DNA of 64,000 nucleotides, taken from contig JANRLW010000077.1 of the NCBI GenBank assembly GCA_033762295.1, positions 1 to 64,000 of the forward strand, in the 5' to 3' direction. Positions 1 through 64,000 of the stretch are shown here, one piece after another; positions within the stretch are counted from its first letter, which is position 1; each line of letters starts with the position of its first letter. Source of the stretch: Capsulimonadales bacterium (GTDB lineage: Bacteria; Armatimonadota; Armatimonadia; Armatimonadales; Armatimonadaceae). Position numbers and translations under genes: made by a program. Below the pieces are notes generated by a model. It worked only from the letters and a program-made list of their open reading frames with translations. It was not told the origin of the DNA and ran no database searches.

Positions 1-150
1 TCCGCCTCCGATCCCCGACTCCTGATCGGACTCGGTAACGACCCCCGACTCGCCATCACTCGGATTCACCTGCGATGGCCCGACGGTAAGACACAGATAC
101 TCGACAACCAACCCATCGATTCCTACAGAAACGTCACGGAGAGTCATTAG
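1..150 (+). CDS. C-terminal fragment of an ASPIC/UnbV-domain (CRTAC1-like) protein, truncated by window edge
   Basis: Frame 1 reads SASDPRLLIGLGNDPRLAITRIHLRWPDGKTQILDNQPIDSYRNVTESH*, matching the ASPIC/UnbV pattern S..D.RL.xGLG...i.vRWPxG; stop TAG at 148-150. Confidence 0.75.
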   Translation, partial: SASDPRLLIGLGNDPRLAITRIHLRWPDGKTQILDNQPIDSYRNVTESH

Positions 151-182
151 AGATCGCATCACCCTGTGAGAGGAAAACGTAA

Positions 183-497
183 ATGACCAGAGGTTTTAGC
201 AATAACGAGAATAACCCCGCGAAGACCCCGGTAAATCCGGCAATTTTGATTGCGGCGGTCGTCTTTGTTGTCGCGCTCATCGGAGGATTGGCCTACTACT
301 TCCTGTTTCCGCACAGCGCACCGGTCACCCCGCGCCCGCTGACGGAATCCGAATCCTATCTGCAAACGAAGGCTCGTGAATCCGAAGGAGATTTTAACCG
401 ATTGAGTCCCACCGATCAACGGGAATTGATCCAAAAACTGGGTCCGAGCGCCCCGGTCACTCTTCGTATGTCCTATCAGGCTTTGCAATCAAAGTAG
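183..497 (+). CDS. Small hypothetical single-pass membrane protein
   Basis: 104 aa ORF, GAGGA RBS upstream, one hydrophobic segment (AILIAAVVFVVALIGGLAYYFLF), followed by a hairpin. Confidence 0.7.
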   Translation: MTRGFSNNENNPAKTPVNPAILIAAVVFVVALIGGLAYYFLFPHSAPVTPRPLTESESYLQTKARESEGDFNRLSPTDQRELIQKLGPSAPVTLRMSYQALQSK

Positions 498-505
498 CGC
501 GGATT

Positions 506-535
506 CGGAACGCGCCTCAAAAGAGGCGCGTTCCG
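506..535 (+). terminator. Stem-loop after the 183..497 gene (possible terminator)
   Basis: CGGAACGCGCCTC-AAAA-GAGGCGCGTTCCG, perfect 13-bp stem; no strong U-tract. Confidence 0.5.
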
Positions 536-616
536 GACCTCGTCGGTACCGTTCCTTCTCCGTGCCTCTGTCATAACTCCCCCCGCTAAAGCAGGGAAAG
601 AAAATGTCCACGCGCC

Positions 617-682
617 TTGACGACAACTGTGGTTATACGATACACTCCCTTGACCACATTCGTGGTTAACCACATCCGTAGT
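617..682 (+). promoter_or_regulatory. Promoter (TTGACG-N18-TACACT) overlapped or followed by three BlaI/CopY-type operator boxes
   Basis: ACGACAACTGTGGT (620-633), ACCACATTCGTGGT (653-666), ACCACATCCGTAGT (669-682) resemble the ACTACAnnTGTAGT BlaI/MecI/CopY dyad and lie directly upstream of the BlaI-family gene. Confidence 0.65.
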
Positions 683-700
683 CAGGAAGGGGCAACGAGA

Positions 701-1123
701 ATGCGTAAGCCCGGTCTGGGAAACCTGGAACTGGAGATTCTCCGATATATCACCGACCATGGCCCCGCCAGTGTCGGACAGGTGACGGAAGGGTTCGCCG
801 TTCCGCGCGGGTTTTCTCGCTCGACGATCAATACCAGCATCGAACGGCTCTTCAAGAAGGGATATCTGACCCGCTCTGCCGCCTCCGCAGGAGATGCTTT
901 CCGCTATTCGGCAACACTCTCCTCGGAGGCCGTTCTCAGCGGGTTGGTGGAGAACTTTGTGGAGAATACCCTTGCCGGTTCCCTGCGCCCGTTTTTCGCC
1001 TATTTTGCGCACCGGCAACCGCTCTCCGAAACGGAGATCGCCCAGTTACGGGAACTCGTCGACTCTCTCGAAGCGCCCGCAGCGACCGAACCGGGCGAGA
1101 AAAAACAGGAGAACGCCGGATGA
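701..1123 (+). CDS. BlaI/MecI/CopY family transcriptional repressor
   Basis: LGNLELEILRYI...SRSTINTSIERLFKKGYL winged-helix pattern; ATG at 701 after AGGAAGGG; ATGA overlap with the M56 gene. Confidence 0.9.
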   Translation: MRKPGLGNLELEILRYITDHGPASVGQVTEGFAVPRGFSRSTINTSIERLFKKGYLTRSAASAGDAFRYSATLSSEAVLSGLVENFVENTLAGSLRPFFAYFAHRQPLSETEIAQLRELVDSLEAPAATEPGEKKQENAG

Positions 1124-3180
1124 ACCCGACGGACTGGAACGATTTTGCCGCCCGGTGGACGCCCTGCATGGGGAATGCCTGCTGGCAGGGCGCTCTCGCC
1201 GTCGTGGGAATTGCCCTCCTCTGTCGCATCTGCCCGCGCCTCCCCTCCGGGGTACGAGCCACCCTGTGGTGGCTCGTATGCGCAAAAACCCTTCTCGGTC
1301 TCGCAATCACCGGTCCGGTCCGAATCGCCGTTCTGCCCGCCCTTCCCGCAGCGGGAGAAGACCGGAGGCCGCTCCCCGTCACCGCTCGTTCCGTACGACC
1401 CCCCGCAGGGGCGACGCATCCACGACGTCCGCCGGTCGTATCGGAGGTGTCCGGAGTGTCGGGGGTTCCTTCCGGCATGACCGCGTCCCTGTCTCCGGCG
1501 GCCGTTCTGCTCCTCCTCTGGATCGTCGGTAGCGCCACCCTTCTTACCGTCGTCGGTATCGAGATCGTGTCTCTCCGCCGTCGGACGAGGGGCGCGCAAC
1601 TCTGCGAGGAGTCGGACCTCCTGCGCGACGTCGCCCGGGCGATCGGCCTGAAACGGACGCCATCCGTCCTGATCTCCGACAGCGTCCCCGCAACTTTGAT
1701 GATGGGCCTCCGGAATCCGCGTGTCCTGCTCTGTCGGAGCGATTGGGAGTGTCTGTCGGGGTCGGAACGTACCGCACTCCTCGCTCATGAGTTCGCCCAT
1801 ATCCGACGAATGGATCTTCCGGTCGGCGTTCTGCCGAACGTCGCGCGACTGCTTTTTTTCTTCAACCCGCTGATATGGCTCGCATGTCGCGAATACGATC
1901 TGGCGCGGGAAGCCGCCTGCGATTCCGAAGCGTTGCGGGTCAGCGGAATGACTCCCGCCGATTATGGCCGGCTTCTCCTCAAATTGAGCATCGCGCCTCC
2001 TGCCCGAACCGGATTTTCCGGAGCCGCCGCGCTGGGAGTCGCCACCCCCTTCGGCGTCCTTTTGAGCCGAAGACTACGCCTTCTTCAAGACACCTGGGAA
2101 AGCTCTTCCCCTACCCGACGGCAAAACGCCCTCCGGGCGTTGCTCGCCGCCGTCAGCCTTCTCAGTCTGTCTCCCGTTCACACGGCAAGGGAGAAACGTG
2201 CGCAAACGTCGCGTCCCCTGCCCTTGCTACCGTCGCTTCCCCGGTTGCTTCCTATGGAAACAAAAGAAAGAGAAGAGGTACGAATCATGTCCGCAAAAAC
2301 GTCCGTCAACAAATCGCCGCTGACGGTTACTTTATCCCGTTCGGTCGCCGTTGCCGCCATGGCGGTGACCGCCTTCCCGGTGCGAGCCGCCGCTCAGGCA
2401 ACGCCCCCGCTCCCGCCCACGCCCCCACCCGCTCCGGTCGCTCCCGCGCCTCCCCCGGTTCCGGTCGCTCCCGTCCCTGTGGCGGAACCCGCGGAACCGG
2501 TGGAACCCGCGGAACCGGTGGAACCGGACGCTCCTTCGGCATCCTCGGTGATGCAGGGCAGTCGTCTACCGTTCACGGTCCGTCGAGGGAATTCGTACAG
2601 CACGCAGGGCGGGGATAGAACGGTCGCGGAACGACAGAGGGCCATCGCGAAGGCACAGAGCGGCGACTGTCTGGTGGTCGATCGCGATGGCAAAACCTAT
2701 GTGATTACCGATGCGGCCACCCTGCGCAAGGTTCAGGAAAACTATGCTCCGGTCGAGGCGATCGGGCAAAAGATGGAAGCCGTCGGAAAGAAAATGGAGG
2801 AGGCCGGCAAACCGATGCACGATCTGGGCCGACAGATGGAAGAGGTCGGAAAGAAAATGGAAGGGATCGGCAAGCAGATGGAGGAGCAGGGGCGATTGAT
2901 GGAGGCCGCCGTCAGGGAAGGGAAACCGGAAGCCGACCGGAAGGCGATCGAAGCCCGGATGCGGGAACTTATGGAAACGATGAAGGAACCGCAGGAAGAG
3001 ATGCGAGAGCTTTCGAAGAAAATGCGGGAACAAAGCGTCAAATTGCATCCCTTCGGCGATCAACAGCGAAAGATGGGCGACGAGATTCGTGCTGCGGTCA
3101 AGGAGGCGAACTCCCGGATGACGGACATCATCGATCGCGCCTTCAAAGACCATCTTGCCATAGAACAGAAAACCCCCTGA
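1120..3180 (+). CDS. M56 family (BlaR1/MecR1-like) membrane zinc metallopeptidase with Pro-rich linker and C-terminal coiled-coil domain
   Basis: LAHEFAHIRRMD HExxH motif, FFFNPLIW and REAACD M56 motifs, N-terminal TM segments, coupled to the BlaI gene. Confidence 0.9.
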   Translation: MNPTDWNDFAARWTPCMGNACWQGALAVVGIALLCRICPRLPSGVRATLWWLVCAKTLLGLAITGPVRIAVLPALPAAGEDRRPLPVTARSVRPPAGATHPRRPPVVSEVSGVSGVPSGMTASLSPAAVLLLLWIVGSATLLTVVGIEIVSLRRRTRGAQLCEESDLLRDVARAIGLKRTPSVLISDSVPATLMMGLRNPRVLLCRSDWECLSGSERTALLAHEFAHIRRMDLPVGVLPNVARLLFFFNPLIWLACREYDLAREAACDSEALRVSGMTPADYGRLLLKLSIAPPARTGFSGAAALGVATPFGVLLSRRLRLLQDTWESSSPTRRQNALRALLAAVSLLSLSPVHTAREKRAQTSRPLPLLPSLPRLLPMETKEREEVRIMSAKTSVNKSPLTVTLSRSVAVAAMAVTAFPVRAAAQATPPLPPTPPPAPVAPAPPPVPVAPVPVAEPAEPVEPAEPVEPDAPSASSVMQGSRLPFTVRRGNSYSTQGGDRTVAERQRAIAKAQSGDCLVVDRDGKTYVITDAATLRKVQENYAPVEAIGQKMEAVGKKMEEAGKPMHDLGRQMEEVGKKMEGIGKQMEEQGRLMEAAVREGKPEADRKAIEARMRELMETMKEPQEEMRELSKKMREQSVKLHPFGDQQRKMGDEIRAAVKEANSRMTDIIDRAFKDHLAIEQKTP
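2482..2526 (+). repeat. 9-bp in-frame tandem repeat (A/V-E-P)x5 within the M56 gene
   Basis: gcggaaccc gcggaaccg gtggaaccc gcggaaccg gtggaaccg. Confidence 0.8.
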
Positions 3181-3197
3181 TCCACGACGGTCCACGA

Positions 3198-3226
3198 CGG
3201 GGCTGCCTCGACTCGGTGCAGCCCCG
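3198..3226 (+). terminator. Stem-loop after the M56 gene
   Basis: CGGGGCTGC-N11-GCAGCCCCG, preceded by duplicated TCCACGACGG. Confidence 0.45.
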
Positions 3227-3352
3227 CCTAACCTACCCGAAGAAAACGCACGCCGGAATGGACGAAACGGGTGTGTCGGTTATAATATTTTGAAACGAAG
3301 ATCCGGATCGCCGCTCGATCCCGGTCCGTTTGCAGGAAGTAACCGCCGTCCC

Positions 3353-5716
3353 ATGACCGAAGAAGAAGCCGACCGGGGCTACCGCCTGCCGCCCCAGGCG
3401 GTGGTCGATATCCTCGATACCCCGCCGACGCCCGTCCTGACCCTGTCGCCCGACCGACGCACGATGATGCTCGTCGAGTATCAGGCCTATCCCTCGATCG
3501 AACTGCTGGCCCGTCCGTTTCTCAAACTCGGCGGAATCCGCGTCGATCCGCAGCTATCCGCCACCCAGCGCACGATCGAGTATACCGGCCTCACTCTTCT
3601 GGACGTCGCCGACGCCACGCAACGCCCTGTCACCGGTCTGCCCGACGGCGCGAAGATCGGCGTGCCCTCCTGGTCGCTCGACAGCCGACGGTTCGCCTTT
3701 ACCCGTGACACCGAAAGCGGGGTCGAAGTCTGGGTCGGCGACACCGAAACCGCCGCCTGTCGTCCCCTCACCGGATTTCATACCACCGATGTGCTCGCCG
3801 GGCCGTTCGCCTGGCTCGATGACAGCCGTCACCTGCTGGTCGCCTCCGTGCCGGTCGACCGGGGCGCGCCGCCCGAGGAACCCGGCATTCCGTCCGGCCC
3901 CATCATTCAGGAGACGGCCGGCAAACAGGTCCGGGCGTCCACCTACCAGGATCTGCTCCAATCACCGCACGAGGAGCGGTTGTTCGCCTACTACGGCACG
4001 TCGCAACTGATCCTCGTCGATACCGATACCGGCGCGATTCTTCCGCTCGGGAACCCCGATCTTCTGTTATCCGTGGCACCGTCCCCGAGCGAGGACTATC
4101 TGCTGGTCACTCGACTGAAACGTCCCTTCTCCTACCGCGTCCCGTACTTTTACTTCTCCCGGACGATCGAGGTATGGGATCGGGCGGGGCGAACGGTCCG
4201 GGTCATCGCCGATCACCCGGTGTCGGACGAAGTGCCGCAGCAGGGCGTCCCGACCGGCCCCCGCAGCGTCCTCTGGCAGGCGAAGCATCCGGCGACCCTG
4301 CTCTGGGCGGAGGCGCTGGACGGGGGCGATCCGCTGGCGAAGGTGCCGCACCGCGATCGTCTACTCCGCCTCGCCGCCCCCTTCGAAGAGGAGCCGACCG
4401 AGCTTCTGCGCCTGAACGAACGGTACGCCGGGTGGGACTGGACCGATCGCCCGGATGAGGTGCTACTGGGCGAGTACCATCGTGACCGACGCTGGCGGAC
4501 GACCTATCGACTGTCCCTGAACCGCCCCGACGAGAAAACGACGCTGTTCGATCTCTCGGTCAACGACGCCTATAACGATCCCGGAAGTTTTGTCTACCGG
4601 ATGAACCCCGACGGCGAGCGTGTCATGCTGCAGGACGGAGACGATGCCTACCTGACCGGCCGGGGCGCAACGCCGGAAGGCGACCGACCGTTTCTGGACC
4701 GCATCCATCTGCCGACCGGGGAGCGGACCCGCCTTTTTGAGTGCGATCCCGACAGTTACAGCGGTTTCGTCGCCTTCGTCGGACCCGAGAACGATCGAGA
4801 CGAGATCATGATCTCGCATCAAACACCGACCCGGCCGACCAACTACTTCGTGCTGAACCTGGCGACCGGCGAGCGTCGCGCCCTGACCGATTTCACGGAC
4901 CCGCATCCGCAGTTGACCGGATTGAAAAAGGAACTGGTCCGGTATACGCGCGCGGACGGCGTCCCGCTCTCCGGTCGCCTCTATCTGCCCCCCGGCTATG
5001 ATCCGGAGCGCGACGGGCCACTGCCCCTGATCCTCTGGGCCTATCCGATGGAGTACTCCGATGCCGCGACGGCCGGGCAGGTGCGCGGTTCCGATCGCAC
5101 CTTCACCCGCATGGCGGGCACATCCCAACTCTGGTTCGTCACGCAGGGCTATGCGGTGCTGAACGATGCGACGATGCCGGTCGTCGGCGACCCGGAGACG
5201 ATGAACGATACGTTCGTCGAACAGATCGTCGGCGCGGCGGAAGCGGCCATCGCCGAAATGGTCCGCCGGGGTATCGCCGACCCGACCCGCGTCGTCGTCG
5301 GCGGGCACTCCTACGGCGCGTTCATGACCGCCAACCTGCTCGCCCATGCGCCGGAACGGTTCGCGGCAGGGATCGCGCGATCGGGCGCGTATAACCGGAC
5401 TCTGACGCCTTTCGGGTTTCAGTCCGAACGTCGCTCCTTCTGGGAGGCGCGGGAAATCTACATGAACCTGTCCCCGTTCACCCATGCCGACCGGATCAAG
5501 TCGCCGATCCTTCTGATCCACGGACAGAACGACAACAATCCCGGCACGCATACGCTGCAGTCGGAACGTTTCTACCAGGCGTTGCAGGCGACCGGCGCGA
5601 CCGCGCGCCTGGTTCTGCTCCCGCACGAATCCCACGGCTACCGGGCGCGCGAGTCGGTTCTGCATACGCTCTACGAAATGTTTTCCTGGGCGGATCGGTA
5701 CGCGAAAAACCGGTAA
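3353..5716 (+). CDS. S9 family serine peptidase (glutamyl endopeptidase/S9D-like)
   Basis: GHSYGAFMTANLL nucleophile motif, GIARSGAYNRTLTPFGFQSE, HGQNDNN and LPHESHGY catalytic Asp/His motifs; ATG 3353 preferred over TTG 3290. Confidence 0.9.
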   Translation: MTEEEADRGYRLPPQAVVDILDTPPTPVLTLSPDRRTMMLVEYQAYPSIELLARPFLKLGGIRVDPQLSATQRTIEYTGLTLLDVADATQRPVTGLPDGAKIGVPSWSLDSRRFAFTRDTESGVEVWVGDTETAACRPLTGFHTTDVLAGPFAWLDDSRHLLVASVPVDRGAPPEEPGIPSGPIIQETAGKQVRASTYQDLLQSPHEERLFAYYGTSQLILVDTDTGAILPLGNPDLLLSVAPSPSEDYLLVTRLKRPFSYRVPYFYFSRTIEVWDRAGRTVRVIADHPVSDEVPQQGVPTGPRSVLWQAKHPATLLWAEALDGGDPLAKVPHRDRLLRLAAPFEEEPTELLRLNERYAGWDWTDRPDEVLLGEYHRDRRWRTTYRLSLNRPDEKTTLFDLSVNDAYNDPGSFVYRMNPDGERVMLQDGDDAYLTGRGATPEGDRPFLDRIHLPTGERTRLFECDPDSYSGFVAFVGPENDRDEIMISHQTPTRPTNYFVLNLATGERRALTDFTDPHPQLTGLKKELVRYTRADGVPLSGRLYLPPGYDPERDGPLPLILWAYPMEYSDAATAGQVRGSDRTFTRMAGTSQLWFVTQGYAVLNDATMPVVGDPETMNDTFVEQIVGAAEAAIAEMVRRGIADPTRVVVGGHSYGAFMTANLLAHAPERFAAGIARSGAYNRTLTPFGFQSERRSFWEAREIYMNLSPFTHADRIKSPILLIHGQNDNNPGTHTLQSERFYQALQATGATARLVLLPHESHGYRARESVLHTLYEMFSWADRYAKNR

Positions 5717-5741
5717 GGAATTCGCCGGACCGGTCACGAAC
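5714..5741 (+). promoter_or_regulatory. AGGA-N18-GAA motif (putative alternative-sigma promoter)
   Basis: TAAGGAattcgccggaccggtcacGAAC, 33 nt before the glycoside hydrolase start; motif recurs at other sugar genes. Confidence 0.35.
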
Positions 5742-5773
5742 AGAACGGCAGTACTCTTTTCAGGAGAAAAACC

Positions 5774-8008
5774 ATGACCGTTTTTCGCCACTGGTCCCTC
5801 ACCCTTTTCGGGGGCGTCGTAGCCCTCGGCCTGTTCCTCATGGGTCTTTCGTCACCGGCCACGGCGCAGGCGTTGCGGGTCACCCGTCTCGCGCAACCGG
5901 GCGTGGGAAAAGTCCATGAATTCCGCATCGACGGCGTCCCGGACGCAGCAAACCCGTACGACCCGGACGTGATCGCGGTCGATGCCGTTTTCACCGCGCC
6001 GTCCGGCAAGACCCTGCGTCAGGCCGCCTTCCGTTACCAGGCGTTCACCCGCCGGTTACGGAACGATAACGAATCGCTTTCGCCGACCGGCAACCCCGAA
6101 TGGCGCTTGCGCTTCTGCCCGGTCGAGACCGGAGCGCATCAGGTTCGAATCCTCGTCACCCGCCCCGGTCTGCCGACCGTCGAAAGCGGTTCCGTCTCCT
6201 TTGCGGTGAGCGGTTCGGCGCCGGGTCGCGGAGTGGGTTTCGTCCGCATCGACGCCGCGACGAAACGTTTCGTGACGGATGCCGGAAACTCTCTCCCGCT
6301 GATCGGCCAGAACGTCTGCTGGCACGGCGCGCGCGGCACGTTCGATTACGATCTCTGGTTTCCGGCCATGCGTCGGACCCGGCAGAACTTCGCCCGTCTG
6401 TGGATGTGGCCGATCTCCTTCGGGCTGGAGTCGGAAGCCGATTCCCGGCTGAACTACCGACAGGACCGTGCCTGGCAACTGGACTATGTTTTCGATCTGG
6501 CCGAGAATAACGGTATCTACCTCCTGCTCTGCCTGGATTACCACGGGATGTTCGAGGTGACTCCCGACTACTGGGGCGGGAATAACTACTGGCCGAAGCA
6601 CCCGTACAACCGGGCGAACGGCGGTCCCTGCGCCGCCCAGAACGATTTCTTCACCGACCCGACGGCGAAATCGCTCTATCGGAAACGTCTTCGTTACCTG
6701 CTGGCGCGGTACGGCGCGAGTCGCCGACTCCTCGCCTGGGAGTTCTTCAACGAGATCGATAATGTCTACCGCTACCTGAACGCCGGAGATGTCGCCCGGT
6801 GGCATCAGGAGATGGGTCGCTGGGTCCGGGAGAACGACCCCTATCGCCATCCGGTCACGACCAGTCTGACCGGCGGCAGCGAACGCGCCGATATCTGGTC
6901 GATCCCGGAAATGGATTTCACGCAGTATCATTCGTACGGCGCGGAGCGTCCCCTCACCACCTTCGCCGACCTGACGACGACCCTGGTAGGGCGTTACGAC
7001 AAACCGCTGCTGATCGGGGAGTTCGGCACGGACTGGCGCGGATGGAACCGCCCGAACGATCCCCACCTGCGCGGTTTCCGTCAGAGCCTCTGGGGTGGGT
7101 TCCTGGGGAACGGTACGGGGACCGCCATGTCCTGGTGGTGGGAGAACGTCTACTCGGAGGGTCTGTACCCGCTGTACGCCCTCGTGGATCGAACCGAGCA
7201 GTGGATGCGGCGCGAGGGCGTCTCCAGTCCCGGGTTCCGGGCAGCGGGCGGCGCCGTTCTCGGCGAACGGGTCGCGGGTGCGCGGTTCGACGTGACGCTG
7301 GTTCCCGACGGCGGATGGGGGACGCCGGTTCCGGGGACGCTGCCCATCACCGCGCCCGACAGCGCCCCGCTTGCCGGAACCCGGCTGAACCGTTTCATCC
7401 ATGGGACCACCCATCCCGACCTTCGCCGCCCCTGTCGCCTTTCCGCCTGGTGGGACAACAATGCTCGCCTGGTGATGCATCTCAACTCGGTCGCCGACGG
7501 CGCCGTTTTGGAGGTGCTGGTCGACGGCAAATCGGTCTTCACGCGGGACCTGCCGAACAAGGACGGTCAGTATACGGTGGTCGGGGAGTACGACGAGGAT
7601 ATTTCGGTCGATCTTCCGGCGGGTCGACATGAGGTGGAGATTCGCAACGCAGGCCGCGACTGGTTCCATCTCGACCGGATTACCGCGGTCGGCGTTCTTC
7701 CGGCCGAGGCGAGAACCACACCGATAGCCGTCGGTATGACCGGCAACCGCGCCGCCGCCGTCTACGTGCTCAACCCGTTGATCGAGTTTCCGGCGAACGC
7801 CACCCTGGTGAACGTCGCTCCGGTCCGCGGCAGCGTGCTGATCCTGCCGGGTCTGGCCGAGGGGCGGTACCAGGCGTCCTGGGGTCGGACGAAGGACAAG
7901 TGGGTCGGTCCGACAACGGGCGCCCGGACGAAGGACGGACTGCTCGTTCTGCCCGTTCCGGACTTCACCGAGGACCTGATCGGTTGGATCTGGCGCATCG
8001 GTCCGTGA
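5774..8008 (+). CDS. Secreted DUF5060-type N-terminal domain plus clan GH-A (GH5-like) glycoside hydrolase
   Basis: Signal peptide; NPYDPD..V.A.FTAPSG and WRLRFCP..G N-terminal motifs; AWEFFNE acid/base and PLLIGEFG nucleophile motifs; AGGAGA RBS. Confidence 0.75.
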   Translation: MTVFRHWSLTLFGGVVALGLFLMGLSSPATAQALRVTRLAQPGVGKVHEFRIDGVPDAANPYDPDVIAVDAVFTAPSGKTLRQAAFRYQAFTRRLRNDNESLSPTGNPEWRLRFCPVETGAHQVRILVTRPGLPTVESGSVSFAVSGSAPGRGVGFVRIDAATKRFVTDAGNSLPLIGQNVCWHGARGTFDYDLWFPAMRRTRQNFARLWMWPISFGLESEADSRLNYRQDRAWQLDYVFDLAENNGIYLLLCLDYHGMFEVTPDYWGGNNYWPKHPYNRANGGPCAAQNDFFTDPTAKSLYRKRLRYLLARYGASRRLLAWEFFNEIDNVYRYLNAGDVARWHQEMGRWVRENDPYRHPVTTSLTGGSERADIWSIPEMDFTQYHSYGAERPLTTFADLTTTLVGRYDKPLLIGEFGTDWRGWNRPNDPHLRGFRQSLWGGFLGNGTGTAMSWWWENVYSEGLYPLYALVDRTEQWMRREGVSSPGFRAAGGAVLGERVAGARFDVTLVPDGGWGTPVPGTLPITAPDSAPLAGTRLNRFIHGTTHPDLRRPCRLSAWWDNNARLVMHLNSVADGAVLEVLVDGKSVFTRDLPNKDGQYTVVGEYDEDISVDLPAGRHEVEIRNAGRDWFHLDRITAVGVLPAEARTTPIAVGMTGNRAAAVYVLNPLIEFPANATLVNVAPVRGSVLILPGLAEGRYQASWGRTKDKWVGPTTGARTKDGLLVLPVPDFTEDLIGWIWRIGP

Positions 8009-8200
8009 TCGCCCATGGCAGGTTATGGAAAGCCACGCATCGGGACCCACGGGACGGGCGGTACTCCTACGTCCTCCGCTACGCCCCCGCTGCCGCCGGA
8101 GGAGACTTCGCTCCCGGAGCGGTCACCGAGATGAGGGCGGTAAAACCGGAGACGTCATGCTACACTGAAGGGCAGTCAAACCACATTCGAGGAGCAAACC

Positions 8201-10453
8201 GTGCCGATTGACCCCGCCGTTTACCGTGAGATGGGCCTGAACGATTCCGAGTATCAGTTGATTCTGGACGTGCTGCAACGCGAGCCGTCCTACACCGAGA
8301 TCGGAATGTATTCGGTCATGTGGAGCGAGCACTGCGGTTACAAGTACTCCCGGCCGGTGTTGAAGGCGTTCGCCGAATACAAAAAAGCGCAGGAGTCGGG
8401 CGCACTGGAGAATGCCGGTGTCGTCCCCCTCGGCGACACCGGTTACGGCGTCGTGTTCAAGATGGAATCGCACAACCATCCGTCGGCGGTCGAACCGTTC
8501 GAAGGGGCGGCGACCGGCGTCGGCGGCATCCTGCGCGACATCTTCACGATGGGCGCGCGCCCGGTCGCCATCCTCGACAGCCTGCGGTTCGGCCCGATCA
8601 CCGGCGACTCCCCGGCGGTGACCCGCAATAAATATCTCCTCAACGGCGTGGTCAGCGGTATCTCTCACTATACGAACTGTGTCGGGGTTCCGAATGCGGG
8701 CGGGGAGATCTATTTCCACCCCTGCTACAATGGCAACCCGCTGGTCAACGCGATGGCGGTCGGCGTCGTTCGGACCGATCGGATCGCCTCGGCGCGGGCG
8801 AAGGGGGTCGGGAACGGCGTTCTCTACGTCGGCAGCGCGACCGGGCGCGATGGTATCCACGGCGCGACCTTCGCCTCGGTCGAACTGACCGAGGAGAGCG
8901 AGGCCAAACGTCCCAATGTCCAGGTCGGTGATCCGTTCCTGGAGAAACTGCTGATCGAAGCGACCCTGGAAGCTCTGGAAACGGGCCACATCGTCGCCAT
9001 TCAGGACATGGGCGCGGCCGGTCTGACCTGCGGCACCTGCGAAATGTCCGCCAAGGGCGGGCTTGGCATGGAAATCGACGTGCAACGGGTTCCGCGCCGC
9101 GAGGCCGGCATGACCGCCTACGAGATCATGCTCTCCGAGTCCCAGGAGCGGATGCTGGCCGTCGTCGCGCAGGGACACGAGGAGGAGGTCGCCGCCGTCT
9201 TTCGGAAGTGGGGCCTGAACGCCGCCTATATCGGCGTCACCACCGACACTGGGCGGGTGATCGTCCGCGATGGCGACCGGATCGAAGCGGACGTCCCCGC
9301 GAAATCGCTGGCCGACGACTGCCCGACCTACTATCTGGAGGCCGCCGAGCCTGAGTACATCGCCGCCGTGCGAAACGTCGACCTTTCCGGTCTGCCCGAA
9401 CCCGACAGCTACGGGGACACGCTCCTCACCCTGCTTTCGACGCCGACCATCGCTTCGAAACGCTGGGTCTGGGAGCAGTACGACACGATGGTGCGCACGG
9501 AGACGGAGGTTCTGCCCGGACGGGCCGATGCCTGTGTCCTCGCCATCCGCGAGGCGGGCGGGCGTCGAATCGCCGTGACGACCGACTGCAACCCGCGTTT
9601 CTGCTATCTCGATCCCTATGTCGGCGCGCAGATCGCCATTGCCGAGGCGGCCCGCAACCTCTCCTGTGTCGGCGCGGTCCCGAAGGCGGTGACGGACTGT
9701 CTGAACTTCCCGTCGCCGGAGCGTCCGGCCGGGTTCTGGCAGTTCCGACGGGCGGTCGAGGGTATGGCCGCCGCCTGCGAGTTCTTCCGAACCCCGGTCG
9801 TCTCCGGGAACGTGTCGTTCTATAACGAGACGCCCGAAGTCGCGATCTACCCAACCCCGACGGTCGGTATGGTCGGCGTCTTCGAGGAGGGTGTGACCCC
9901 GTGCGATCTGGCGTTCAAGGAGGACGGCGACCTGATCTATCTCCTGCGCCCGGCGGGTTCGGAAAACGTTCATGGACTGGACGGCAGCGAGTATGTTTCG
10001 GTTCTTCACGGCAAGGATGTCGGCAATCCGGTCCTGGATATGGACGGCGAGGCGCGTGTGCAGCAGGTCGTCCGCGCGGCGATTGCCGGGGGCCATCTGA
10101 AATCGGCGCACGACTGCTCCGAGGGCGGTCTTGCCGTCGCCGTCGCCGAGTCCTGCCTGGGTGGGAACCGGGGTGCGGAGATCCGAATCGCGATCGCCGA
10201 CTTCGGTAGCCAGTCGTGGAGCGCGATCCTTTTCGGGGAGGCTTTCTCTCGCGTTCTGGTCACCGTTCGCGAGGGCGGTACGGCGCAGGAGGCGCTCCTC
10301 GACCTGGCGGAGAACGCCGGTATCGAGGCGATTTTCCTCGGCCAGGTCAAGGCGAACGATCGGTTGGACGCCGCCGGAATGTTCGATCTGCCGCTCTCCG
10401 TCCTGCGCGATGCCTATGAAGGCGCGATCCCCCGCGCGATGGGCGAAAAGTAA
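8201..10453 (+). CDS. purL: Phosphoribosylformylglycinamidine synthase subunit PurL
   Basis: MWSEHCGYK, KMESHNHPSAVEPFEGAATGVGGILRDI, QDMGAAG, MLSESQERM, VSGNVSFYNE, SAHDCSEGG; extended -10 TGcTACACT at 8158-8166. Confidence 0.97.
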   Translation: MPIDPAVYREMGLNDSEYQLILDVLQREPSYTEIGMYSVMWSEHCGYKYSRPVLKAFAEYKKAQESGALENAGVVPLGDTGYGVVFKMESHNHPSAVEPFEGAATGVGGILRDIFTMGARPVAILDSLRFGPITGDSPAVTRNKYLLNGVVSGISHYTNCVGVPNAGGEIYFHPCYNGNPLVNAMAVGVVRTDRIASARAKGVGNGVLYVGSATGRDGIHGATFASVELTEESEAKRPNVQVGDPFLEKLLIEATLEALETGHIVAIQDMGAAGLTCGTCEMSAKGGLGMEIDVQRVPRREAGMTAYEIMLSESQERMLAVVAQGHEEEVAAVFRKWGLNAAYIGVTTDTGRVIVRDGDRIEADVPAKSLADDCPTYYLEAAEPEYIAAVRNVDLSGLPEPDSYGDTLLTLLSTPTIASKRWVWEQYDTMVRTETEVLPGRADACVLAIREAGGRRIAVTTDCNPRFCYLDPYVGAQIAIAEAARNLSCVGAVPKAVTDCLNFPSPERPAGFWQFRRAVEGMAAACEFFRTPVVSGNVSFYNETPEVAIYPTPTVGMVGVFEEGVTPCDLAFKEDGDLIYLLRPAGSENVHGLDGSEYVSVLHGKDVGNPVLDMDGEARVQQVVRAAIAGGHLKSAHDCSEGGLAVAVAESCLGGNRGAEIRIAIADFGSQSWSAILFGEAFSRVLVTVREGGTAQEALLDLAENAGIEAIFLGQVKANDRLDAAGMFDLPLSVLRDAYEGAIPRAMGEK

Positions 10454-10459
10454 CGACGA

Positions 10460-12451
10460 TTACGGACTGTCGGCGGAGGAGACCTTTCGGTATTTCTTTC
10501 GGAACTTCTCCCAGACGGTCTTCACCTGCTCGTTCGTCGGCGCGATCTGTTCGGCCACCGTATAGATCTGCGCCGCCTCGGAGGGGTTCCGGTCCAGTTC
10601 GTACAGATAACCGTACTGAAGCAGCATGACCGCATAGTGATCCGCCAGGTAGGTCCGGTCCATCTCGCCCTCGAACCGCTGCAGGCTCAGGTCGGGCAGA
10701 TTCACCTGATCCCAGAGCCGTTTGTTGATCGTGATCAGTTTGGGGATGTTCACCGGTTCGTCACGGCGGTACAGTCGAATCACCAGTCCCTGAGGCGCGG
10801 GGATCAGGTCCGACTGCATCCAGTGCACCACGCGACTGACCGTTTTCCCGCCCTGCGTTTGGTCCTTCCGGCGCATCTCCTCTTCGCGGTCATCCAGGAA
10901 GGTCGTGTGCAGGGGGCGGTTTCGGGACAAACGCCGAAGGAGCGTGATCAACTGATCGCTGGCAAAGGCGGGGGTACGCTCCGAGGGTGCGGGAGGGAAA
11001 GTCACGTCAATATCCGTTCCCTGACGCCGCAGCACGTCGAAGTACCATCCGCTCGGATCGCGGTCGTACTGGACGTACATCGAGCTGAACACACCCCGTT
11101 CGATCACGGTCACATCCGGACGAATCCCCAGGACGAACCGCGCATACTGCACCGGAAAGGCGTCGTTGTCCCCTTGCAGCAACAGAACGCCGTTCGGTTC
11201 GACGTGTTCCAGTTTCTGCCGGGCGAAATCGCGAACGAAGGTAACCGGGCTCAGGTTGCAGGCGGCGAAATTTCGACCGATCTGTACCGGGGGCAACAGC
11301 AGAAGGCAGGCGGGCAGCAGTCGATCGCGGACGATCGGGGAGCGGAAGAGGTGCGTCAGTCGCTCCAGGGTGATTCCGAGGAAAACGAAGAGCGCCCACC
11401 AGACCGGAAGGAAGTATGCAAGAATATCATTGATTATATAAAACTGACAATAAACAGCGATAATGATCGCTGTCAGCAGTAATCCGAGCATCGTGCGCGG
11501 TTGTCGTCGCCCCAGCAGAAAGATGCCCACGATCGCCAGGGGAAGCCCGATCCAGAGGAATGTTTCCGCGGCGGCCTGTCCCGTCTCGCCGAGACGCGCC
11601 ACCCACCTTTCCGGCGTCGGCATCCGGAGGTTACCGCTGTAGATCCGCGCGGTGACATGCCGCAGCAGTCCGTCGACCGTCGACGGACGCGACCAGTTCA
11701 ACATTGGTTCCCCGGACGCCCAGTACATCAGCAACAGCCAGAACGACGGTCCGATACCGAGGATGGTCGCGATCACCGCCCCGATCCGCTGCGGCGCTTT
11801 CGGTTCGATCCACAGGCGTTTACCGGCCAGCAACAACAGGGCGGGCAGCAGGAGGACGATGGTCAGATGGTGAGCCAGTCCGAGGCTGAAGGCGGCCGCC
11901 GACAGAAAAAGCGCCTTATGCGACCCGGTATTGCCGTACCGCAGGGCCGCCAGGAGCGTCGTACCGACCAGCAGCAGATGAAGGCTGTACACTTCGACAC
12001 GGACGCACTGACTCCAGAAGACGTAACTGCCGCCGAACATCGCCGCCGAGGTGATGGCGGGGAGTATACCTGCACCGGTTTCACGGCAAAAGCGGTACAG
12101 CATCAGGACCGCACCCGCTCCGGCCAGGGCAACGACACAGCCCACTCGAAAGGTCGGTTCGCCGAAGGGTACCAGGACCAGCGCGATCCGACCCAGCAGT
12201 CCCAGCAACGGGTAGCCGGGGGGATGAATGATGCCGTTCGTGAAGATGGCGGTCGTTATCTCCCCGGAATCGCCCAGATAGACGGTACGACAGAGGGTCA
12301 GCAGATACAGGAGGGCGAAAAATCCGAACAATCCCATGGCGACCGTTCGTTCATGAATCCCTTCTCGTATGGGTTTCGGGTCGGGAGAGGAGACGGCAGG
12401 CAGATGAGGTATGGGTTCGGTATCGGCGAGCGGGGACGTACTGGTCGACAT
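10460..12451 (-). CDS. DUF2723 / TMEM260-like GT-C membrane glycosyltransferase with C-terminal TPR-like helices
   Basis: GDSGE...GIIHPPGYPL, FWSQ..RVEVYSL, GLAHH and GDND.FP motifs; many TM segments. Confidence 0.8.
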   Translation of the reverse strand: MSTSTSPLADTEPIPHLPAVSSPDPKPIREGIHERTVAMGLFGFFALLYLLTLCRTVYLGDSGEITTAIFTNGIIHPPGYPLLGLLGRIALVLVPFGEPTFRVGCVVALAGAGAVLMLYRFCRETGAGILPAITSAAMFGGSYVFWSQCVRVEVYSLHLLLVGTTLLAALRYGNTGSHKALFLSAAAFSLGLAHHLTIVLLLPALLLLAGKRLWIEPKAPQRIGAVIATILGIGPSFWLLLMYWASGEPMLNWSRPSTVDGLLRHVTARIYSGNLRMPTPERWVARLGETGQAAAETFLWIGLPLAIVGIFLLGRRQPRTMLGLLLTAIIIAVYCQFYIINDILAYFLPVWWALFVFLGITLERLTHLFRSPIVRDRLLPACLLLLPPVQIGRNFAACNLSPVTFVRDFARQKLEHVEPNGVLLLQGDNDAFPVQYARFVLGIRPDVTVIERGVFSSMYVQYDRDPSGWYFDVLRRQGTDIDVTFPPAPSERTPAFASDQLITLLRRLSRNRPLHTTFLDDREEEMRRKDQTQGGKTVSRVVHWMQSDLIPAPQGLVIRLYRRDEPVNIPKLITINKRLWDQVNLPDLSLQRFEGEMDRTYLADHYAVMLLQYGYLYELDRNPSEAAQIYTVAEQIAPTNEQVKTVWEKFRKKYRKVSSADSP

Positions 12452-12520
12452 ATTGTTTTTCCCCTTACATCTTCGGGGAATTCGCTCCGTTCATGCAGGG
12501 CGACCGTTGGAATGTATCCC

Positions 12521-12549
12521 GCAGGAAAACCACCGGGAAGGCAACGAAT
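12521..12549 (+). promoter_or_regulatory. AGGA-N19-GAAT motif (sigma-H-like promoter)
   Basis: GCAGGAAAAccaccgggaaggcaacGAAT, 28 nt before ATG 12577. Confidence 0.4.
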
Positions 12550-12576
12550 ACTCTGTTCGGCACTCCGATACCGGCC

Positions 12577-13275
12577 ATGACCCACGAACCGACCAACGAG
12601 AAAACGAACGGAGCCTCGACGTCCGCGATTCCCTACGTCGCGCCGTTCTTCGCCTTCGTTCTCCTGACCGCACTGGAAAAGTATGCCGGTCCCTACCCGA
12701 TCGCTTACGGCATCAAGATTCTCCTGGTGACGATCACGCTCGCGGTCTGCTCGCGGCACTGGCGGCATGAGATTCGTCGGGACAGCCGGGGCGTTTCTCT
12801 CGGATGGGTGATCGGACTGGTGGGGTTGCCGCTCTGGCTCGGTCTCCACGCCGTCACCCCACCGCTTCCCGCCTGGCTCGGCGGCGGGCGGGCCTCGTTC
12901 GATCCGTTCCGCGACATTCCTGATCCCGTCTGGCGGCTTGTCTTTCTGGCGGAACGTTTTTTCGGCCTTGTGGTCGTCGTTCCTCTGCTGGAGGAGGTCT
13001 TCTGGCGGTCGTTTTTGCTGCGTTATATTACCGACCCGGATCGCTGGGCGACTCGGCCCCTGAGCGAATTTTCACCGGTCGCGTTTTTTGCGGTCGCTTT
13101 CCTGTTTGCCGGCGTCCACCCGGAATACCTGGCCGCCTTCGTCTATGCCGCCCTCCTGGCCGGGTTGCTGCGCTTTTCGGGAGGTTCGCTGTCCGCCTGC
13201 ATCATCGCGCACGCCGTCACGAATCTGAGCCTGGGCGTTTATGTTCTGCTCACAAGAAACTTTCAATACTGGTAA
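12577..13275 (+). CDS. CPBP family (CAAX prenyl protease-related) intramembrane glutamic protease
   Basis: VVPLLEEVFWRSFL (EExxxR), FAGVH and CIIAHAVTNL motifs; multi-TM. Confidence 0.85.
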   Translation: MTHEPTNEKTNGASTSAIPYVAPFFAFVLLTALEKYAGPYPIAYGIKILLVTITLAVCSRHWRHEIRRDSRGVSLGWVIGLVGLPLWLGLHAVTPPLPAWLGGGRASFDPFRDIPDPVWRLVFLAERFFGLVVVVPLLEEVFWRSFLLRYITDPDRWATRPLSEFSPVAFFAVAFLFAGVHPEYLAAFVYAALLAGLLRFSGGSLSACIIAHAVTNLSLGVYVLLTRNFQYW

Positions 13276-13365
13276 AAAGATTTCCGGCTTTCCCCTGGCA
13301 GAGGGAACCGATAATCGTAAGGACGGCGGTCACGGAGATCGGATGCGTCAGGAGGAGGGAATAGC

Positions 13366-15270
13366 ATGGCGAAACTGACACGAGCCGAGTTTGAGGAACG
13401 CGTGAGGCGTCTGGAGGGAATGGCGCAAAAGGACCCGGTGGGCTATCGTCGTCGAGTCGGTCTCATCGCCGCCCTGGGATACGGGTTTATCTTCCTGATC
13501 GTTCTGGTTCTGATCCTGGCGGTGGGTTCGATTATTCTGATCGTGGTCCTCACCCATCGGTTCGGCCTCGCGTTGATCAAACTGGGGATTCCGGCCTTCG
13601 TGCTTCTGGTTGCCACCGTGCGTGCGTTATGGGTGCCGTTCGATCGCCCGGAGGGAATCAAACTGACCGATCGGGAAGCCGCCCCCCTGCTCATTCTGGT
13701 GCGACGAATGACCGAGGCGCTTCAGGCTCCCCGCTTCCATCATGTCCTGCTCACTCCTTCGTTTAATGCCGGCGTCTACCAGCGTCCACGGTTCGGACTG
13801 TTCGGCTGGCCGGAGAATTATCTGATGGTCGGCCTCCCCTTGCTGCAATCTTTGTCCCCCGAGCAATTTGAAGCGGTCCTGGCGCACGAACTCGGCCACC
13901 TTCGCGGCGGACACGGACGCTTCGGGGCGTGGATTTACCAAATCAATCGAACCTGGGAACAGCTTCTGAACAACCTTGGCGAACAGGGTCCGACCGGCGC
14001 GATTTTGCGTGCCTTTTTTCGATGGTACGCCCCGTTCTTTGCCGCCTCCTCGTTCGCGCTGCGCCGACAGGACGAATATGAAGCGGATCGCTGCGCCGCC
14101 CGTCTGACCTCGGCCCGTACCATCGCCGATGCGCTCTGTTGTCTGCCGGTTTATGATCGATACCTGGATGAACGATACTGGACCGATCTCGCGAAGTCCG
14201 TTCGCCAATCGCCGATACCGCCCGGCGCCACCTACTCGTCGCTGCTGAACTTTCTGGCCCGAACGCCGCCGCCGCCCGAGGACGCCGAGAAATCGCTGCG
14301 TACCGCCCTCCATGAGGAGACAGGTATGACCGATACCCACCCGTCCCTCACCGACCGTCTGAAAGCGCTTGGCGAGGAGCCGCGCCTCTGTCCCACCCCA
14401 CCGGTCACCGCCGCCCAGCGATACTTCGGCCATCACCTTCCGGAGCTGGCCACGATGCTGGACAACCTCTGGCTGGTCCATGCCCGACCGCTCTGGGAGA
14501 CGCAACATAAGGAAGCACTGGAAAAACGCGAGAAGCTGAATCTTCTGAATCAGCGGGCGACCGTCCTGACACTGGATACGAAGGATGCCTGGTGGCGCGC
14601 TCAGACGACCGAGGAACTCGACGGCGAGGAGGCCGCTCTCCCGCTCTACCGATCCCTGCAAAACGATCCCGATATCGGGCTGCTCGCCACTTTCGCCATA
14701 GGGCGCATTCTGCTGGAACAGGACGATCCGGAAGGCGTCGCGCTGGTTCGCCAGGTCATTGCCCGGGAACCCGACGCGACCCTGTCCGGGCTGGCATTGA
14801 TCCATGCCTACGAGACCCGTCAGGGTAATCGCGAAGGCGCGAAAGCCATTCGCACGGAGGGGATGACCCATGCGGACAAGGCCGACGACGCCGAGGAGGA
14901 GCGGAACGACTTTGGAAATGCCAGGACGCGCTACCTGCCGCACGGCGTCGACGAGAACGTCCTCACCGCCCTGCGACAGATTCTCCTGCGCTTCCCCGAC
15001 GTGGACGAGGCCTATCTGGTGCGAAAGGCCGTCGTCCACTTTCCCGAAAAACCTCTCTACGTGTTCGGCGTGACGCTGACCCACGAATGGCGACGCCTCA
15101 ACCGCGATAACGAGGCGATGCATCTGCAAAACGCCCTTTTCACAACGATTTCCGAGGAGAACACCCTTCCGGGGGAGGGTTTCATTGTCGTGATGGCGGG
15201 TGGCGCAGCGTGGCTGAAGAAATCGGTCGAGAAGGTGCCCGGCGCACGGATCTATGTTCGTTCCCGCTGA
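13366..15270 (+). CDS. M48 family membrane metallopeptidase with long C-terminal extension
   Basis: AVLAHELGH, RRQDEYEAD, DTHPSLTDR M48 motifs; AGGAGG RBS. Confidence 0.85.
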   Translation: MAKLTRAEFEERVRRLEGMAQKDPVGYRRRVGLIAALGYGFIFLIVLVLILAVGSIILIVVLTHRFGLALIKLGIPAFVLLVATVRALWVPFDRPEGIKLTDREAAPLLILVRRMTEALQAPRFHHVLLTPSFNAGVYQRPRFGLFGWPENYLMVGLPLLQSLSPEQFEAVLAHELGHLRGGHGRFGAWIYQINRTWEQLLNNLGEQGPTGAILRAFFRWYAPFFAASSFALRRQDEYEADRCAARLTSARTIADALCCLPVYDRYLDERYWTDLAKSVRQSPIPPGATYSSLLNFLARTPPPPEDAEKSLRTALHEETGMTDTHPSLTDRLKALGEEPRLCPTPPVTAAQRYFGHHLPELATMLDNLWLVHARPLWETQHKEALEKREKLNLLNQRATVLTLDTKDAWWRAQTTEELDGEEAALPLYRSLQNDPDIGLLATFAIGRILLEQDDPEGVALVRQVIAREPDATLSGLALIHAYETRQGNREGAKAIRTEGMTHADKADDAEEERNDFGNARTRYLPHGVDENVLTALRQILLRFPDVDEAYLVRKAVVHFPEKPLYVFGVTLTHEWRRLNRDNEAMHLQNALFTTISEENTLPGEGFIVVMAGGAAWLKKSVEKVPGARIYVRSR

Positions 15271-16589
15271 TCCCCCACCACCGTGACCGCCGCGCGGTCG
15301 ATCGGGCGGCGCAGAGAGGCAATCGACAGACCGGCTTTGATCGCCGTCAGGATGCCCGCCGCCTCGCAATAGTTTTCCGCCCGGTGGAACTGCCCCGGAC
15401 GCCACGGCAGGCGGGACAGATCGTTGCGCATCACATTCCGATTCTCCCGCACGGCGACGACCGGAATCCGCTGGTCGAGAGCGGCGAGAATCGGCAGACC
15501 GAGGACGCCGTCCGGCACAACCAGACAGGAGATGTCCGACGCGGTCAGCAGACCGGGCGCGAATGTTTCCGTCCTCCGTGGGACGATCCGCGGACTCCGC
15601 TGCAGTCCCTTCAGTACCGACTGCAAAAACGAGACGGAGATCACCTCCGCTGCCATGCGCGGATCGACGATACCCGGCTGAACCGCCCAGATTTCCGCCG
15701 AGGAATGCGGCGCATCATCGAACACGAAGATCGGGGCATGGGCCGTCGGCAGTGCGAGCAGATGGGACAGGGCGTGGGTATAGATCGCCTCGATCCCGCC
15801 GACCGGGTTCACCTGATCGCCGTCGCCGTTGAGATAGCGGGTATAGACCTCGAAGTGCAGTTCCACCCCGCCGGCCAGAGTCAGGGCGTCGAACGTCCCT
15901 GCCCGTGGCTCCAGAGCGTTCAGCAGTCGTTCGATCCCTTCCACCTTGCCGGCGGCCCGTCCCGATGCCGTGTATTCCCCCCGCAGGCGCACCGGAGGGT
16001 CCGCAATCAGCAGTTCGGGACTGTCCAGTCCGTAACAGGCGCGGGCGGCATTGACGGCGTTGATGACCGCGTTCATCGACAGGCGATCCCGCTGGGCATC
16101 GGTGACGATCAGCACCCGGTTGGCGCGGACAGGTTGCAGACCGACGGTTCCCTGTACGAACTTCGTCAGAACGCTTCCTTCGACGTACAGGGCATTTGGC
16201 GGCATCTCGTTGATATCGGAGCCATTGACGACGTTCGGGTGAAGAATCAGCCGGTCGCAGGTCGCGCCGATCAACCGGGCGATCGATCCGGCATCGCCCG
16301 CGTGTCCGCCGATCTCGCAGCCGATCCCGGTCGGCACCAGCAACACGGCGGTAAAGGCGTCGGTGTTCTCGATGGACCGGCGAACGGTTCGGAAAAGCCC
16401 CGCCCGATCCGGATTCGGCGCGGACAGCACGCCGATCTCGCCGAAACACGCGTCCCCGTCCGTTCGGCTGACGACGAACCGGATCGGCGTCTCGTCGTTC
16501 CCGAGGTAACGGGACATCGCCGCCTCCCGTCCCATGACGTCGATCAGTGTCGACAGTGGCAGTTCAAACTCTTTTTCGTAAACGTTCAC
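15252..16589 (-). CDS. DUF3326 domain-containing protein
   Basis: VPTGIGCEIGGHAGDA, HPNVVNGSD, LYVEG, GGIEA, AHAP, DPRMAAE and EAAG motifs typical of DUF3326. Confidence 0.75.
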   Translation of the reverse strand: MNVYEKEFELPLSTLIDVMGREAAMSRYLGNDETPIRFVVSRTDGDACFGEIGVLSAPNPDRAGLFRTVRRSIENTDAFTAVLLVPTGIGCEIGGHAGDAGSIARLIGATCDRLILHPNVVNGSDINEMPPNALYVEGSVLTKFVQGTVGLQPVRANRVLIVTDAQRDRLSMNAVINAVNAARACYGLDSPELLIADPPVRLRGEYTASGRAAGKVEGIERLLNALEPRAGTFDALTLAGGVELHFEVYTRYLNGDGDQVNPVGGIEAIYTHALSHLLALPTAHAPIFVFDDAPHSSAEIWAVQPGIVDPRMAAEVISVSFLQSVLKGLQRSPRIVPRRTETFAPGLLTASDISCLVVPDGVLGLPILAALDQRIPVVAVRENRNVMRNDLSRLPWRPGQFHRAENYCEAAGILTAIKAGLSIASLRRPIDRAAVTVVGDQRERT

Positions 16590-16598
16590 GTTGACAGG

Positions 16599-17726
16599 TC
16601 AGTCCCAGCCCAGGTGTGTCCGATAGTCTTCCAGATCGTAATGGTGGCGGAGACGGCATCGGCCCTCCGAATCTATCGCGTACCGGGTGGGAAGCGCAAC
16701 CCCGTTGAACCAGTGGGCCTTTGCCAGTGTGTAGGCGCCGACGTTCGGAAAGGTCAGCCGGTCGCCGATCGACAGCGGTTCGGCGAATCGGTAGACGCCG
16801 AAGACGTCCCCGGCCAGGCAGGTCGCCCCCGCGAGCAACACCTCGTACGGATGATGGTCCGAATGGCCGACGACCTCCGGGCGGTAGCGGTACTCGAAAA
16901 CCTCCGGAAGATGATTTACCGTGGTGTCGAGAACGGCGACCGCGCGTCCGTTCGTCTCGAACCGATCGATCACCGAGGCGATCAGCGTTCCCGCCGGTCG
17001 TACCAGTGACGCTCCCGGTTCGATATACACGGTCGCCTGCGGGTACCGGTCGCGCAGTCGGTCGACGGTTCGATAGAGCGGCGTCCACTCATCGGGATGC
17101 GGCAGACGGTATCCGCCCCCCAGATTGATCCAGTCGACCTGCCGCAGCAGGGCATTCGCCCCGTCGATCAGGTGCGCGACCGTCTCCTCCAGGGGGAGGT
17201 AGTTGGGGGCGTCGCAGTTGGAATGAAAATGCACCCCGGCCAGGCCGCGCAGTCCGGTCGGGTCCATTCGGGCAAGATCGGAAAGCGGCACCCCGAGTTT
17301 CGCGCCGGGGCGACCGGGATCGTAACGCTCGTCCGGGAGGTAGGAACGTTCCGGGTTGATGCGCAGGCCGACCGTTCGACTCTTCAACCGAGGCCCGAAC
17401 CGCTCCCACTGGGATGGCGAGTTCAGTACGACCTGGTCGCAGAGCCGCGCGATCTCCGGGATCTCGGTTTCCCGGTAGCCGGGGGTGACGATCGCCAGGG
17501 TTCCGCGCGTTCCGAGCACCTCCCGACAGAGCGCGGCCGAGAAGAGGGAACTGGCGGTGAACCCGTCGAGCATCTCCGCGAGCAGCGTCAGAGCATCCGG
17601 GTCGAGCAGCGGTTTGGTCGCATACAGGATGCGAACTCCGGTCGCCTCCCGGATGCGGCGATAGGTTTCCGCCTGTTCCCGGACGATCCGCAGGTCAAGG
17701 ACGAAGGCGGGCGTCTCCGAAATCAC
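16599..17726 (-). CDS. PLP-dependent fold-III decarboxylase, carboxynorspermidine decarboxylase-like
   Basis: TPAFVLD, YATK (PLP Lys), GLRINP, GVHFH, NLGGG, IEPG, GATCLAGD, KAHWFNG; GTG start overlaps upstream stop (GTGA). Confidence 0.8.
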   Translation of the reverse strand: MISETPAFVLDLRIVREQAETYRRIREATGVRILYATKPLLDPDALTLLAEMLDGFTASSLFSAALCREVLGTRGTLAIVTPGYRETEIPEIARLCDQVVLNSPSQWERFGPRLKSRTVGLRINPERSYLPDERYDPGRPGAKLGVPLSDLARMDPTGLRGLAGVHFHSNCDAPNYLPLEETVAHLIDGANALLRQVDWINLGGGYRLPHPDEWTPLYRTVDRLRDRYPQATVYIEPGASLVRPAGTLIASVIDRFETNGRAVAVLDTTVNHLPEVFEYRYRPEVVGHSDHHPYEVLLAGATCLAGDVFGVYRFAEPLSIGDRLTFPNVGAYTLAKAHWFNGVALPTRYAIDSEGRCRLRHHYDLEDYRTHLGWD

Positions 17727-18430
17727 GGAAGCGGGGTGCCGGACTCCTCGACCCGAGTTCCACCGTCCTGCGTCAGCGTCACGGTCCAGAAATGACGGCG
17801 GGTGCATCCGGCCGGGCAATCTCCCCACCCCCGCGAAAAGACGTAGACCCGCGTATCTCCGGAGACCTGGCGGGTGATATTGTCGCCGTCGCCGATCAGC
17901 GGATTACCGGTGGCCGCGGTAATGCCGTTGCCCGCTGCCGCATACCTCTCCGCGACGATGCGGGTCGCGAGCGGATCGGCGAAGGTGAGTTTGAAGACAT
18001 CGGCGGTCGAGAATGCGCCGACATGGGTCACACCGGTCAGTCGGTACGTCTCCCCGATACGGTCGATGGCGTCGACCCCGCTCGTCGTTTGTCCGTTCAC
18101 CCAGTTCGATTTCCACGGGGCGGTCGGTGCGACATCGACCAGTACGGAGTCGGGATCATCCTGCGGGCGAGCATGGATATCGTCCGGCACATCGGTAAGG
18201 GCGCGGATCCGGCTCAGGTCGGTGTCGGCCTGCCGGGCGATCGCCGCCGAAATCCAGCCGTCGGTCGATTCTCGCGAGGCCAGAATCCGGGCGTCGGTCG
18301 AATAGTTCCCGGCGTCGGCGCGAGTGATGGACGTTTGAACCGGCTGCAACGCACCGCTTTTGCTGCCGCAGCCCGTCAGCAGTCCGACACTGATGCCACA
18401 GAGAACGAACGGAATGATCCGGTTTCGCAT
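17723..18430 (-). CDS. Hypothetical lipoprotein
   Basis: Lipobox LLTGC after MRNR signal; C-terminal GWGDCPAGC motif; AAGGAAGG RBS. Confidence 0.7.
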   Translation of the reverse strand: MRNRIIPFVLCGISVGLLTGCGSKSGALQPVQTSITRADAGNYSTDARILASRESTDGWISAAIARQADTDLSRIRALTDVPDDIHARPQDDPDSVLVDVAPTAPWKSNWVNGQTTSGVDAIDRIGETYRLTGVTHVGAFSTADVFKLTFADPLATRIVAERYAAAGNGITAATGNPLIGDGDNITRQVSGDTRVYVFSRGWGDCPAGCTRRHFWTVTLTQDGGTRVEESGTPLP

Positions 18431-18441
18431 AGTTACCTTCC

Positions 18442-20484
18442 TTACGGTTGATCGGTCCGAAACGGCGCGACGGGCAACCCGTTCCGGCTGTACAGATTGA
18501 CGACCGGGTAGTCGGCCCATCCGAAACGAACGGCGACCGGTTCCGGGACTTCCGGCGAGGAGACGACCACGGTTTCCTGCCCGACAATCCGCGCGTCCGC
18601 GCGCACGAACCGACCGTCCCGTCCCGCGACGGAGAACCCGACCACCGTCCCGGGCGGATGCGTCTTGCCGGCGGTGTCCGTCGCACGAGCTTCCAGCCCC
18701 GGACCGACCATTTTGAACGTTACGAACACCTTTCCCGTTTCCACCTTCATTGTTTTGAACGACGGGCTGATGGCGGCGACCGGTTCACCGTAGGCGATCT
18801 TCCGCGCCAGCATCGCGAGCCGCTCACCGACCGGGCCTTTTCGCTGCGGATGAATGTCCTTTTCATCGCCGAGATCGGTGATGACCGCCGTTCCGGTGCG
18901 CGGAACCGATTCGCCGGTGCGCCACTGAACCTCGCGCAGGGCCGCCCATTGCGATTCGGCCGGTTCCGACCGGATTGTCGAAAACGGAGCCAGTTGTACG
19001 ATCAGAAACGGGAAGTCCCCGACCTCGAACTCCCGTCGCCAGTCGGCGATCAGAGCGGGAAGCTGCTCTCGATATCGTCGGGCGTACGGAGCGTTCGCCT
19101 CCCCCTGATACCAGATTACCCCGGCAATGGCGTAATGGCGCAACGGATGCACCATGGCATTATACAATCCGGTCGCCAGATTGGGGTTGGTTTCGCCGGG
19201 CGGCGGTCCGGGATAGGTCGGCCGCGCGCGTTCGACGCGGAACGTCCACTCTCCCGCGAGCGGAACGTACCTCGCCGGATCGCCCTCCACGGTCAGGCGC
19301 ATCTCCTCCGGTTTTCCCATGAACCCACCGCCGTACTCGGTGTCCCAGACACGGACGGCGAGGACGTTTTCGCCGGGCTTCAGTCGCTCGGCAGGGATCT
19401 TATAGACCCGGGGATGTTGCCACCAGTTCGGCGTCTCCCGCCCGGTCGCGCCGACACGAACGCCGTTGACGAACGTCACATCGACGTCGTCGATCGGGCC
19501 GAGGGTCAGTTTCAGTTCTTTTCCGGCGAACTCCGGGGGCAGGGTAAACGTCCGCCGGAACCAGACGCCGCCGTTGATATCTTTCAGTTCGTCGGGACCG
19601 GCCTCGTCGAAGGGTGAGGGCAGTGTGACCGGCAGCCATTCCGGAGTTGCCGCCTCCGGCAGGGACCAGGTCTGCGCCTCCGGAGCGATTCCGGGGTCGT
19701 CGAAACCGCCCTGCGGCGTCCCGGCGGCCCGCCACCGTTCCAGACGCTTCTGATAACGGGCCAGAGCCTCCTTCAGCGGGGGATGGTCGGGATCGAGTGT
19801 TGCCAGTTCCTCAGGCGGGGTTCCGACGGATTCCAGTGCGGTCCGGCTCATCCATGCTTCGATTCGGGTGCCGCCCCAGGAGGTGTGGATGAGGCCGATC
19901 GGGACGCGACGGGCGGCGCGGAGCGATTTGCCGAAGTGGTAGCCGACGGCGGAGAAACCGCCGACAAACGACGGAAGCGCCGGTTCCCAGCGTCCGCCCG
20001 CCGTCTCCTCCTTCGGTGTCCGCGAGATGAGGTTGGACACCGTGAACATACGAAGATACGGGTCGTTGGCGCGGACGATCTCCTCTTTGCCTGTTTTCAG
20101 GCTCGCCATACGCATTCCCATATTGCTCTGCCCGGAGCAGACCCAGACCTCACCGACCAGGATATCCCGAACGACGAGGCGATTTTTGCCGCTGACGACC
20201 AGGGTATGCGGTCCCCCGGCCGGAAGCGGTGTCCATCGGACCATCCACCGGCCGTTCGCGTCCGTGACGACGGTTGCCGTCCTTCCTGCCAGTTCGACCC
20301 GAACCGACTCACCGGGATCGGCCCGGCCCACGAACCGGAGAGGGATTTTCTGCTGCAACACCATTCCGTCGGAGATCAACGGCGGCAGGGAAACGTCGGC
20401 TCGCACGGCGGGAACCAACGAGAGGAGAAGGAGGGAAAGGAGGGCGGCGGCATCGCCCGCCCCCCGGAGGTTCGATACCGTCAT
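18442..20484 (-). CDS. Sialate O-acetylesterase family (SASA, SGNH) protein with inserted sugar-binding domain
   Basis: GEVWVCSGQSNM, WGGTRIEAW, IWYQGEAN, DIHPQRK motifs; signal peptide. Confidence 0.9.
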   Translation of the reverse strand: MTVSNLRGAGDAAALLSLLLLSLVPAVRADVSLPPLISDGMVLQQKIPLRFVGRADPGESVRVELAGRTATVVTDANGRWMVRWTPLPAGGPHTLVVSGKNRLVVRDILVGEVWVCSGQSNMGMRMASLKTGKEEIVRANDPYLRMFTVSNLISRTPKEETAGGRWEPALPSFVGGFSAVGYHFGKSLRAARRVPIGLIHTSWGGTRIEAWMSRTALESVGTPPEELATLDPDHPPLKEALARYQKRLERWRAAGTPQGGFDDPGIAPEAQTWSLPEAATPEWLPVTLPSPFDEAGPDELKDINGGVWFRRTFTLPPEFAGKELKLTLGPIDDVDVTFVNGVRVGATGRETPNWWQHPRVYKIPAERLKPGENVLAVRVWDTEYGGGFMGKPEEMRLTVEGDPARYVPLAGEWTFRVERARPTYPGPPPGETNPNLATGLYNAMVHPLRHYAIAGVIWYQGEANAPYARRYREQLPALIADWRREFEVGDFPFLIVQLAPFSTIRSEPAESQWAALREVQWRTGESVPRTGTAVITDLGDEKDIHPQRKGPVGERLAMLARKIAYGEPVAAISPSFKTMKVETGKVFVTFKMVGPGLEARATDTAGKTHPPGTVVGFSVAGRDGRFVRADARIVGQETVVVSSPEVPEPVAVRFGWADYPVVNLYSRNGLPVAPFRTDQP

Positions 20485-21722
20485 TTGATGACTTTGGAGA
20501 ATCCGCTGTCCTGGTACTCGGCGTAGACCCGGTTGTAGACCGCCTTCGTTTGTTCGGCGATCACGTCCCAGTTGAACACGACTTTCAGCCGTTCGTAGGC
20601 GGCATCGGCCATCTGTTCGGCGAACGCCGGGTCTTTGAGGACTCGAACAATCCCCCAGGCGAGCGAGTCCGGGTCGTTGACATAGGTCACCGTTCCCGTG
20701 ACATCGTGCTGCACGACCTCGGGCAGTCCGCCCGCGTTCGAGACGACGACCGGCACCCGCGCGGCCATCGCTTCGAGCGCCACGATGCCGAACGGTTCGT
20801 ACAGCGACGGGTAGACGGCGACATCGGCGACCTGGTACAGGCGGTCCCGGTCTTCGTCGGAGACGCGCCCGGTGAACAGGACCGTTTCGCCGCAGCCGAG
20901 GTTTCGCGCCAGTTGTTCCAGGTGGTCCCGTTGACCGCCGCCGGCGATGACCAGTTTGGCATCGGTGTACTGCGCACGGACCCGCGGCAGGGCCTCGATC
21001 AGCATCTGCGCGCCCTTTTCGCGAACCATTCGCCCGATAAAGAAGATCATCTTCTCGAACGGAGCGGCGAACCGGTTGCGGAACGCCGCCCGCTCCGGTC
21101 CGGTGAACGGTCCGGCAAATTCGTTGATTTTCACGCCGTTGTAGATGATGTCGATCTTATCCGTGGGGGTGTGCAACGAGTACTGGATTTCGCCGCGCAT
21201 GAACTCGGTGCAGACGATTACGCGCCAGGCTTCGTACTGCAGGTCCCATTCGCAACGGTTGATGTAGCGTTGCAGATCGGTATGGATTCCGTTATTGCGA
21301 CCGAACTCGGTGGCATGGATGGTGGCGATCAGCGGCAGGCGGTACTTATACTTCAACGAGCGGCCGGCGAACAGCCCGAGCCAGTCATGAACATGGAGCA
21401 GGATCGGTTTCTTGCGGTTTTTGGGGGCGCGATTGTTCTTCGCCACCATCTCGCCGAGAATCTCATCCGCCCGTCGTTCCATTTCGACGTTCAGGAGGTG
21501 TACCCAGTGGACGAAATCGTTCGCCTCCTGGCGGACATTCACGCGGTGGATAAAGAGGTTCTTCGCTTGCTCCTCCTCCTCCGGCCCTCCGGACGCGCCA
21601 CACGTGATGACATGGACTTCAACCCCCTGTTTCGCCAGGGCCGGGGCAAGCCCTTCGAGAGCGGCAGCGATGCCGCCCACGCGCATTGGCGGATACTCCC
21701 AGGATAGCATGATGACGCGCAC
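20481..21722 (-). CDS. GT4 family glycosyltransferase (glycogen-synthase-like)
   Basis: SWEYPPMRVGG, HVHDW, TIHATE, GRMVREKG, PSLYEPFGIVALEAMA. Confidence 0.9.
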   Translation of the reverse strand: MRVIMLSWEYPPMRVGGIAAALEGLAPALAKQGVEVHVITCGASGGPEEEEQAKNLFIHRVNVRQEANDFVHWVHLLNVEMERRADEILGEMVAKNNRAPKNRKKPILLHVHDWLGLFAGRSLKYKYRLPLIATIHATEFGRNNGIHTDLQRYINRCEWDLQYEAWRVIVCTEFMRGEIQYSLHTPTDKIDIIYNGVKINEFAGPFTGPERAAFRNRFAAPFEKMIFFIGRMVREKGAQMLIEALPRVRAQYTDAKLVIAGGGQRDHLEQLARNLGCGETVLFTGRVSDEDRDRLYQVADVAVYPSLYEPFGIVALEAMAARVPVVVSNAGGLPEVVQHDVTGTVTYVNDPDSLAWGIVRVLKDPAFAEQMADAAYERLKVVFNWDVIAEQTKAVYNRVYAEYQDSGFSKVIK

Positions 21723-21851
21723 GGTTTGTATCCTCGCTTTCGGCGGTATTTTATCGGGCGTCGTCTTGCGACGAAACCCGATCGATAGGTCGACCCGGTA
21801 TGATCGTTTGAGTCGCCCGATTTTAACACGAAAGCGATCGGCTTGTACAGA

Positions 21852-21882
21852 GGAGGCCGCTTCCCCCGACGGAGCGGCCTCC
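21852..21882 (-). terminator. Stem-loop after the fucosidase gene
   Basis: GGAGGCCGCT-N11-AGCGGCCTCC. Confidence 0.5.
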
Positions 21883-21891
21883 CTGCGGAGA

Positions 21892-23205
21892 CTATTTCAG
21901 GTACAGTTCGATCACCGGCACGGTGACGTTCGGTTTCTGTATCGGAAGTCGGAGAGCCAGGGTATCCTTGCCGCCCGCGTTCCCGCCCACCGCCTGCCAG
22001 GGTTCCACATCCTGCATCCGGACTTCCGAGGCGTCGTTGAGCAGTTGCGCATACTCGACCCGATTCCCCAGACCGTCGAGGTAGAGCTGTCCGAACGGCC
22101 AGGCGAGCACATGAACGTACAGACGGCGGGTGGTCGGGTTGTAGGTGTAGCGGCAATCGGTCGGCGCGTTGCCGAACTCGACGGGGGCCTGCGTACAGCC
22201 GTAGATGCTGCGCGAATGACGCTTCATCCACTCCCCCATACCCGCCAGTCGACTGAGCGCCCGTTCGTCGAACTCGCCGCGCCCGGTGGGGCCGACATTG
22301 AGGAGGAGATTCCCTCCCTTGCTGACCGTATCGATCAGCATCAGGATCAGCATTTCCACCGACTTCCAGGAAGACTCGTCGCGGTGGTACCCCCAGGAGC
22401 CGGAAAAGGTCTGGCAAGCCTCCCAGACGACCGGTTTGCCCTCATGACGCACCCAGCCGCGCGGTTGGAACTGCTCCGGCGTTTTAATGTCCCAGCCGTC
22501 GGGCAGGTCCAGACGGTCGTTCAGGATGATTCCCGGCTGCAGGTCGCGCACCAGTTTCACCAGGGTTTCCGACTGCCAGGACTCCCGGCTTTTTCGGGGG
22601 AGATTCCGGTTCGGATCGCCGTCGGGACCGGGCGTGAAATCGTACCAGAGGATATCGACCGCGCCGAACTGGGTCAGGAGTTCGCGGGTCTGCCCGTGCA
22701 GGTAATCGGCGTACCGCTTCATATCGCGTTCGGCATCGGCGGCACGGTAGGCGGCGTCATCCCGTTGCGGGTGATGAATGTCCAGGGTGTAGTCGGGGTG
22801 ATGCCAGTCGATGATCGAATGGTAGAACCCGACGCGAAGATTCCGTTCACGGAAGGCATGGACCATCGGTCGGAGGACGTCCTTGCCGTACGGGGTATTG
22901 GTCACCTTGTACTCGGTGAGTGCCGAGTCCCAGAGACAGAACCCCTCGTGGTGTTTGGTCGTGATGACGAAATACTTCATCCCGGCGTTCGCCGCCGCTT
23001 CCGCCCAGAGCGTCGGATCGTAAAGGTCGGGATCGAAGTGACGGAAGTACTTTTCATAGTCGGCGGTGGTAATCCGCTCGTGGCTCTTGACCCATTCGTG
23101 CCGTGCCGGCAGAGCGTACAGTCCCCAGTGAATGAACAGGCCGAAGCGGTCCCGGACGAACCAGGCAGTGTCGCCGTCGGTCGGTTCAGGCGTCGGAATC
23201 GTCAT
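21892..23205 (-). CDS. Alpha-L-fucosidase (GH29)
   Basis: RFGLFIHWGLY, TTKHHEGFCLWDS, ILWYD, GGNLLLNVGP; ATG 23205 with GAGG RBS. Confidence 0.92.
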   Translation of the reverse strand: MTIPTPEPTDGDTAWFVRDRFGLFIHWGLYALPARHEWVKSHERITTADYEKYFRHFDPDLYDPTLWAEAAANAGMKYFVITTKHHEGFCLWDSALTEYKVTNTPYGKDVLRPMVHAFRERNLRVGFYHSIIDWHHPDYTLDIHHPQRDDAAYRAADAERDMKRYADYLHGQTRELLTQFGAVDILWYDFTPGPDGDPNRNLPRKSRESWQSETLVKLVRDLQPGIILNDRLDLPDGWDIKTPEQFQPRGWVRHEGKPVVWEACQTFSGSWGYHRDESSWKSVEMLILMLIDTVSKGGNLLLNVGPTGRGEFDERALSRLAGMGEWMKRHSRSIYGCTQAPVEFGNAPTDCRYTYNPTTRRLYVHVLAWPFGQLYLDGLGNRVEYAQLLNDASEVRMQDVEPWQAVGGNAGGKDTLALRLPIQKPNVTVPVIELYLK

Positions 23206-23252
23206 TGTCGTTACCTCTCGTTCTTCGCAGGAAGGTTTTCCGATATTTTTCC

Positions 23253-23281
23253 TTTCGCCGGCCGGTATCGGTTTCTCCTGC
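23253..23281 (-). promoter_or_regulatory. AGGA-N19-GAA motif upstream of fucosidase
   Basis: Minus strand GCAGGAgaaaccgataccggccggcGAAA. Confidence 0.35.
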
Positions 23282-23414
23282 GGTCGGCTCCTTTTCGTGA
23301 ATCTCTGCGGAGAGGACACGACGGCGTGCGATGCCTGACGGGAACGGGGTGTTCGGCGGACGGAGTGACGGAGGAGGACGGGCGCGGCCCTTCGGAGGAC
23401 GTAGCGGGTGAGTC

Positions 23415-23963
23415 CTAGAACTGGGCCAGTTTATTGCCTCCCTGTACGTCGGGCCGCCAAGCATACAGGGAGCGTCGGACACGGCTGCGAGCGCGTGAAA
23501 GACGAGAGCGCACGGTCCCCAGAGGAACGCCCAGGTATTCGCTGATCTCCTGATAGGACTGTCCGTTCATATCGGACATCACCAGGACGATCCGGTAATC
23601 CTCCGGCAGGTTTGCGACCGCTCGCATCAGGGCTTCGTTTTCGAGATGGGAAAAGACCTGCCGTTCCGGACCGGGCAGGGTCGGCATCACCGGGTCGGGG
23701 TTTTCCATCGCGTCCAGACTTACGGGGCGAGGGGAGCGGACTCGCATACGGTAACCGTTGATGAACAGGTTACGGAGGATCGTCAGCATCCAGGCGCGAA
23801 CGGGACCGTCGGCGCGGAACGATTCGAACCCGCGCAGGGCCCGCAGGGTCGTTTCCTGTACCAGGTCCTCCGCCTCATCGGGATTGTGCGTCAGGGTGAG
23901 GGCGTGTCCGTACAGCGCGTCCCGATGTACCAGCACCGCCTGCTCGAAATCCCGCTGGCTCAT
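23415..23963 (-). CDS. ECF-type RNA polymerase sigma factor
   Basis: AEDLVQET, AWMLTILRN region 2; SYQEISEYLGVPLGTVRSRLSRAR region 4. Confidence 0.92.
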   Translation of the reverse strand: MSQRDFEQAVLVHRDALYGHALTLTHNPDEAEDLVQETTLRALRGFESFRADGPVRAWMLTILRNLFINGYRMRVRSPRPVSLDAMENPDPVMPTLPGPERQVFSHLENEALMRAVANLPEDYRIVLVMSDMNGQSYQEISEYLGVPLGTVRSRLSRARSRVRRSLYAWRPDVQGGNKLAQF

Positions 23964-23988
23964 GGCGTACCTCTGCGCTCTGTCCCGC

Positions 23989-24684
23989 TCATTTTGCCCC
24001 CTCCCCTCCGTTGGCCGGTTCCGCCCCCGGCACGGACACGGTTCCGTCGTCGAGCAGATACCGCGCCTGCTCATGGATTAACTTCAGAGTGCCGACCGTC
24101 TTTTCCTCGTCGCCATAGACAAGATGCTGCAAAATGACACCGTCAATACCGGCGACCAGAAAGTTCCGCAACCGGTCCATGGTCAATCCCGGGCGCAGGG
24201 CTCGACCGGTATCCGTGTGCCGCTGCAAAATCTCTCCGATCAGACCATGAAGCGCGTCATAGATGGCGAGCACCTGCTGATGGGCCAGAGGATCGCGCAT
24301 TCCGCGCACGAGCAGATCGTATCTCAGCACGCCCGGCCGTTTTCGGACGATCTCCCAGGTGTAATGGAACGCTCGTTCGAGGGCGGTGGTCACATCCGGC
24401 GCCCCCTCGATGGCCGCCCGCACCTCCGCCAGTGTCTGCTCCAGCGTGAAGGTGACCGCTTCCGAGAGCAACGTCTCCTTGGTGCCGAAGTAATAGTGGA
24501 GGGTGGCGATATTGACCCCCGCTTCACGGGCGATATCGCGAGTCGTGATCCGTTCGTAACCGATCCGGATCAGGGCCGTGCGCGCCGCTTCGAGTATCCG
24601 TTCCCGCTGCAGATCACGTCGCAGTTCCGAACGGTGCTCTTTCGGACGGGCGGCCTCCGAACTGTCATTTACCGTATCTTCCAT
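23989..24684 (-). CDS. TetR/AcrR family transcriptional regulator
   Basis: RERILEAA...TTRDIAREAGVNIATLHYYFGTKETL HTH. Confidence 0.92.
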   Translation of the reverse strand: MEDTVNDSSEAARPKEHRSELRRDLQRERILEAARTALIRIGYERITTRDIAREAGVNIATLHYYFGTKETLLSEAVTFTLEQTLAEVRAAIEGAPDVTTALERAFHYTWEIVRKRPGVLRYDLLVRGMRDPLAHQQVLAIYDALHGLIGEILQRHTDTGRALRPGLTMDRLRNFLVAGIDGVILQHLVYGDEEKTVGTLKLIHEQARYLLDDGTVSVPGAEPANGGEGAK

Positions 24685-24755
24685 CGACCGCCGCCTTTGT
24701 GCCCGAACCGTTCGGTCGCCACCGGTTCACCCGGCGGACAGGACCGCAGACGATA

Positions 24756-24815
24756 TTTAATCACTTGATTGAAGTCTTGTTTGTTGGGTATATCGCACGT
24801 TTCGCCGGGGGTCAA
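24756..24815 (-). promoter_or_regulatory. Sigma70-type promoter TTGACC-N17-TATACC with downstream palindromic operator
   Basis: -35 at 24815-24810, -10 at 24792-24787 (minus strand); TTTAATCA-CT-TGATTGAA dyad at 24756-24773, one mismatch. Confidence 0.6.
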
Positions 24816-24888
24816 GGGAGGCGGGACGATTTCCGGGGAGTTTTTCCCGTTCGACGTTTCGCGGAAACACGGAGGCAGCGAAGACCGA

Positions 24889-24914
24889 TCCCCGCTCGGT
24901 CAGGCGAGCGGGGA
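24889..24914 (-). terminator. Stem-loop after pilB
   Basis: TCCCCGCTCG-GTCAGG-CGAGCGGGGA, 10-bp stem. Confidence 0.45.
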
Positions 24915-24964
24915 GGTTGTTTCAGGCTCGACGGCGGACCCGATCCGGGGCCGTAATCCGTCGA

Positions 24965-26680
24965 TTAACCGGCGTAGATGACGCGCAGCGACTCCTCCAG
25001 GGTGGTGATTCCCAGAAGGATCTTCTCCATCGCGTCCTCTTTCAGGGTTTTCATTCCGGCCTCGATGGCCGCCTCACGAATGGCGTAGGCGGAGGCATGG
25101 GCAAGGATCAGTTCTCGCACCTTATCGGTGACGGGCATCAGTTCGTAGCAGCCGACGCGCCCCTTGTAGCCGCTTCCCTTGCAGGTGTCGCAGCCTCGAC
25201 CCCGGAAGAACGTGACCTTGCTGCGATCGATCTCCTCGAGATTCATCCCGAGTCGCTTGATGGCATCGCGCGGCGGTTCGTAGGGCTGTTTGCACTTCTC
25301 ACAGACCTTGCGCAGCAGACGCTGGGCCATGATGCCGACCGTCGCCGAGGCGATCAGGAAGGGTTCGACCCCCATATCCATCAGACGGGCGACCGCGCCG
25401 GGCGCGTCGTTGGTGTGCAGGGTGGAGAAGACCAGGTGTCCGGTCAGCGCGGCCTCGATCGCGATCATCGCCGTTTCCTGGTCGCGCATCTCGCCGACCA
25501 TGATGATGTCCGGGTCCTGACGGAGCATCGAGCGCAGACCGGCGGCGAACGTCATGCCGGCTTTTTTGTTGACGCCGACCTGGGTGATCCCGGGAATCTC
25601 GTACTCGACCGGGTCCTCGATCGTCAGGATGTTCTTCTCTCCGCTGTTCACCTTCGCGAGCGACGAGTACAGCGTGGTCGACTTTCCGGAGCCGGTCGGT
25701 CCGGTGACCAGGATGATGCCGTAGGACCGCATCAGCATGGATTCGAACATCTCGAAGGTATGCGGCAGGAGACCGAGGCGATGGAGGCCGATATTAATGT
25801 TGCTCTTGTCGAGAACGCGCATAACGATCTTCTCGCCGAAGACCGCGGGAAGCGTGGAAACGCGAAAGTCGAACGGTTTCCCCTCGATGATGAGCGAGAT
25901 TCGTCCGTCCTGCGGGACGCGCTTCTCGGCGATATCCATCTCGGCCATGATCTTGATACGCGACGTGAGGGAAGCCTGCGCCTTCTTCGGGATCAGAAGT
26001 CCGTCGACCAGAATGCCGTCGATACGATAACGGACCTTGAGGCAGTCGCGGGCCGGTTCGATATGGATATCCGATGCCTTTTCGGTGATGCCACGCGCGA
26101 TCACGGCATTGGCGAGCTTGATGATCGGGGCGTCGTCGGCGGCCTGCCGTTCCTCCTCGACCGAGGCGGCGATCTCCGGGCGCGTATTGTCGAGCGATAC
26201 GTCCTCATCCTCGAAATCCTTGAGAACCTTATCGACCGCGTCCCCGACCCCTCGATACGCTTCCTGGATGGCAAAGGTGATGTCTTCCTCGGTCGCGATG
26301 ATCGGATCGACCTCTTTGCCGGTGATGAGACGGATTTCGTCGGTCGCAAAGATATCGAGCGGGTTTTTCATCGCCAGTTTCAGGCGATTGCCGCGTACCT
26401 CCAGCGGAATGACCTTATATCGACGGGCGAGATCCTGTGATATCAGTTGTGCGGCGCCGGGATCGACGGTGTCGGTGGAAAGGTCGGCATAGGGAACGCC
26501 CCAGTGCTCTCCCAGAACTCGTGTGCGGTCTCGTTCCGTCACCGCGCCCATCGACACGAGAAGATCACCGAGCTGCTTTCCTCCCCCCAGTTGTTTCTGT
26601 TTCTCGAGAGCGCTATATAGTTGCTCGTTGGTAATCAATCCCTTACGAACAAAAATCTCTCCGATTCGTTCACCTTGCAT
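24965..26680 (-). CDS. pilB: Type IV pilus/T2SS assembly ATPase PilB/GspE with N-terminal MshEN domain
   Basis: ASDIHIEP, DIAEKRVPQDGR, Walker A GPTGSGKST, TIEDPVE, LRQDPDIIMVGEMRD, TGHLVFSTLHTN, CxxC/CxxC; N-terminal RIGEIFVRKGLI...LEKQ. Confidence 0.92.
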   Translation of the reverse strand: MQGERIGEIFVRKGLITNEQLYSALEKQKQLGGGKQLGDLLVSMGAVTERDRTRVLGEHWGVPYADLSTDTVDPGAAQLISQDLARRYKVIPLEVRGNRLKLAMKNPLDIFATDEIRLITGKEVDPIIATEEDITFAIQEAYRGVGDAVDKVLKDFEDEDVSLDNTRPEIAASVEEERQAADDAPIIKLANAVIARGITEKASDIHIEPARDCLKVRYRIDGILVDGLLIPKKAQASLTSRIKIMAEMDIAEKRVPQDGRISLIIEGKPFDFRVSTLPAVFGEKIVMRVLDKSNINIGLHRLGLLPHTFEMFESMLMRSYGIILVTGPTGSGKSTTLYSSLAKVNSGEKNILTIEDPVEYEIPGITQVGVNKKAGMTFAAGLRSMLRQDPDIIMVGEMRDQETAMIAIEAALTGHLVFSTLHTNDAPGAVARLMDMGVEPFLIASATVGIMAQRLLRKVCEKCKQPYEPPRDAIKRLGMNLEEIDRSKVTFFRGRGCDTCKGSGYKGRVGCYELMPVTDKVRELILAHASAYAIREAAIEAGMKTLKEDAMEKILLGITTLEESLRVIYAG

Positions 26681-26887
26681 AGTATCGGGGTGTTCCTATC
26701 GAATATTATGGCGATTGGTGCCGTCGCTTTTACCGGGCCGCGGTCCATCCCTGGTTTCCTGCACGAGTTCGTTCGGCGGGCCGGAAAGAGACACTTCATT
26801 TTCGGTATGCGCCGTCAAAATCCGGACTTTTTACGGAAACGGATACATGGCCCGGTCATTCGGGTCGGAGGGGCGCAAAACGACAAA

Positions 26888-26925
26888 GCGAACGGCGGGG
26901 ACGTTTTTCGCTCCCCGCCGTTCGC
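26888..26925 (-). terminator. Intrinsic terminator after the secretin gene
   Basis: GCGAACGGCGGGGA-N10-TCCCCGCCGTTCGC 14-bp stem followed on the minus strand by TTTGTCGTTTTG. Confidence 0.7.
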
Positions 26926-26948
26926 CTCTTGTCCGCAATCGGTCGTCG

Positions 26949-29483
26949 CTAATCCTTCAGAAGGCGGGTCGTGACGAAGATCAGGATTTCGGTGTTACGG
27001 CGTTCCCGGTTCCGCCGCTGGAAGAGCTGGCCGAGAATCGGCAGGTCCCCGATCAGCGGCACCTTGCTCAGGTTGTCGACGTCGGCCTGTCGGATCAGGC
27101 CGCCGAGGGCGAAGGTTTCGCCGTCCTTGACGCGCACGGTGGCATCGACATACCGGGTGGCGATCTGCGGGAGCCGCACCTGCCCGGCCTCGATGAACCC
27201 GGAGATGATGGAGATTTCCGGATGCACATAGACGGTGATGCTACCGTCCGGGCTGGTTTTACCCGTACAGTTCAGCGTGATACCGACGCTCGCGGTTTCG
27301 GTCTGAACGATCTGTCCCTGCGGGGTCTGCTGGATGTTGACGACATACCGGATCTGGTCTCCGATGAACGCCTTGCCGGGAGTCCCGTCGATCGCCGTGA
27401 AGTTCGGCTTCGCCAGGGTGCGAGCCTTGTTCTTCTGTTCCAGAGCGAAGAGCTTGGCATCGATCGTGTACGGTGAGCGGAAGATCGCGCCGACCTGGGA
27501 TTCGCGGGCCGGGGCTTTGGCGTTCAGAACGAGTCCTCCCTGATCCTTTTCGCCGACCGTGATGATTCGGCCGACATCATAGGTCAGACCGAGATCGCGG
27601 GTGTTCTCCTGGGTGGTTTCCACGATCCGCGCTTCGAAGACGATCTGCGGCACCTTGATATCGATCTGGGTCAGGACTTCCCGGGCGCGAGCGATCGCTT
27701 CGGTCGTGCCGGTGAGCAGCAGGGTGTTGCCGGGTTTTCCGGACGGGTTCTGGCTGACGGAGGTGTTCGCGCCGACCGCCGCCTCGGCGTTGCCGACCGG
27801 CGAGGCGTTCTGTCCGTTCGCCGTCGCATTGGTGATCGGGTTCACCGGGGTATTGGTGACCGTGGAGGCCGATCCGCCGAGGGTGTTCGGCTGGAACCCC
27901 TGCGCCGGTCCGGGCTGGACGCTGACCGCGGGAACCAGGCGGTTCAGGGCGGAGATCAGGTCGATCGCCGACGAGTAGCGGATCACATAGACCTCGGTCG
28001 GGCGGGCCGACAGAAGGGCGTTTTCCCGGGCCTTGGCCTGCGCCTCTTTGGCCGGCGCTTCCAGCAGGGCCTTTTCCGTCTCGTCGACAAACTGCTGAAT
28101 CGCATTGACCTCGATCTGGGTGCCCGTGACGACGATGACGCCGCCCTTCGGCACGACCTTTTCGACCACCATGCGGTCGGTCGAGGTGTTGGAGGAGGAC
28201 GTTCGCACGCCGGCCGCCGGAGCGCCGTTAGCCGCGGGACTGCCACCGACCGCCCCGTTGGTTGCGCTCAGGGCGTTCGCCGTGGCCGTCTTTCCTTCGG
28301 AGCCGACACTGACGACGGAGACACGTTCCTTCACCGCCGGAAACGCGCGTTCGATCGCTTCCTTCAGGGACACGCCATCCGAGAAGATGAACGGGATGGT
28401 GGAGGTTATCTGGACGCCGACCGAGGCTCCCTGGACCAGTTTCGCCACCGCGTCGGCGCTGCCGACCGCGTAGGTGGTATTGATCCGCGCATATCGGTAA
28501 CCGGACAGATTGACGACGGTATCGAGCGCCTCGCGGAAGGAGACACGCCGCAGGGAACAGGTGACGTTGCCCTTCACATCGGTGCTGGTCACGATGTTGA
28601 TCCCGGACTGGAGCGAAAGCGCCTTCAGGACATCATTGATATCGGCGGCGACAAAGTCGAGAGAGACGCGTCGTCCCTCCTCGGGAGCCTCCTCGGTCCG
28701 TCGGGCGGTCGTGCTGGCGGTTCGGAAAGGCACCTGCACCGCCGTTTCCGCGATGTCGGCGGCGTCCGCGGCGACGGTCCGCGTCGTGACGACGGGCTTG
28801 ACCCCGGTCAGCAGTTGCGGATAGGTTTTGACGGCCTTGATCGTTCGTACCGCCGGTTTCGCGGGCAGAGCCAGTTTGCCGGACGTCTTCTGTTCGGTGA
28901 CGATCGGACTCGCCACACGGACGATCGGCGCGGTGACCGGGGTTTCGACCGGTTTCACGGCCGGTTTTACGACCGGAGCGGGAGCCACGGCGGCGACCGC
29001 TTTGGGCGCGGTGTTGAGGACGATCTCCCAGCGGGTCCGATCGGCGGACGGTTCGGCGCGGAACGGCAGGATACGGGCCGTATTCGCCACGATCCGGACC
29101 TGCCGGGGCGTATCGGTGAACTGCCCGGCGCGGATGCTCAGAACGCCATTTTTTCGAACCGGGGTGATCCCGCGACGTCCGGCATTCCAGGTACCGCTGA
29201 TCGTGATCACGGTAGCGGACGGGCGGGCATAGTTCCGAATGTCCGGGGTGAACGGCTGGCTTCCGACAAGGATGATCCGGGTCTCCTGATCGTCGGAACG
29301 CACTTCCATCCGGGTAATCTGCGACGGCTGCGTTTTGACCGCCTGTCCGGAAGCGGCCTTGACGGTGGTAACGGTCCGTGCGGCGCTGTCCCCGCCGGTC
29401 GCCGGAACCTGGGCTGCCACGGGGGTGACGATCCCAAATATCGCGAGCGCCAGCGTATACACGTTCTGTTTAGTTGGTTGCAC
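26949..29483 (-). CDS. pilQ: PilQ-like secretin with N-terminal AMIN-like domain
   Basis: Signal peptide; VSLDFVAADI N0 domain; QIVFEARIVE, VKDGETFALGGLI, KVPLIGDLPILGQLF secretin motifs; GTG 29483 with AGGAGAGG RBS. Confidence 0.85.
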   Translation of the reverse strand: MQPTKQNVYTLALAIFGIVTPVAAQVPATGGDSAARTVTTVKAASGQAVKTQPSQITRMEVRSDDQETRIILVGSQPFTPDIRNYARPSATVITISGTWNAGRRGITPVRKNGVLSIRAGQFTDTPRQVRIVANTARILPFRAEPSADRTRWEIVLNTAPKAVAAVAPAPVVKPAVKPVETPVTAPIVRVASPIVTEQKTSGKLALPAKPAVRTIKAVKTYPQLLTGVKPVVTTRTVAADAADIAETAVQVPFRTASTTARRTEEAPEEGRRVSLDFVAADINDVLKALSLQSGINIVTSTDVKGNVTCSLRRVSFREALDTVVNLSGYRYARINTTYAVGSADAVAKLVQGASVGVQITSTIPFIFSDGVSLKEAIERAFPAVKERVSVVSVGSEGKTATANALSATNGAVGGSPAANGAPAAGVRTSSSNTSTDRMVVEKVVPKGGVIVVTGTQIEVNAIQQFVDETEKALLEAPAKEAQAKARENALLSARPTEVYVIRYSSAIDLISALNRLVPAVSVQPGPAQGFQPNTLGGSASTVTNTPVNPITNATANGQNASPVGNAEAAVGANTSVSQNPSGKPGNTLLLTGTTEAIARAREVLTQIDIKVPQIVFEARIVETTQENTRDLGLTYDVGRIITVGEKDQGGLVLNAKAPARESQVGAIFRSPYTIDAKLFALEQKNKARTLAKPNFTAIDGTPGKAFIGDQIRYVVNIQQTPQGQIVQTETASVGITLNCTGKTSPDGSITVYVHPEISIISGFIEAGQVRLPQIATRYVDATVRVKDGETFALGGLIRQADVDNLSKVPLIGDLPILGQLFQRRNRERRNTEILIFVTTRLLKD

Positions 29484-30201
29484 GAGCGTCCTCTCCTGAT
29501 TTTCCTTTGCCGATACGTACCGTGACACGGCGATGTCCGGCCTTATCCTCGATATCGACGCCGTCCGCATGAACGGCGACCACTTTATATCCGTTGCCGA
29601 CGAAATCTCCGACCGTGACGAAGCGACGATCGTCGCCCTTTTCACCGTCGACGCGCATGATCGCGATATTGGCCGTGCCGGTTGCGCGGGAATCGGCCAT
29701 CACCACACCGGTCACCATCAGGGGCGGCGGTGGGGCCGCCTCCTGAACGGCGACCTTGATACCGGCCTGTCCGGCATTCACTCCCTTGGCCAATTTAAGG
29801 ATATCAGCCAATCCCTGCATTTTTTGACCGGACGGGGGTGGCAACGGTCCGGGTGTCGGTAGCGGTCCGGGTGTCGGCAGCGGTCCGGGTGTCGGCGGAG
29901 GCGGGGTCTCCCGCGGCGCGGCGCTTCCGACCGGCATGAAGGGATCACGCCCGCCGAGGGGCCGATTGACCATCTGTTCCAGGTCGATGGGCGTGCCCGG
30001 GTCCGACGGAGCGGGCGTCCCGCCGACCGGAGCCGCCTGCGCGACCTGCGTTCCGGGGGGAGCCGGGGAGGCCGCGGCGGCGGGCGCATTCGTCGGTGCG
30101 GAAGCGCCGACGAACTGGTAAACACCATAACCGAAGACCAGAACAAACATGCCGATCATAGCGAATAATTTCGGCTTATCTTTTTCATCTAACGGCTTCA
30201 T
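29470..30201 (-). CDS. PilP-position membrane-anchored Pro-rich protein
   Basis: Between pilO and the secretin; N-terminal TM, RDPF motif, C-terminal VTGV...A.....V.VGD beta domain. Confidence 0.65.
   Translation of the reverse strand: MKPLDEKDKPKLFAMIGMFVLVFGYGVYQFVGASAPTNAPAAAASPAPPGTQVAQAAPVGGTPAPSDPGTPIDLEQMVNRPLGGRDPFMPVGSAAPRETPPPPTPGPLPTPGPLPTPGPLPPPSGQKMQGLADILKLAKGVNAGQAGIKVAVQEAAPPPPLMVTGVVMADSRATGTANIAIMRVDGEKGDDRRFVTVGDFVGNGYKVVAVHADGVDIEDKAGHRRVTVRIGKGKSGEDARATN
29845..29898 (-). repeat. 18-bp in-frame tandem repeat x3 (PTPGP linker unit)
   Basis: cggtccgggtgtcggtag / cggtccgggtgtcggcag / cggtccgggtgtcggcgg. Confidence 0.85.
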
Positions 30202-30216
30202 GGAAATCCCTTTCGT

Positions 30217-30939
30217 CTAGACGCCCCGGGTCGTGGGATTCGGCGTCGATGCGGAAGCGGCCTTTTCCGCTTCCGGTCTTGCCGTGTTCTGGTCGTCTTT
30301 GAAGACAAACCCGGTCAGAGTCAGTTTGGCGTTGACGCTTTTGGAGTATTTGTTATCGGTATTGATCGGCGTGATTTGCAGGTTCTCAACCGCGATGATC
30401 TTCTCGAAGGTCGTAAAACGATGCAGGAGGCGCGCGACATTCCAGTAGGCGCCGGTGACTTCCATATCGATATGGAACTTGTCATAGGGCCAGGGCTTGA
30501 ACGTCTTGCGCTTCTCCTTGTCGGTGGGCGGATCCGGCGCGGGTTCGACGTTATAGGTTCCGTTCGGCCAGCCAAGGTCCATCTGATTCGCCAGAGTCTC
30601 CATCTGTTTCAGCAGGGTGGGCACGTAATCGCCGGGGGAGATCGACGTCTCCAGATAGCGGAGTTTCTGCTCGACGCGAGCATACTCGGTCTGCACCTCC
30701 GTCAGTTGATTGGCGATCTTGTTGGCGTTATCGACTTCCTCGTTTTTCTTTCGAACCTGAGCCTCGACCTGAGCGACGGCGGCGCTCTGCCAGGCGAACA
30801 GTCCGATGCTGACAAACAGAACGAAACCGGTGAGGCCGCCGAGCAGGGCGCAGGTCTGCCGGGACGGTTTAAGGGTAAACGGCGCTTTTTCCGGTTTTTT
30901 CGATGTCTCGGTCGCGTTCTCGGGCGTTTCCTTAGCCAT
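30217..30939 (-). CDS. pilO: Type IV pilus assembly protein PilO-like
   Basis: TM, coiled coil, then VPTLLKQM and MEVTGAYWNVARLL..F.KII.V.NL ferredoxin-like pattern; operon position. Confidence 0.75.
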   Translation of the reverse strand: MAKETPENATETSKKPEKAPFTLKPSRQTCALLGGLTGFVLFVSIGLFAWQSAAVAQVEAQVRKKNEEVDNANKIANQLTEVQTEYARVEQKLRYLETSISPGDYVPTLLKQMETLANQMDLGWPNGTYNVEPAPDPPTDKEKRKTFKPWPYDKFHIDMEVTGAYWNVARLLHRFTTFEKIIAVENLQITPINTDNKYSKSVNAKLTLTGFVFKDDQNTARPEAEKAASASTPNPTTRGV

Positions 30940-31567
30940 TGTTCTTACCTGCCTCTCCGGCGCCCGCCTGCGCGTTCTGAGCGGGTCCCTTGGTCTCTTC
31001 GGGTTTCGGGGCGGGCCGCAGATGGACGCCCAGATCAAACGAAAAACGGGTCACGGTTTCGCCCGGCGTACGGGGCACCTCTTTCGAGGATCGCAGTTCC
31101 ACTCCGTCGAAAATCGGCTGTCGCCCGAGTCTTCGGTAGGTCTCGCCGATGATGGTTTTGTTGGCGGCGATACCGGTCAGGTTGATTGTCATGTCCTCCG
31201 CGGCACCGGCGGTGGCCATGGTGGAGATCCAGGCATCCTCGGGGATGGAAGCGGAGATCGCCTGCATGACGGCTCGCCAGCGGTAGGTTTCGCGTTGCGC
31301 CTGCTCCAGCGTCTCCACTTTGGGCATCAGGGCGTCCTTGGCCTGGTTGAGCTTCTCGATCTCCTCCAGTTTGGGCTTGACCGTCGCCCAGCGTCGTTCC
31401 GCCCCGGCCAGGGACGCGTGAGCCGCGACCTGTCGTGCGCCGACATAGAGGATCACCGTCACCAGAATTCCGACGCTCCCCAGAAGTCCGACAAAAAGCT
31501 GGCGCGTCAAACGTTCGATCTTCTTCTTTTCTTCGCGACGCGCGGCAATCAGGTTAATATTCGGCAT
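30932..31567 (-). CDS. pilN: Type IV pilus assembly protein PilN
   Basis: MPNINL N-terminal motif, TM, coiled coil, IPEDAWIS. Confidence 0.85.
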   Translation of the reverse strand: MPNINLIAARREEKKKIERLTRQLFVGLLGSVGILVTVILYVGARQVAAHASLAGAERRWATVKPKLEEIEKLNQAKDALMPKVETLEQAQRETYRWRAVMQAISASIPEDAWISTMATAGAAEDMTINLTGIAANKTIIGETYRRLGRQPIFDGVELRSSKEVPRTPGETVTRFSFDLGVHLRPAPKPEETKGPAQNAQAGAGEAGKNNG

Positions 31568-31589
31568 AGGATTCCTTTCTACGCTCTCC

Positions 31590-32711
31590 TTAGGCCTTGG
31601 CCGTAACGGAGGACATATATTCCTTGACCGCGAGTCCCAGACAGACAGCGAGTCGCGGCGCCTGATCGCGCAGCCATTCCTCCGCCTCGGGTGCGGCTTC
31701 GAACAGCGGGGAATCCAGCGCACTGGCCACGCGAGCATCGACGCCCAGGCGCGCGGTGACGTACTGGGGCAGTCCCATCATCTGCGCGGTCCCGCCGGAG
31801 AGAAGGATCTCCGCCAGCGGCTGCGTTCCGCGCGACTCGGCCACCTGCGATTGATAGTAGGAGGCGGAGCGGCGCACTTCGCGCAGCAGTTCGTCGACCA
31901 CCGACTGAAGGACACGTGCGGTTTCGAGCATCTCGGCATCGCCGCCCTGGATCAGCACGGAAAGGTCCAGTTCGGTCTTGCGTCGCTCGGCTTCATTTTC
32001 ATCGACGCGCAACTGGTTCTTGAGGGCGTCGGAGAGCGTATTTCCGGAGATCGGGATCGATCGCGACAGCGCGAAATCCGGTCCCTGGAGCAGAATCACC
32101 TCGGTCTGGGTCGCGCCGATCTCGACCAGGGCGCGCAGGGCGCCGTCCTCGTAGTACCGGCGATTACAGTCGACCAGGGCGCGAACCAGCGCGAAGGAGG
32201 TCGTGTCGACCGCGGCGGCTTCCAGTCCCGCCTTTTCCACGCTTTCGATACGCGCCTCCACCATTTCCTTGGGGGCGGCGACCATCATCACTTCCATCTG
32301 GTTCGGTTCGTCCGGGACCGCGCCCAGGATTTCGAACGCAAGCGCCGAGTCGTCGATGCTGGAGGAAACGAACTTACCGGCTTCGTAACGCGCCGACTTC
32401 AGCAGGGCGGCCTCGGGCATTCGGGGCATTTTGATCTGCCGGACCATGACGGTCGGCCCGGAAACGGCCAGTACCGCGCTGTTGGCGGAGATGTTGGCGG
32501 CTTTCAGCATCTGCTTCAACGCCGAGGAGACGGCGCCGCGATCCGAAATCACCCCATCGCGAAGCGCGCCGGCCGGCGTCTTCTGCTGCGCCGCGCGCAC
32601 GATTCGAAAGCGATCCCGCTGCGGTTCCACCTGTACCGCCTTGAGGTTGGCGCTGCCAATGTCGATGCCGATAAAGGTCTCTTTTCCGAAAAGGGATGCC
32701 AGAGCGGACAC
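31590..32711 (-). CDS. pilM: Type IV pilus assembly protein PilM
   Basis: IGIDIGSANLK actin-like ATPase start, VEIGAT, EVRRS..YY, LSGGTA, GLA. Confidence 0.9.
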   Translation of the reverse strand: MSALASLFGKETFIGIDIGSANLKAVQVEPQRDRFRIVRAAQQKTPAGALRDGVISDRGAVSSALKQMLKAANISANSAVLAVSGPTVMVRQIKMPRMPEAALLKSARYEAGKFVSSSIDDSALAFEILGAVPDEPNQMEVMMVAAPKEMVEARIESVEKAGLEAAAVDTTSFALVRALVDCNRRYYEDGALRALVEIGATQTEVILLQGPDFALSRSIPISGNTLSDALKNQLRVDENEAERRKTELDLSVLIQGGDAEMLETARVLQSVVDELLREVRRSASYYQSQVAESRGTQPLAEILLSGGTAQMMGLPQYVTARLGVDARVASALDSPLFEAAPEAEEWLRDQAPRLAVCLGLAVKEYMSSVTAKA

Positions 32712-33124
32712 GAGGGGTCCCTTCCTTTCGTCGGTCTGCCGACGTGAATAATTGGTCGTGCCCGCGTCAATAGACGAGAACGAGGGCGAGGACAGACCTA
32801 CACAACCGGATTATCGGAGGCTAGCGTCAGAAATGTAGGGAAAACTACGGGTCTGTGCGGAAACCCGTTAATAAAAAGGACGCAGCGAAATTTCGTTTCA
32901 GATCACTCGCCATATATGGAAAGAATAATGTGCGGTTCCCCCTCATCAACCGGCAATGTTAACAGGGTTCCCCCTCCGGCCCCGGACCGATAAGAGAGTG
33001 TCCTTCGTTCCGGAGGCGTTCTGCTGCCGCTTCGGATACTTTCGCTCACGGAAGATGCTCTCCGTCCCTCGCCGTGGCGTAATTCGCACGATAAGGGTAT
33101 GCTTCTTGCATAAAGCCACACCAA

Positions 33125-35620
33125 ATGGGAACCGGATTAGCGACTATCGAAAAAACACCCTTCGGAATGGAATCACACCCGCTTTCGCACCGGGGCAAGC
33201 CGGATCTTCTGCCGCTACCCGGCGATGATCTGTTGCCGCTACCCGGCGATGATTTGCTGCCGCTGCCGGGCGACAACCGCCCTTCGCCTCCCCCGCCCGA
33301 CGGTCTGGTTCCTGCCTCGGATGCCTTCCCCACCGTCCGCCCGGTCTCGCCACCCGGCGACGACCCCGCCGCCGAGGACGGCGGCCTGACCATCACCCAA
33401 ACCGCCGGGGTCGATGTCTCCGCTCTGTTCCGACCGGAGAAGAAACCGCGTCCCGCAGCCAAACCCCGCGCCCGAAAAACGGAGGAGGAGCAGGAGACCG
33501 GTTACCGCTTTCCTTATGGCCGGACGATTCTCGAACCCACCCCGGACACCACGCTGAATACCTTTACTCCGGGCACCTTCCAGGTGCGACTGGGCTGGCA
33601 ACGCGGCAAAAACTTCGTACCGCTGATCGAATCCACGCCGCTGCGACCGTTCGCCCAGGTAACGCTCAACGGACAGAGGTACCCGGTCTTCTTCAATCAG
33701 CATTCGCGCAAGCGCCGGGATCGGGTCGTCTTCGGCGGCAAGCGCAAGACCGCTCGTTCGGCGCGCTGTCTGCTCCGTTTCCTTACCTTTATTGACGGAC
33801 GGGAGGATCGTCTCTCCTGGTACTGGCGCGTCGGCGCGACCGCCGCCGCCATCTCCTACAACGAGAGTCAGCGTTCCGAAGACTCCCCCGATTCACCGAT
33901 CGACGAGATCACGCTGCACCTGCCGTTCGCGCCGGGGAAAGCGCAGATCCTGACGCAGCCGGAGGCGCCGCACGTTCTCGCGCTCCATTTGAACGATTTC
34001 GTGATGACCGTGGCCGCCGGCGAGGTGACGGGTCTGCGTGAGGGATACGCGCCGAGCCTCAGTCACGATACGCGCGGGTTTACCCTGACGCTTCGCGGGG
34101 CCGATTTCTCCGGTCCGGGTATCGGAGCCACCTGGGAGACCTGGTTCGCTCCCGCCAAAACGGAAGCGGAGGTGCGGGCGGCCCTGTTGCGTCATGCCGG
34201 GGATATCGCCGACCGTCTGCAACGGCCGTTCTCCGGCGCGCCGGAGGAGCGTTCCCTTCTTCGCCTGATCGAGGAGAACGAAGCGGTTCTGATGCGGGAG
34301 GATCTGGTCAGCAAGCGAGGCGCCGAAAAGGGCGCCTACCATCCTCGTCCCGGCGATAAATCCTTTGTTTGTGGCGCGGGCGCGGATACCGCTCTGACCT
34401 GCGTCGCTCTGCTGGCACGGTTCTACATGACCGGCAACGATGCCCTGCGGCGACGGGCGCGTCTGGTCTCGCGCGGCGTCTGCGACTTTCAGATCAATGT
34501 GGAGGAAAGCACGCACTGGGGGGCGATCTGGGAGGCAAACGCCAAGAAGCAGTATACGGATATCCACGGAGAGGCAACGCTTTCGGTGACGACGACGGCG
34601 CGGGCGGCCAAAGGGCTGCATATCGCGCACGGGCATTTCGACGTCGAACTCCTCCAGCGCACGGCGCTCGCGGCGACCCAGTGGCTCCTTCTGAAGATGG
34701 GCATGGACGGCTTCATGCCGGCCGAACGCTTCGAGGAGAGCGGCGCGCCGATCGACGGTCCGGCGGCGCCGTGGCTGGCCGGCGAACTGCTGATCCCCTT
34801 CGCCGAGACGTTCCGTGTCACGCAGAACGAGGTCTATATCAAGGTCGCGTTGCGGATCATCAATGCGATCCGGAACGGACTCGACGAGGGTTCCCTGCGG
34901 TACGAAATGGCGACCGCCGAGCATCTGGCGTCGGCGATCGAGGGGATTCTCCAGGTTTCGCGCGAGTATGAATCGGAGGCGATGATCGGGCTGGCGAAGC
35001 GGCTGATGGCCGGATTGCGCGTCCGCCGTCTGCCGGATGGCTCCTTCGGAGAGTCGCCGACGGCGGTCCCGACCTCTATGCTGACTTCGACCCTGGCCGG
35101 ATGCCGCGCCGCCCTGGCGATGACCCGCGTCGATAACGACCCGCTGCATCTCCTGACCGCCCTGCGGGCGATCCGGCAGGCCGGCGCGATGGCGCGCGCC
35201 GCCGACGAACGCGGGGAATGGGTGCCGATCGCCGACCGGACAGGGCTTTTGCTGCACTCGATCGGTGTCTTGCTGGCGACCGCGGCGCGGTCGCCCAACA
35301 CCGAAGCCGACCGGGATCGGGTGACGATCAAGCGCGGCTGGCAGACGTTCGCTCCGGACCCGGCGACCCGTGAATTCGTCCGGGTGAAGCGTCTCGACGA
35401 CGAACCGGTCGACCATCTGGCGCTGGTCTGTCCCGTCAGCCATCAGGTGCTGGTCGTGGTGGTCGCGCCCCCCGATGTCGAGGAGGTGACGATCATCAAG
35501 AACGGACGCACGCCGTTCCTGCGCGGTCTGCTCGATAACTCCTACGACATGCGCGCCGGTCTGATTCCGCTGGGCGATGGCAAGGAAGCCCGCATCGGCG
35601 TCTTCCTCGCCGATACGTAG
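33125..35620 (+). CDS. Large hypothetical protein with disordered repeat N-terminus and probable helical-toroid C-terminal half (start may be 33167)
   Basis: 831 aa ORF with genome-like codon usage, divergent from pilM; repeated 'helix...W/F L...Q..DG' spacing (QWLLLKMGMDGFM, RRLPDGSF). Confidence 0.7.
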   Translation: MGTGLATIEKTPFGMESHPLSHRGKPDLLPLPGDDLLPLPGDDLLPLPGDNRPSPPPPDGLVPASDAFPTVRPVSPPGDDPAAEDGGLTITQTAGVDVSALFRPEKKPRPAAKPRARKTEEEQETGYRFPYGRTILEPTPDTTLNTFTPGTFQVRLGWQRGKNFVPLIESTPLRPFAQVTLNGQRYPVFFNQHSRKRRDRVVFGGKRKTARSARCLLRFLTFIDGREDRLSWYWRVGATAAAISYNESQRSEDSPDSPIDEITLHLPFAPGKAQILTQPEAPHVLALHLNDFVMTVAAGEVTGLREGYAPSLSHDTRGFTLTLRGADFSGPGIGATWETWFAPAKTEAEVRAALLRHAGDIADRLQRPFSGAPEERSLLRLIEENEAVLMREDLVSKRGAEKGAYHPRPGDKSFVCGAGADTALTCVALLARFYMTGNDALRRRARLVSRGVCDFQINVEESTHWGAIWEANAKKQYTDIHGEATLSVTTTARAAKGLHIAHGHFDVELLQRTALAATQWLLLKMGMDGFMPAERFEESGAPIDGPAAPWLAGELLIPFAETFRVTQNEVYIKVALRIINAIRNGLDEGSLRYEMATAEHLASAIEGILQVSREYESEAMIGLAKRLMAGLRVRRLPDGSFGESPTAVPTSMLTSTLAGCRAALAMTRVDNDPLHLLTALRAIRQAGAMARAADERGEWVPIADRTGLLLHSIGVLLATAARSPNTEADRDRVTIKRGWQTFAPDPATREFVRVKRLDDEPVDHLALVCPVSHQVLVVVVAPPDVEEVTIIKNGRTPFLRGLLDNSYDMRAGLIPLGDGKEARIGVFLADT
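33203..33274 (+). repeat. 24-bp in-frame tandem repeat x3 encoding DLLPLPGD
   Basis: gatcttctgccgctacccggcgat / gatctgttgccgctacccggcgat / gatttgctgccgctgccgggcgac; differences are synonymous. Confidence 0.85.
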
Positions 35621-35636
35621 ACGTCCGCTCAGCCTC

Positions 35637-36605
35637 TCAGACCTGCCCGAACGGTTCGCTGGCGGCGGACCGGGCGACAATCCGCAGCAGAGAGGCCAAT
35701 ACCTCCTCCCGGTGGACGCCGTGCAGGGCGAGCGCCATCTGCGTCTCAATGTAGCCGTTCGGGACGCCCATATCGTAACGCGCCCCCCGGGTCTCCACCG
35801 CCACATACCGTTCGTTGGCGCGTAGCATCTCCTGCGAACTGGTCAACTGGATCTCCCCCCGCTCCCGGATATCGTGGTCGATGTGGTAACGGAGGTAGTC
35901 GAAGAGGCTCGGCGGAAACACCGTGATTCCGAAAAAGCAAAGGTAGTAGCCCCGCTTGACACCGGTGGTCTGCAGGTTTTCCGCCGCGAATTCGATCGTC
36001 GGTTTTTCGACGATCCGGGTCACATCGTAGGAGGGCGGATCGCCTCCGAGGGGATGACCGGTGACGGTGCCGAACAGGTGCAGTTTGTCATCGGGGGTCT
36101 GCTGGACGGCGGAGACGGCGCAGCGGGCGACGCCGAACGTCTCGATCACCTGCTGGGCGCACCGTTTCTTGGCCTCGGAGATATAGATATGGTCTCCGAG
36201 CATCAACAGGAACGGTTCGTCGCCGACGAACTCCCGCGCCTGGTAGACCGCGTGTCCGAAGCCCTCCGGCGACGGCTGTTCGACAAAATGCAGGCGTTCC
36301 TGGATGCGGCGCAGGGCATCGGCCTGAGCGAGGGCCCACTCCTTGTCGCGGTAGAGACGTCGCTCGTCGTCCTGCATCCGGGAGAAGTGCCGACGGATGC
36401 TTTCCTCCCCGCCGGGACTGACGACGACACAGATATCCTCGATACCGGAGGCCAGACACTCCTCGATAATGATCTGGATCGTCGGTTTGGTGACGCCATC
36501 CCGGTCCACGAGCGGCAGCAGTTCCTTCTGGATGCTACGTGTCGCCGGAAACTGCCGGGTGCCGCGTCCGGCCGCCGTTATCACCGCTTTTCGAACGATG
36601 CCCAT
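35637..36605 (-). CDS. UTP--sugar-1-phosphate uridylyltransferase (GalU-like nucleotidyltransferase)
   Basis: KAVITAAGRGTRQFPAT..IQKELLPL, EQPSPEGFGHAV, LGDH, IVEKP, GEIQLT, RYDMG; extended -10 TGcTAGAAT at 36660-36652. Confidence 0.85.
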   Translation of the reverse strand: MGIVRKAVITAAGRGTRQFPATRSIQKELLPLVDRDGVTKPTIQIIIEECLASGIEDICVVVSPGGEESIRRHFSRMQDDERRLYRDKEWALAQADALRRIQERLHFVEQPSPEGFGHAVYQAREFVGDEPFLLMLGDHIYISEAKKRCAQQVIETFGVARCAVSAVQQTPDDKLHLFGTVTGHPLGGDPPSYDVTRIVEKPTIEFAAENLQTTGVKRGYYLCFFGITVFPPSLFDYLRYHIDHDIRERGEIQLTSSQEMLRANERYVAVETRGARYDMGVPNGYIETQMALALHGVHREEVLASLLRIVARSAASEPFGQV

Positions 36606-36649
36606 TCGCTGTCCGCTCCGCTTTCCGGTCACGCTGGCCGTGACCCGAC

Positions 36650-38974
36650 CTATTCTAGCACACGGCGTCCGCGTGCCGGGGACGTCTCTCCGGACGTCGT
36701 TTCGGGTTCCCAGACCGGCAGGGAGGCGACTTCCCGACGTGCGGCATCCGAGGTCGGCACACCCCAGCGGACGAAGAAGGGACCGAGGTTTTTTCCGACC
36801 GCTTTTGAGAATCGGACCAGGAACTGATCGTGCTTTTCGAGGTCGGTCTTCGGTCGTTCGGCATCAGGGAGCGCTTCGTACTGTGCGAAGACCCGTGTAA
36901 ACGGCTCCCAGCCGAACGCCTGCCGCAGACGGGCGAACAGTGTCAGAGCGAGGAACGGGTCCGATTTCCACTGTTCGTACTTCGCGCCGCCGGTCAGGTA
37001 CGCGGTCTCGCGCTTCGTTCTCTCCTCCGGGCGCATCGCCGGATGGGAGGTCGCGTAGTCGGGCGTCACCCCGTTGAACCGCTCACTCCCGTACAGGGAG
37101 AACAGATTGTTGGTCACCTCGCCGCAGCCGTCCCAGGTCCATTCGGGCTTCTGGTGATTGTGGCCCAGTTCGTGGTAAAAGCCCCAGACCTTCTCCCCGT
37201 CTTTACCACGCAAAACCGGCAGATCGACGAACCTTGCGGCGACATCCTCCCAGGTCATGATCGGATAGCCGGAGTGCATGTATCCGGCGGAGATCTGCCG
37301 GTCGACGCAGTATCTTTGCGGCTGACGGCGAATTTCGGGGACCGCATAGAACGCTGCGCAGGCATCCATGACCTCGTCCCAGTAGGTCATCAGGGCATCG
37401 GGGTCGTCGAGGGTGCGAACGACTTCCGAGGGAACGGTCAGCGCGACCCGCTTTCCGGCCAGTTCCGCCCAGGGCGCGGGCGCGAGCCGCGACTTTCGCC
37501 ATTCGTCGGCGGTGGTTTTGCCGCGTACGAAATACGGAGCGTCGATCACGTTTCCGACCGTGAGCGTGAACGGTTCGACAGGGGCGTTCTCCGGCGTTTC
37601 GACGAAGATTCCTCCGCCGAACGGCGAGGCGACCCGTACGTTCGCCCGGTCGAGCGGGAACCGACGCGCGATCTCCGGCCACCGCTCCCACTTTTCCAGG
37701 TGCCACAGGGTATCGGTGTGCGCCCCGATCCGCAGGACGAACCCGCGTCCGGTCAGGGTCACCGGCACCTGCACGGTAACAACCTCGCCCGGTGGGGCAT
37801 ACAGTCCGGTTCCGAACCATCCGCCCCGGACCGGTTCGACGGTTACCTTGCGGGAGTGGCGGGTTGCGTCGGGTGGCACGGCTCCGGGAAAATCGGCGGC
37901 GGCGGGGTTCGCCCGGATTCTTTCCGGCGGCAGGCGACGTTCCCCCCGATGGTCGAGGACCGCTTTCAGTCGGGCGAACGGGTTATTCGGGGTCACCGGT
38001 CGGGTTTTGGTCGGCACGAGGGTTCGGGCGAACCGTTCACACAGCGCCGACACGCGGGCGGCGACGGTCGCCTCCTCCGCAGGCAGAGCGCCGACCGTCA
38101 GCGCGAGGACCTGCGTCGCCTGCGCGAGTTCGGGCGCGGCCAGGGTCGCCTTCCCTTCGGCATGGCGGGTCAGACGATCCAGGGCGTTACGGGCATGGGC
38201 GGCTTCCGCCCCGACGGCGTCCGCCAAATAACCGCCGTTCCGGGCGGTGGCGTCGAGCATCCCGTCGGCCCAGGCGATTCCGGCATCACGGGCGACGCGG
38301 TTCGCGCTCTGTTCGGTAACGAGGTCTTTTCCGGTGACCTGTTTCCATCCCCAGGCCGGACCGGCCAGGATCACTCCGCCGCCATCGTTTCGAATCCACT
38401 CGCGGACGGCGCGGATTGCGGCGGCGCGTCCGTCGAGGACGGACTGGTTCAGATAGAGCACATCCAGGTTCTTCAGACGCGCCCCGAGATCAGCGTAGTC
38501 CTCGTTTTCGAGCAGGACGGCGTCGGCCTCGGCGGTGCGGAGTACGGACAGCGTTTCCGGTTCGAAGGTGCCGACACGGAGCGTCTGCGGATTGGGCTTG
38601 CCACGTCCGGCCCAGAGAACGGCGTTGTGCAGGAATCGCGCGTTGTCGGGATCGCGGGCCGCTCGTCCGATGAACGCTTCATGTCCGAGGGCGACGATCC
38701 GTCCGCGTTCCCAGCGGGCGGCGGCGATGAGCGGGACGCGGCTTTTGCCCTCGCGCGCGGTCATCACGACGAACGCCTTCTCGCCGAAGACGGCCAGAGG
38801 TCCCGGAATCGCGCCGGGCGCGGAAATCGCCGTCACGCCTTCGAGCAGGGCCTTCCGATCGGCATCGACATCGGCCCGAACCGGCAATACGATCGACAAG
38901 GACAGAACGAGGAGAAGGAGATACGGGAACGCGCGCAGGGTCGTCATACCGTTCGTTTTCGTTACGCCCGGCAT
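36650..38974 (-). CDS. Secreted M60-like (TCAF/enhancin-type) metallopeptidase
   Basis: Signal peptide; TGLYAPPGE, APAPWAEL, QISAGYMHSGYPIM, WGFYHELGHN, EVTNNLF. Confidence 0.88.
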   Translation of the reverse strand: MPGVTKTNGMTTLRAFPYLLLLVLSLSIVLPVRADVDADRKALLEGVTAISAPGAIPGPLAVFGEKAFVVMTAREGKSRVPLIAAARWERGRIVALGHEAFIGRAARDPDNARFLHNAVLWAGRGKPNPQTLRVGTFEPETLSVLRTAEADAVLLENEDYADLGARLKNLDVLYLNQSVLDGRAAAIRAVREWIRNDGGGVILAGPAWGWKQVTGKDLVTEQSANRVARDAGIAWADGMLDATARNGGYLADAVGAEAAHARNALDRLTRHAEGKATLAAPELAQATQVLALTVGALPAEEATVAARVSALCERFARTLVPTKTRPVTPNNPFARLKAVLDHRGERRLPPERIRANPAAADFPGAVPPDATRHSRKVTVEPVRGGWFGTGLYAPPGEVVTVQVPVTLTGRGFVLRIGAHTDTLWHLEKWERWPEIARRFPLDRANVRVASPFGGGIFVETPENAPVEPFTLTVGNVIDAPYFVRGKTTADEWRKSRLAPAPWAELAGKRVALTVPSEVVRTLDDPDALMTYWDEVMDACAAFYAVPEIRRQPQRYCVDRQISAGYMHSGYPIMTWEDVAARFVDLPVLRGKDGEKVWGFYHELGHNHQKPEWTWDGCGEVTNNLFSLYGSERFNGVTPDYATSHPAMRPEERTKRETAYLTGGAKYEQWKSDPFLALTLFARLRQAFGWEPFTRVFAQYEALPDAERPKTDLEKHDQFLVRFSKAVGKNLGPFFVRWGVPTSDAARREVASLPVWEPETTSGETSPARGRRVLE

Positions 38975-39063
38975 GAATCCTCTTTTTCTCCGCCGCGCGG
39001 AATTTTATGAACCATCGAGCGGGTTCGGCGTCGGAACACAAACTCTATTTTTCGGAGAAAACG

Positions 39064-39960
39064 ATGGCTTTCCGCTTTCCGCCGACGCTTTGCCGGATCG
39101 TTGCGCCGGTCGGTCTTCTTTTAACGATATGGCCCCCCGTTCCCGCCGACGCCCAGTCCCTTCCTCCGGTAACGGTGAGACAGGATGTTCCCTATCGCCG
39201 CGTTACCGACAACCGCCGCCTGACGTCGCTCGATATCCACTCCCCGACCGGGCGGACTCGCTGCCCGGTGATCGTCTTCATCCACGGCGGCGGCTGGCAA
39301 ACCGGCGACAAACGAAGCGCGGCCCGGGGAAAATCGACGGCGTTTCCGCGTCAGGGCTATGTTTTCGTCAGTATCAACTATCGGCTGGCTCCGGCGGTGA
39401 AGCATCCGGTTCTGGTGCAGGATTGTGCCCGTGCCATCGCCTGGGTTCGCAACCATATCGGTAGTTACGGCGGCGACCCGGACAATATCTTTGTTATGGG
39501 GCATTCGGCGGGGGCGCACCTGGCCGCTCTGGTATCGACGGACGACCGGTACCTGAGGGCGGAGGGTCTGACACTTAAGAACCTTCGCGGAACGATTCTA
39601 CTGGACGGCGGTTCGTACGATATGACCCCGACCGGCGTCAAGAGTCCCACCAAGGATATCTCCATTACGCGAACGTTCGGTGAGGACCAGTCCGTTTGGA
39701 AGGAGGCGTCACCGGTTTACAACGTATCGCCGGGCAAGGACATTCCGCCGTTCCTGATCTTCTACGTGGCGTCGCGCACCGACTCCGGCAGTCAGTCCCG
39801 GCAACTGGGGGAAACGCTGAAAGCGGCGGGGGTTCGTGCGGAGGTACGGCCCGCTTACCGCAAAACGCACGGGACGTTGAACCGCGACCTCGGGCGACCG
39901 GGCGACCCGCCCACCGAGGCGGTCTACGCCTTTTTGCGCGAAGCCGTCGTAAAATCGTGA
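39064..39960 (+). CDS. Secreted alpha/beta hydrolase (HSL/BD-FAE-type esterase)
   Basis: FIHGGGW oxyanion motif, INYRLAP, MGHSAGAHL nucleophile elbow; GGAG RBS. Confidence 0.88.
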   Translation: MAFRFPPTLCRIVAPVGLLLTIWPPVPADAQSLPPVTVRQDVPYRRVTDNRRLTSLDIHSPTGRTRCPVIVFIHGGGWQTGDKRSAARGKSTAFPRQGYVFVSINYRLAPAVKHPVLVQDCARAIAWVRNHIGSYGGDPDNIFVMGHSAGAHLAALVSTDDRYLRAEGLTLKNLRGTILLDGGSYDMTPTGVKSPTKDISITRTFGEDQSVWKEASPVYNVSPGKDIPPFLIFYVASRTDSGSQSRQLGETLKAAGVRAEVRPAYRKTHGTLNRDLGRPGDPPTEAVYAFLREAVVKS

Positions 39961-40041
39961 GACCGGTCCGGGCGGATACGTCGGCAAGCGCCTGTCGACA
40001 CGCAAACCAGGGTTCGCCCCAATGCCATACCCGGTGATTCC

Positions 40042-40623
40042 TCAAACTCCCGCATCATCAAAGGCCTGTCGAAGGAGGTCGGTAATCTGCAGTTCGGCAG
40101 CCCAGTAGCGCATATAATCAAAATCCAGGGAGGTGCCCTGTACCTTGAGGATCCCCTGGACATCGTACCACTGCCGGTCGGAACGTTCGCCGGTGGCGCG
40201 ATACCAGCGCAGCTTTTGCAGCACCATATCCTCCGGAGAAGCAAAGTAGATATCTTCCGAATTATCGAGGATGCGAATCCTTTCCGGTCGTCGACGACCC
40301 ATTTCCGAACGTTCGAAGGCACCTTCATTCAAAGGAAAAAGGTCCGCTTTGACCATCGTCGGGAGATGGATGACATTAAAGGAGATACCGTGATGGAGTG
40401 CATTTCGGATCATATCCGCATCGATATAAAAGTCATTTGACAATGCGGTAACCAGGTCGGGAACCGAACTTTCTTTTAGATCCACAACAATATCGGCGTC
40501 GTTGGTTGCTCGAAACACGCCATAAACGGAACTCGCAACGGACCCACCGACATAATAGGGAATTCCCAGGTCCTCGAAACGCTTTGCCAGAATATCTACC
40601 ACCACCAATGTTTCGGAACTCAT
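40042..40623 (-). CDS. Pol-beta-superfamily nucleotidyltransferase-like protein (AbiEii/MenT-like), putative toxin
   Basis: YYVGGSVAS...RATNDADIVV (GS + DxD), KADLF, SPEDMVLQKLRW, RQWYDV; ATG overlaps upstream TGA. Confidence 0.65.
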   Translation of the reverse strand: MSSETLVVVDILAKRFEDLGIPYYVGGSVASSVYGVFRATNDADIVVDLKESSVPDLVTALSNDFYIDADMIRNALHHGISFNVIHLPTMVKADLFPLNEGAFERSEMGRRRPERIRILDNSEDIYFASPEDMVLQKLRWYRATGERSDRQWYDVQGILKVQGTSLDFDYMRYWAAELQITDLLRQAFDDAGV

Positions 40624-40883
40624 CAATAGCCTTTTTCCGTCGGGTCCCATCCGAACGCTTTGACCATCAGTTCGGCGGGAATTCGTCGGGAAGCGATCCG
40701 CAAACGCACCTCGTCCTCGGTGGCATCCGGATACCGTCGCAGAACATCCGTCCGAGCAAGTTGCTCCCCCATCGCATTTAACCCTTCCAGACGTGCGAAT
40801 TTTTCTGCCGGCGTCATCTTGCGGATGCCTTCGATCCAGATGCGTTCAATCTCCGGATGGGTGTCGGGTGAGAGGGTTTTCAC
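40623..40883 (-). CDS. Small hypothetical protein, putative antitoxin
   Basis: 86 aa helical ORF (SPDTHPE...RKMTPAEK...RYPDA) coupled to both neighbours. Confidence 0.65.
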   Translation of the reverse strand: MKTLSPDTHPEIERIWIEGIRKMTPAEKFARLEGLNAMGEQLARTDVLRRYPDATEDEVRLRIASRRIPAELMVKAFGWDPTEKGY

Positions 40884-41893
40884 CGTTTAACCTCGCCGAG
40901 TAGTTCGAGAAGGTGCGGTTCGATGAGGTCGCGGAGGGCGGGGTTGGCGTAGCCGACCCAGGAGACGGGGGCGCGGATGTCCAGAGGCGCGGTCAACGGT
41001 CCGCCGGTCTCGTCGGTGAGGATCACCCCGGCCTCGCGGGCGATCCGTTCGACGCAGATATCGTACGGATGGCAGACCAGCTTCTTCGGCAGACCGAGGG
41101 CATCGAAGAAGACCGGACGCAGGTCGGCCAGAAACCGGTCGTGGCCGACGAGGATCTCATAGATCTGGCCCCCGGTGCTGATGTATTCATCGTCGAAGAC
41201 GAGCGGGTTCTCTCCCTCGTTCGGCGCGACGCGGGCCAGCAGTTCCTCCTCGAAGGCGGCGATGGCGGCCTTGGCGGGCGGGAAGAACTTGACGACGGAC
41301 GAGAACCCGTGCGCCAGGTGCGGCGTTCGGGAGGGACGTAAAGGCAACGGCGTCCGCTCGCCCGTTCGCAGGTCTTGCGCCTCCCGGTAGGCCCCCTCCC
41401 CCCGGATCGCCCATAGCTGATCGGACAGGACATGTCGGGTGGTCGGGATCTCGGTCATGACCGCCACCTCGATGTCGGCAAGCGTCGTTTCCGCGCCCCG
41501 GTTCGGCGCGACTCCGGCAAGCGCCCAGGCCGATCGCTTGTTGTACATGATGTTTCGGGTGCCGTCGATCGGATCGACGATCAGCAGAAAGGCCGCGTCC
41601 TCCTCACGGGCGGTCTCCGGAAAGACACGCCAGCCGTTCCCCTCGATACCTTCGGCGATCAGGACGAACGGCGACTCGTTCGCCCACTCGTCGCAGAACG
41701 CGAACAGGATCTCTTCACTATGGGCGTCGATCCGGTAGATCGTGTCGCCGCCGCGCACGTCGGCCACATCGGCCAGGGGGGCGTGTGCCGCCGCTTCCTG
41801 TGCGCGCAGGTGGGCCAGCAGGTGATCGCGGATCGCGATTTGCAGGGCGCGAAGTTTCTCGACGTATCGGGCGGGTTCGCCGGGCAGTGACAT
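40880..41893 (-). CDS. Inositol monophosphatase/FIG superfamily phosphatase
   Basis: GDTIYRID, AEG, IVDPIDGTR metal-binding motif, HPYD. Confidence 0.75.
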   Translation of the reverse strand: MSLPGEPARYVEKLRALQIAIRDHLLAHLRAQEAAAHAPLADVADVRGGDTIYRIDAHSEEILFAFCDEWANESPFVLIAEGIEGNGWRVFPETAREEDAAFLLIVDPIDGTRNIMYNKRSAWALAGVAPNRGAETTLADIEVAVMTEIPTTRHVLSDQLWAIRGEGAYREAQDLRTGERTPLPLRPSRTPHLAHGFSSVVKFFPPAKAAIAAFEEELLARVAPNEGENPLVFDDEYISTGGQIYEILVGHDRFLADLRPVFFDALGLPKKLVCHPYDICVERIAREAGVILTDETGGPLTAPLDIRAPVSWVGYANPALRDLIEPHLLELLGEVKR

Positions 41894-41915
41894 GGTTCGT
41901 TCTCCGGTCCCTATT

Positions 41916-43055
41916 TTATCCCGCCGGGCGTGTCGCCGGGAGTTCCTTCGTACGCTCGGCGACGGACATCAGCGGGGGCAGGCCGTTTTCGGGGCGGTCC
42001 AGGTAGAAATAGGCGCAGGATGACCAGTCATCCTGTCGTTCGAACATCACGAACGGCGGCGCGTTCTCGGAGAGGTCGGCGGGAACGAGACCGGGACCGG
42101 CGGCGTAGATCGGGTCGCCGTCGGCTTCGACCCGTTCCCGGAGCCGTGCTTTCGCGTCACCGAACACGCCGCCCAGTTGCTGGATGGTTACCCGGATCGA
42201 CGTCGCGAAGTAGACCGGGTCGGGAACGTGGTAACGGTAGAAGCAGTAGGCCATGCGGGCATGGTCGGCGAACGGACAGCCCTGATACGGATGGGCGAAC
42301 GCCCCCTGCCCCCAGGCGGTGCCAATATAGTCCTCGGTGCCGGTTCCGCAGAGCGTGAGGTCGGCCCCGTCGAGGTACATCTTCACCTCGCCCTCGCCCC
42401 ACCAGTTTTCGTGATACCGGCGAACATCGGCGCGCATGCCGACATTGACGCCCAGGAAGCGGCCCCGGCCCGTGACGGTGGGCAGCAGGGCGTAATCCTG
42501 TTGCAGCACGGTCGGGTTCTCCCGGCGGAAGCAGGCATGGAAGTACAGGGTATCGTCCGGGTGTTCGTCGTCGATGGTGTAGTTGACGTCGTAAAAGAGG
42601 TAATCGAGCTGTCGGTCGGACTCGTTGGTGAGGGTCAGGCGCATGCCGTTGCGGAAGGGCATCGGGATCGCGGCATTGAACGACCGGCCTTCCGGATTGG
42701 CAAAAAGAGCGGAATGGAAGGCGACGCACTGTCCGAGGCCGAGGCCGAAGAAATCGCCGAGCGGCGCGGAGACGGCGGGGGAGGCGGCTCCGTCCCAGGT
42801 GAAATCGACCCGCAGGGAGCGGAGCATCTCGGGCGAGCGGTCGTTGACGGTCATCCACAGGCGGCGAACGGTCCCGGAGACGCCCTCCGGTTCCTGCGCC
42901 AGGGTGACGGTCTCCCCGGCCGCGACGACGAGCCACGCGCGGCCCTTGCGCCCGCCGTTCGCGCGCCCCCCCTGCCCCGGCTGTGCCGTCGGGTTTTCGG
43001 GAGACGCCCATCGGGTGCGAATCTTTCCGGGGGATCGGTAGAGTGGTTCGTTCAT
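41916..43055 (-). CDS. Glycoside hydrolase family 172 (DUF2961)
   Basis: SPENPT, WDG...PAVSAPLGDFFG, PMPF, WWGEGEVKMYLDG, GTGTEDY, YRYHVPDP, DDWSS.AYFY. Confidence 0.88.
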   Translation of the reverse strand: MNEPLYRSPGKIRTRWASPENPTAQPGQGGRANGGRKGRAWLVVAAGETVTLAQEPEGVSGTVRRLWMTVNDRSPEMLRSLRVDFTWDGAASPAVSAPLGDFFGLGLGQCVAFHSALFANPEGRSFNAAIPMPFRNGMRLTLTNESDRQLDYLFYDVNYTIDDEHPDDTLYFHACFRRENPTVLQQDYALLPTVTGRGRFLGVNVGMRADVRRYHENWWGEGEVKMYLDGADLTLCGTGTEDYIGTAWGQGAFAHPYQGCPFADHARMAYCFYRYHVPDPVYFATSIRVTIQQLGGVFGDAKARLRERVEADGDPIYAAGPGLVPADLSENAPPFVMFERQDDWSSCAYFYLDRPENGLPPLMSVAERTKELPATRPAG

Positions 43056-44431
43056 CGGATCGGCAGGGTCCTTATCGGGGTCGCCAGTGAGCCGGGGGAG
43101 GTGCCGCGGATCAGTCGGGCCGGGATCCCGGTGCGTCGGAAGTAGGCGTTGCGGATCGCTTCGGTGACGGCGGCTTCACGGTCGGCGCGGCAGAGGATAC
43201 AGACGGTTCCGCCGGAGCCGCCTCCGGTGATTTTCGCGCCGGCGACGCCTTCCTGTTCCCTGGCCAGTTCCACCAGCAGATCCGTTTCGGTCGAGCCGAT
43301 GCCGCAGTCGGTATAGGATTGATGCGCTTCGTACATCCTCTGACCGGCGGCGGCGAACGCGTCCGGGTCCGCATCGCCGACCCGTATCCGTTCGACAAAA
43401 TCCCGCACGCGTTCGTGTTCGAAGATCGGATGTTCGGTGGCGGCGCGGACGAGGTAGGTTTCGTTCGGATCGACGGTTGTCACCGTGTCGAAGATACCGG
43501 AATGGCGGGCAAGGAACTCCGCGCCGGTGATTCGATCCGGGAGCGCGCCGCCGGGCAGGTTCGCGACGATACGGCGGTAATCGTCGGGGGTCACATTGCC
43601 AAGGTAACCGCCAAACCCCGATTTCGCCGCGTCGGACAGGATTTTGTAGCCCATGAAGGCGGCGACGCGCACGCGGATGTAGGCGTTTCCGGCGACGCTG
43701 TGCTTGTGACCGGAGTCGAGTCCGAACGCGCACCAGTCGGGCGGAAGTTCGGCGAAGCCGCGCAGTTCGGCGGGTTGACAGAGCAGGAGCAAGAGTTTCC
43801 CGGCCTCGCCGAGGGTGGCCGTCACCTGATCCATGATGCCGCAGGGGGCGTCCATGACATCGTTCTCGACCCGCTGGCAGAGTTTGGCCATCTCAAGGCC
43901 ATCCAGGGCGACGGAGAACGCGGCGCAGAGGGCGCGCATCGACGCGACCTCGACGGCGGCGGACGAGGAGACGCCCGCTCCGAGCGGCACGGTGGAGTTG
44001 AGGAGGAGTTTCGCGCCGACGCCGCGCGGAATCAGGCCCTCGGCGCGCAGCAGGGAGAAGCATCCGGCGACATACCCGACCCAGTGGGCTTCCGGCGGAT
44101 GTTCACGCAGGTATTTGAGCAGCGAGACGGGGTTGATGAACACCTCGGCGGGGAGCGAAACCTCCTCGGTCAGTCCTTCGGCTTTCGCATTGAGCGAGCG
44201 GACGACGACGGTGTTTTCCCCGGTTCCGCCGACCAACGCGCCGACCATCGCCGCCTGCTCGATCGGCATTTCGGCGACGAGCGAACCGGAGTAGTCGGCG
44301 ATACCGCCCATGACATCGAGTCGTCCGGGGGCGCGGGCGACGTGGACGGTCGCGCCGGAGGGGAAGAAATCCGCCGCCTCACCGGCGAGCGTCGTCTCAA
44401 AAGCGGCATAATCCTGTGCGGTATCGTACAT
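43052..44431 (-). CDS. GHMP sugar kinase (galactokinase / plant L-arabinokinase-like)
   Basis: ARAPGRLDVMGGIADYSG, VPLGAGVSSSAA, APCGIMDQ, GAKITGGGSGG; ATG 44431 with GGGAG RBS. Confidence 0.88.
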   Translation of the reverse strand: MYDTAQDYAAFETTLAGEAADFFPSGATVHVARAPGRLDVMGGIADYSGSLVAEMPIEQAAMVGALVGGTGENTVVVRSLNAKAEGLTEEVSLPAEVFINPVSLLKYLREHPPEAHWVGYVAGCFSLLRAEGLIPRGVGAKLLLNSTVPLGAGVSSSAAVEVASMRALCAAFSVALDGLEMAKLCQRVENDVMDAPCGIMDQVTATLGEAGKLLLLLCQPAELRGFAELPPDWCAFGLDSGHKHSVAGNAYIRVRVAAFMGYKILSDAAKSGFGGYLGNVTPDDYRRIVANLPGGALPDRITGAEFLARHSGIFDTVTTVDPNETYLVRAATEHPIFEHERVRDFVERIRVGDADPDAFAAAGQRMYEAHQSYTDCGIGSTETDLLVELAREQEGVAGAKITGGGSGGTVCILCRADREAAVTEAIRNAYFRRTGIPARLIRGTSPGSLATPIRTLPIR

Positions 44432-44533
44432 CTCCCGTTCATTGTCCGGAGCGGAGGAAAAGTCCTTCCCTTCGGCCGAAGGTGTTGCCGTTCGGAGGGA
44501 AGTCCGGTTACAATGGAGGCCGGGCAATCACCA

Positions 44534-46435
44534 ATGACGCTGCGTGGCCTTTTCCTCGGTTTTTTCGGAGCGATCGTCGTCTCGATCTATCAGATGATCT
44601 TCAAGATCATTCCTGATCGCGTGTTTCTGTCCTTTCCGAGCGTCCACACCCTCTTTACCGGCGTTATTTTCTGGGTTTTCCTGCTGGCGGTCGTCAATGC
44701 CTTCCTGAAGCGTCGCTTCTCCCGGTGGGCGTTGCAACCGGCGGAGATGGCGGTCATTTACGGCATCTCGACCGTCGCGGCGAGCATCGCGGCTCAGGAC
44801 GAGGCTCAGTTCCTGTTTCCGATGTACGTCTATCCGTTTCGCGAGACGCAGGCGGATCGTATGGGACCGTTCCGGCAGTTCATCCCGACCTGGATGGTGC
44901 CGCAGGACCCCGCCATCGTCGAACCGCTTTATACCGGCCATGTGAACTTCTGGGAGCCGGAGCGGGTACGCGCGTGGGCCATCCCGGTGGCCTGCTGGCT
45001 GGTCTGGTTCACCGTTCTCGGGGCGACGATGTGGGCGTGGAACGCCATACTTCGCCGTCGGTGGATCGACCACGACAAACTCTCCTTTCCCTGCGTTCAG
45101 CTTCCGCTGGAACTGTGCCGGAACGCCGGGTTCGGCGGGCGGGCGGGGGGAACGCTCTTCTGGGTCGGCTTCGCGATTTCGGCGGTGATCGAATCGCTCA
45201 ATACGCTGAACTCGATCGTTCCGAACGTGCCGTATCTCCGGCTGGACTGGGAGGCGTCCTCGACCATCGAAGCTCTGCCCTCCCCCTGGAAGGCCGCCGC
45301 CCCGATGTACCTGACCTGGGGGACGCTGCATCTGGGCATCTGCTACCTGATTCCGACCGATATCCTGTTCAGTTCATGGTTCTTCTATCTGTGCCGGAAG
45401 GCGCTCGAAATATTCGGCTATGCGATGGCCTGGCGTGAACTCGGCTGGGACGCAAGCGGTTTCCCCTATACCCGGGCGCAATCGGCCGGGGCGTGGGCGG
45501 TGCTGTTCTTTCTCCTGGTCTGGGCGGAGCGTCGACGGCTGGGCCATGCGCTGGAAGCGGCGTTCACTTTCGGTCCGCAACCCGATCCGGGCGACGAGCC
45601 GACGAGCGACCGGACCGCCGGACGCGTTCTGATCGTGGGCACGCTGTTTCTGATCGCCTGGGGAGTCGCCAGCGGCATGTCGCTCGCCATCGCGATCGCG
45701 TTCTACGGGTTTTTCTTTCTGCTCAACATCACGATGACGCGCGTCTATGCGCAGGTCGGTCCGCCGATTCTCGAACTGTACTACCTGGACCCGGAGAAGA
45801 CGTTTACGACGATCTTCGGAACCCTCGGTCAGCAGCCCGGACCGCTGGTGCAGTTCTCCCTGATGTACTGGATCAACCGCGATCACCGGGGTCAGATCAT
45901 GGGCCATCAACTGGCGGCGCTGAAGGTGGCGCAGGAGTCCGGCGTTTCGCTGCGGCGGTTCGGCCCCTGGATTCCGGTCGCGTTCACGGTCGGCGCGGCG
46001 ACCTGCCTGATCACCTACCTGCACTGGGTCTACCGGGTCGGCGAGGATCAGTTCGTATCCGGCGGTTACCGGGAGGCGGCGGCGGGACTGGCGATCAGCC
46101 GGATCCGGGAGTGGGTCTTCACGCCGAAGGGGCCGAACTGGCTGGAGATCGGGTTTATGGGGTTCGGGGCGATCTTCACGGCGATCCTGGCGAAGATCAG
46201 TTTCACGTTTCCGGGGTTGCCGCTGCACCCGATCGGGTACGCGCTGGCGGTCTGTTTCGCGGTGGAGTACAACTGGCCCGCGTTCCTGCTGATGTGGATC
46301 GCCAAAAGCCTGATCCTTCGGTACGGCGGCCTGAAAAACTATCTGCGGTTCGTTCCGCTGGCGCTCGGTCTGACCCTCGGCGGATTCGTCGTGCCGGTCT
46401 TCTGGGGCTTTTTCAAATGGTGGCTGGATCGCTGA
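44534..46435 (+). CDS. DUF6785/DUF6784-type polytopic membrane protein (putative transporter)
   Basis: Many TM helices; LRRRWIDHDKLSFP..QLP and PLHPIGYA...W....KSLILRYGG motifs; true start near 44534, not 43319. Confidence 0.7.
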   Translation: MTLRGLFLGFFGAIVVSIYQMIFKIIPDRVFLSFPSVHTLFTGVIFWVFLLAVVNAFLKRRFSRWALQPAEMAVIYGISTVAASIAAQDEAQFLFPMYVYPFRETQADRMGPFRQFIPTWMVPQDPAIVEPLYTGHVNFWEPERVRAWAIPVACWLVWFTVLGATMWAWNAILRRRWIDHDKLSFPCVQLPLELCRNAGFGGRAGGTLFWVGFAISAVIESLNTLNSIVPNVPYLRLDWEASSTIEALPSPWKAAAPMYLTWGTLHLGICYLIPTDILFSSWFFYLCRKALEIFGYAMAWRELGWDASGFPYTRAQSAGAWAVLFFLLVWAERRRLGHALEAAFTFGPQPDPGDEPTSDRTAGRVLIVGTLFLIAWGVASGMSLAIAIAFYGFFFLLNITMTRVYAQVGPPILELYYLDPEKTFTTIFGTLGQQPGPLVQFSLMYWINRDHRGQIMGHQLAALKVAQESGVSLRRFGPWIPVAFTVGAATCLITYLHWVYRVGEDQFVSGGYREAAAGLAISRIREWVFTPKGPNWLEIGFMGFGAIFTAILAKISFTFPGLPLHPIGYALAVCFAVEYNWPAFLLMWIAKSLILRYGGLKNYLRFVPLALGLTLGGFVVPVFWGFFKWWLDR

Positions 46436-46439
46436 CGGA

Positions 46440-49247
46440 TCAGCCGAAGGTGATGACGAATTTGGCTCCGATGTCGGGAATTCCGGTCGCACGGATCGTG
46501 CCGCCGTGACGTTCGACGATCTTGCGGCAGATCGCCAGACCGATCCCGGTGCCTTCCCGATGGTTGCCGTCGAGTCGTTCGAAGACATCGAAGATGCGTT
46601 CGGCATCCTTTTCGGAGAACCCCATCCCGTTATCCTCGATGGTGAGAATGTGCCGTCCGTTCGCCCACTCATGTTCGATGCAAATCACCGTGGGGAGACC
46701 GTCGCGATGGAACTTGAGAGCGTTTCCGATCAGGTTCTGGAAAAGCTGCCGCATCTGCAGGGCGTCGGCGTCGATGGTCGGCAGAGGCGCGACACGGATG
46801 GTCGCTCGCGACTCGGCGATACGCACCTCCAGATCGTTCAGCACCTCGCGCACCACGGCGTTCAGATCGGTCGGCGCGAACGCATTTCCCTTGGTGGTGA
46901 CGCGTGAATAGGACAGCAGACCGTCGATCAACGCCTGCATTCGGTCGGAGGCGGACAGCATCCTCTCCAGATAACCGGCGGCGTCTCCGTCCAGCGTGCT
47001 CGCTTTTCGCGCCAGCATGCTGCCGAACGTCCGAATCTTCCGCAGCGGTTCCTTGAGGTCGTGGGACGCGATGGAAGCGAAGTCCTGGAGAGCGGCGTTG
47101 CTTCGCGCCAGTTCGTTCGCCATATTCCGCAGACGCACTTCGGCGGCCTTCTGCTCGGTGATATCGGTACAGACGCCGATTACCCGCCATTTGTCGGGAC
47201 CGAGGGGCTGGATTTGCGCTTCCTCGCGCAGCCAGTGGTCGACCCCGTCGCGGTCGCGACAGCGGAACTCCTGCGTATAGCCGGGCTTGCCCCAAAGAAT
47301 GGCCTCCCGGCTGTTGCCGTCGATCTTCGCCATATCCTCCGGGAGGCGCGAGTCCGACCACGCCCGGGAGTACTGTTTCGGGGCGGTGTCCAGCGGGACG
47401 ATCCGCAGGGCGGACGCTTCGTTGCAGATTTCGAAGTCCCAGACCAGTTCCTCCCCATCGAGGGTGACGATCGCATCCCAGAGAATACAACGGGCCTTGT
47501 TGAGAACGCTTTCCAGTCGTTCCTCGGCCAGTTTTCCGGAGGTCACTTCCCGACAGACGCCGATCACGGTCCAGTGATCGGCTCCGAGCGGCTTGATCAG
47601 CGCATCCTCATAGAACCACCAGAGGTTGCCATGAAGATCGCGACAGCGGAACTCCTGACGGTATCCGGGCAGGTTCCCCCGCAGCGCCTCTTCCGCGGTT
47701 CGGTCGATCCGTACCCGGTCCTCCTTCAGGCGGCTTTTATCCCAGGCCCACTCATATTTATCGACGGTGGTATCGAGGGGAAACAGTTGCCGGGCGGTCT
47801 CCTGATTGAGAATCCGCATATCCCAGTCCAGATTCTCGCCGTTCCGGCGGACATCCGCTTCCCAGAGCAGACAGCGCGCGCCGGCCAGCACTTCGTCGAG
47901 CCGCTCTTCGAATCGTTTTCGATCGGTGATATCGGTGCTGATGCCGGTCACCTGCCAGCGGCCCGGTTCCAGGGCGCGGATACGGACATGTTCGCTCAGC
48001 CAGACCGTATTTCCGTATCGGTCCCGGCACCGAAACTCCTGAGTGTAGCCCGGCTTCCCGGACAGAATCGCTTCGGTGCTGGTGGCATGCAATCGCGCCT
48101 GGTCGTCGGCGCGGCTTTCGACCCAGGCGGCGATATAATCCCGGTCGGTGGTGTCGAGCGGCAGCACGAGGAACGCCGACCGTTCGTTCCGAAGGTGCGC
48201 TTTCCAGCGCAGCCGCCCCGTCTCCGGTTCCTGCGTCACTTCGGCATCCCATACGATGCACCGGGCGTCCTCTACGATGGTCTGCAGTCGTTCCTCGGCC
48301 TGTTTTCGGGCCGTGATATCGACGGTCGCGCTGACCCCTCCGGTGATCCGTTCCGCTCCGTCCCGCAGAGGAAAGGTGGTCGTCAGCAGGCTCTTGATCG
48401 TTCCGTCGCTTCCCCGGAACGTCCATTCCCGGTTGACCGTCTCCTCACCCTGCGCGATCCGCCGGAGGACATCCTCCTCATCGTCCGCGGTTCCGATCAC
48501 TTCCCGGATCGGCCGACCGACCACCTGGGCGGCGGTCCGGTCGAAAACGACCTCCGCCGCATGGTTCCAGATCAGGATGCGTCCTCTGGGATCGAAGCTA
48601 TAGCAGGCGACGGGTATCCCGGCGAAGAGGGAGACGAATCGATGGGCGGCGGCTTCCCGCTCCGCGCTTTCCTTCCGGAATCGTTCCTGTTGACGTTCCT
48701 GGTCGGCGTTCTCCCGTAACAACCGTTCCTGCGAGTTTCGATACCGGGCCAGCACGAGGCCGCCGAGGTAGAGGGTGAACACGAACCAGACGATGGTGAA
48801 GATGCTGACCGACAGCAGGAGATCGAGTTTCTGTCGATAGTCCTGGTAGAGGGCGCGGCTCAGCGTTTGCGCCGCCTGTCGAAGAGAGTCGGCGTTTTCC
48901 CAGTCGATCCTTCCTTCCCGCTCCAGGCGGGTCGCGAACGCATCGAACACCGGGTCGAGGCGAGCGACTTCCGTCGGGAACGGACGACGCAATCGGTCGC
49001 GGGTCGTGCGCATCGCGTCCAGCGAGGGGCGGACGTCTCCGTCGCTCCGCGCCTGAACCCCATAGACATAGAGGCTGCGTTCGCCCAGGGCGGCGGCCTC
49101 CTCACGCAGTTCGGCGTCCCGGAAGGTGGTGGCTACCTGAAGGACGATGAACCCGAGCAGGCAAAGCAGCAGGGCGCTGGCGGCGACCAGCAGGTTCGCG
49201 ACCGTCTTGCGGGAGTCCTCGAATTTGGCGGGCATCGGCAAAGGCAT
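46440..49247 (-). CDS. Membrane sensor histidine kinase with four PAS domains
   Basis: Two TMs; PAS/PAC repeats ending DIT..K.AE; H-box FASIASHDLKEPLRKI; QLFQNLIGNALKF, EDNGMG, GTGIGLAIC. Confidence 0.92.
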   Translation of the reverse strand: MPLPMPAKFEDSRKTVANLLVAASALLLCLLGFIVLQVATTFRDAELREEAAALGERSLYVYGVQARSDGDVRPSLDAMRTTRDRLRRPFPTEVARLDPVFDAFATRLEREGRIDWENADSLRQAAQTLSRALYQDYRQKLDLLLSVSIFTIVWFVFTLYLGGLVLARYRNSQERLLRENADQERQQERFRKESAEREAAAHRFVSLFAGIPVACYSFDPRGRILIWNHAAEVVFDRTAAQVVGRPIREVIGTADDEEDVLRRIAQGEETVNREWTFRGSDGTIKSLLTTTFPLRDGAERITGGVSATVDITARKQAEERLQTIVEDARCIVWDAEVTQEPETGRLRWKAHLRNERSAFLVLPLDTTDRDYIAAWVESRADDQARLHATSTEAILSGKPGYTQEFRCRDRYGNTVWLSEHVRIRALEPGRWQVTGISTDITDRKRFEERLDEVLAGARCLLWEADVRRNGENLDWDMRILNQETARQLFPLDTTVDKYEWAWDKSRLKEDRVRIDRTAEEALRGNLPGYRQEFRCRDLHGNLWWFYEDALIKPLGADHWTVIGVCREVTSGKLAEERLESVLNKARCILWDAIVTLDGEELVWDFEICNEASALRIVPLDTAPKQYSRAWSDSRLPEDMAKIDGNSREAILWGKPGYTQEFRCRDRDGVDHWLREEAQIQPLGPDKWRVIGVCTDITEQKAAEVRLRNMANELARSNAALQDFASIASHDLKEPLRKIRTFGSMLARKASTLDGDAAGYLERMLSASDRMQALIDGLLSYSRVTTKGNAFAPTDLNAVVREVLNDLEVRIAESRATIRVAPLPTIDADALQMRQLFQNLIGNALKFHRDGLPTVICIEHEWANGRHILTIEDNGMGFSEKDAERIFDVFERLDGNHREGTGIGLAICRKIVERHGGTIRATGIPDIGAKFVITFG

Positions 49248-49374
49248 TGTCGCTATCTATTCAGTGTCTATTCTACTACCATTCCGAACACGATACGGGC
49301 GGAGTCTCTCCTCCTGATTGTCGGCGAAAAGGTCAGGGTTAGTCAGGTCGGGAAATCCGTTGTATGATAATTCC

Positions 49375-50481
49375 ATGGGCATACAGGCGGACATGGACCC
49401 CTCCGTGGTGCTGGTTGAGACGGCGAAGAAAAGGACGCAGCAGGGCGCGTACGCCGACGCCGAAAACCTGCTGAAAAAAGCCCTCGCGCTTCGTTCGGAT
49501 CTTCTCGGCGAGGACCACGAGGAAACGGCGGATATCCGTACCGAACTGGCCACCCTTTCCATAAATCTTCAACGTTTTGAGGACGCCCGAAGATACCTGT
49601 ATCAGGCGTTACGGACCTATCACCGACTGTTCGGTTCGGAACATCCGTCGATTGCCGCCGTTCTGAGCATCCTCGGAGTGGTTTGCTGTCGACTGGGCGA
49701 AACGGAGGACGCGGAACGGTTGTGCATTTCCGGCCTGGAGATGTGCCGCCGCGTGCATACGGCTTCGTCCCCGCACACGGCGACCGCCGCCCTGCGTCTG
49801 GCCCTCGTTTACTTCGATGCCGGACGGCTTTCGGAAGCCATCGTCCTCTACGAGGAGGGACTTACCGTCCACGAAGCCCAGGAAACGCCGGAGATCGACT
49901 CCATCGCGGCCGGTTACAACAACCTTGCGATGGTTTACTGCGCACAGGATCGGTGGGACGATGCGGTGATTTTGCTGAGCAAGGCGTTGCACTTGGGGTC
50001 GCTTCTTCCGGAGAATTCCGCAGTACAATCGGCCACACGAATCTATCTGGTCTATGTCCGGTATCGACAGGGGGACCACGCGGTAGCGGAGTCCGATTTG
50101 CGGGAGGTATTGCCCGATCTGGTGGCGTCGCACGGACCGGATTTCCCTTTCGTCCTTCTCGGCGAAGAACTGCTCTTCGCAACGCTTTTCCATTCGCAAC
50201 GATTTGAGGAGGCGTACGGGGTTCTGCGGAGACTGCCGGAGAAGTCGGGGCGTGTCCGTGGCGAAACGCACCCGGAAACGGCGAGTATATACTTTGGGCT
50301 CGGAGTGGTCTGCACACTCCTGGACCGTTTGGACGAAGCGGAAGTCTGGCACAAGAAGGCACTGGCGATCCGGGAGCAAACACTGGGAAAAACGCATACG
50401 AGCACGGTGGCCAGTTATCACCATCTGACGGCTCTCTACGGCGAAATGGAGAAACGCTTCCGGGAGATGGGCCTGCTCTAA
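49375..50481 (+). CDS. Tetratricopeptide repeat protein (kinesin-light-chain-type 42-aa TPRs)
   Basis: Repeated LG.EH..TA...LA...Y..AL units. Confidence 0.8.
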   Translation: MGIQADMDPSVVLVETAKKRTQQGAYADAENLLKKALALRSDLLGEDHEETADIRTELATLSINLQRFEDARRYLYQALRTYHRLFGSEHPSIAAVLSILGVVCCRLGETEDAERLCISGLEMCRRVHTASSPHTATAALRLALVYFDAGRLSEAIVLYEEGLTVHEAQETPEIDSIAAGYNNLAMVYCAQDRWDDAVILLSKALHLGSLLPENSAVQSATRIYLVYVRYRQGDHAVAESDLREVLPDLVASHGPDFPFVLLGEELLFATLFHSQRFEEAYGVLRRLPEKSGRVRGETHPETASIYFGLGVVCTLLDRLDEAEVWHKKALAIREQTLGKTHTSTVASYHHLTALYGEMEKRFREMGLL

Positions 50482-50485
50482 CCGG

Positions 50486-51268
50486 TCAGGGTTTACGGAA
50501 GCGGGCGATCAATGCCAGAGGAACCCCGATCCTGCCGCGCAGTCCCGCGTAGGTATTGGCGAGACGGCGGTCGCAGACCGGTTCGGCCAGGTGTTCGAGG
50601 ATCAACCCGGCGTTCGTGGCGGCGGCGAACAGGTCGGCGAGACGGTACGGATGCTGAACGATCCGGCGTTCCTCGCCCCCGGCGGTCGTGAAGCGCAGAT
50701 ACGGCGCACGGTCCTGCCGGCCGTCGCCGAGCGAATCGGCCCGCGCCTGATGCAGTCCGTGCGGATGATGGTCGCTGAGGATCAGGGTTCCGTCGGACCG
50801 CAGCACCCGCGCCATCTCGGCGAACGGCGTCGTCAGGTCCGGCAAAAAGGACAGGACGACCGCGCAGACGGCGACATCGACGGTGGCGTCGGCCATGGGC
50901 AGGGTTCCCGTCAGGTCGCCGACACGCCAGGCGACCGGGAGTTCGGCCCGTCGCGCCTTGCGTTCGGCGCAGGCCAGCATCTCCGGGCAGAGATCGATCC
51001 CGGTGACGCTCGCCGCGCCGAGGCGGGCCAGTTGCAGCGTGTACCGCCCGGTCCCACAGCCGAGATCGACCACGTTCCTGTCTCCGAGGTCGGGTAGCGC
51101 GGCCAGTGTCTCCGTGCTTTCCAGCAGGTGCAACGGGTTACCTGCCAGACGCGCGTCGTACGTGTCGGCGAGTTCTGCGAAGCCGTTTTGAGGAGTGCAG
51201 TAGATGGCGACGGTGTCGCGGGTATCCTCCCTGCCGAATCCGCGCGCCCCGTCGTTCGTTCCGTCCAT
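50486..51268 (-). CDS. Class I SAM-dependent methyltransferase
   Basis: VVDLGCGTGRY, GIDLCPEML, EMARVLRSDG.LILSDHHP. Confidence 0.88.
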   Translation of the reverse strand: MDGTNDGARGFGREDTRDTVAIYCTPQNGFAELADTYDARLAGNPLHLLESTETLAALPDLGDRNVVDLGCGTGRYTLQLARLGAASVTGIDLCPEMLACAERKARRAELPVAWRVGDLTGTLPMADATVDVAVCAVVLSFLPDLTTPFAEMARVLRSDGTLILSDHHPHGLHQARADSLGDGRQDRAPYLRFTTAGGEERRIVQHPYRLADLFAAATNAGLILEHLAEPVCDRRLANTYAGLRGRIGVPLALIARFRKP

Positions 51269-51274
51269 ACAGGA

Positions 51275-51294
51275 GATTATACTCCGGTATAATC
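51275..51294. promoter_or_regulatory. Bidirectional promoter: two back-to-back TATAAT hexamers
   Basis: GATTATAC-TCCG-GTATAATC palindrome; TATAAT 6 nt before ATG 51300 (+) and 7 nt before ATG 51268 (-). Confidence 0.7.
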
Positions 51295-51299
51295 CCGCC

Positions 51300-52430
51300 A
51301 TGACACCTCTTGAACTGCGCGCCCTCTTCCCGACCGCCGAAAAATGCCTTCATCTCAATCACGCCGGCACGTCCCCGACCGCCGCCCCGGCGGCGGAAGC
51401 GGTGAACGTCGTTTTGCGGGAGTTGATGAGCGACGATATTTTGCAGGGCTATCTGAACCACATAAAGCGGCAGAAAGCCCTGCGTACCCTGCTCGGACGG
51501 ATGCTGAACGTCGCGCCGTCGACCCTGGCGTTCACCCGGAACACATCGCAGGGACTGACGCTGGCCGCGCAGGGGATTCCGTTCCGGGAAGGCGAGAACG
51601 TCGTCGCGCCACGGGTCGAGTACCCGTCCAATATCTACCCCTGGCAGGCGCAGGCATACCGGGGCGTGTCGGTGACGCTGGTGCCTCCGCGCCCGGATTT
51701 CACGGTCGATGAGGAGGCGCTGCTCGCCGCCTGCGATGATCGGACCCGGGTTCTGGCCGTCTCCTGGGTGCAGTGGGGGACCGGACAGCGGCTCGATCTG
51801 GCGCGGCTCGGACGTTTCTGCCGCGAGCGCGGCATCGTGTTCGTCGTGGATATCGTGCAGGGCGCGGGCGCGTTGACGCTCGATCTGGGCTCGCTTCCGA
51901 TCGATATCGCGGCGGCGGGGTGTCACAAATGGCTGCTCAGTCCGGGCGGGATGGGCTTTCTGTACATCCGTCCGGAGGTCTTCCGGACGTTCCTGCCGAT
52001 CAACATCGGCTGGAATTCCGTGACCAACCCGATGGCCTGGGACGCGCCGCACTTCGAGGACATCAAATCGGAGCCGGACCGGATGGAGGAGGGCACTCCG
52101 AACCTTCTCGGCACCGCCGCGCTGCTGACGACGCTGGAACTGCTGGAATCGGTCGGCTTCGATACGGTGAACGACCGGGTGCTGTCGCTGGCGGGATACG
52201 CGAAGGCGCGTCTGCGCGATCGCGGCATGATGGTCCGTACGCCGGCAGGACCGGCGGGCGAGACGGGGATCGTCGCCTTCACCCACCCCGACCGGAGCCA
52301 TGCCGAGGTGCTGGAGGCGCTGGCGCAGGCGAAGGTCATCGCCGTCGAACGACAGAATTTCCTGCGCTTCTCCCCGCACGTTTACAACACCGAGGACGAG
52401 ATTGATCGCGCGGTCGGGGCGCTGCCGTAA
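51300..52430 (+). CDS. Class V PLP aminotransferase / cysteine desulfurase-like C-S lyase
   Basis: HLNHAGTSP, NTSQG, EYPSN, VDIVQGAG, GCHKWLLSP.G.G (PLP Lys), RFSPHVYN. Confidence 0.88.
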   Translation: MTPLELRALFPTAEKCLHLNHAGTSPTAAPAAEAVNVVLRELMSDDILQGYLNHIKRQKALRTLLGRMLNVAPSTLAFTRNTSQGLTLAAQGIPFREGENVVAPRVEYPSNIYPWQAQAYRGVSVTLVPPRPDFTVDEEALLAACDDRTRVLAVSWVQWGTGQRLDLARLGRFCRERGIVFVVDIVQGAGALTLDLGSLPIDIAAAGCHKWLLSPGGMGFLYIRPEVFRTFLPINIGWNSVTNPMAWDAPHFEDIKSEPDRMEEGTPNLLGTAALLTTLELLESVGFDTVNDRVLSLAGYAKARLRDRGMMVRTPAGPAGETGIVAFTHPDRSHAEVLEALAQAKVIAVERQNFLRFSPHVYNTEDEIDRAVGALP

Positions 52431-52478
52431 ACGCCCCGTCTTCGATAGCTCACACGGCGTGCGGCTTGCCGTGACCGG

Positions 52479-52506
52479 GCAGGAGAACGGGCGGGCAGCG
52501 ACGAAA
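52479..52506 (+). promoter_or_regulatory. AGGA-N18-GAA motif upstream of alpha-mannosidase
   Basis: GCAGGAgaacgggcgggcagcgacGAAA. Confidence 0.35.
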
Positions 52507-52555
52507 GCGAAAGGTAGATATCCCTGACCCCTTCCTTACAAGGAAACATACTTTT

Positions 52556-55489
52556 ATGCATCCGAATACCACGTCCCGTCTTCTCGGGACGCTTTCCCGA
52601 CAGCCCGGGCGGACCGCCGAAGGTCTTCTCCGCCGTCTCCGTCTCCAGATCGAGTTCGGCAACGCGTTCGCGGGCCTCCTTTCGGACCGCGCGACCGCCG
52701 AGGGCTGGCTTCCGTTGCTCGCGCAGGCGTCCGACTCGATCGACGCCCTTCGTCCGGACTCGCTCGGCGATCTCGAAGCGGCGGTGACGGCGGCGGAAAG
52801 CCTGCTCGCTCCGATCGGCGTGGCGGCGAAGGAGTATACCGTTACCTGCGTCGGGCACGGGCATATCGATATGAACTGGATGTGGAGCTGGCCGGAGACC
52901 GTTTCCGCCACGCATGATACGTTCGCTTCCGTCCTTTCCCTGATGCGGCAGTACCCCGACCTGACCTACTCCCAGTCGCAGGCGAGCGTTTATGCGCTGA
53001 TCGAGAAGTACCACCCGGCGATGTTCGAGGAGATCCGGGAGCGGGTGAAGGAAGGACGCTGGGAGGTAACCGCCGTCCACTGGGTCGAGGGCGACAAGAA
53101 CCTGGCGTCCGGCGAAAGCCTCGCCCGCCATCTTCTGTACACGCGTCGCTATTTCGCGGAGAAGTTCGGCCTTTCCGCCGAGAAAGTCCCGCTGGACTGG
53201 GAACCGGACACGTTCGGCCATGCCAACACGATCCCGACGATCCTGGCGCAGGGCGGCGTCCGGTTCTATTACGGCTGTCGGCTCGGCGGCGGGTTCGATC
53301 ATGCGGTGGTCGGCGATTTTCCGCGTCCGCGTCTGTTCCGCTGGGAGGGTCCGGACGGTAGCCGTCTCCTCGTCAACCGGGAATCGACCTGGTACAACTC
53401 CTACGTCAATATCGGCGACAATATCGCCCTTCCGGCCATCGGTTTTTATCAGGAGACCGGCCTGAAGGACTGGCTCAATATCTACGGTCTGGGCAACCAT
53501 GGCGGCGGCCCGACCCGCACGGAAATCGACTATTTCCTGGAACTACGGACCTGGCCGATCTATCCGAACGTGGTTTTCGGCACGGCGACGGCCTGGTTCG
53601 AGCAGGCGGACCGGGCGGAGAACCTGCCGGTCATCGACCACGAACTGAACTACGAGTTCACCGGCTGTTACACATCGCAGAGCCTGATCAAGCAGGCCAA
53701 CCGCTTCGGCGAAAACTATCTGGTCGAGGCCGAGACACTGGCCGCAATCACGCACGTCGCGCCGGATACGAAGGCGCGTCTGCGCGAGGGCTGGCTGAAC
53801 GTTCTCTTCAACCAGTTCCATGATATCCTGCCCGGTTCGGGCGTTCGCCAGACCCGCGAACATGCCACCGCGCTGTTCCAGGAGGCCGGGGCGATCACCG
53901 GCAGCATCAAGCGGGAGGCCGGGAAGGCGCTGGTCGCGGAGATTGACACGCTTTCCCTGTTGCCGGAGACGCCGGAAGCGGAGGAGGAGCGACGTCTGGC
54001 GGAGGTCGGACGCGCCAATACGCCGTTCGTCGCCGGGGCGGGCATCGGGGCGATGGAGACGGGCTATTCGGTCGCGAGCGGCGGCGGCGTTCGCTTCAAG
54101 CCGTTCGTGCTGTACAACCCCTGCGCCTGGGAGCGCAGCGAACCGGTCACGGTCGTGCTGTACGATACGGACCTCGATCCCGGCCGGATCGTGGCGCGAG
54201 ACGAGAACGGCGTAAACCATCCGACACTGGCGCTCGGAACCGGCGAGGACTGGGGCCATCGCAAGATCACGGTGCTGTTCCTGGCGCAGAATGTCCCGGC
54301 GCTGGGATATAAGACGTACGTTCTCTGTGAGGGCCGGGCGGACGGCGACGCCGCGCCGCGCGTCTCTCTGCAACCCCAGGACCGGTTCGAGACGCCGTTC
54401 CTGCGGTTCCAGGCGCTCCGCGCCTTATCGGGCATCCGTGGCGTCACCGACAAACGGACCGACGCCACACTGCAGAGCGGGTACGACGCGCTCGGCGTCT
54501 GGCGGTATCTGGTGGAGCGTCCGCGCGGCATGACCGCCTGGGTTCTGGGGAACGAGATCGAGGCGCGTGTCTCACTGCGGTCGGTCGGCTACCATATCCA
54601 TGGCGCGAGCCGCAATCAGGGAACGGCCTATCCACAGGGCGACAACATCGCCTACCTGGTCCAGCAACATCTGGAGGTGCCGGGAACGCGCAGCACGGTG
54701 CGTCTCTCGACGCTGGTGCATGGTCTGGAACCGCGCGTGGATGTCACCGCCGAGATCGACTGGCGCGAAATCGGCGACTCCGGGAGCGGGATTCCGGGGC
54801 TGGCGGTCGATTTCGCCTACGACCTGACCGACGCCCCGGCGGTTCGCTACGAGACGCCTTTCGGCAGCGTGCTTCGATTCGGGCCGGACGCCCAGGAGGT
54901 GCCATCGCTGCGGTATGCGCACCTTTCGGGGGAGGTGCTGGGCGAGGAAAGCAGCGTTCCGTGCGGTATCACGCTGCTTCAGGACTGTAAATACGGGCAT
55001 ACGGTCGGGCCGGGCAATAACCTGCGTCTGCGTATGATCCGCTCCTCGTTCGATCCGGACCATGCCCCGGAAGTTTGCCGCCAGAGGGTTCGTTACTCCC
55101 TCTTCTTCCATGAGGGTGAAGCGGACCCGGCGACGCTGACCCGGCTGGGAGCGGCATGGAACCATCCGTTGATCGTCTTTCCGGCGGACCTTCAAACCGG
55201 GAGCGGGTCGCCGTCGGCCTCGTTCGCACGGGTCGAACCGGCGAACGTCGTCCTGTCGGCCCTGAAGCCGGCCGAGGAGGGTGACGGGACGGTGCTTCGT
55301 CTGGTCGAGTACGGCGGCGAGGACACGGAAGCGACGGTCCTTCTGGCGGATTCGCTGGTCGGGGGCAAAGCGACGGCGGAGATCGTCGATCTGATGGAGC
55401 GTCCGACCGGCGCGACGGCGACCCTGACCGGCAATCGCCTGTCGGTTTCGGTTCCGGCAAACTCCTTCGTCACGGTTCGCCTGTCGTAA
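52556..55489 (+). CDS. Alpha-mannosidase (GH38)
   Basis: GHGHIDMNWMW, SGESLARH, WEPDTFGH, YGLGNHGGGPT, NQFHDILPGS, VLRLVE. Confidence 0.92.
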   Translation: MHPNTTSRLLGTLSRQPGRTAEGLLRRLRLQIEFGNAFAGLLSDRATAEGWLPLLAQASDSIDALRPDSLGDLEAAVTAAESLLAPIGVAAKEYTVTCVGHGHIDMNWMWSWPETVSATHDTFASVLSLMRQYPDLTYSQSQASVYALIEKYHPAMFEEIRERVKEGRWEVTAVHWVEGDKNLASGESLARHLLYTRRYFAEKFGLSAEKVPLDWEPDTFGHANTIPTILAQGGVRFYYGCRLGGGFDHAVVGDFPRPRLFRWEGPDGSRLLVNRESTWYNSYVNIGDNIALPAIGFYQETGLKDWLNIYGLGNHGGGPTRTEIDYFLELRTWPIYPNVVFGTATAWFEQADRAENLPVIDHELNYEFTGCYTSQSLIKQANRFGENYLVEAETLAAITHVAPDTKARLREGWLNVLFNQFHDILPGSGVRQTREHATALFQEAGAITGSIKREAGKALVAEIDTLSLLPETPEAEEERRLAEVGRANTPFVAGAGIGAMETGYSVASGGGVRFKPFVLYNPCAWERSEPVTVVLYDTDLDPGRIVARDENGVNHPTLALGTGEDWGHRKITVLFLAQNVPALGYKTYVLCEGRADGDAAPRVSLQPQDRFETPFLRFQALRALSGIRGVTDKRTDATLQSGYDALGVWRYLVERPRGMTAWVLGNEIEARVSLRSVGYHIHGASRNQGTAYPQGDNIAYLVQQHLEVPGTRSTVRLSTLVHGLEPRVDVTAEIDWREIGDSGSGIPGLAVDFAYDLTDAPAVRYETPFGSVLRFGPDAQEVPSLRYAHLSGEVLGEESSVPCGITLLQDCKYGHTVGPGNNLRLRMIRSSFDPDHAPEVCRQRVRYSLFFHEGEADPATLTRLGAAWNHPLIVFPADLQTGSGSPSASFARVEPANVVLSALKPAEEGDGTVLRLVEYGGEDTEATVLLADSLVGGKATAEIVDLMERPTGATATLTGNRLSVSVPANSFVTVRLS

Positions 55490-55494
55490 GGAAG

Positions 55495-55539
55495 CGCGGC
55501 ACGGTCCCCCGATAGCCTGTATCGGGGGACCGTGCCGCG
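55495..55539. terminator. Perfect 20-bp inverted repeat after the GH38 gene
   Basis: CGCGGCACGGTCCCCCGATA-GCCTG-TATCGGGGGACCGTGCCGCG; no U-tract. Confidence 0.55.
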
Positions 55540-55549
55540 AGTCAGGCAA

Positions 55550-55578
55550 TTGCAATAAATGTTAAATAGAGGTACACT
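55550..55578 (+). promoter_or_regulatory. Sigma70-type promoter TTGCAA-N17-TACACT, likely leaderless
   Basis: -10 ends 6 nt before GTG 55585; no SD sequence. Confidence 0.55.
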
Positions 55579-55584
55579 GGACCC

Positions 55585-57075
55585 GTGACCCTACCGAAAG
55601 TCCTTCTCTCCCGTTGTCTCGGTGTCATCTTCTTCGGCGCGTTGGCGTCCGCTTCCCCGGCGCAGCCTCCGGCGTCCCCCGACGCTCCGCAAACCACCGT
55701 TCCCGGCACCTCCTCCGCGGACTCGGCCGACTGGCAGTGTAACGAACTGCTAAACGCGGACCTTCTGAAACTGGACCTTGTCGCTTCGCGGACTGCCCAG
55801 ATTTTTCATGTCGTCGATCAGATCTCGATGTGGAGCAAGACCTGCCACCGGCAGTACCTGTCCTATTTCGGGGGCGCGAACGGCAGTGAGTTCTCCGAAG
55901 CGGATCAGGAGATGCTGCGCAAGCATGTGGCGATCCGTGAGAAGCACCCCTGGGGTCAGGGATTGGAGCAAACCTTCTATTCCCCGCTGGATATCGCGGC
56001 GGCGGCACAGGAGGGAGTCACGGCGGGACGCCTGACAGCGGAGGAGGCGGCGACGGAGATCGAGGTGCTGAACTACTTCGCGCCGAAGGTGGACGCCCTG
56101 ATCGGAAAAGAAGCCCCCACCCTCACCCGATTCCGCGAGACGCTCCGGGCCGAACGGCTCCCGATCGCGGTTTTTGCCCGTCAGTTGTCCCGTTTGTGCG
56201 GCAACCGTCGATACCGGGTACCGGTCTATCTGATCGTCAATCCCCATCCGGTGAGTCATGGGAACGGCGTCGCCGGCGGACGTATCATTCTGGAGGTTCC
56301 GCGCCACGGGGACGCCTATACGACGCTGATGCGGACGGTTCTGTCGGCGTTCGTCGATCAGTACACGGACGACATGAACAAAACGTTGTCCGGGGTGGAA
56401 GGGCTGGATGCGGCGACTCTGTCGGAGGCGATCACCACGGCGCTGGCGCCCGGTCTGTTGCGACCGGCCGCCTCCGACGATACCCTGTTCAACCGGGTCG
56501 CGCATGATCTCGAATCCGGAAAGCCGTTGTCGGAGTCGGGCGTCCGGTTGCAGCGGTTCTCCCTGATGCTGCGTCCCGCGCTCACCTCGGCTCTCGCCGA
56601 CAAGAACCAGACGATGACCTCGTTTGTCGGGCAGGCCGTCGCGATCTGGCGGGCGATGGCGGAAATGGAACGGGCGGCCAGTACCAGTGTTTCCCCGATT
56701 CGGGCGAGCAAAGCTCCGAGCCTGTTCGTCTTCGGTGAATATGACGCGACTCTGACGGAGTATTTCAAGACCGGTTCCCGCAACTTCCTTTCCCGTCCGC
56801 ACCGGACCGATGCCTACCAGGAACTCCTCGGAAAATACTCCAAGCCGAACGATACCGTGGTTCTGCTGGCGACCAGTGACACCGTCACGCGTATCCCGAC
56901 CCTCTTCAGCGATCTGCTGCCGATCCCGGTAGCAACGCTTCAGGACAAGCTGGTCCGCGGCGAATCGGTGGTGCTTCAGGGTCATGCCCGCCAGTTGAAT
57001 GTCGTTCTGCTCGCGGCACCGAAACAGGTCGTTCTGGAGAGCCTCGTCCGTACCAATCGCGCCCTCTGGCAGTAA
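55585..57075 (+). CDS. Hypothetical secreted protein
   Basis: 496 aa ORF with signal peptide (…GALASASPA) and genome-like codon usage; no family recognised. Confidence 0.7.
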   Translation: MTLPKVLLSRCLGVIFFGALASASPAQPPASPDAPQTTVPGTSSADSADWQCNELLNADLLKLDLVASRTAQIFHVVDQISMWSKTCHRQYLSYFGGANGSEFSEADQEMLRKHVAIREKHPWGQGLEQTFYSPLDIAAAAQEGVTAGRLTAEEAATEIEVLNYFAPKVDALIGKEAPTLTRFRETLRAERLPIAVFARQLSRLCGNRRYRVPVYLIVNPHPVSHGNGVAGGRIILEVPRHGDAYTTLMRTVLSAFVDQYTDDMNKTLSGVEGLDAATLSEAITTALAPGLLRPAASDDTLFNRVAHDLESGKPLSESGVRLQRFSLMLRPALTSALADKNQTMTSFVGQAVAIWRAMAEMERAASTSVSPIRASKAPSLFVFGEYDATLTEYFKTGSRNFLSRPHRTDAYQELLGKYSKPNDTVVLLATSDTVTRIPTLFSDLLPIPVATLQDKLVRGESVVLQGHARQLNVVLLAAPKQVVLESLVRTNRALWQ

Positions 57076-57138
57076 TCGGAACCCGGCTCTCCTTCGTTCC
57101 GTCAACCACAGAGACGGCGGTTGCGGCCGCCTGATTCC

Positions 57139-57747
57139 ATGGAATTCATGGCGAGCGAGATGGCACAACCCGGCCCAGGCCGGCTCATTTTTCTGGGAGA
57201 GAACCCGGACAAAAATGTCGCCGAGGAGGTCAGCGCGTTTTTCTTTCTGCTGGATTCGGGCAGCGCCGCGGATATCGTCTTCTGTCTGGATTGCGCTCGC
57301 GGCTCGGTGGAGGCTTATCTGGCCATTTTCGATGCCATGCAGCTGGTCGAGGCCGACATCGTGACGTACTGCCGGGGAACGGCCTCCGCGGCGACCGCCC
57401 TGCTGCTCTGCGGCGGCACGCCCGGAAAACGCTACCTCCATCCGGCGACCCGTATCAGTCTTCTCCCGGTCACGGCCCGTTTCGATAATCACACCCCGGA
57501 AGCGGCGGCAATCACCGAGGCGATCAGTCAATTGACCGACAGCCTCGCCTTCCTGATCGCACAGAACACGGGGCGTTCGCAGAGCCAGGTGAAGGCGGCG
57601 CTGGAGAGCGGTCTGCAGTTGTCGGCCGAGGAAGCGATCGCGTTCGGTCTGGCGGATGGACTTCTGACCGAACTGCCGGAGGGTGCGGACGAGGTGTCTT
57701 CGCCCGTCCTGCCATCGCCCGTCCCTTTCCCCCCTTTCGGAATCTGA
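57139..57747 (+). CDS. ClpP-fold protein lacking the catalytic triad (ClpR-like)
   Basis: RLIFLG, GSV...LAIFDAMQ, GTPGKRY, TG......LSAEEAIAFGLAD align with ClpP; catalytic positions substituted. Confidence 0.8.
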   Translation: MEFMASEMAQPGPGRLIFLGENPDKNVAEEVSAFFFLLDSGSAADIVFCLDCARGSVEAYLAIFDAMQLVEADIVTYCRGTASAATALLLCGGTPGKRYLHPATRISLLPVTARFDNHTPEAAAITEAISQLTDSLAFLIAQNTGRSQSQVKAALESGLQLSAEEAIAFGLADGLLTELPEGADEVSSPVLPSPVPFPPFGI

Positions 57748-57782
57748 CGAGGGGGAAAGGCGAGGGGGAAGGAGATCGACGG

Positions 57783-59186
57783 TTATTTCCGCTCGGTGGC
57801 GACACGCCAGACGGTTCCGCTGCCATCATCCGTGACCAGGAGAGCGCCGTCCTTCGCCACGGTCACGCCGACGGGTCGTCCCCAGACCCGGTCGTTGTCG
57901 ATGACGAACCCGGTCAGAAAGTCCTCATACTCACCGGTAGCCTTGCCGTTCGCGCCGATCGGCACCCGGATCACCTTGTAGCCGACCCGCCGGGCGCGGT
58001 TCCAGGACCCATGCTCACTGGCGAAAATGTTTCCCTGGTAGGCGGCGGGAAACATCCTGCCGGTGTAGAAGGCGAGATCGAGCGAGGCGTAGTGCGATTT
58101 CAGCAGCACATCGGGGACGAGGACCTTGCCTTTGAGGTCCGGGCGTGCGCCTTTATGCCGGGGGTCCTCATTGCCGCCGAGGTAGTACCAGGGCCAGCCG
58201 TAGAACCCGCCCTCCTCGACATGGGTGATGTAGTCGGGCACAAGATTGTCCCCGAGTCCGTCCCGCTCGTTGACCGACGTCCAGAGCGTTCCGGTACCCG
58301 GCTGGATCGCCAGGCCGACGGGGTTGCGGATTCCCGTGGCGTAAACCTTCCCGTTCTTGCCGTCCGGGTCGAAGGAGAAGATCCGGGCGCGATGCTCCTC
58401 CTGCGGGTTGTTCTCCTGGTTGACATTGGTGAGGGAGCCGACCGAAACGAACATCCGCTTGCCGTCGGCGGAAAACTGGAGGTCGCGGGTCCAGTGACCG
58501 CCGCCCCGCAGTCGCCCGCCGCCCGGAATGGTATCGACGACGGTCTCGGGTCCGCCGGTCGCTTTCGTATCGCCGTTTTTGTAAGGGAAGCGGATCACGC
58601 TGTCGGTCTGTGCGACATAGACCCATTGCGGGTTGGAGCCGACCGGGTAAAAGTCGATTCCGAACGGCTGCTTGAGCCCGGTCGCGAAGTTTTCGGTTAC
58701 ATCCGCTTTTCCGTCCCCATCGGTATCGCGCAGGACTTTGATGTTTCCGGGTTCGCCGCGCCGGGGTTCGCTTTCGGCGACAAAGATATCTCCATTGGGC
58801 GCGGTCACGATGACACGGGGATTGGCCAGTCCGGACCGGTAGATATTGACGGCGAACCCGGAGGGCGCTTTCGGCATCCGGTCGCCGCGTTCGGCCCAGC
58901 CGGGTCCGTTGTCGGAGGACGGGGAGGCGTAGGGCGGCGGCAGGTCGTTCACGGTGATCTTGCGTCGGACGCCGGGGGCATCGGTCGTCCAATCGCCCAG
59001 GGCTTCCTTTCCGGTCAGGACTTCGCCGGGCGGGGCAGGCACGCCGGCAGTGGCGGTCGGCGACGGCGTGACACCGGCGGGGGATGTTTCGCGGGCGGCG
59101 ACCGAAGTGCTGTTGGTCCCGCAGGCGGCCGCCAGCGCGAAAGTTAAAGCGGCCATTCCGGTCGGAACGTAGGGGATTATTTTCAT
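57783..59186 (-). CDS. PQQ-dependent sorbosone/sugar dehydrogenase family lipoprotein
   Basis: Lipobox AAAC; GHWTR, ATGIRNPVG, VNERDGLGDNLVPDY, HGSWNR, GRPVGV. Confidence 0.88.
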   Translation of the reverse strand: MKIIPYVPTGMAALTFALAAACGTNSTSVAARETSPAGVTPSPTATAGVPAPPGEVLTGKEALGDWTTDAPGVRRKITVNDLPPPYASPSSDNGPGWAERGDRMPKAPSGFAVNIYRSGLANPRVIVTAPNGDIFVAESEPRRGEPGNIKVLRDTDGDGKADVTENFATGLKQPFGIDFYPVGSNPQWVYVAQTDSVIRFPYKNGDTKATGGPETVVDTIPGGGRLRGGGHWTRDLQFSADGKRMFVSVGSLTNVNQENNPQEEHRARIFSFDPDGKNGKVYATGIRNPVGLAIQPGTGTLWTSVNERDGLGDNLVPDYITHVEEGGFYGWPWYYLGGNEDPRHKGARPDLKGKVLVPDVLLKSHYASLDLAFYTGRMFPAAYQGNIFASEHGSWNRARRVGYKVIRVPIGANGKATGEYEDFLTGFVIDNDRVWGRPVGVTVAKDGALLVTDDGSGTVWRVATERK

Positions 59187-59325
59187 CGGGGCGTTTTGAC
59201 TACTTTCTACGGCTGATTCGGCAGCCTGAACATAATACCTTCACGCGAACCTTCGCGTTCGTTCGAATCGTCGATATCCCTGGAAAAAGCTGGCACTCGC
59301 CCCCGGGTTTCAATGTACATCGGAT

Positions 59326-60051
59326 ATGAAACGTATTCCCGAACCGCCTGCGGACGCTTCCCGCCCTGTGATCGTTCGTACGATCGGCCTGCGCAAGACC
59401 TACGGCGAAGGCGGTCCGAACCCGGTAGAGGTTCTGCACGGCGTCGACATGGAAGCCTATGCCGGCGAGTTTGTCGCGATCATCGGTCAATCCGGCTCCG
59501 GCAAATCGACGCTCCTGAATATTCTGGGCGCTCTGGACGTTCCTACCGCCGGTCAGGTGCTGATCGATGAGATTGATATCGGGTCTCTGGATTCGGACGG
59601 GTTGGCGGAGTTACGGAGCGACAAAATCGGTTTCGTCTTTCAGTTTCACCATCTGCTGGAAGAGTTCACCTGCCTTGAGAACGCGTTAATGCCGGTCATG
59701 ATCCGCAAAGGCGCTGCGGAAAGCCAGGATATCGAGTATGCCCGCCGCCTGCTAACACGGGTGGGACTTGAATCGCAGATGAACAAACGGGCCAACGCGA
59801 TGTCGGGGGGTCAACAGCAACGCAACGCGATCGTTCGCGCACTGGTCAATCGTCCCCGGCTGGTACTGGCCGACGAACCGACGGGCAACCTCGACAGCCA
59901 TTCCGGTGAGGAAGTTTTCAAACTGATGCGAGAAATCGCCCGTGAAACGCACGTCGCGTTTCTGATGGTCACTCACGACGACCGGCTGGCGCGGGCTGCG
60001 GATCGAGCGCTTCGAATCAACGACGGGTTAATCGAGACAGCGACGTTTTAG
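59326..60051 (+). CDS. ABC transporter ATP-binding protein, LolD/MacB-type
   Basis: GQSGSGKST, IGFVFQFHHLL, MSGGQQQR, LADEPTGNLD, VTHD. Confidence 0.9.
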   Translation: MKRIPEPPADASRPVIVRTIGLRKTYGEGGPNPVEVLHGVDMEAYAGEFVAIIGQSGSGKSTLLNILGALDVPTAGQVLIDEIDIGSLDSDGLAELRSDKIGFVFQFHHLLEEFTCLENALMPVMIRKGAAESQDIEYARRLLTRVGLESQMNKRANAMSGGQQQRNAIVRALVNRPRLVLADEPTGNLDSHSGEEVFKLMREIARETHVAFLMVTHDDRLARAADRALRINDGLIETATF

Positions 60052-60121
60052 CCGGAATCGCCCGACCGCGGATCGGTTACCGACATATCGTCCGCGATGA
60101 ATCGCATCGATATCTTTTGGA

Positions 60122-61447
60122 TCACTCCGGCGTTTTTGCGATCGTTTCGTCTTCCTTGCTGCCGACTTCCGGGTCCGGCGTGGCGATCGTTTCGGGCGCC
60201 TCTCCCTTGGAGACGCGCACATAGATCGTTTTGCCGACTCTCATTCGCCTTCCGGCGGCATCGGACTGCTCGTAAATCTGCCCTTCGGAGACTTCGGTGG
60301 TATAGCCGCTACGCTGGCTTCGTACGAGGCGCAGTCCACGCTCGTCGGCCAATTCCTGCGCTTCCTCGAGCGTCATGCCGAGGAAACTCGGAATGGTGAC
60401 CGTTTCCGGCGGCGCGTCGTTCCGCAGACGGGGCGAAGCCACGTTTTCGATGTCGGGCGTCACGCTCGCCTGTACCGGTCGGGCCTCCCGGTCGTTCGTC
60501 GGGGACGATTTTTTCGCGACGGCGCTCCCGGACGGTTTGGCCGGTTTCTTTTCCGGTTTCGCGGCGACCGGCGGACGGGTGACCTGCCGATACATTCGAA
60601 CGATCTGTTGCCGGGTCGCGGGGTGGTTCCACGCGCCGTATCCGCCGCCGAGGAAAATCATGCCCATACAGAAAGCAATGACGAGACGTTTGGCGCCTTG
60701 TGACATTCCCGCGCGGGTTCGTCGCGCTTCCTGCGTGGCTTTTTCGGTCGCGGCCACCTTTGCCGGTTTGCCCGGCTGACCGCACGGAATCCCATCGAAC
60801 TTTCCGAAAAAGTTGAAGAGATGGACGGTGACACCATGCTTGACCTGACACTCACCGATATCCTGAAGGTAGCGGGGCCAGGGATCGACCGTCCGTAACT
60901 TCTCGGCATACTCGGCGGACAGGAGAATATGCCCGGCATCGCCGCAGTCCATGATCCGCTGAGCCATGTTGACCCCTTCCCCGGCGACTTCGGACTGGGA
61001 ATTCAGGTCGGTGGAGACGATGATCGGACCGGTATGGATGCCCATCCGCAGATGGAACATGGTCCCGGTCCGGTCGCGGATCTCTCGTTCGTTGTGCCGA
61101 AGGAGACTCTGCAATTGAATCGCGCAACGCAGCGGCGACAGAACATCGCGCAGGAACAACAGCGCGGCGCCGTCCCCGGTCGGTCGAATGATCAGTTTTT
61201 TCTCTTCCCGTCCCATCGTGACCTCACCGGCCATCTGCAACTGATGCTGGAGTTCACGCTGGATATCGGCCTGCTGGACGGTACGGTATCGGGAGTAACC
61301 GACAATATCGACAAAAAGGATGTGGGCAATTTCCATTGCCGGGCCGGAGGCCGCCGAAATCAGCGGAGCACCCGCCGAGACGCTCCCGAGACCGACGGGA
61401 GTGGCTTTATCGCGTTTTCCGGTGATGCCTTGCCAAAGCGGGTCCAT
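60122..61447 (-). CDS. Class III adenylate/guanylate cyclase domain + TM + C-terminal PASTA domain
   Basis: ILFVDIVGYS, PTGDG, RMGIHTGP, GEGVNMAQR cyclase motifs; TM LVIAFCMGMIFLGGGYGAW; VTIPSFLGMTLEEAQELADERGL...GQIYEQS..AG......IYVRVSKG PASTA pattern. Confidence 0.85.
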   Translation of the reverse strand: MDPLWQGITGKRDKATPVGLGSVSAGAPLISAASGPAMEIAHILFVDIVGYSRYRTVQQADIQRELQHQLQMAGEVTMGREEKKLIIRPTGDGAALLFLRDVLSPLRCAIQLQSLLRHNEREIRDRTGTMFHLRMGIHTGPIIVSTDLNSQSEVAGEGVNMAQRIMDCGDAGHILLSAEYAEKLRTVDPWPRYLQDIGECQVKHGVTVHLFNFFGKFDGIPCGQPGKPAKVAATEKATQEARRTRAGMSQGAKRLVIAFCMGMIFLGGGYGAWNHPATRQQIVRMYRQVTRPPVAAKPEKKPAKPSGSAVAKKSSPTNDREARPVQASVTPDIENVASPRLRNDAPPETVTIPSFLGMTLEEAQELADERGLRLVRSQRSGYTTEVSEGQIYEQSDAAGRRMRVGKTIYVRVSKGEAPETIATPDPEVGSKEDETIAKTPE

Positions 61448-61655
61448 AGCTACCTGATTCTATAATTGACTTCCCGACTCGCATCGCAAGACGGCCAGGA
61501 AAACGAATGAACGGCGACCGTCCCCTTCCTCGCTGAAGAACACGTTCCAATTTATCTTCGGTTGAAGTGTGAGAATTATTTAATAGTCCCGTCTGTGTGA
61601 CGACGAACAGACGAGATTCGTTCTGCCAAAGGCCGTTCTCCCGGTATCTTTCTTT

Positions 61656-63998
61656 TCAGGAATTTTCGGCCGAAAGCGGCACGGCATCGGCGAGCGGAGT
61701 CACATCGGCCCAGGTCGTACCGGTTTTTACTTCGACCTCCAGAGCGACCTTGAGCGGATAGGCGCGCGCCATGCACTCCTCGACGCAATGCGCCATCTCG
61801 GTGACTTCCTCGGTCGGCGTCTCGAACAGCAGTTCGTCATGCACCTGCAACAACAGACGGGATCGGAACTGCCGATTCCGCATCGTCTCCCGGACATCGA
61901 TCATGGCCCGCTTCATGATGTCGGCGGACGACCCCTGGATCGGCATATTGGAGGCGGCTCGCTCGGCCCCCTGGCGGAACTGAAAAACGCGCGAATTGAT
62001 ATCCGGTATGTAACGTCGTCGTCCGAACAGGGTTTGAACGTACCCCTTTTCCCGAGCGAAGGCGACGGTTTCGTCCAGATAACGCCGCACCCCTGGAAAC
62101 CGGTCGAAGTACGAGGTTTTTAGCTCCTTTGCCGCCTTCATCGAGATCCCCAGACGACGGCCCAGCGCAAAATCCGAGATGCCGTAGATGACCGCGTAAT
62201 TGACCGTTTTGGCGGCACGGCGCATATCTCCGGTCACTCCGCTCACCGGGACATTGTATATCTTCCCCGCCGTGTATTTATGAATGTCCTCTCCGGACTC
62301 GAACGCGGCCACCAGTTCCGGGTCCTCGCTGACATGGGCGAAGATACGCAGTTCGATCTGCGAATAGTCGGCCGATAACAGCACCATGCCCGGAGGCGCG
62401 ATGAACGCACGACGGATCTCCCGGCCGATTTCGGTTCGGATAGGGATGTTCTGCAGATTCGGATTGGAGGAGGACAGTCGGCCGGTGGCGGCAACGGTCT
62501 GGTTCAGCGACGTATGTATCCGCTGCGTTTCCGGACGAACCAACGCCGGCATCGCATCGGTGTAGGTTCCCTTCAGCTTGGACAGTTCGCGATGCTGAAG
62601 GATCAGTGAAACGATCGGATAATCGGCCGACAGTTCCTCCAGGGTATCGGCATCCGTCGAATATCCCGTCTTGGTCTTTTTTCCGGCAGGCAGTTTCAGT
62701 CGCTCGAACAGCACTTCCTGTAACTGTTTGGGCGAACCGATCGTAAACGCCCCCCCGGCGATACCGAAGATTTCGGTTTCCAGCTGCTCGATCCGGCTCT
62801 GTAACTGCGCGGACATCCGATGGAGAACGTTGACATCCACGAGCAGACCGGCGTTCTCCATCTCGGCCAGAATCGGCGCGACCGGCAGTTCCAGTTCCCG
62901 CAGGATCGTCATCAGCCCGGCGGCATCCAGGCGGGGTTCCTGCACCTTTCGAACGGCCAGGATCGCGTCGGCTTCCGCGATGGCCTGAGCCTTTTCATTG
63001 GCCTCGACCTCGGCATCCGTCATCCCCCTGCGCTCTTTTTTATCGATCGTTTTGACCGTTTTCCCGGAATAGTCCTGAGCCATCTCGGGCAGGGAGTATC
63101 CCGACCGCCGCCCGGCGTTCAGCAGGTAACCTCCCAGATCGGTATCGAAGAGGACGCCATTTAACGAGACGCCATAGCGGGAGAGAATTCCGACATCGGT
63201 CTTGGTATCGTGTGTCAGCTTGGCGACGGTCGGGTCCGCCAGCAGCTTCGCCAGTGAGACAGGCATGGACAATACCGGTTCGATGCCATCGGCGGTCGGC
63301 GTTTCCTCAAAGAGCCCGCCCAGTTCGGACGACGGAGGCGCGGCAGGTTCTTCGCCGGTACTCAGGGGAAAATAGAAAACCGTGCCGCCCTCGGGAACCG
63401 TATCCGGTCCGTTTTCGGGCGCAAGCGCCACCCCGTGAATTCGGACCTCCGCCATACCTTCTCCGTGAAGATGGAGACGCACCGCCACGCTGTTCGCCTG
63501 TCGCAACACGGCGAGGGCCGCCGCCTGCTCCTCCGGGGTGACCGCTTCCCGGACGGTCGGCGCGCCGGGAGCCGACGCCGGGTTCGCGATCTCCTCCTCG
63601 GTCACAGCGAACGGATCGTATTCCTCCGCCTCCAAATCAACGGTCGGCGCAACTCCCGGCGCAACCTTGCCGGAGTCCGGAAGTCGTCGCAACAGCGTTC
63701 GGAACTCCAGCCGTTCGAACAGCGCCCGCACCGCCGAGTAGTCCGGCTCATAGACCGCCTTCTCCGGCGGAGGAACCGTCACTTCCTCCAGCGGCACCTC
63801 CCGCAGAATCGTCGCCAGTCGTTTCGATTTCGCCATCTGTTCGCGAGAGGCGTCCAACGACGCCCGGGTCTTCGGCTGCTTTACCTCATCGATATGCTCC
63901 AGAAGGTTTTCAATCGTCTCGAACTGCTGCAGCAGTTGAGCCGCAGTCTTCTCCCCGATACCGGGAACTCCGGGAATATTGTCGGACGCATCGCCCTT
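61656..63998 (-). CDS. polA: DNA polymerase I (5' part outside window)
   Basis: KGDASDNIPGVPGIGEKTA H3TH motif, TGRLSSSNPNLQNIP, ADYSQIELR motif A, R..AK.VNY motif B, LQVHDEL motif C. Confidence 0.97.
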   Translation of the reverse strand, partial: KGDASDNIPGVPGIGEKTAAQLLQQFETIENLLEHIDEVKQPKTRASLDASREQMAKSKRLATILREVPLEEVTVPPPEKAVYEPDYSAVRALFERLEFRTLLRRLPDSGKVAPGVAPTVDLEAEEYDPFAVTEEEIANPASAPGAPTVREAVTPEEQAAALAVLRQANSVAVRLHLHGEGMAEVRIHGVALAPENGPDTVPEGGTVFYFPLSTGEEPAAPPSSELGGLFEETPTADGIEPVLSMPVSLAKLLADPTVAKLTHDTKTDVGILSRYGVSLNGVLFDTDLGGYLLNAGRRSGYSLPEMAQDYSGKTVKTIDKKERRGMTDAEVEANEKAQAIAEADAILAVRKVQEPRLDAAGLMTILRELELPVAPILAEMENAGLLVDVNVLHRMSAQLQSRIEQLETEIFGIAGGAFTIGSPKQLQEVLFERLKLPAGKKTKTGYSTDADTLEELSADYPIVSLILQHRELSKLKGTYTDAMPALVRPETQRIHTSLNQTVAATGRLSSSNPNLQNIPIRTEIGREIRRAFIAPPGMVLLSADYSQIELRIFAHVSEDPELVAAFESGEDIHKYTAGKIYNVPVSGVTGDMRRAAKTVNYAVIYGISDFALGRRLGISMKAAKELKTSYFDRFPGVRRYLDETVAFAREKGYVQTLFGRRRYIPDINSRVFQFRQGAERAASNMPIQGSSADIMKRAMIDVRETMRNRQFRSRLLLQVHDELLFETPTEEVTEMAHCVEECMARAYPLKVALEVEVKTGTTWADVTPLADAVPLSAENS

Positions 63999-64000
63999 CA

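Follow-up and report, generated by a model that had tools for sequence, protein, structure and literature searches.

A PASTA-domain class III nucleotidyl cyclase of the Armatimonadaceae and its candidate Crp-type reader

One gene in a 64,000-nucleotide stretch of a Capsulimonadales bacterium contig (JANRLW010000077.1; hereafter the window) raises the question of what a PASTA domain does when the enzyme at the other end of the protein is a nucleotidyl cyclase rather than a protein kinase. No cell-wall sensors of Gram-positive bacteria are better known than the PASTA receptors. To our knowledge, those characterized so far all act through phosphorylation of proteins or belong to penicillin-binding proteins. 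The phylum to which this gene belongs has been little studied; NCBI places it among the Bacillati, yet it carries secretins, and since secretins are encoded in this genome the host appears to be diderm. On the computational evidence presented below, we lean modestly toward the view that the protein, P0001, is a PASTA-gated cAMP synthase that would feed a Crp-family transcription factor.

The ORF list and its translation give P0001 as a protein of 441 residues from a reading frame that is open throughout (Table 1). An earlier note on this DNA had proposed a class III cyclase followed by one transmembrane (TM) segment, a Pro/Lys-rich linker, and one PASTA domain, with the cyclase in the place of the PknB kinase. 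This design, N-terminal cyclase, one TM segment, flexible linker, and PASTA domain, is confirmed by the agreement of Pfam, hydropathy, AlphaFold2, and Foldseek, with the cyclase predicted to lie inside the cell. Guanylate_cyc was matched at residues 43-203 with 32.9 bits against a cut-off of 21.9 (E 6e-8; 34.5 bits for PF00211 in the whole-genome profile scan). The C-terminal domain did match the PASTA model, as the note had supposed, at residues 350-414 and over model positions 1-64 of 64, with 41.7 bits against a cut-off of 23.2 (PF03793, E 1.1e-10); the whole-genome scan located it at 60206-60400 with 45.7 bits. Both domains score above the curated cut-offs, and the matches are therefore not due to chance.

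Table 1. Parts of the PASTA-cyclase gene and its upstream spacer, in window positions
Feature	Position	Strand	Basis
PASTA-domain receptor cyclase P0001, whole gene, 441 codons plus stop	60122..61447	-	ORF list, translation, both Pfam domains above cut-off
N-terminal 35 residues, weakly conserved, predicted disordered	61342..61447	-	AlphaFold2 pLDDT 43-46
Cytoplasmic class III cyclase homology domain, residues 36-228	60764..61341	-	Pfam PF00211, AlphaFold2, Foldseek
D47, first metal-binding Asp (VDIVG)	61307..61309	-	Aligned to Asp of 3mr7
RPTGD: R88 (substrate-specifying Lys position) and D92 (second metal-binding Asp)	61172..61186	-	Translation; R88 against Lys of 3mr7
EVAGEGVNMAQR: E153 (substrate-specifying Asp position), N160 and R164 (transition-state pair)	60956..60991	-	Translation and 3mr7 alignment
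DCGDAGH, residues 167-173, hallmark motif of the wider cyclase subfamily	60929..60949	-	Conservation
K203-H204	60836..60841	-	K203 in 24/24 representatives; H204 in 19/19 family members and 101/101 relatives
TM segment, residues 254-274, within long helix 229-290	60626..60688	-	Hydropathy peak; AlphaFold2 helices 229-274 and 276-290
Extracytoplasmic Pro/Ala/Arg/Lys-rich linker, residues 291-348	60404..60577	-	Composition; pLDDT 38-42; alignment
Single PASTA domain, residues 349-415	60203..60403	-	Pfam PF03793, AlphaFold2
Acidic C-terminal tail, residues 416-441	60125..60202	-	Sequence; pLDDT 45-47
208-bp spacer from polA (upstream, same strand) to the cyclase gene	61448..61655	-	ORF coordinates

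The hydropathy profile has one hydrophobic peak at residues 255-273 (Kyte-Doolittle mean 1.69), and the runner-up (1.33) is the first strand of the cyclase domain. From this single TM segment and a cyclase domain that has no signal peptide, the PASTA domain is predicted to lie outside the cell. The 75 residues past the TM segment include 12 P, 10 A, 8 R, 7 V, 6 K, and 6 S, and among relatives the linker columns are gappy and unconserved and the linker length is variable. The relatives also have a similar variable leader of 20-30 residues ahead of the conserved domain start, MEIAHVLF. The spacer upstream of the gene likely holds its own promoter. Within 59900-61800, a scan returned a single sigma-70-like match at 61603-61575, which is at chance level (1 found against a shuffle mean of 0.6), and the terminator-like hairpins there are mostly on the wrong strand.

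The AlphaFold2 model was built from a 31-row alignment and has a mean pLDDT of 81.8, with values above 90 for the cyclase domain, below 50 for linker residues 298-344, and of about 97 for the PASTA domain. The latter is modeled with strands at 349-351, 373-376, 390-394, 401-403, and 407-412 and a helix at 360-369. When the model was compared with the PDB using Foldseek, class III adenylate and guanylate cyclases were at the top, with target TM-scores of 0.70-0.83 and a probability of 1.00; these include 1ybt (0.83), guanylate cyclase GC-A (9bcv), and bacterial cyclases. The PDB search by sequence matched 3mr7, a cyclase, at E 5.8e-7 and 3py9, the PASTA region from a protein kinase, at E 7.7e-7, and found no solved structure closer than the former for the cyclase. 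A homodimer prediction for residues 34-232, run without controls, scored 0.01 against a mark of 0.42, a value that speaks neither for dimerization nor against it.

The same architecture was found in 24 cluster representatives among the best 150 of 1.84 billion. It is present in 21 of the 32 genomes of its own family, the Armatimonadaceae, and was found nowhere outside that family among 301 genomes of the phylum. The architecture is thus rare and, among the genomes examined, confined to one family of soil bacteria. Nineteen relatives with this architecture are 35-46% identical to P0001, and in a tree of 32 rows the PASTA-cyclases form one clade (SH-aLRT 99). P0001 is the most divergent of 31, differing at 9 of 65 conserved positions and having a terminal branch of 0.76 against a median of 0.14. 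The nearest relatives of the cyclase domain that have no PASTA domain are kinase fusions (44-47% identity). The wider subfamily, marked by a DCGDxGH motif, is very large, with fusions to kinases and to TIR, TPR, CHASE2, and TolB-like domains, and its fusions are found in Acidobacteriota and Verrucomicrobiota. Among the metagenome matches listed, three that look full length (L116, L123, and L149) were rejected, as their outside domains are FlgO/TolB_N or TPR and not PASTA. When residues 340-425, which span the PASTA region, were used by themselves in a word-based search, only the query itself came back, and the origin of the domain was not traced in this way. The earlier note knew of no characterized example, and our literature searches likewise found no paper describing a PASTA-cyclase, no report of PASTA as the sensor of a cyclase, and no study of the DCGDxGH subfamily. 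PMC7159879 mentions PASTA solely among the effectors of conflict systems, as a domain, and PMC4886424 was set aside because it concerns DUF2652.

The active site was compared across the 24 representatives, some counts being lower where a position is not covered. P0001 has the two metal-binding Asp residues and the transition-state Asn-Arg pair of class III cyclases: VDIVG carries D47, TGDG carries D92, IRPTGD places R88 four residues before D92, and SEVAGEGVNMAQR contains E153, N160, and R164. VDIVG, TGDG, IRPTGD, VNMAQR, and SEVAG had all been quoted in the earlier note and are present in the translation. D47 is conserved in 22/22 representatives and 18/18 family members covering the position and in 101/101 subfamily relatives; D92 is conserved in 23/23 representatives and R164, like K203, in all 24. 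K203-H204 stands where class III cyclases have their phosphate-binding Lys and may serve that role. In the hallmark motif D167, D170, and H173 are invariant in 19/19 family members and 101/101 other relatives, and C168 is replaced by Leu or Ala in some PASTA-cyclases. The transition-state Asn, which the note had taken as canonical, is indeed present in P0001 but is not the rule in the family, where position 160 is N in 9 representatives, I in 10, V in 4, and T in 1. Loss of this Asn need not mean inactivity, because the Mycobacterium avium cyclase Ma1120 is an active adenylate cyclase with Ala there, and its A164N substitution lowered activity, according to passages of PMC4215837.

It is quite unlikely, in our estimation, that P0001 is a pseudo-enzyme whose cyclase-like domain binds a nucleotide or merely dimerizes, so that the protein would have a scaffolding or co-receptor role, perhaps together with the PknB-type kinase. 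The subfamily does depart from canonical cyclases, with Leu (94) and Asn (99) as the specificity pair of its 101 non-PASTA relatives, and 15 of the 24 representatives have lost Asn160. One protein, L112, joins a kinase to a clearly degenerate cyclase copy (E and G at the metal Asp positions) followed by a TM segment and PASTA, and Myxococcus xanthus Pkn2 is described in part of PMC1262709 as a kinase with a cyclase-like domain and a TM segment. However, the invariance of both metal-binding Asp residues, R164, and K203 among the PASTA-cyclases is hard to explain without catalysis. N160 is retained in P0001, and the linked Crp proteins described below have an intact cyclic-nucleotide cassette, both of which also count against a pseudo-enzyme.

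The nucleotide that an active enzyme would use is less readily predicted. Adenylate cyclases have a Lys and Asp/Thr specificity pair; P0001 has R88 and E153, and the family norm is Arg/Asp. The pair that defines guanylate cyclases, as set out in sections of PMC4215837 and PMC1262709, is Glu first and Cys/Ser/Gly or similar second, and P0001 has Arg and then Glu. Both residues had been flagged as unusual. The Arg does differ from adenylate cyclases but is the rule within the family, occurring in 22 of the 23 representatives having a residue there and in 19/19 family members. The Glu is present in P0001 as a minority state: of the 24 representatives, 21 have D and 3 have E at position 153, and the closer set of 31 includes Glu once. 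The full canonical K/D/N/R set of an adenylate cyclase occurs in the paralogue L108 and in the representative P0150.

These substitutions bear on an alternative in which the receptor is the same but R88/E153 prefers a substrate other than ATP, the product being cGMP or else a cyclic pyrimidine, for instance cCMP. The replacement of the adenine-specifying Lys by Arg in nearly all representatives favors it, as does a Glu at 153 that is longer than the usual Asp. The cCMP-making EaPycC has metal-binding residues D102 and D146 and specificity residues F100, R142, and Q144, by the part of PMC11224242 that deals with it; R142 is four residues before the second metal Asp, as R88 is before D92, and F100 falls at the F45 position. 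That equivalence of R142 and R88 was made by spacing alone and not by structural alignment, and the best match to a PADLOC PycC model is weak (17.3 bits, E 6e-4, against 32.9 bits for the Pfam Guanylate_cyc model). L108 and P0150 have Lys with the same Asp, which suggests that K and R are interchangeable here. The Crp proteins, in 8/9 cases, have Ser or Thr where a cGMP receptor would have Glu and a cUMP receptor Asn. We consider this alternative unlikely and cAMP the most probable product. The R/E pair in place of K/D, the divergence of P0001, and the position of the crp-type gene away from the cyclase gene in this genome are observations that count against the reading that we favor as a whole.

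What is new here is the regulator. A Crp-type gene lies directly downstream of the cyclase gene in 8 of 18 readable orthologous loci (taking the higher-scoring copy), from three genera, and this genome has an orthologue of it. In loci L102, L103, L104, and L105 a gene with cNMP_binding and HTH_Crp_2 domains follows the cyclase gene on the same strand, with a gap of 0-6 bp in the last three. All eight linked Crp proteins have an intact phosphate-binding cassette, FGE(L/M)xL...PRSADA, which points to a diffusible cyclic nucleotide. The reciprocal-best orthologue in this genome is on another contig, C81, with 44-45% identity, the next-best protein being at most 34% identical; among solved structures it is closest to 3d0s, a Crp/Fnr-family regulator from M. 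tuberculosis (E 7e-27). T143-S144 of the C81 protein aligns with the T-S of Escherichia coli CRP, and the Ser or Thr in the 8/9 linked and orthologous proteins is at the position of E. coli S128, given in the relevant portion of PMC11224242 as the adenine-recognizing residue, a position at which a cGMP receptor is reported to have Glu and cUMP receptors Asn. The linkage is not universal. The crp-type gene is not adjacent to the cyclase gene in the window, 10 of the 18 readable loci have no Crp next door, and two genomes (G040 and G202) have the cyclase but no Crp orthologue, their best matches being 29-30% identical. Taking TGTGA-N6-TCACA as the Crp-box consensus, we scanned the 300 bp that precede the cyclase gene, both in the window and in 8 relatives. 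The window's best site agreed at 8/10 positions and was equaled in 58/500 shuffles, the relatives had 6-7 of 10, no better than shuffles, and no site of at least 9/10 was found anywhere in the window. Taken together, the linkage and the orthologue lend support to a putative cyclic-nucleotide output.

In the mechanism that we favor, P0001 would be a single-pass, receptor-type class III nucleotidyl cyclase with a cytoplasmic catalytic domain, from which a helix would run straight into the sole TM segment, and a flexible linker of about 58 residues would hold a single PASTA domain in the periplasm. Dimers are the working form of class III cyclases, with active sites at the interface. Since the linker is disordered and variable, a signal is unlikely to pass by rigid movement. 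A cell-wall ligand bound by the PASTA domain could instead gather or pair receptors and so raise cyclase dimerization and output. Candidate ligands are a muropeptide, lipid II, or nascent peptidoglycan, as for the PASTA kinases, which are described in passages of PMC5786024 and PMC7286690 as sensing peptidoglycan fragments. The cAMP that would most likely be formed may then be read by the Crp-family transcription factor, whose gene comes immediately after the cyclase gene in many orthologous loci and lies on C81 in this genome.

Ligand-responsive PASTA kinases usually have several PASTA domains. P0001 has one, and the genome's own PknB-type PASTA kinase, encoded 14 kb away, has at least two repeats, to which the PASTA domain of P0001 is 30-32% identical. 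It is conceivable, though rather doubtful, that the cyclase works and the PASTA domain is not a ligand sensor, in which case it would anchor or localize the enzyme at sites of wall synthesis or bind a partner protein, and the cyclic nucleotide would be made constitutively or under cytoplasmic control. A long disordered linker cannot relay a conformational signal, and the PASTA domains of Bacillus subtilis PBP2B, in the part of PMC7654742 that treats them, strengthen a protein-protein contact, so that PASTA is not always ligand-binding. On the other side, PASTA is kept in 24/24 representatives with P353, A363, and Q394 conserved, and localization to a ligand-rich site would itself amount to sensing because dimer-dependent enzymes respond to local concentration. 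Residues that contact a ligand are not conserved broadly enough among PASTA domains for binding to be predicted from the sequence. In the reading that we favor, the PASTA domain would sense peptidoglycan or lipid II.

The flanking genes contribute little. The window neighbors are polA, an ABC ATPase, and GSDH-like, ClpP-like, and GH38 genes, and none of these was beside the gene in 14 related loci, a comparison that takes in none of the closest relatives (P0002-P0017); the neighbors are not conserved and are thus uninformative on function. A link to the pilus locus or to defense, raised as a speculation in the earlier note, was not borne out: the pilus locus is about 27 kb from the cyclase gene, and no Pycsar effector (PycTM or PycTIR) was found beside the gene in the window or in the 14 related loci. 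Membership of a Pycsar system was rejected on the weak PycC match and on the polA and ABC ATPase neighbors. A defense reading through the PADLOC model PD-T4-6 was also rejected, as its matches arise from the PASTA region only.

If the favored pathway is real, a PASTA receptor with a diffusible, Crp-read cyclic nucleotide would provide a second route from wall status to gene expression. A bolder version, which we regard as highly improbable, is a housekeeping pathway from wall to transcription, in a diderm related to the Gram-positive phyla, in which PASTA reads lipid II or muropeptides, the Arg/Glu site (Arg/Asp in the family) makes a cyclic nucleotide other than cAMP, such as cCMP, as the Arg-bearing Pycsar cyclase does, and a dedicated Crp-type protein reads it; no cyclic pyrimidine would before have had a role outside defense, and no PASTA receptor a second messenger as its output. 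The sensor, the enzyme, and the probable reader have all been identified, and the pathway is thus directly testable. Because the specificity residues of the subfamily are noncanonical, activity data obtained here would bear on thousands of proteins.

Among known systems, the PASTA Ser/Thr kinases (PknB of M. tuberculosis, PrkC of B. subtilis, and Stk1/StkP) have the same topology of cytoplasmic enzyme, one TM segment, and outside PASTA domains, and their output domain is dimerization-dependent, as is proposed for P0001. P0001 differs in having one PASTA domain and not several, a diffusible nucleotide as its probable output in place of phosphorylation, and an apparently diderm host. It matches the NCBIfam model NF033483 (PknB_PASTA_kin) over residues 250-421 only, with 35.1 bits against a cut-off of 450, and Pfam gave no Pkinase match. 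Known receptor-type cyclases have the opposite domain order, with the sensor before the cyclase. Mammalian GC-A and the CHASE2- or HAMP-linked adenylate cyclases of bacteria are likewise membrane receptors with a class III catalytic domain, whereas in P0001 the sensor is PASTA and the cyclase is N-terminal, ahead of the TM segment, so that no N-terminal transducer helix feeds the catalytic domain. Ma1120 shares the cyclase fold (4wp9 and 5d0e, target TM-scores of 0.79-0.80) and keeps the transition-state Arg and is active with the Asn replaced, the residue pattern of most PASTA-cyclases; it is soluble with K101/D157, and P0001 is membrane-bound with a sensor, R88/E153, and the Asn kept.

The closest parallel for the gene pairing is XC_0250/XC_0249 of Xanthomonas campestris, where, in part of PMC3770947, the gene for a class III cyclase adjoins that for a cyclic-nucleotide-binding effector. 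This is mirrored in the 8 linked loci, and in the present genome the pair is unlinked. The Xanthomonas system makes cGMP and its receptor has a base-reading Glu, in contrast to the Ser/Thr of the Crp proteins and the PASTA sensor of the cyclase described here. EaPycC of Pycsar shares with P0001 the class III-type fold and the Arg before the second metal Asp, but P0001 is a membrane receptor from a chromosomal gene that is conserved within one bacterial family and has no adjacent PycTM or PycTIR. Pkn2 and the kinase-cyclase fusions also place a cyclase-like domain ahead of a TM segment and a region outside (PMC1262709, in part); P0001 is set apart from Pkn2 by having no kinase, a PASTA domain outside, and intact catalytic residues.

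Both sequence and fold place P0001, the putative receptor cyclase encoded in the window, in the class III cyclase and PASTA domain families. Using Pfam, a class III cyclase domain was located at residues 43-203 (32.9 bits; cut-off 21.9), and residues 350-414 match the PASTA model over its full length (41.7 bits; cut-off 23.2). The only hydrophobic segment (residues 255-273) is followed by 75 residues enriched in P, A, R, V, K, and S. In the AlphaFold2 model, built from 31 family sequences (mean pLDDT 81.8), the cyclase domain (residues 36-228) and the PASTA domain (residues 349-415) are modelled confidently, the transmembrane segment sits within a long helix (229-290), and residues 298-344 form a disordered linker. 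The top structural matches determined with Foldseek are adenylate and guanylate cyclases of class III with solved structures; by sequence, the PDB matches are a cyclase and a protein kinase, the latter in its PASTA region. These results bear out the cyclase-TM-linker-PASTA layout proposed in the earlier note, and all of the motifs listed there are present in the translation.

Coordinates of P0001, its subfamily motifs, and the other loci discussed in the text
Feature	Location	Strand	Remarks
Putative PASTA-domain receptor cyclase P0001	window 60122-61447	minus	ORF, 441 residues
DCGDxGH motif	window 60929-60949	minus	P0001 residues 167-173
K-H pair	window 60836-60841	minus	P0001 residues 203-204
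Type IV pilus-type assembly locus	window 24965-32711	minus	T2SSE/PilB-like ATPase, 898-aa secretin, PilO, PilN, PilM
BlaR1-type M56 peptidase	window 1120-3180	plus	membrane sensor-protease, 686 aa
DUF6785 + DUF6784 protein	window 43319-46435	plus	1038 aa
Multi-PAS histidine kinase	window 46440-49247	minus	adjoins the DUF6785/DUF6784 protein, opposite strand
PknB-type Ser/Thr kinase with PASTA repeats	G000:C77:74744-76738 (L001:10744-12738)	minus	outside the window
Cyclase with additional C-terminal domain	L101:5881-7593
Papain-like peptidase, then M23 peptidase + 3D-domain protein	L101:7656-10964 (G040)		downstream of the cyclase; single case
Kinase with degenerate cyclase-like domain, TM, and one PASTA	L112:5935-8115 (G226:C403)	minus	Ser/Thr kinase, 726 aa

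Both domains were found together in 19 of the best 120 matches from a collection of 5.8 billion proteins (35-46% identity), one of these being an Armatimonadaceae MAG. When 1.84 billion cluster representatives were searched with a profile, 24 of the best 150 matches were cyclase + PASTA proteins (298-564 residues); 18 of the 24 were checked with Pfam, and in one, a fragment, the cyclase falls just below the cut-off. The profile-search matches are dominated by giant proteins (P0121-P0130 and others), which are 1,000-5,200 residues long and in which 9-35 PASTA-like stretches were matched, such as P0121 (2187 aa, 32 stretches). Among 301 genomes sampled across the phylum, full-length matches are confined to the window's own family, where a PASTA-cyclase is present in 21 of 32 genomes (one broken by a contig end) and 6 of 12 genera. 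This query did not detect it in seven family genomes, and in genus g7 (four genomes) the match is limited to the cyclase domain. Two of the matching loci are assigned to Armatimonas and Armatimonadia, and several genomes carry two paralogues. The relatives are labelled "class 3 adenylate cyclase" or "hypothetical protein" in the databases. P0018, P0019, and the L101 cyclase contain an additional conserved domain of ~120 residues, with no Pfam match, C-terminal to PASTA.

The closest relatives of the cyclase domain without PASTA (44-48% identity) are mostly from Acidobacteriota and Verrucomicrobiota, with an N-terminal cyclase followed by Ser/Thr kinase, TPR, TIR + AAA-like, CHASE2, OmpA, or FlgO/TolB_N. 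The specificity residues of 101 such relatives are not Lys/Asp but Leu (94) and Asn (99), and all 101 retain the DCGDxGH motif and the K-H pair. Within this very large subfamily, for which no solved structure or publication was found, the PASTA-cyclases make up a single clade (SH-aLRT 99). In the L112 protein, Glu and Gly occupy the metal Asp positions; it may be a relic of the joining of cyclase and PASTA.

The metal-binding aspartates (D47 and D92), the transition-state pair (N160 and R164), and K203 are all retained in P0001. The specificity positions, usually Lys and Asp, were confirmed to be Arg88 (IRPTGD) and Glu153 (SEVAG), as the earlier note had read them, so that the adenylate cyclase Lys/Asp signature is missing. 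Across the 24 cluster representatives D47, D92, R164, and K203 are invariant. Arg is the rule at position 88 (Arg 22, Lys 1, uncovered in one fragment) and Asp at position 153 (Asp 21, Glu 3), and position 160 is N, I, V, or T (9, 10, 4, and 1, respectively). The fully canonical K/D/N/R set was found in paralogue L108 and in representative P0150. Of 31 members P0001 diverges most: its terminal branch is 0.76 versus a median of 0.14, and it has a different residue at 9 of 65 positions that the others conserve, most of these substitutions being conservative. A rival explanation is that the cyclase domain is a pseudo-enzyme. The M. avium adenylate cyclase Ma1120 is active although it has Ala at the Asn position, and its activity was reduced when Asn was put back (PMC4215837); loss of this Asn in PASTA-cyclases is therefore no argument for a dead enzyme. 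A second rival is that P0001 makes a nucleotide other than cAMP, and Arg at the same spacing is found in the cCMP cyclase EaPycC (PMC11224242).

The P0001 gene lies downstream of polA, with a 208-bp spacer, and is convergent with a solitary ABC ATPase gene; neither neighbor is conserved next to the PASTA-cyclase in relatives. No sign of the speculative link to the pilus locus was seen; that locus is ~27 kb away. In related loci, a cNMP_binding + HTH_Crp_2 gene lies directly downstream of the cyclase on the same strand, with a gap of 0-6 bp in three loci. Of these loci, L101-L111 were placed on the tree; for the loci added later, score and synteny decided which of the two paralogue groups they belong to. 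Twenty carry the higher-scoring copy, and two of these end too near the gene to judge; the Crp gene is present in 8 of the 18 readable loci (genera g3, g6, and g8) and in none of six beside the second paralogue. In seven other loci, all from g6, an ABC exporter gene (fused ABC_membrane + ABC_tran, 744 aa) takes the place of Crp, and the same exporter follows Crp in the two g6 loci that retain it. A divergent NrdR gene is found upstream in 17 of the 20 loci (L084-L088, L195-L206). In G040, the M23 + 3D protein is probably a cell-wall hydrolase.

The phosphate-binding cassette is intact in all eight linked Crp proteins, and seven have Ser or Thr at the position of S128 in E. coli CRP. This residue reads adenine, and its counterpart is Glu in cGMP receptors and Asn in cUMP receptors, as stated in PMC11224242. 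The window's genome contains three cNMP-binding ORFs. The C81 ORF and the linked Crp are reciprocal best matches (44-45% identity; next-best ≤34%), and the protein from contig C81 aligns Thr-Ser exactly with T127-S128. Against the Crp link, two cyclase-bearing relatives have no copy of this Crp orthologue, and the regions upstream of the cyclase genes contain no conspicuous Crp-box. The predicted product of P0001 is most likely cAMP.

Among the explanations weighed, a receptor cyclase is the best-supported reading of P0001. Its architecture, fold, residue conservation, distribution, and gene linkage were observed directly; topology, ligand, dimer control, activity, and product are inferred. 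The floppy linker would tether the PASTA domain in the periplasm, where it may bind either a ligand derived from the wall or a place at which wall is being synthesized. Class III cyclases require a dimer, and such binding would gather receptors and favor dimerization; the predicted output would then act through the Crp orthologue. Alternatively, the PASTA domain may serve only to localize the enzyme.

The sole other PASTA protein found in a scan of this genome is a PknB-type kinase whose PASTA repeats share 30-32% identity with the one in P0001. Its gene lies 14 kb further on the contig, in the company of aro, rib, and rpe genes. P0001 itself is not a PASTA kinase, since its C-terminal half scores 35.1 bits against the NCBIfam PknB-type model (threshold 450) and no kinase domain was found in its 441 residues with Pfam or NCBIfam. 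Nor does P0001 qualify as a Pycsar cyclase when compared with defence models. In full-text literature searches no publication describing a PASTA-containing cyclase was found, and where the matching papers mention adenylate cyclase they nearly always do so for a two-hybrid assay or in a survey of kinases. This analysis adds the Crp link and a residue census across the family. P0001 would function as a PASTA kinase does, but with a different output, and as a receptor guanylate cyclase does, but with its domains in the opposite order.
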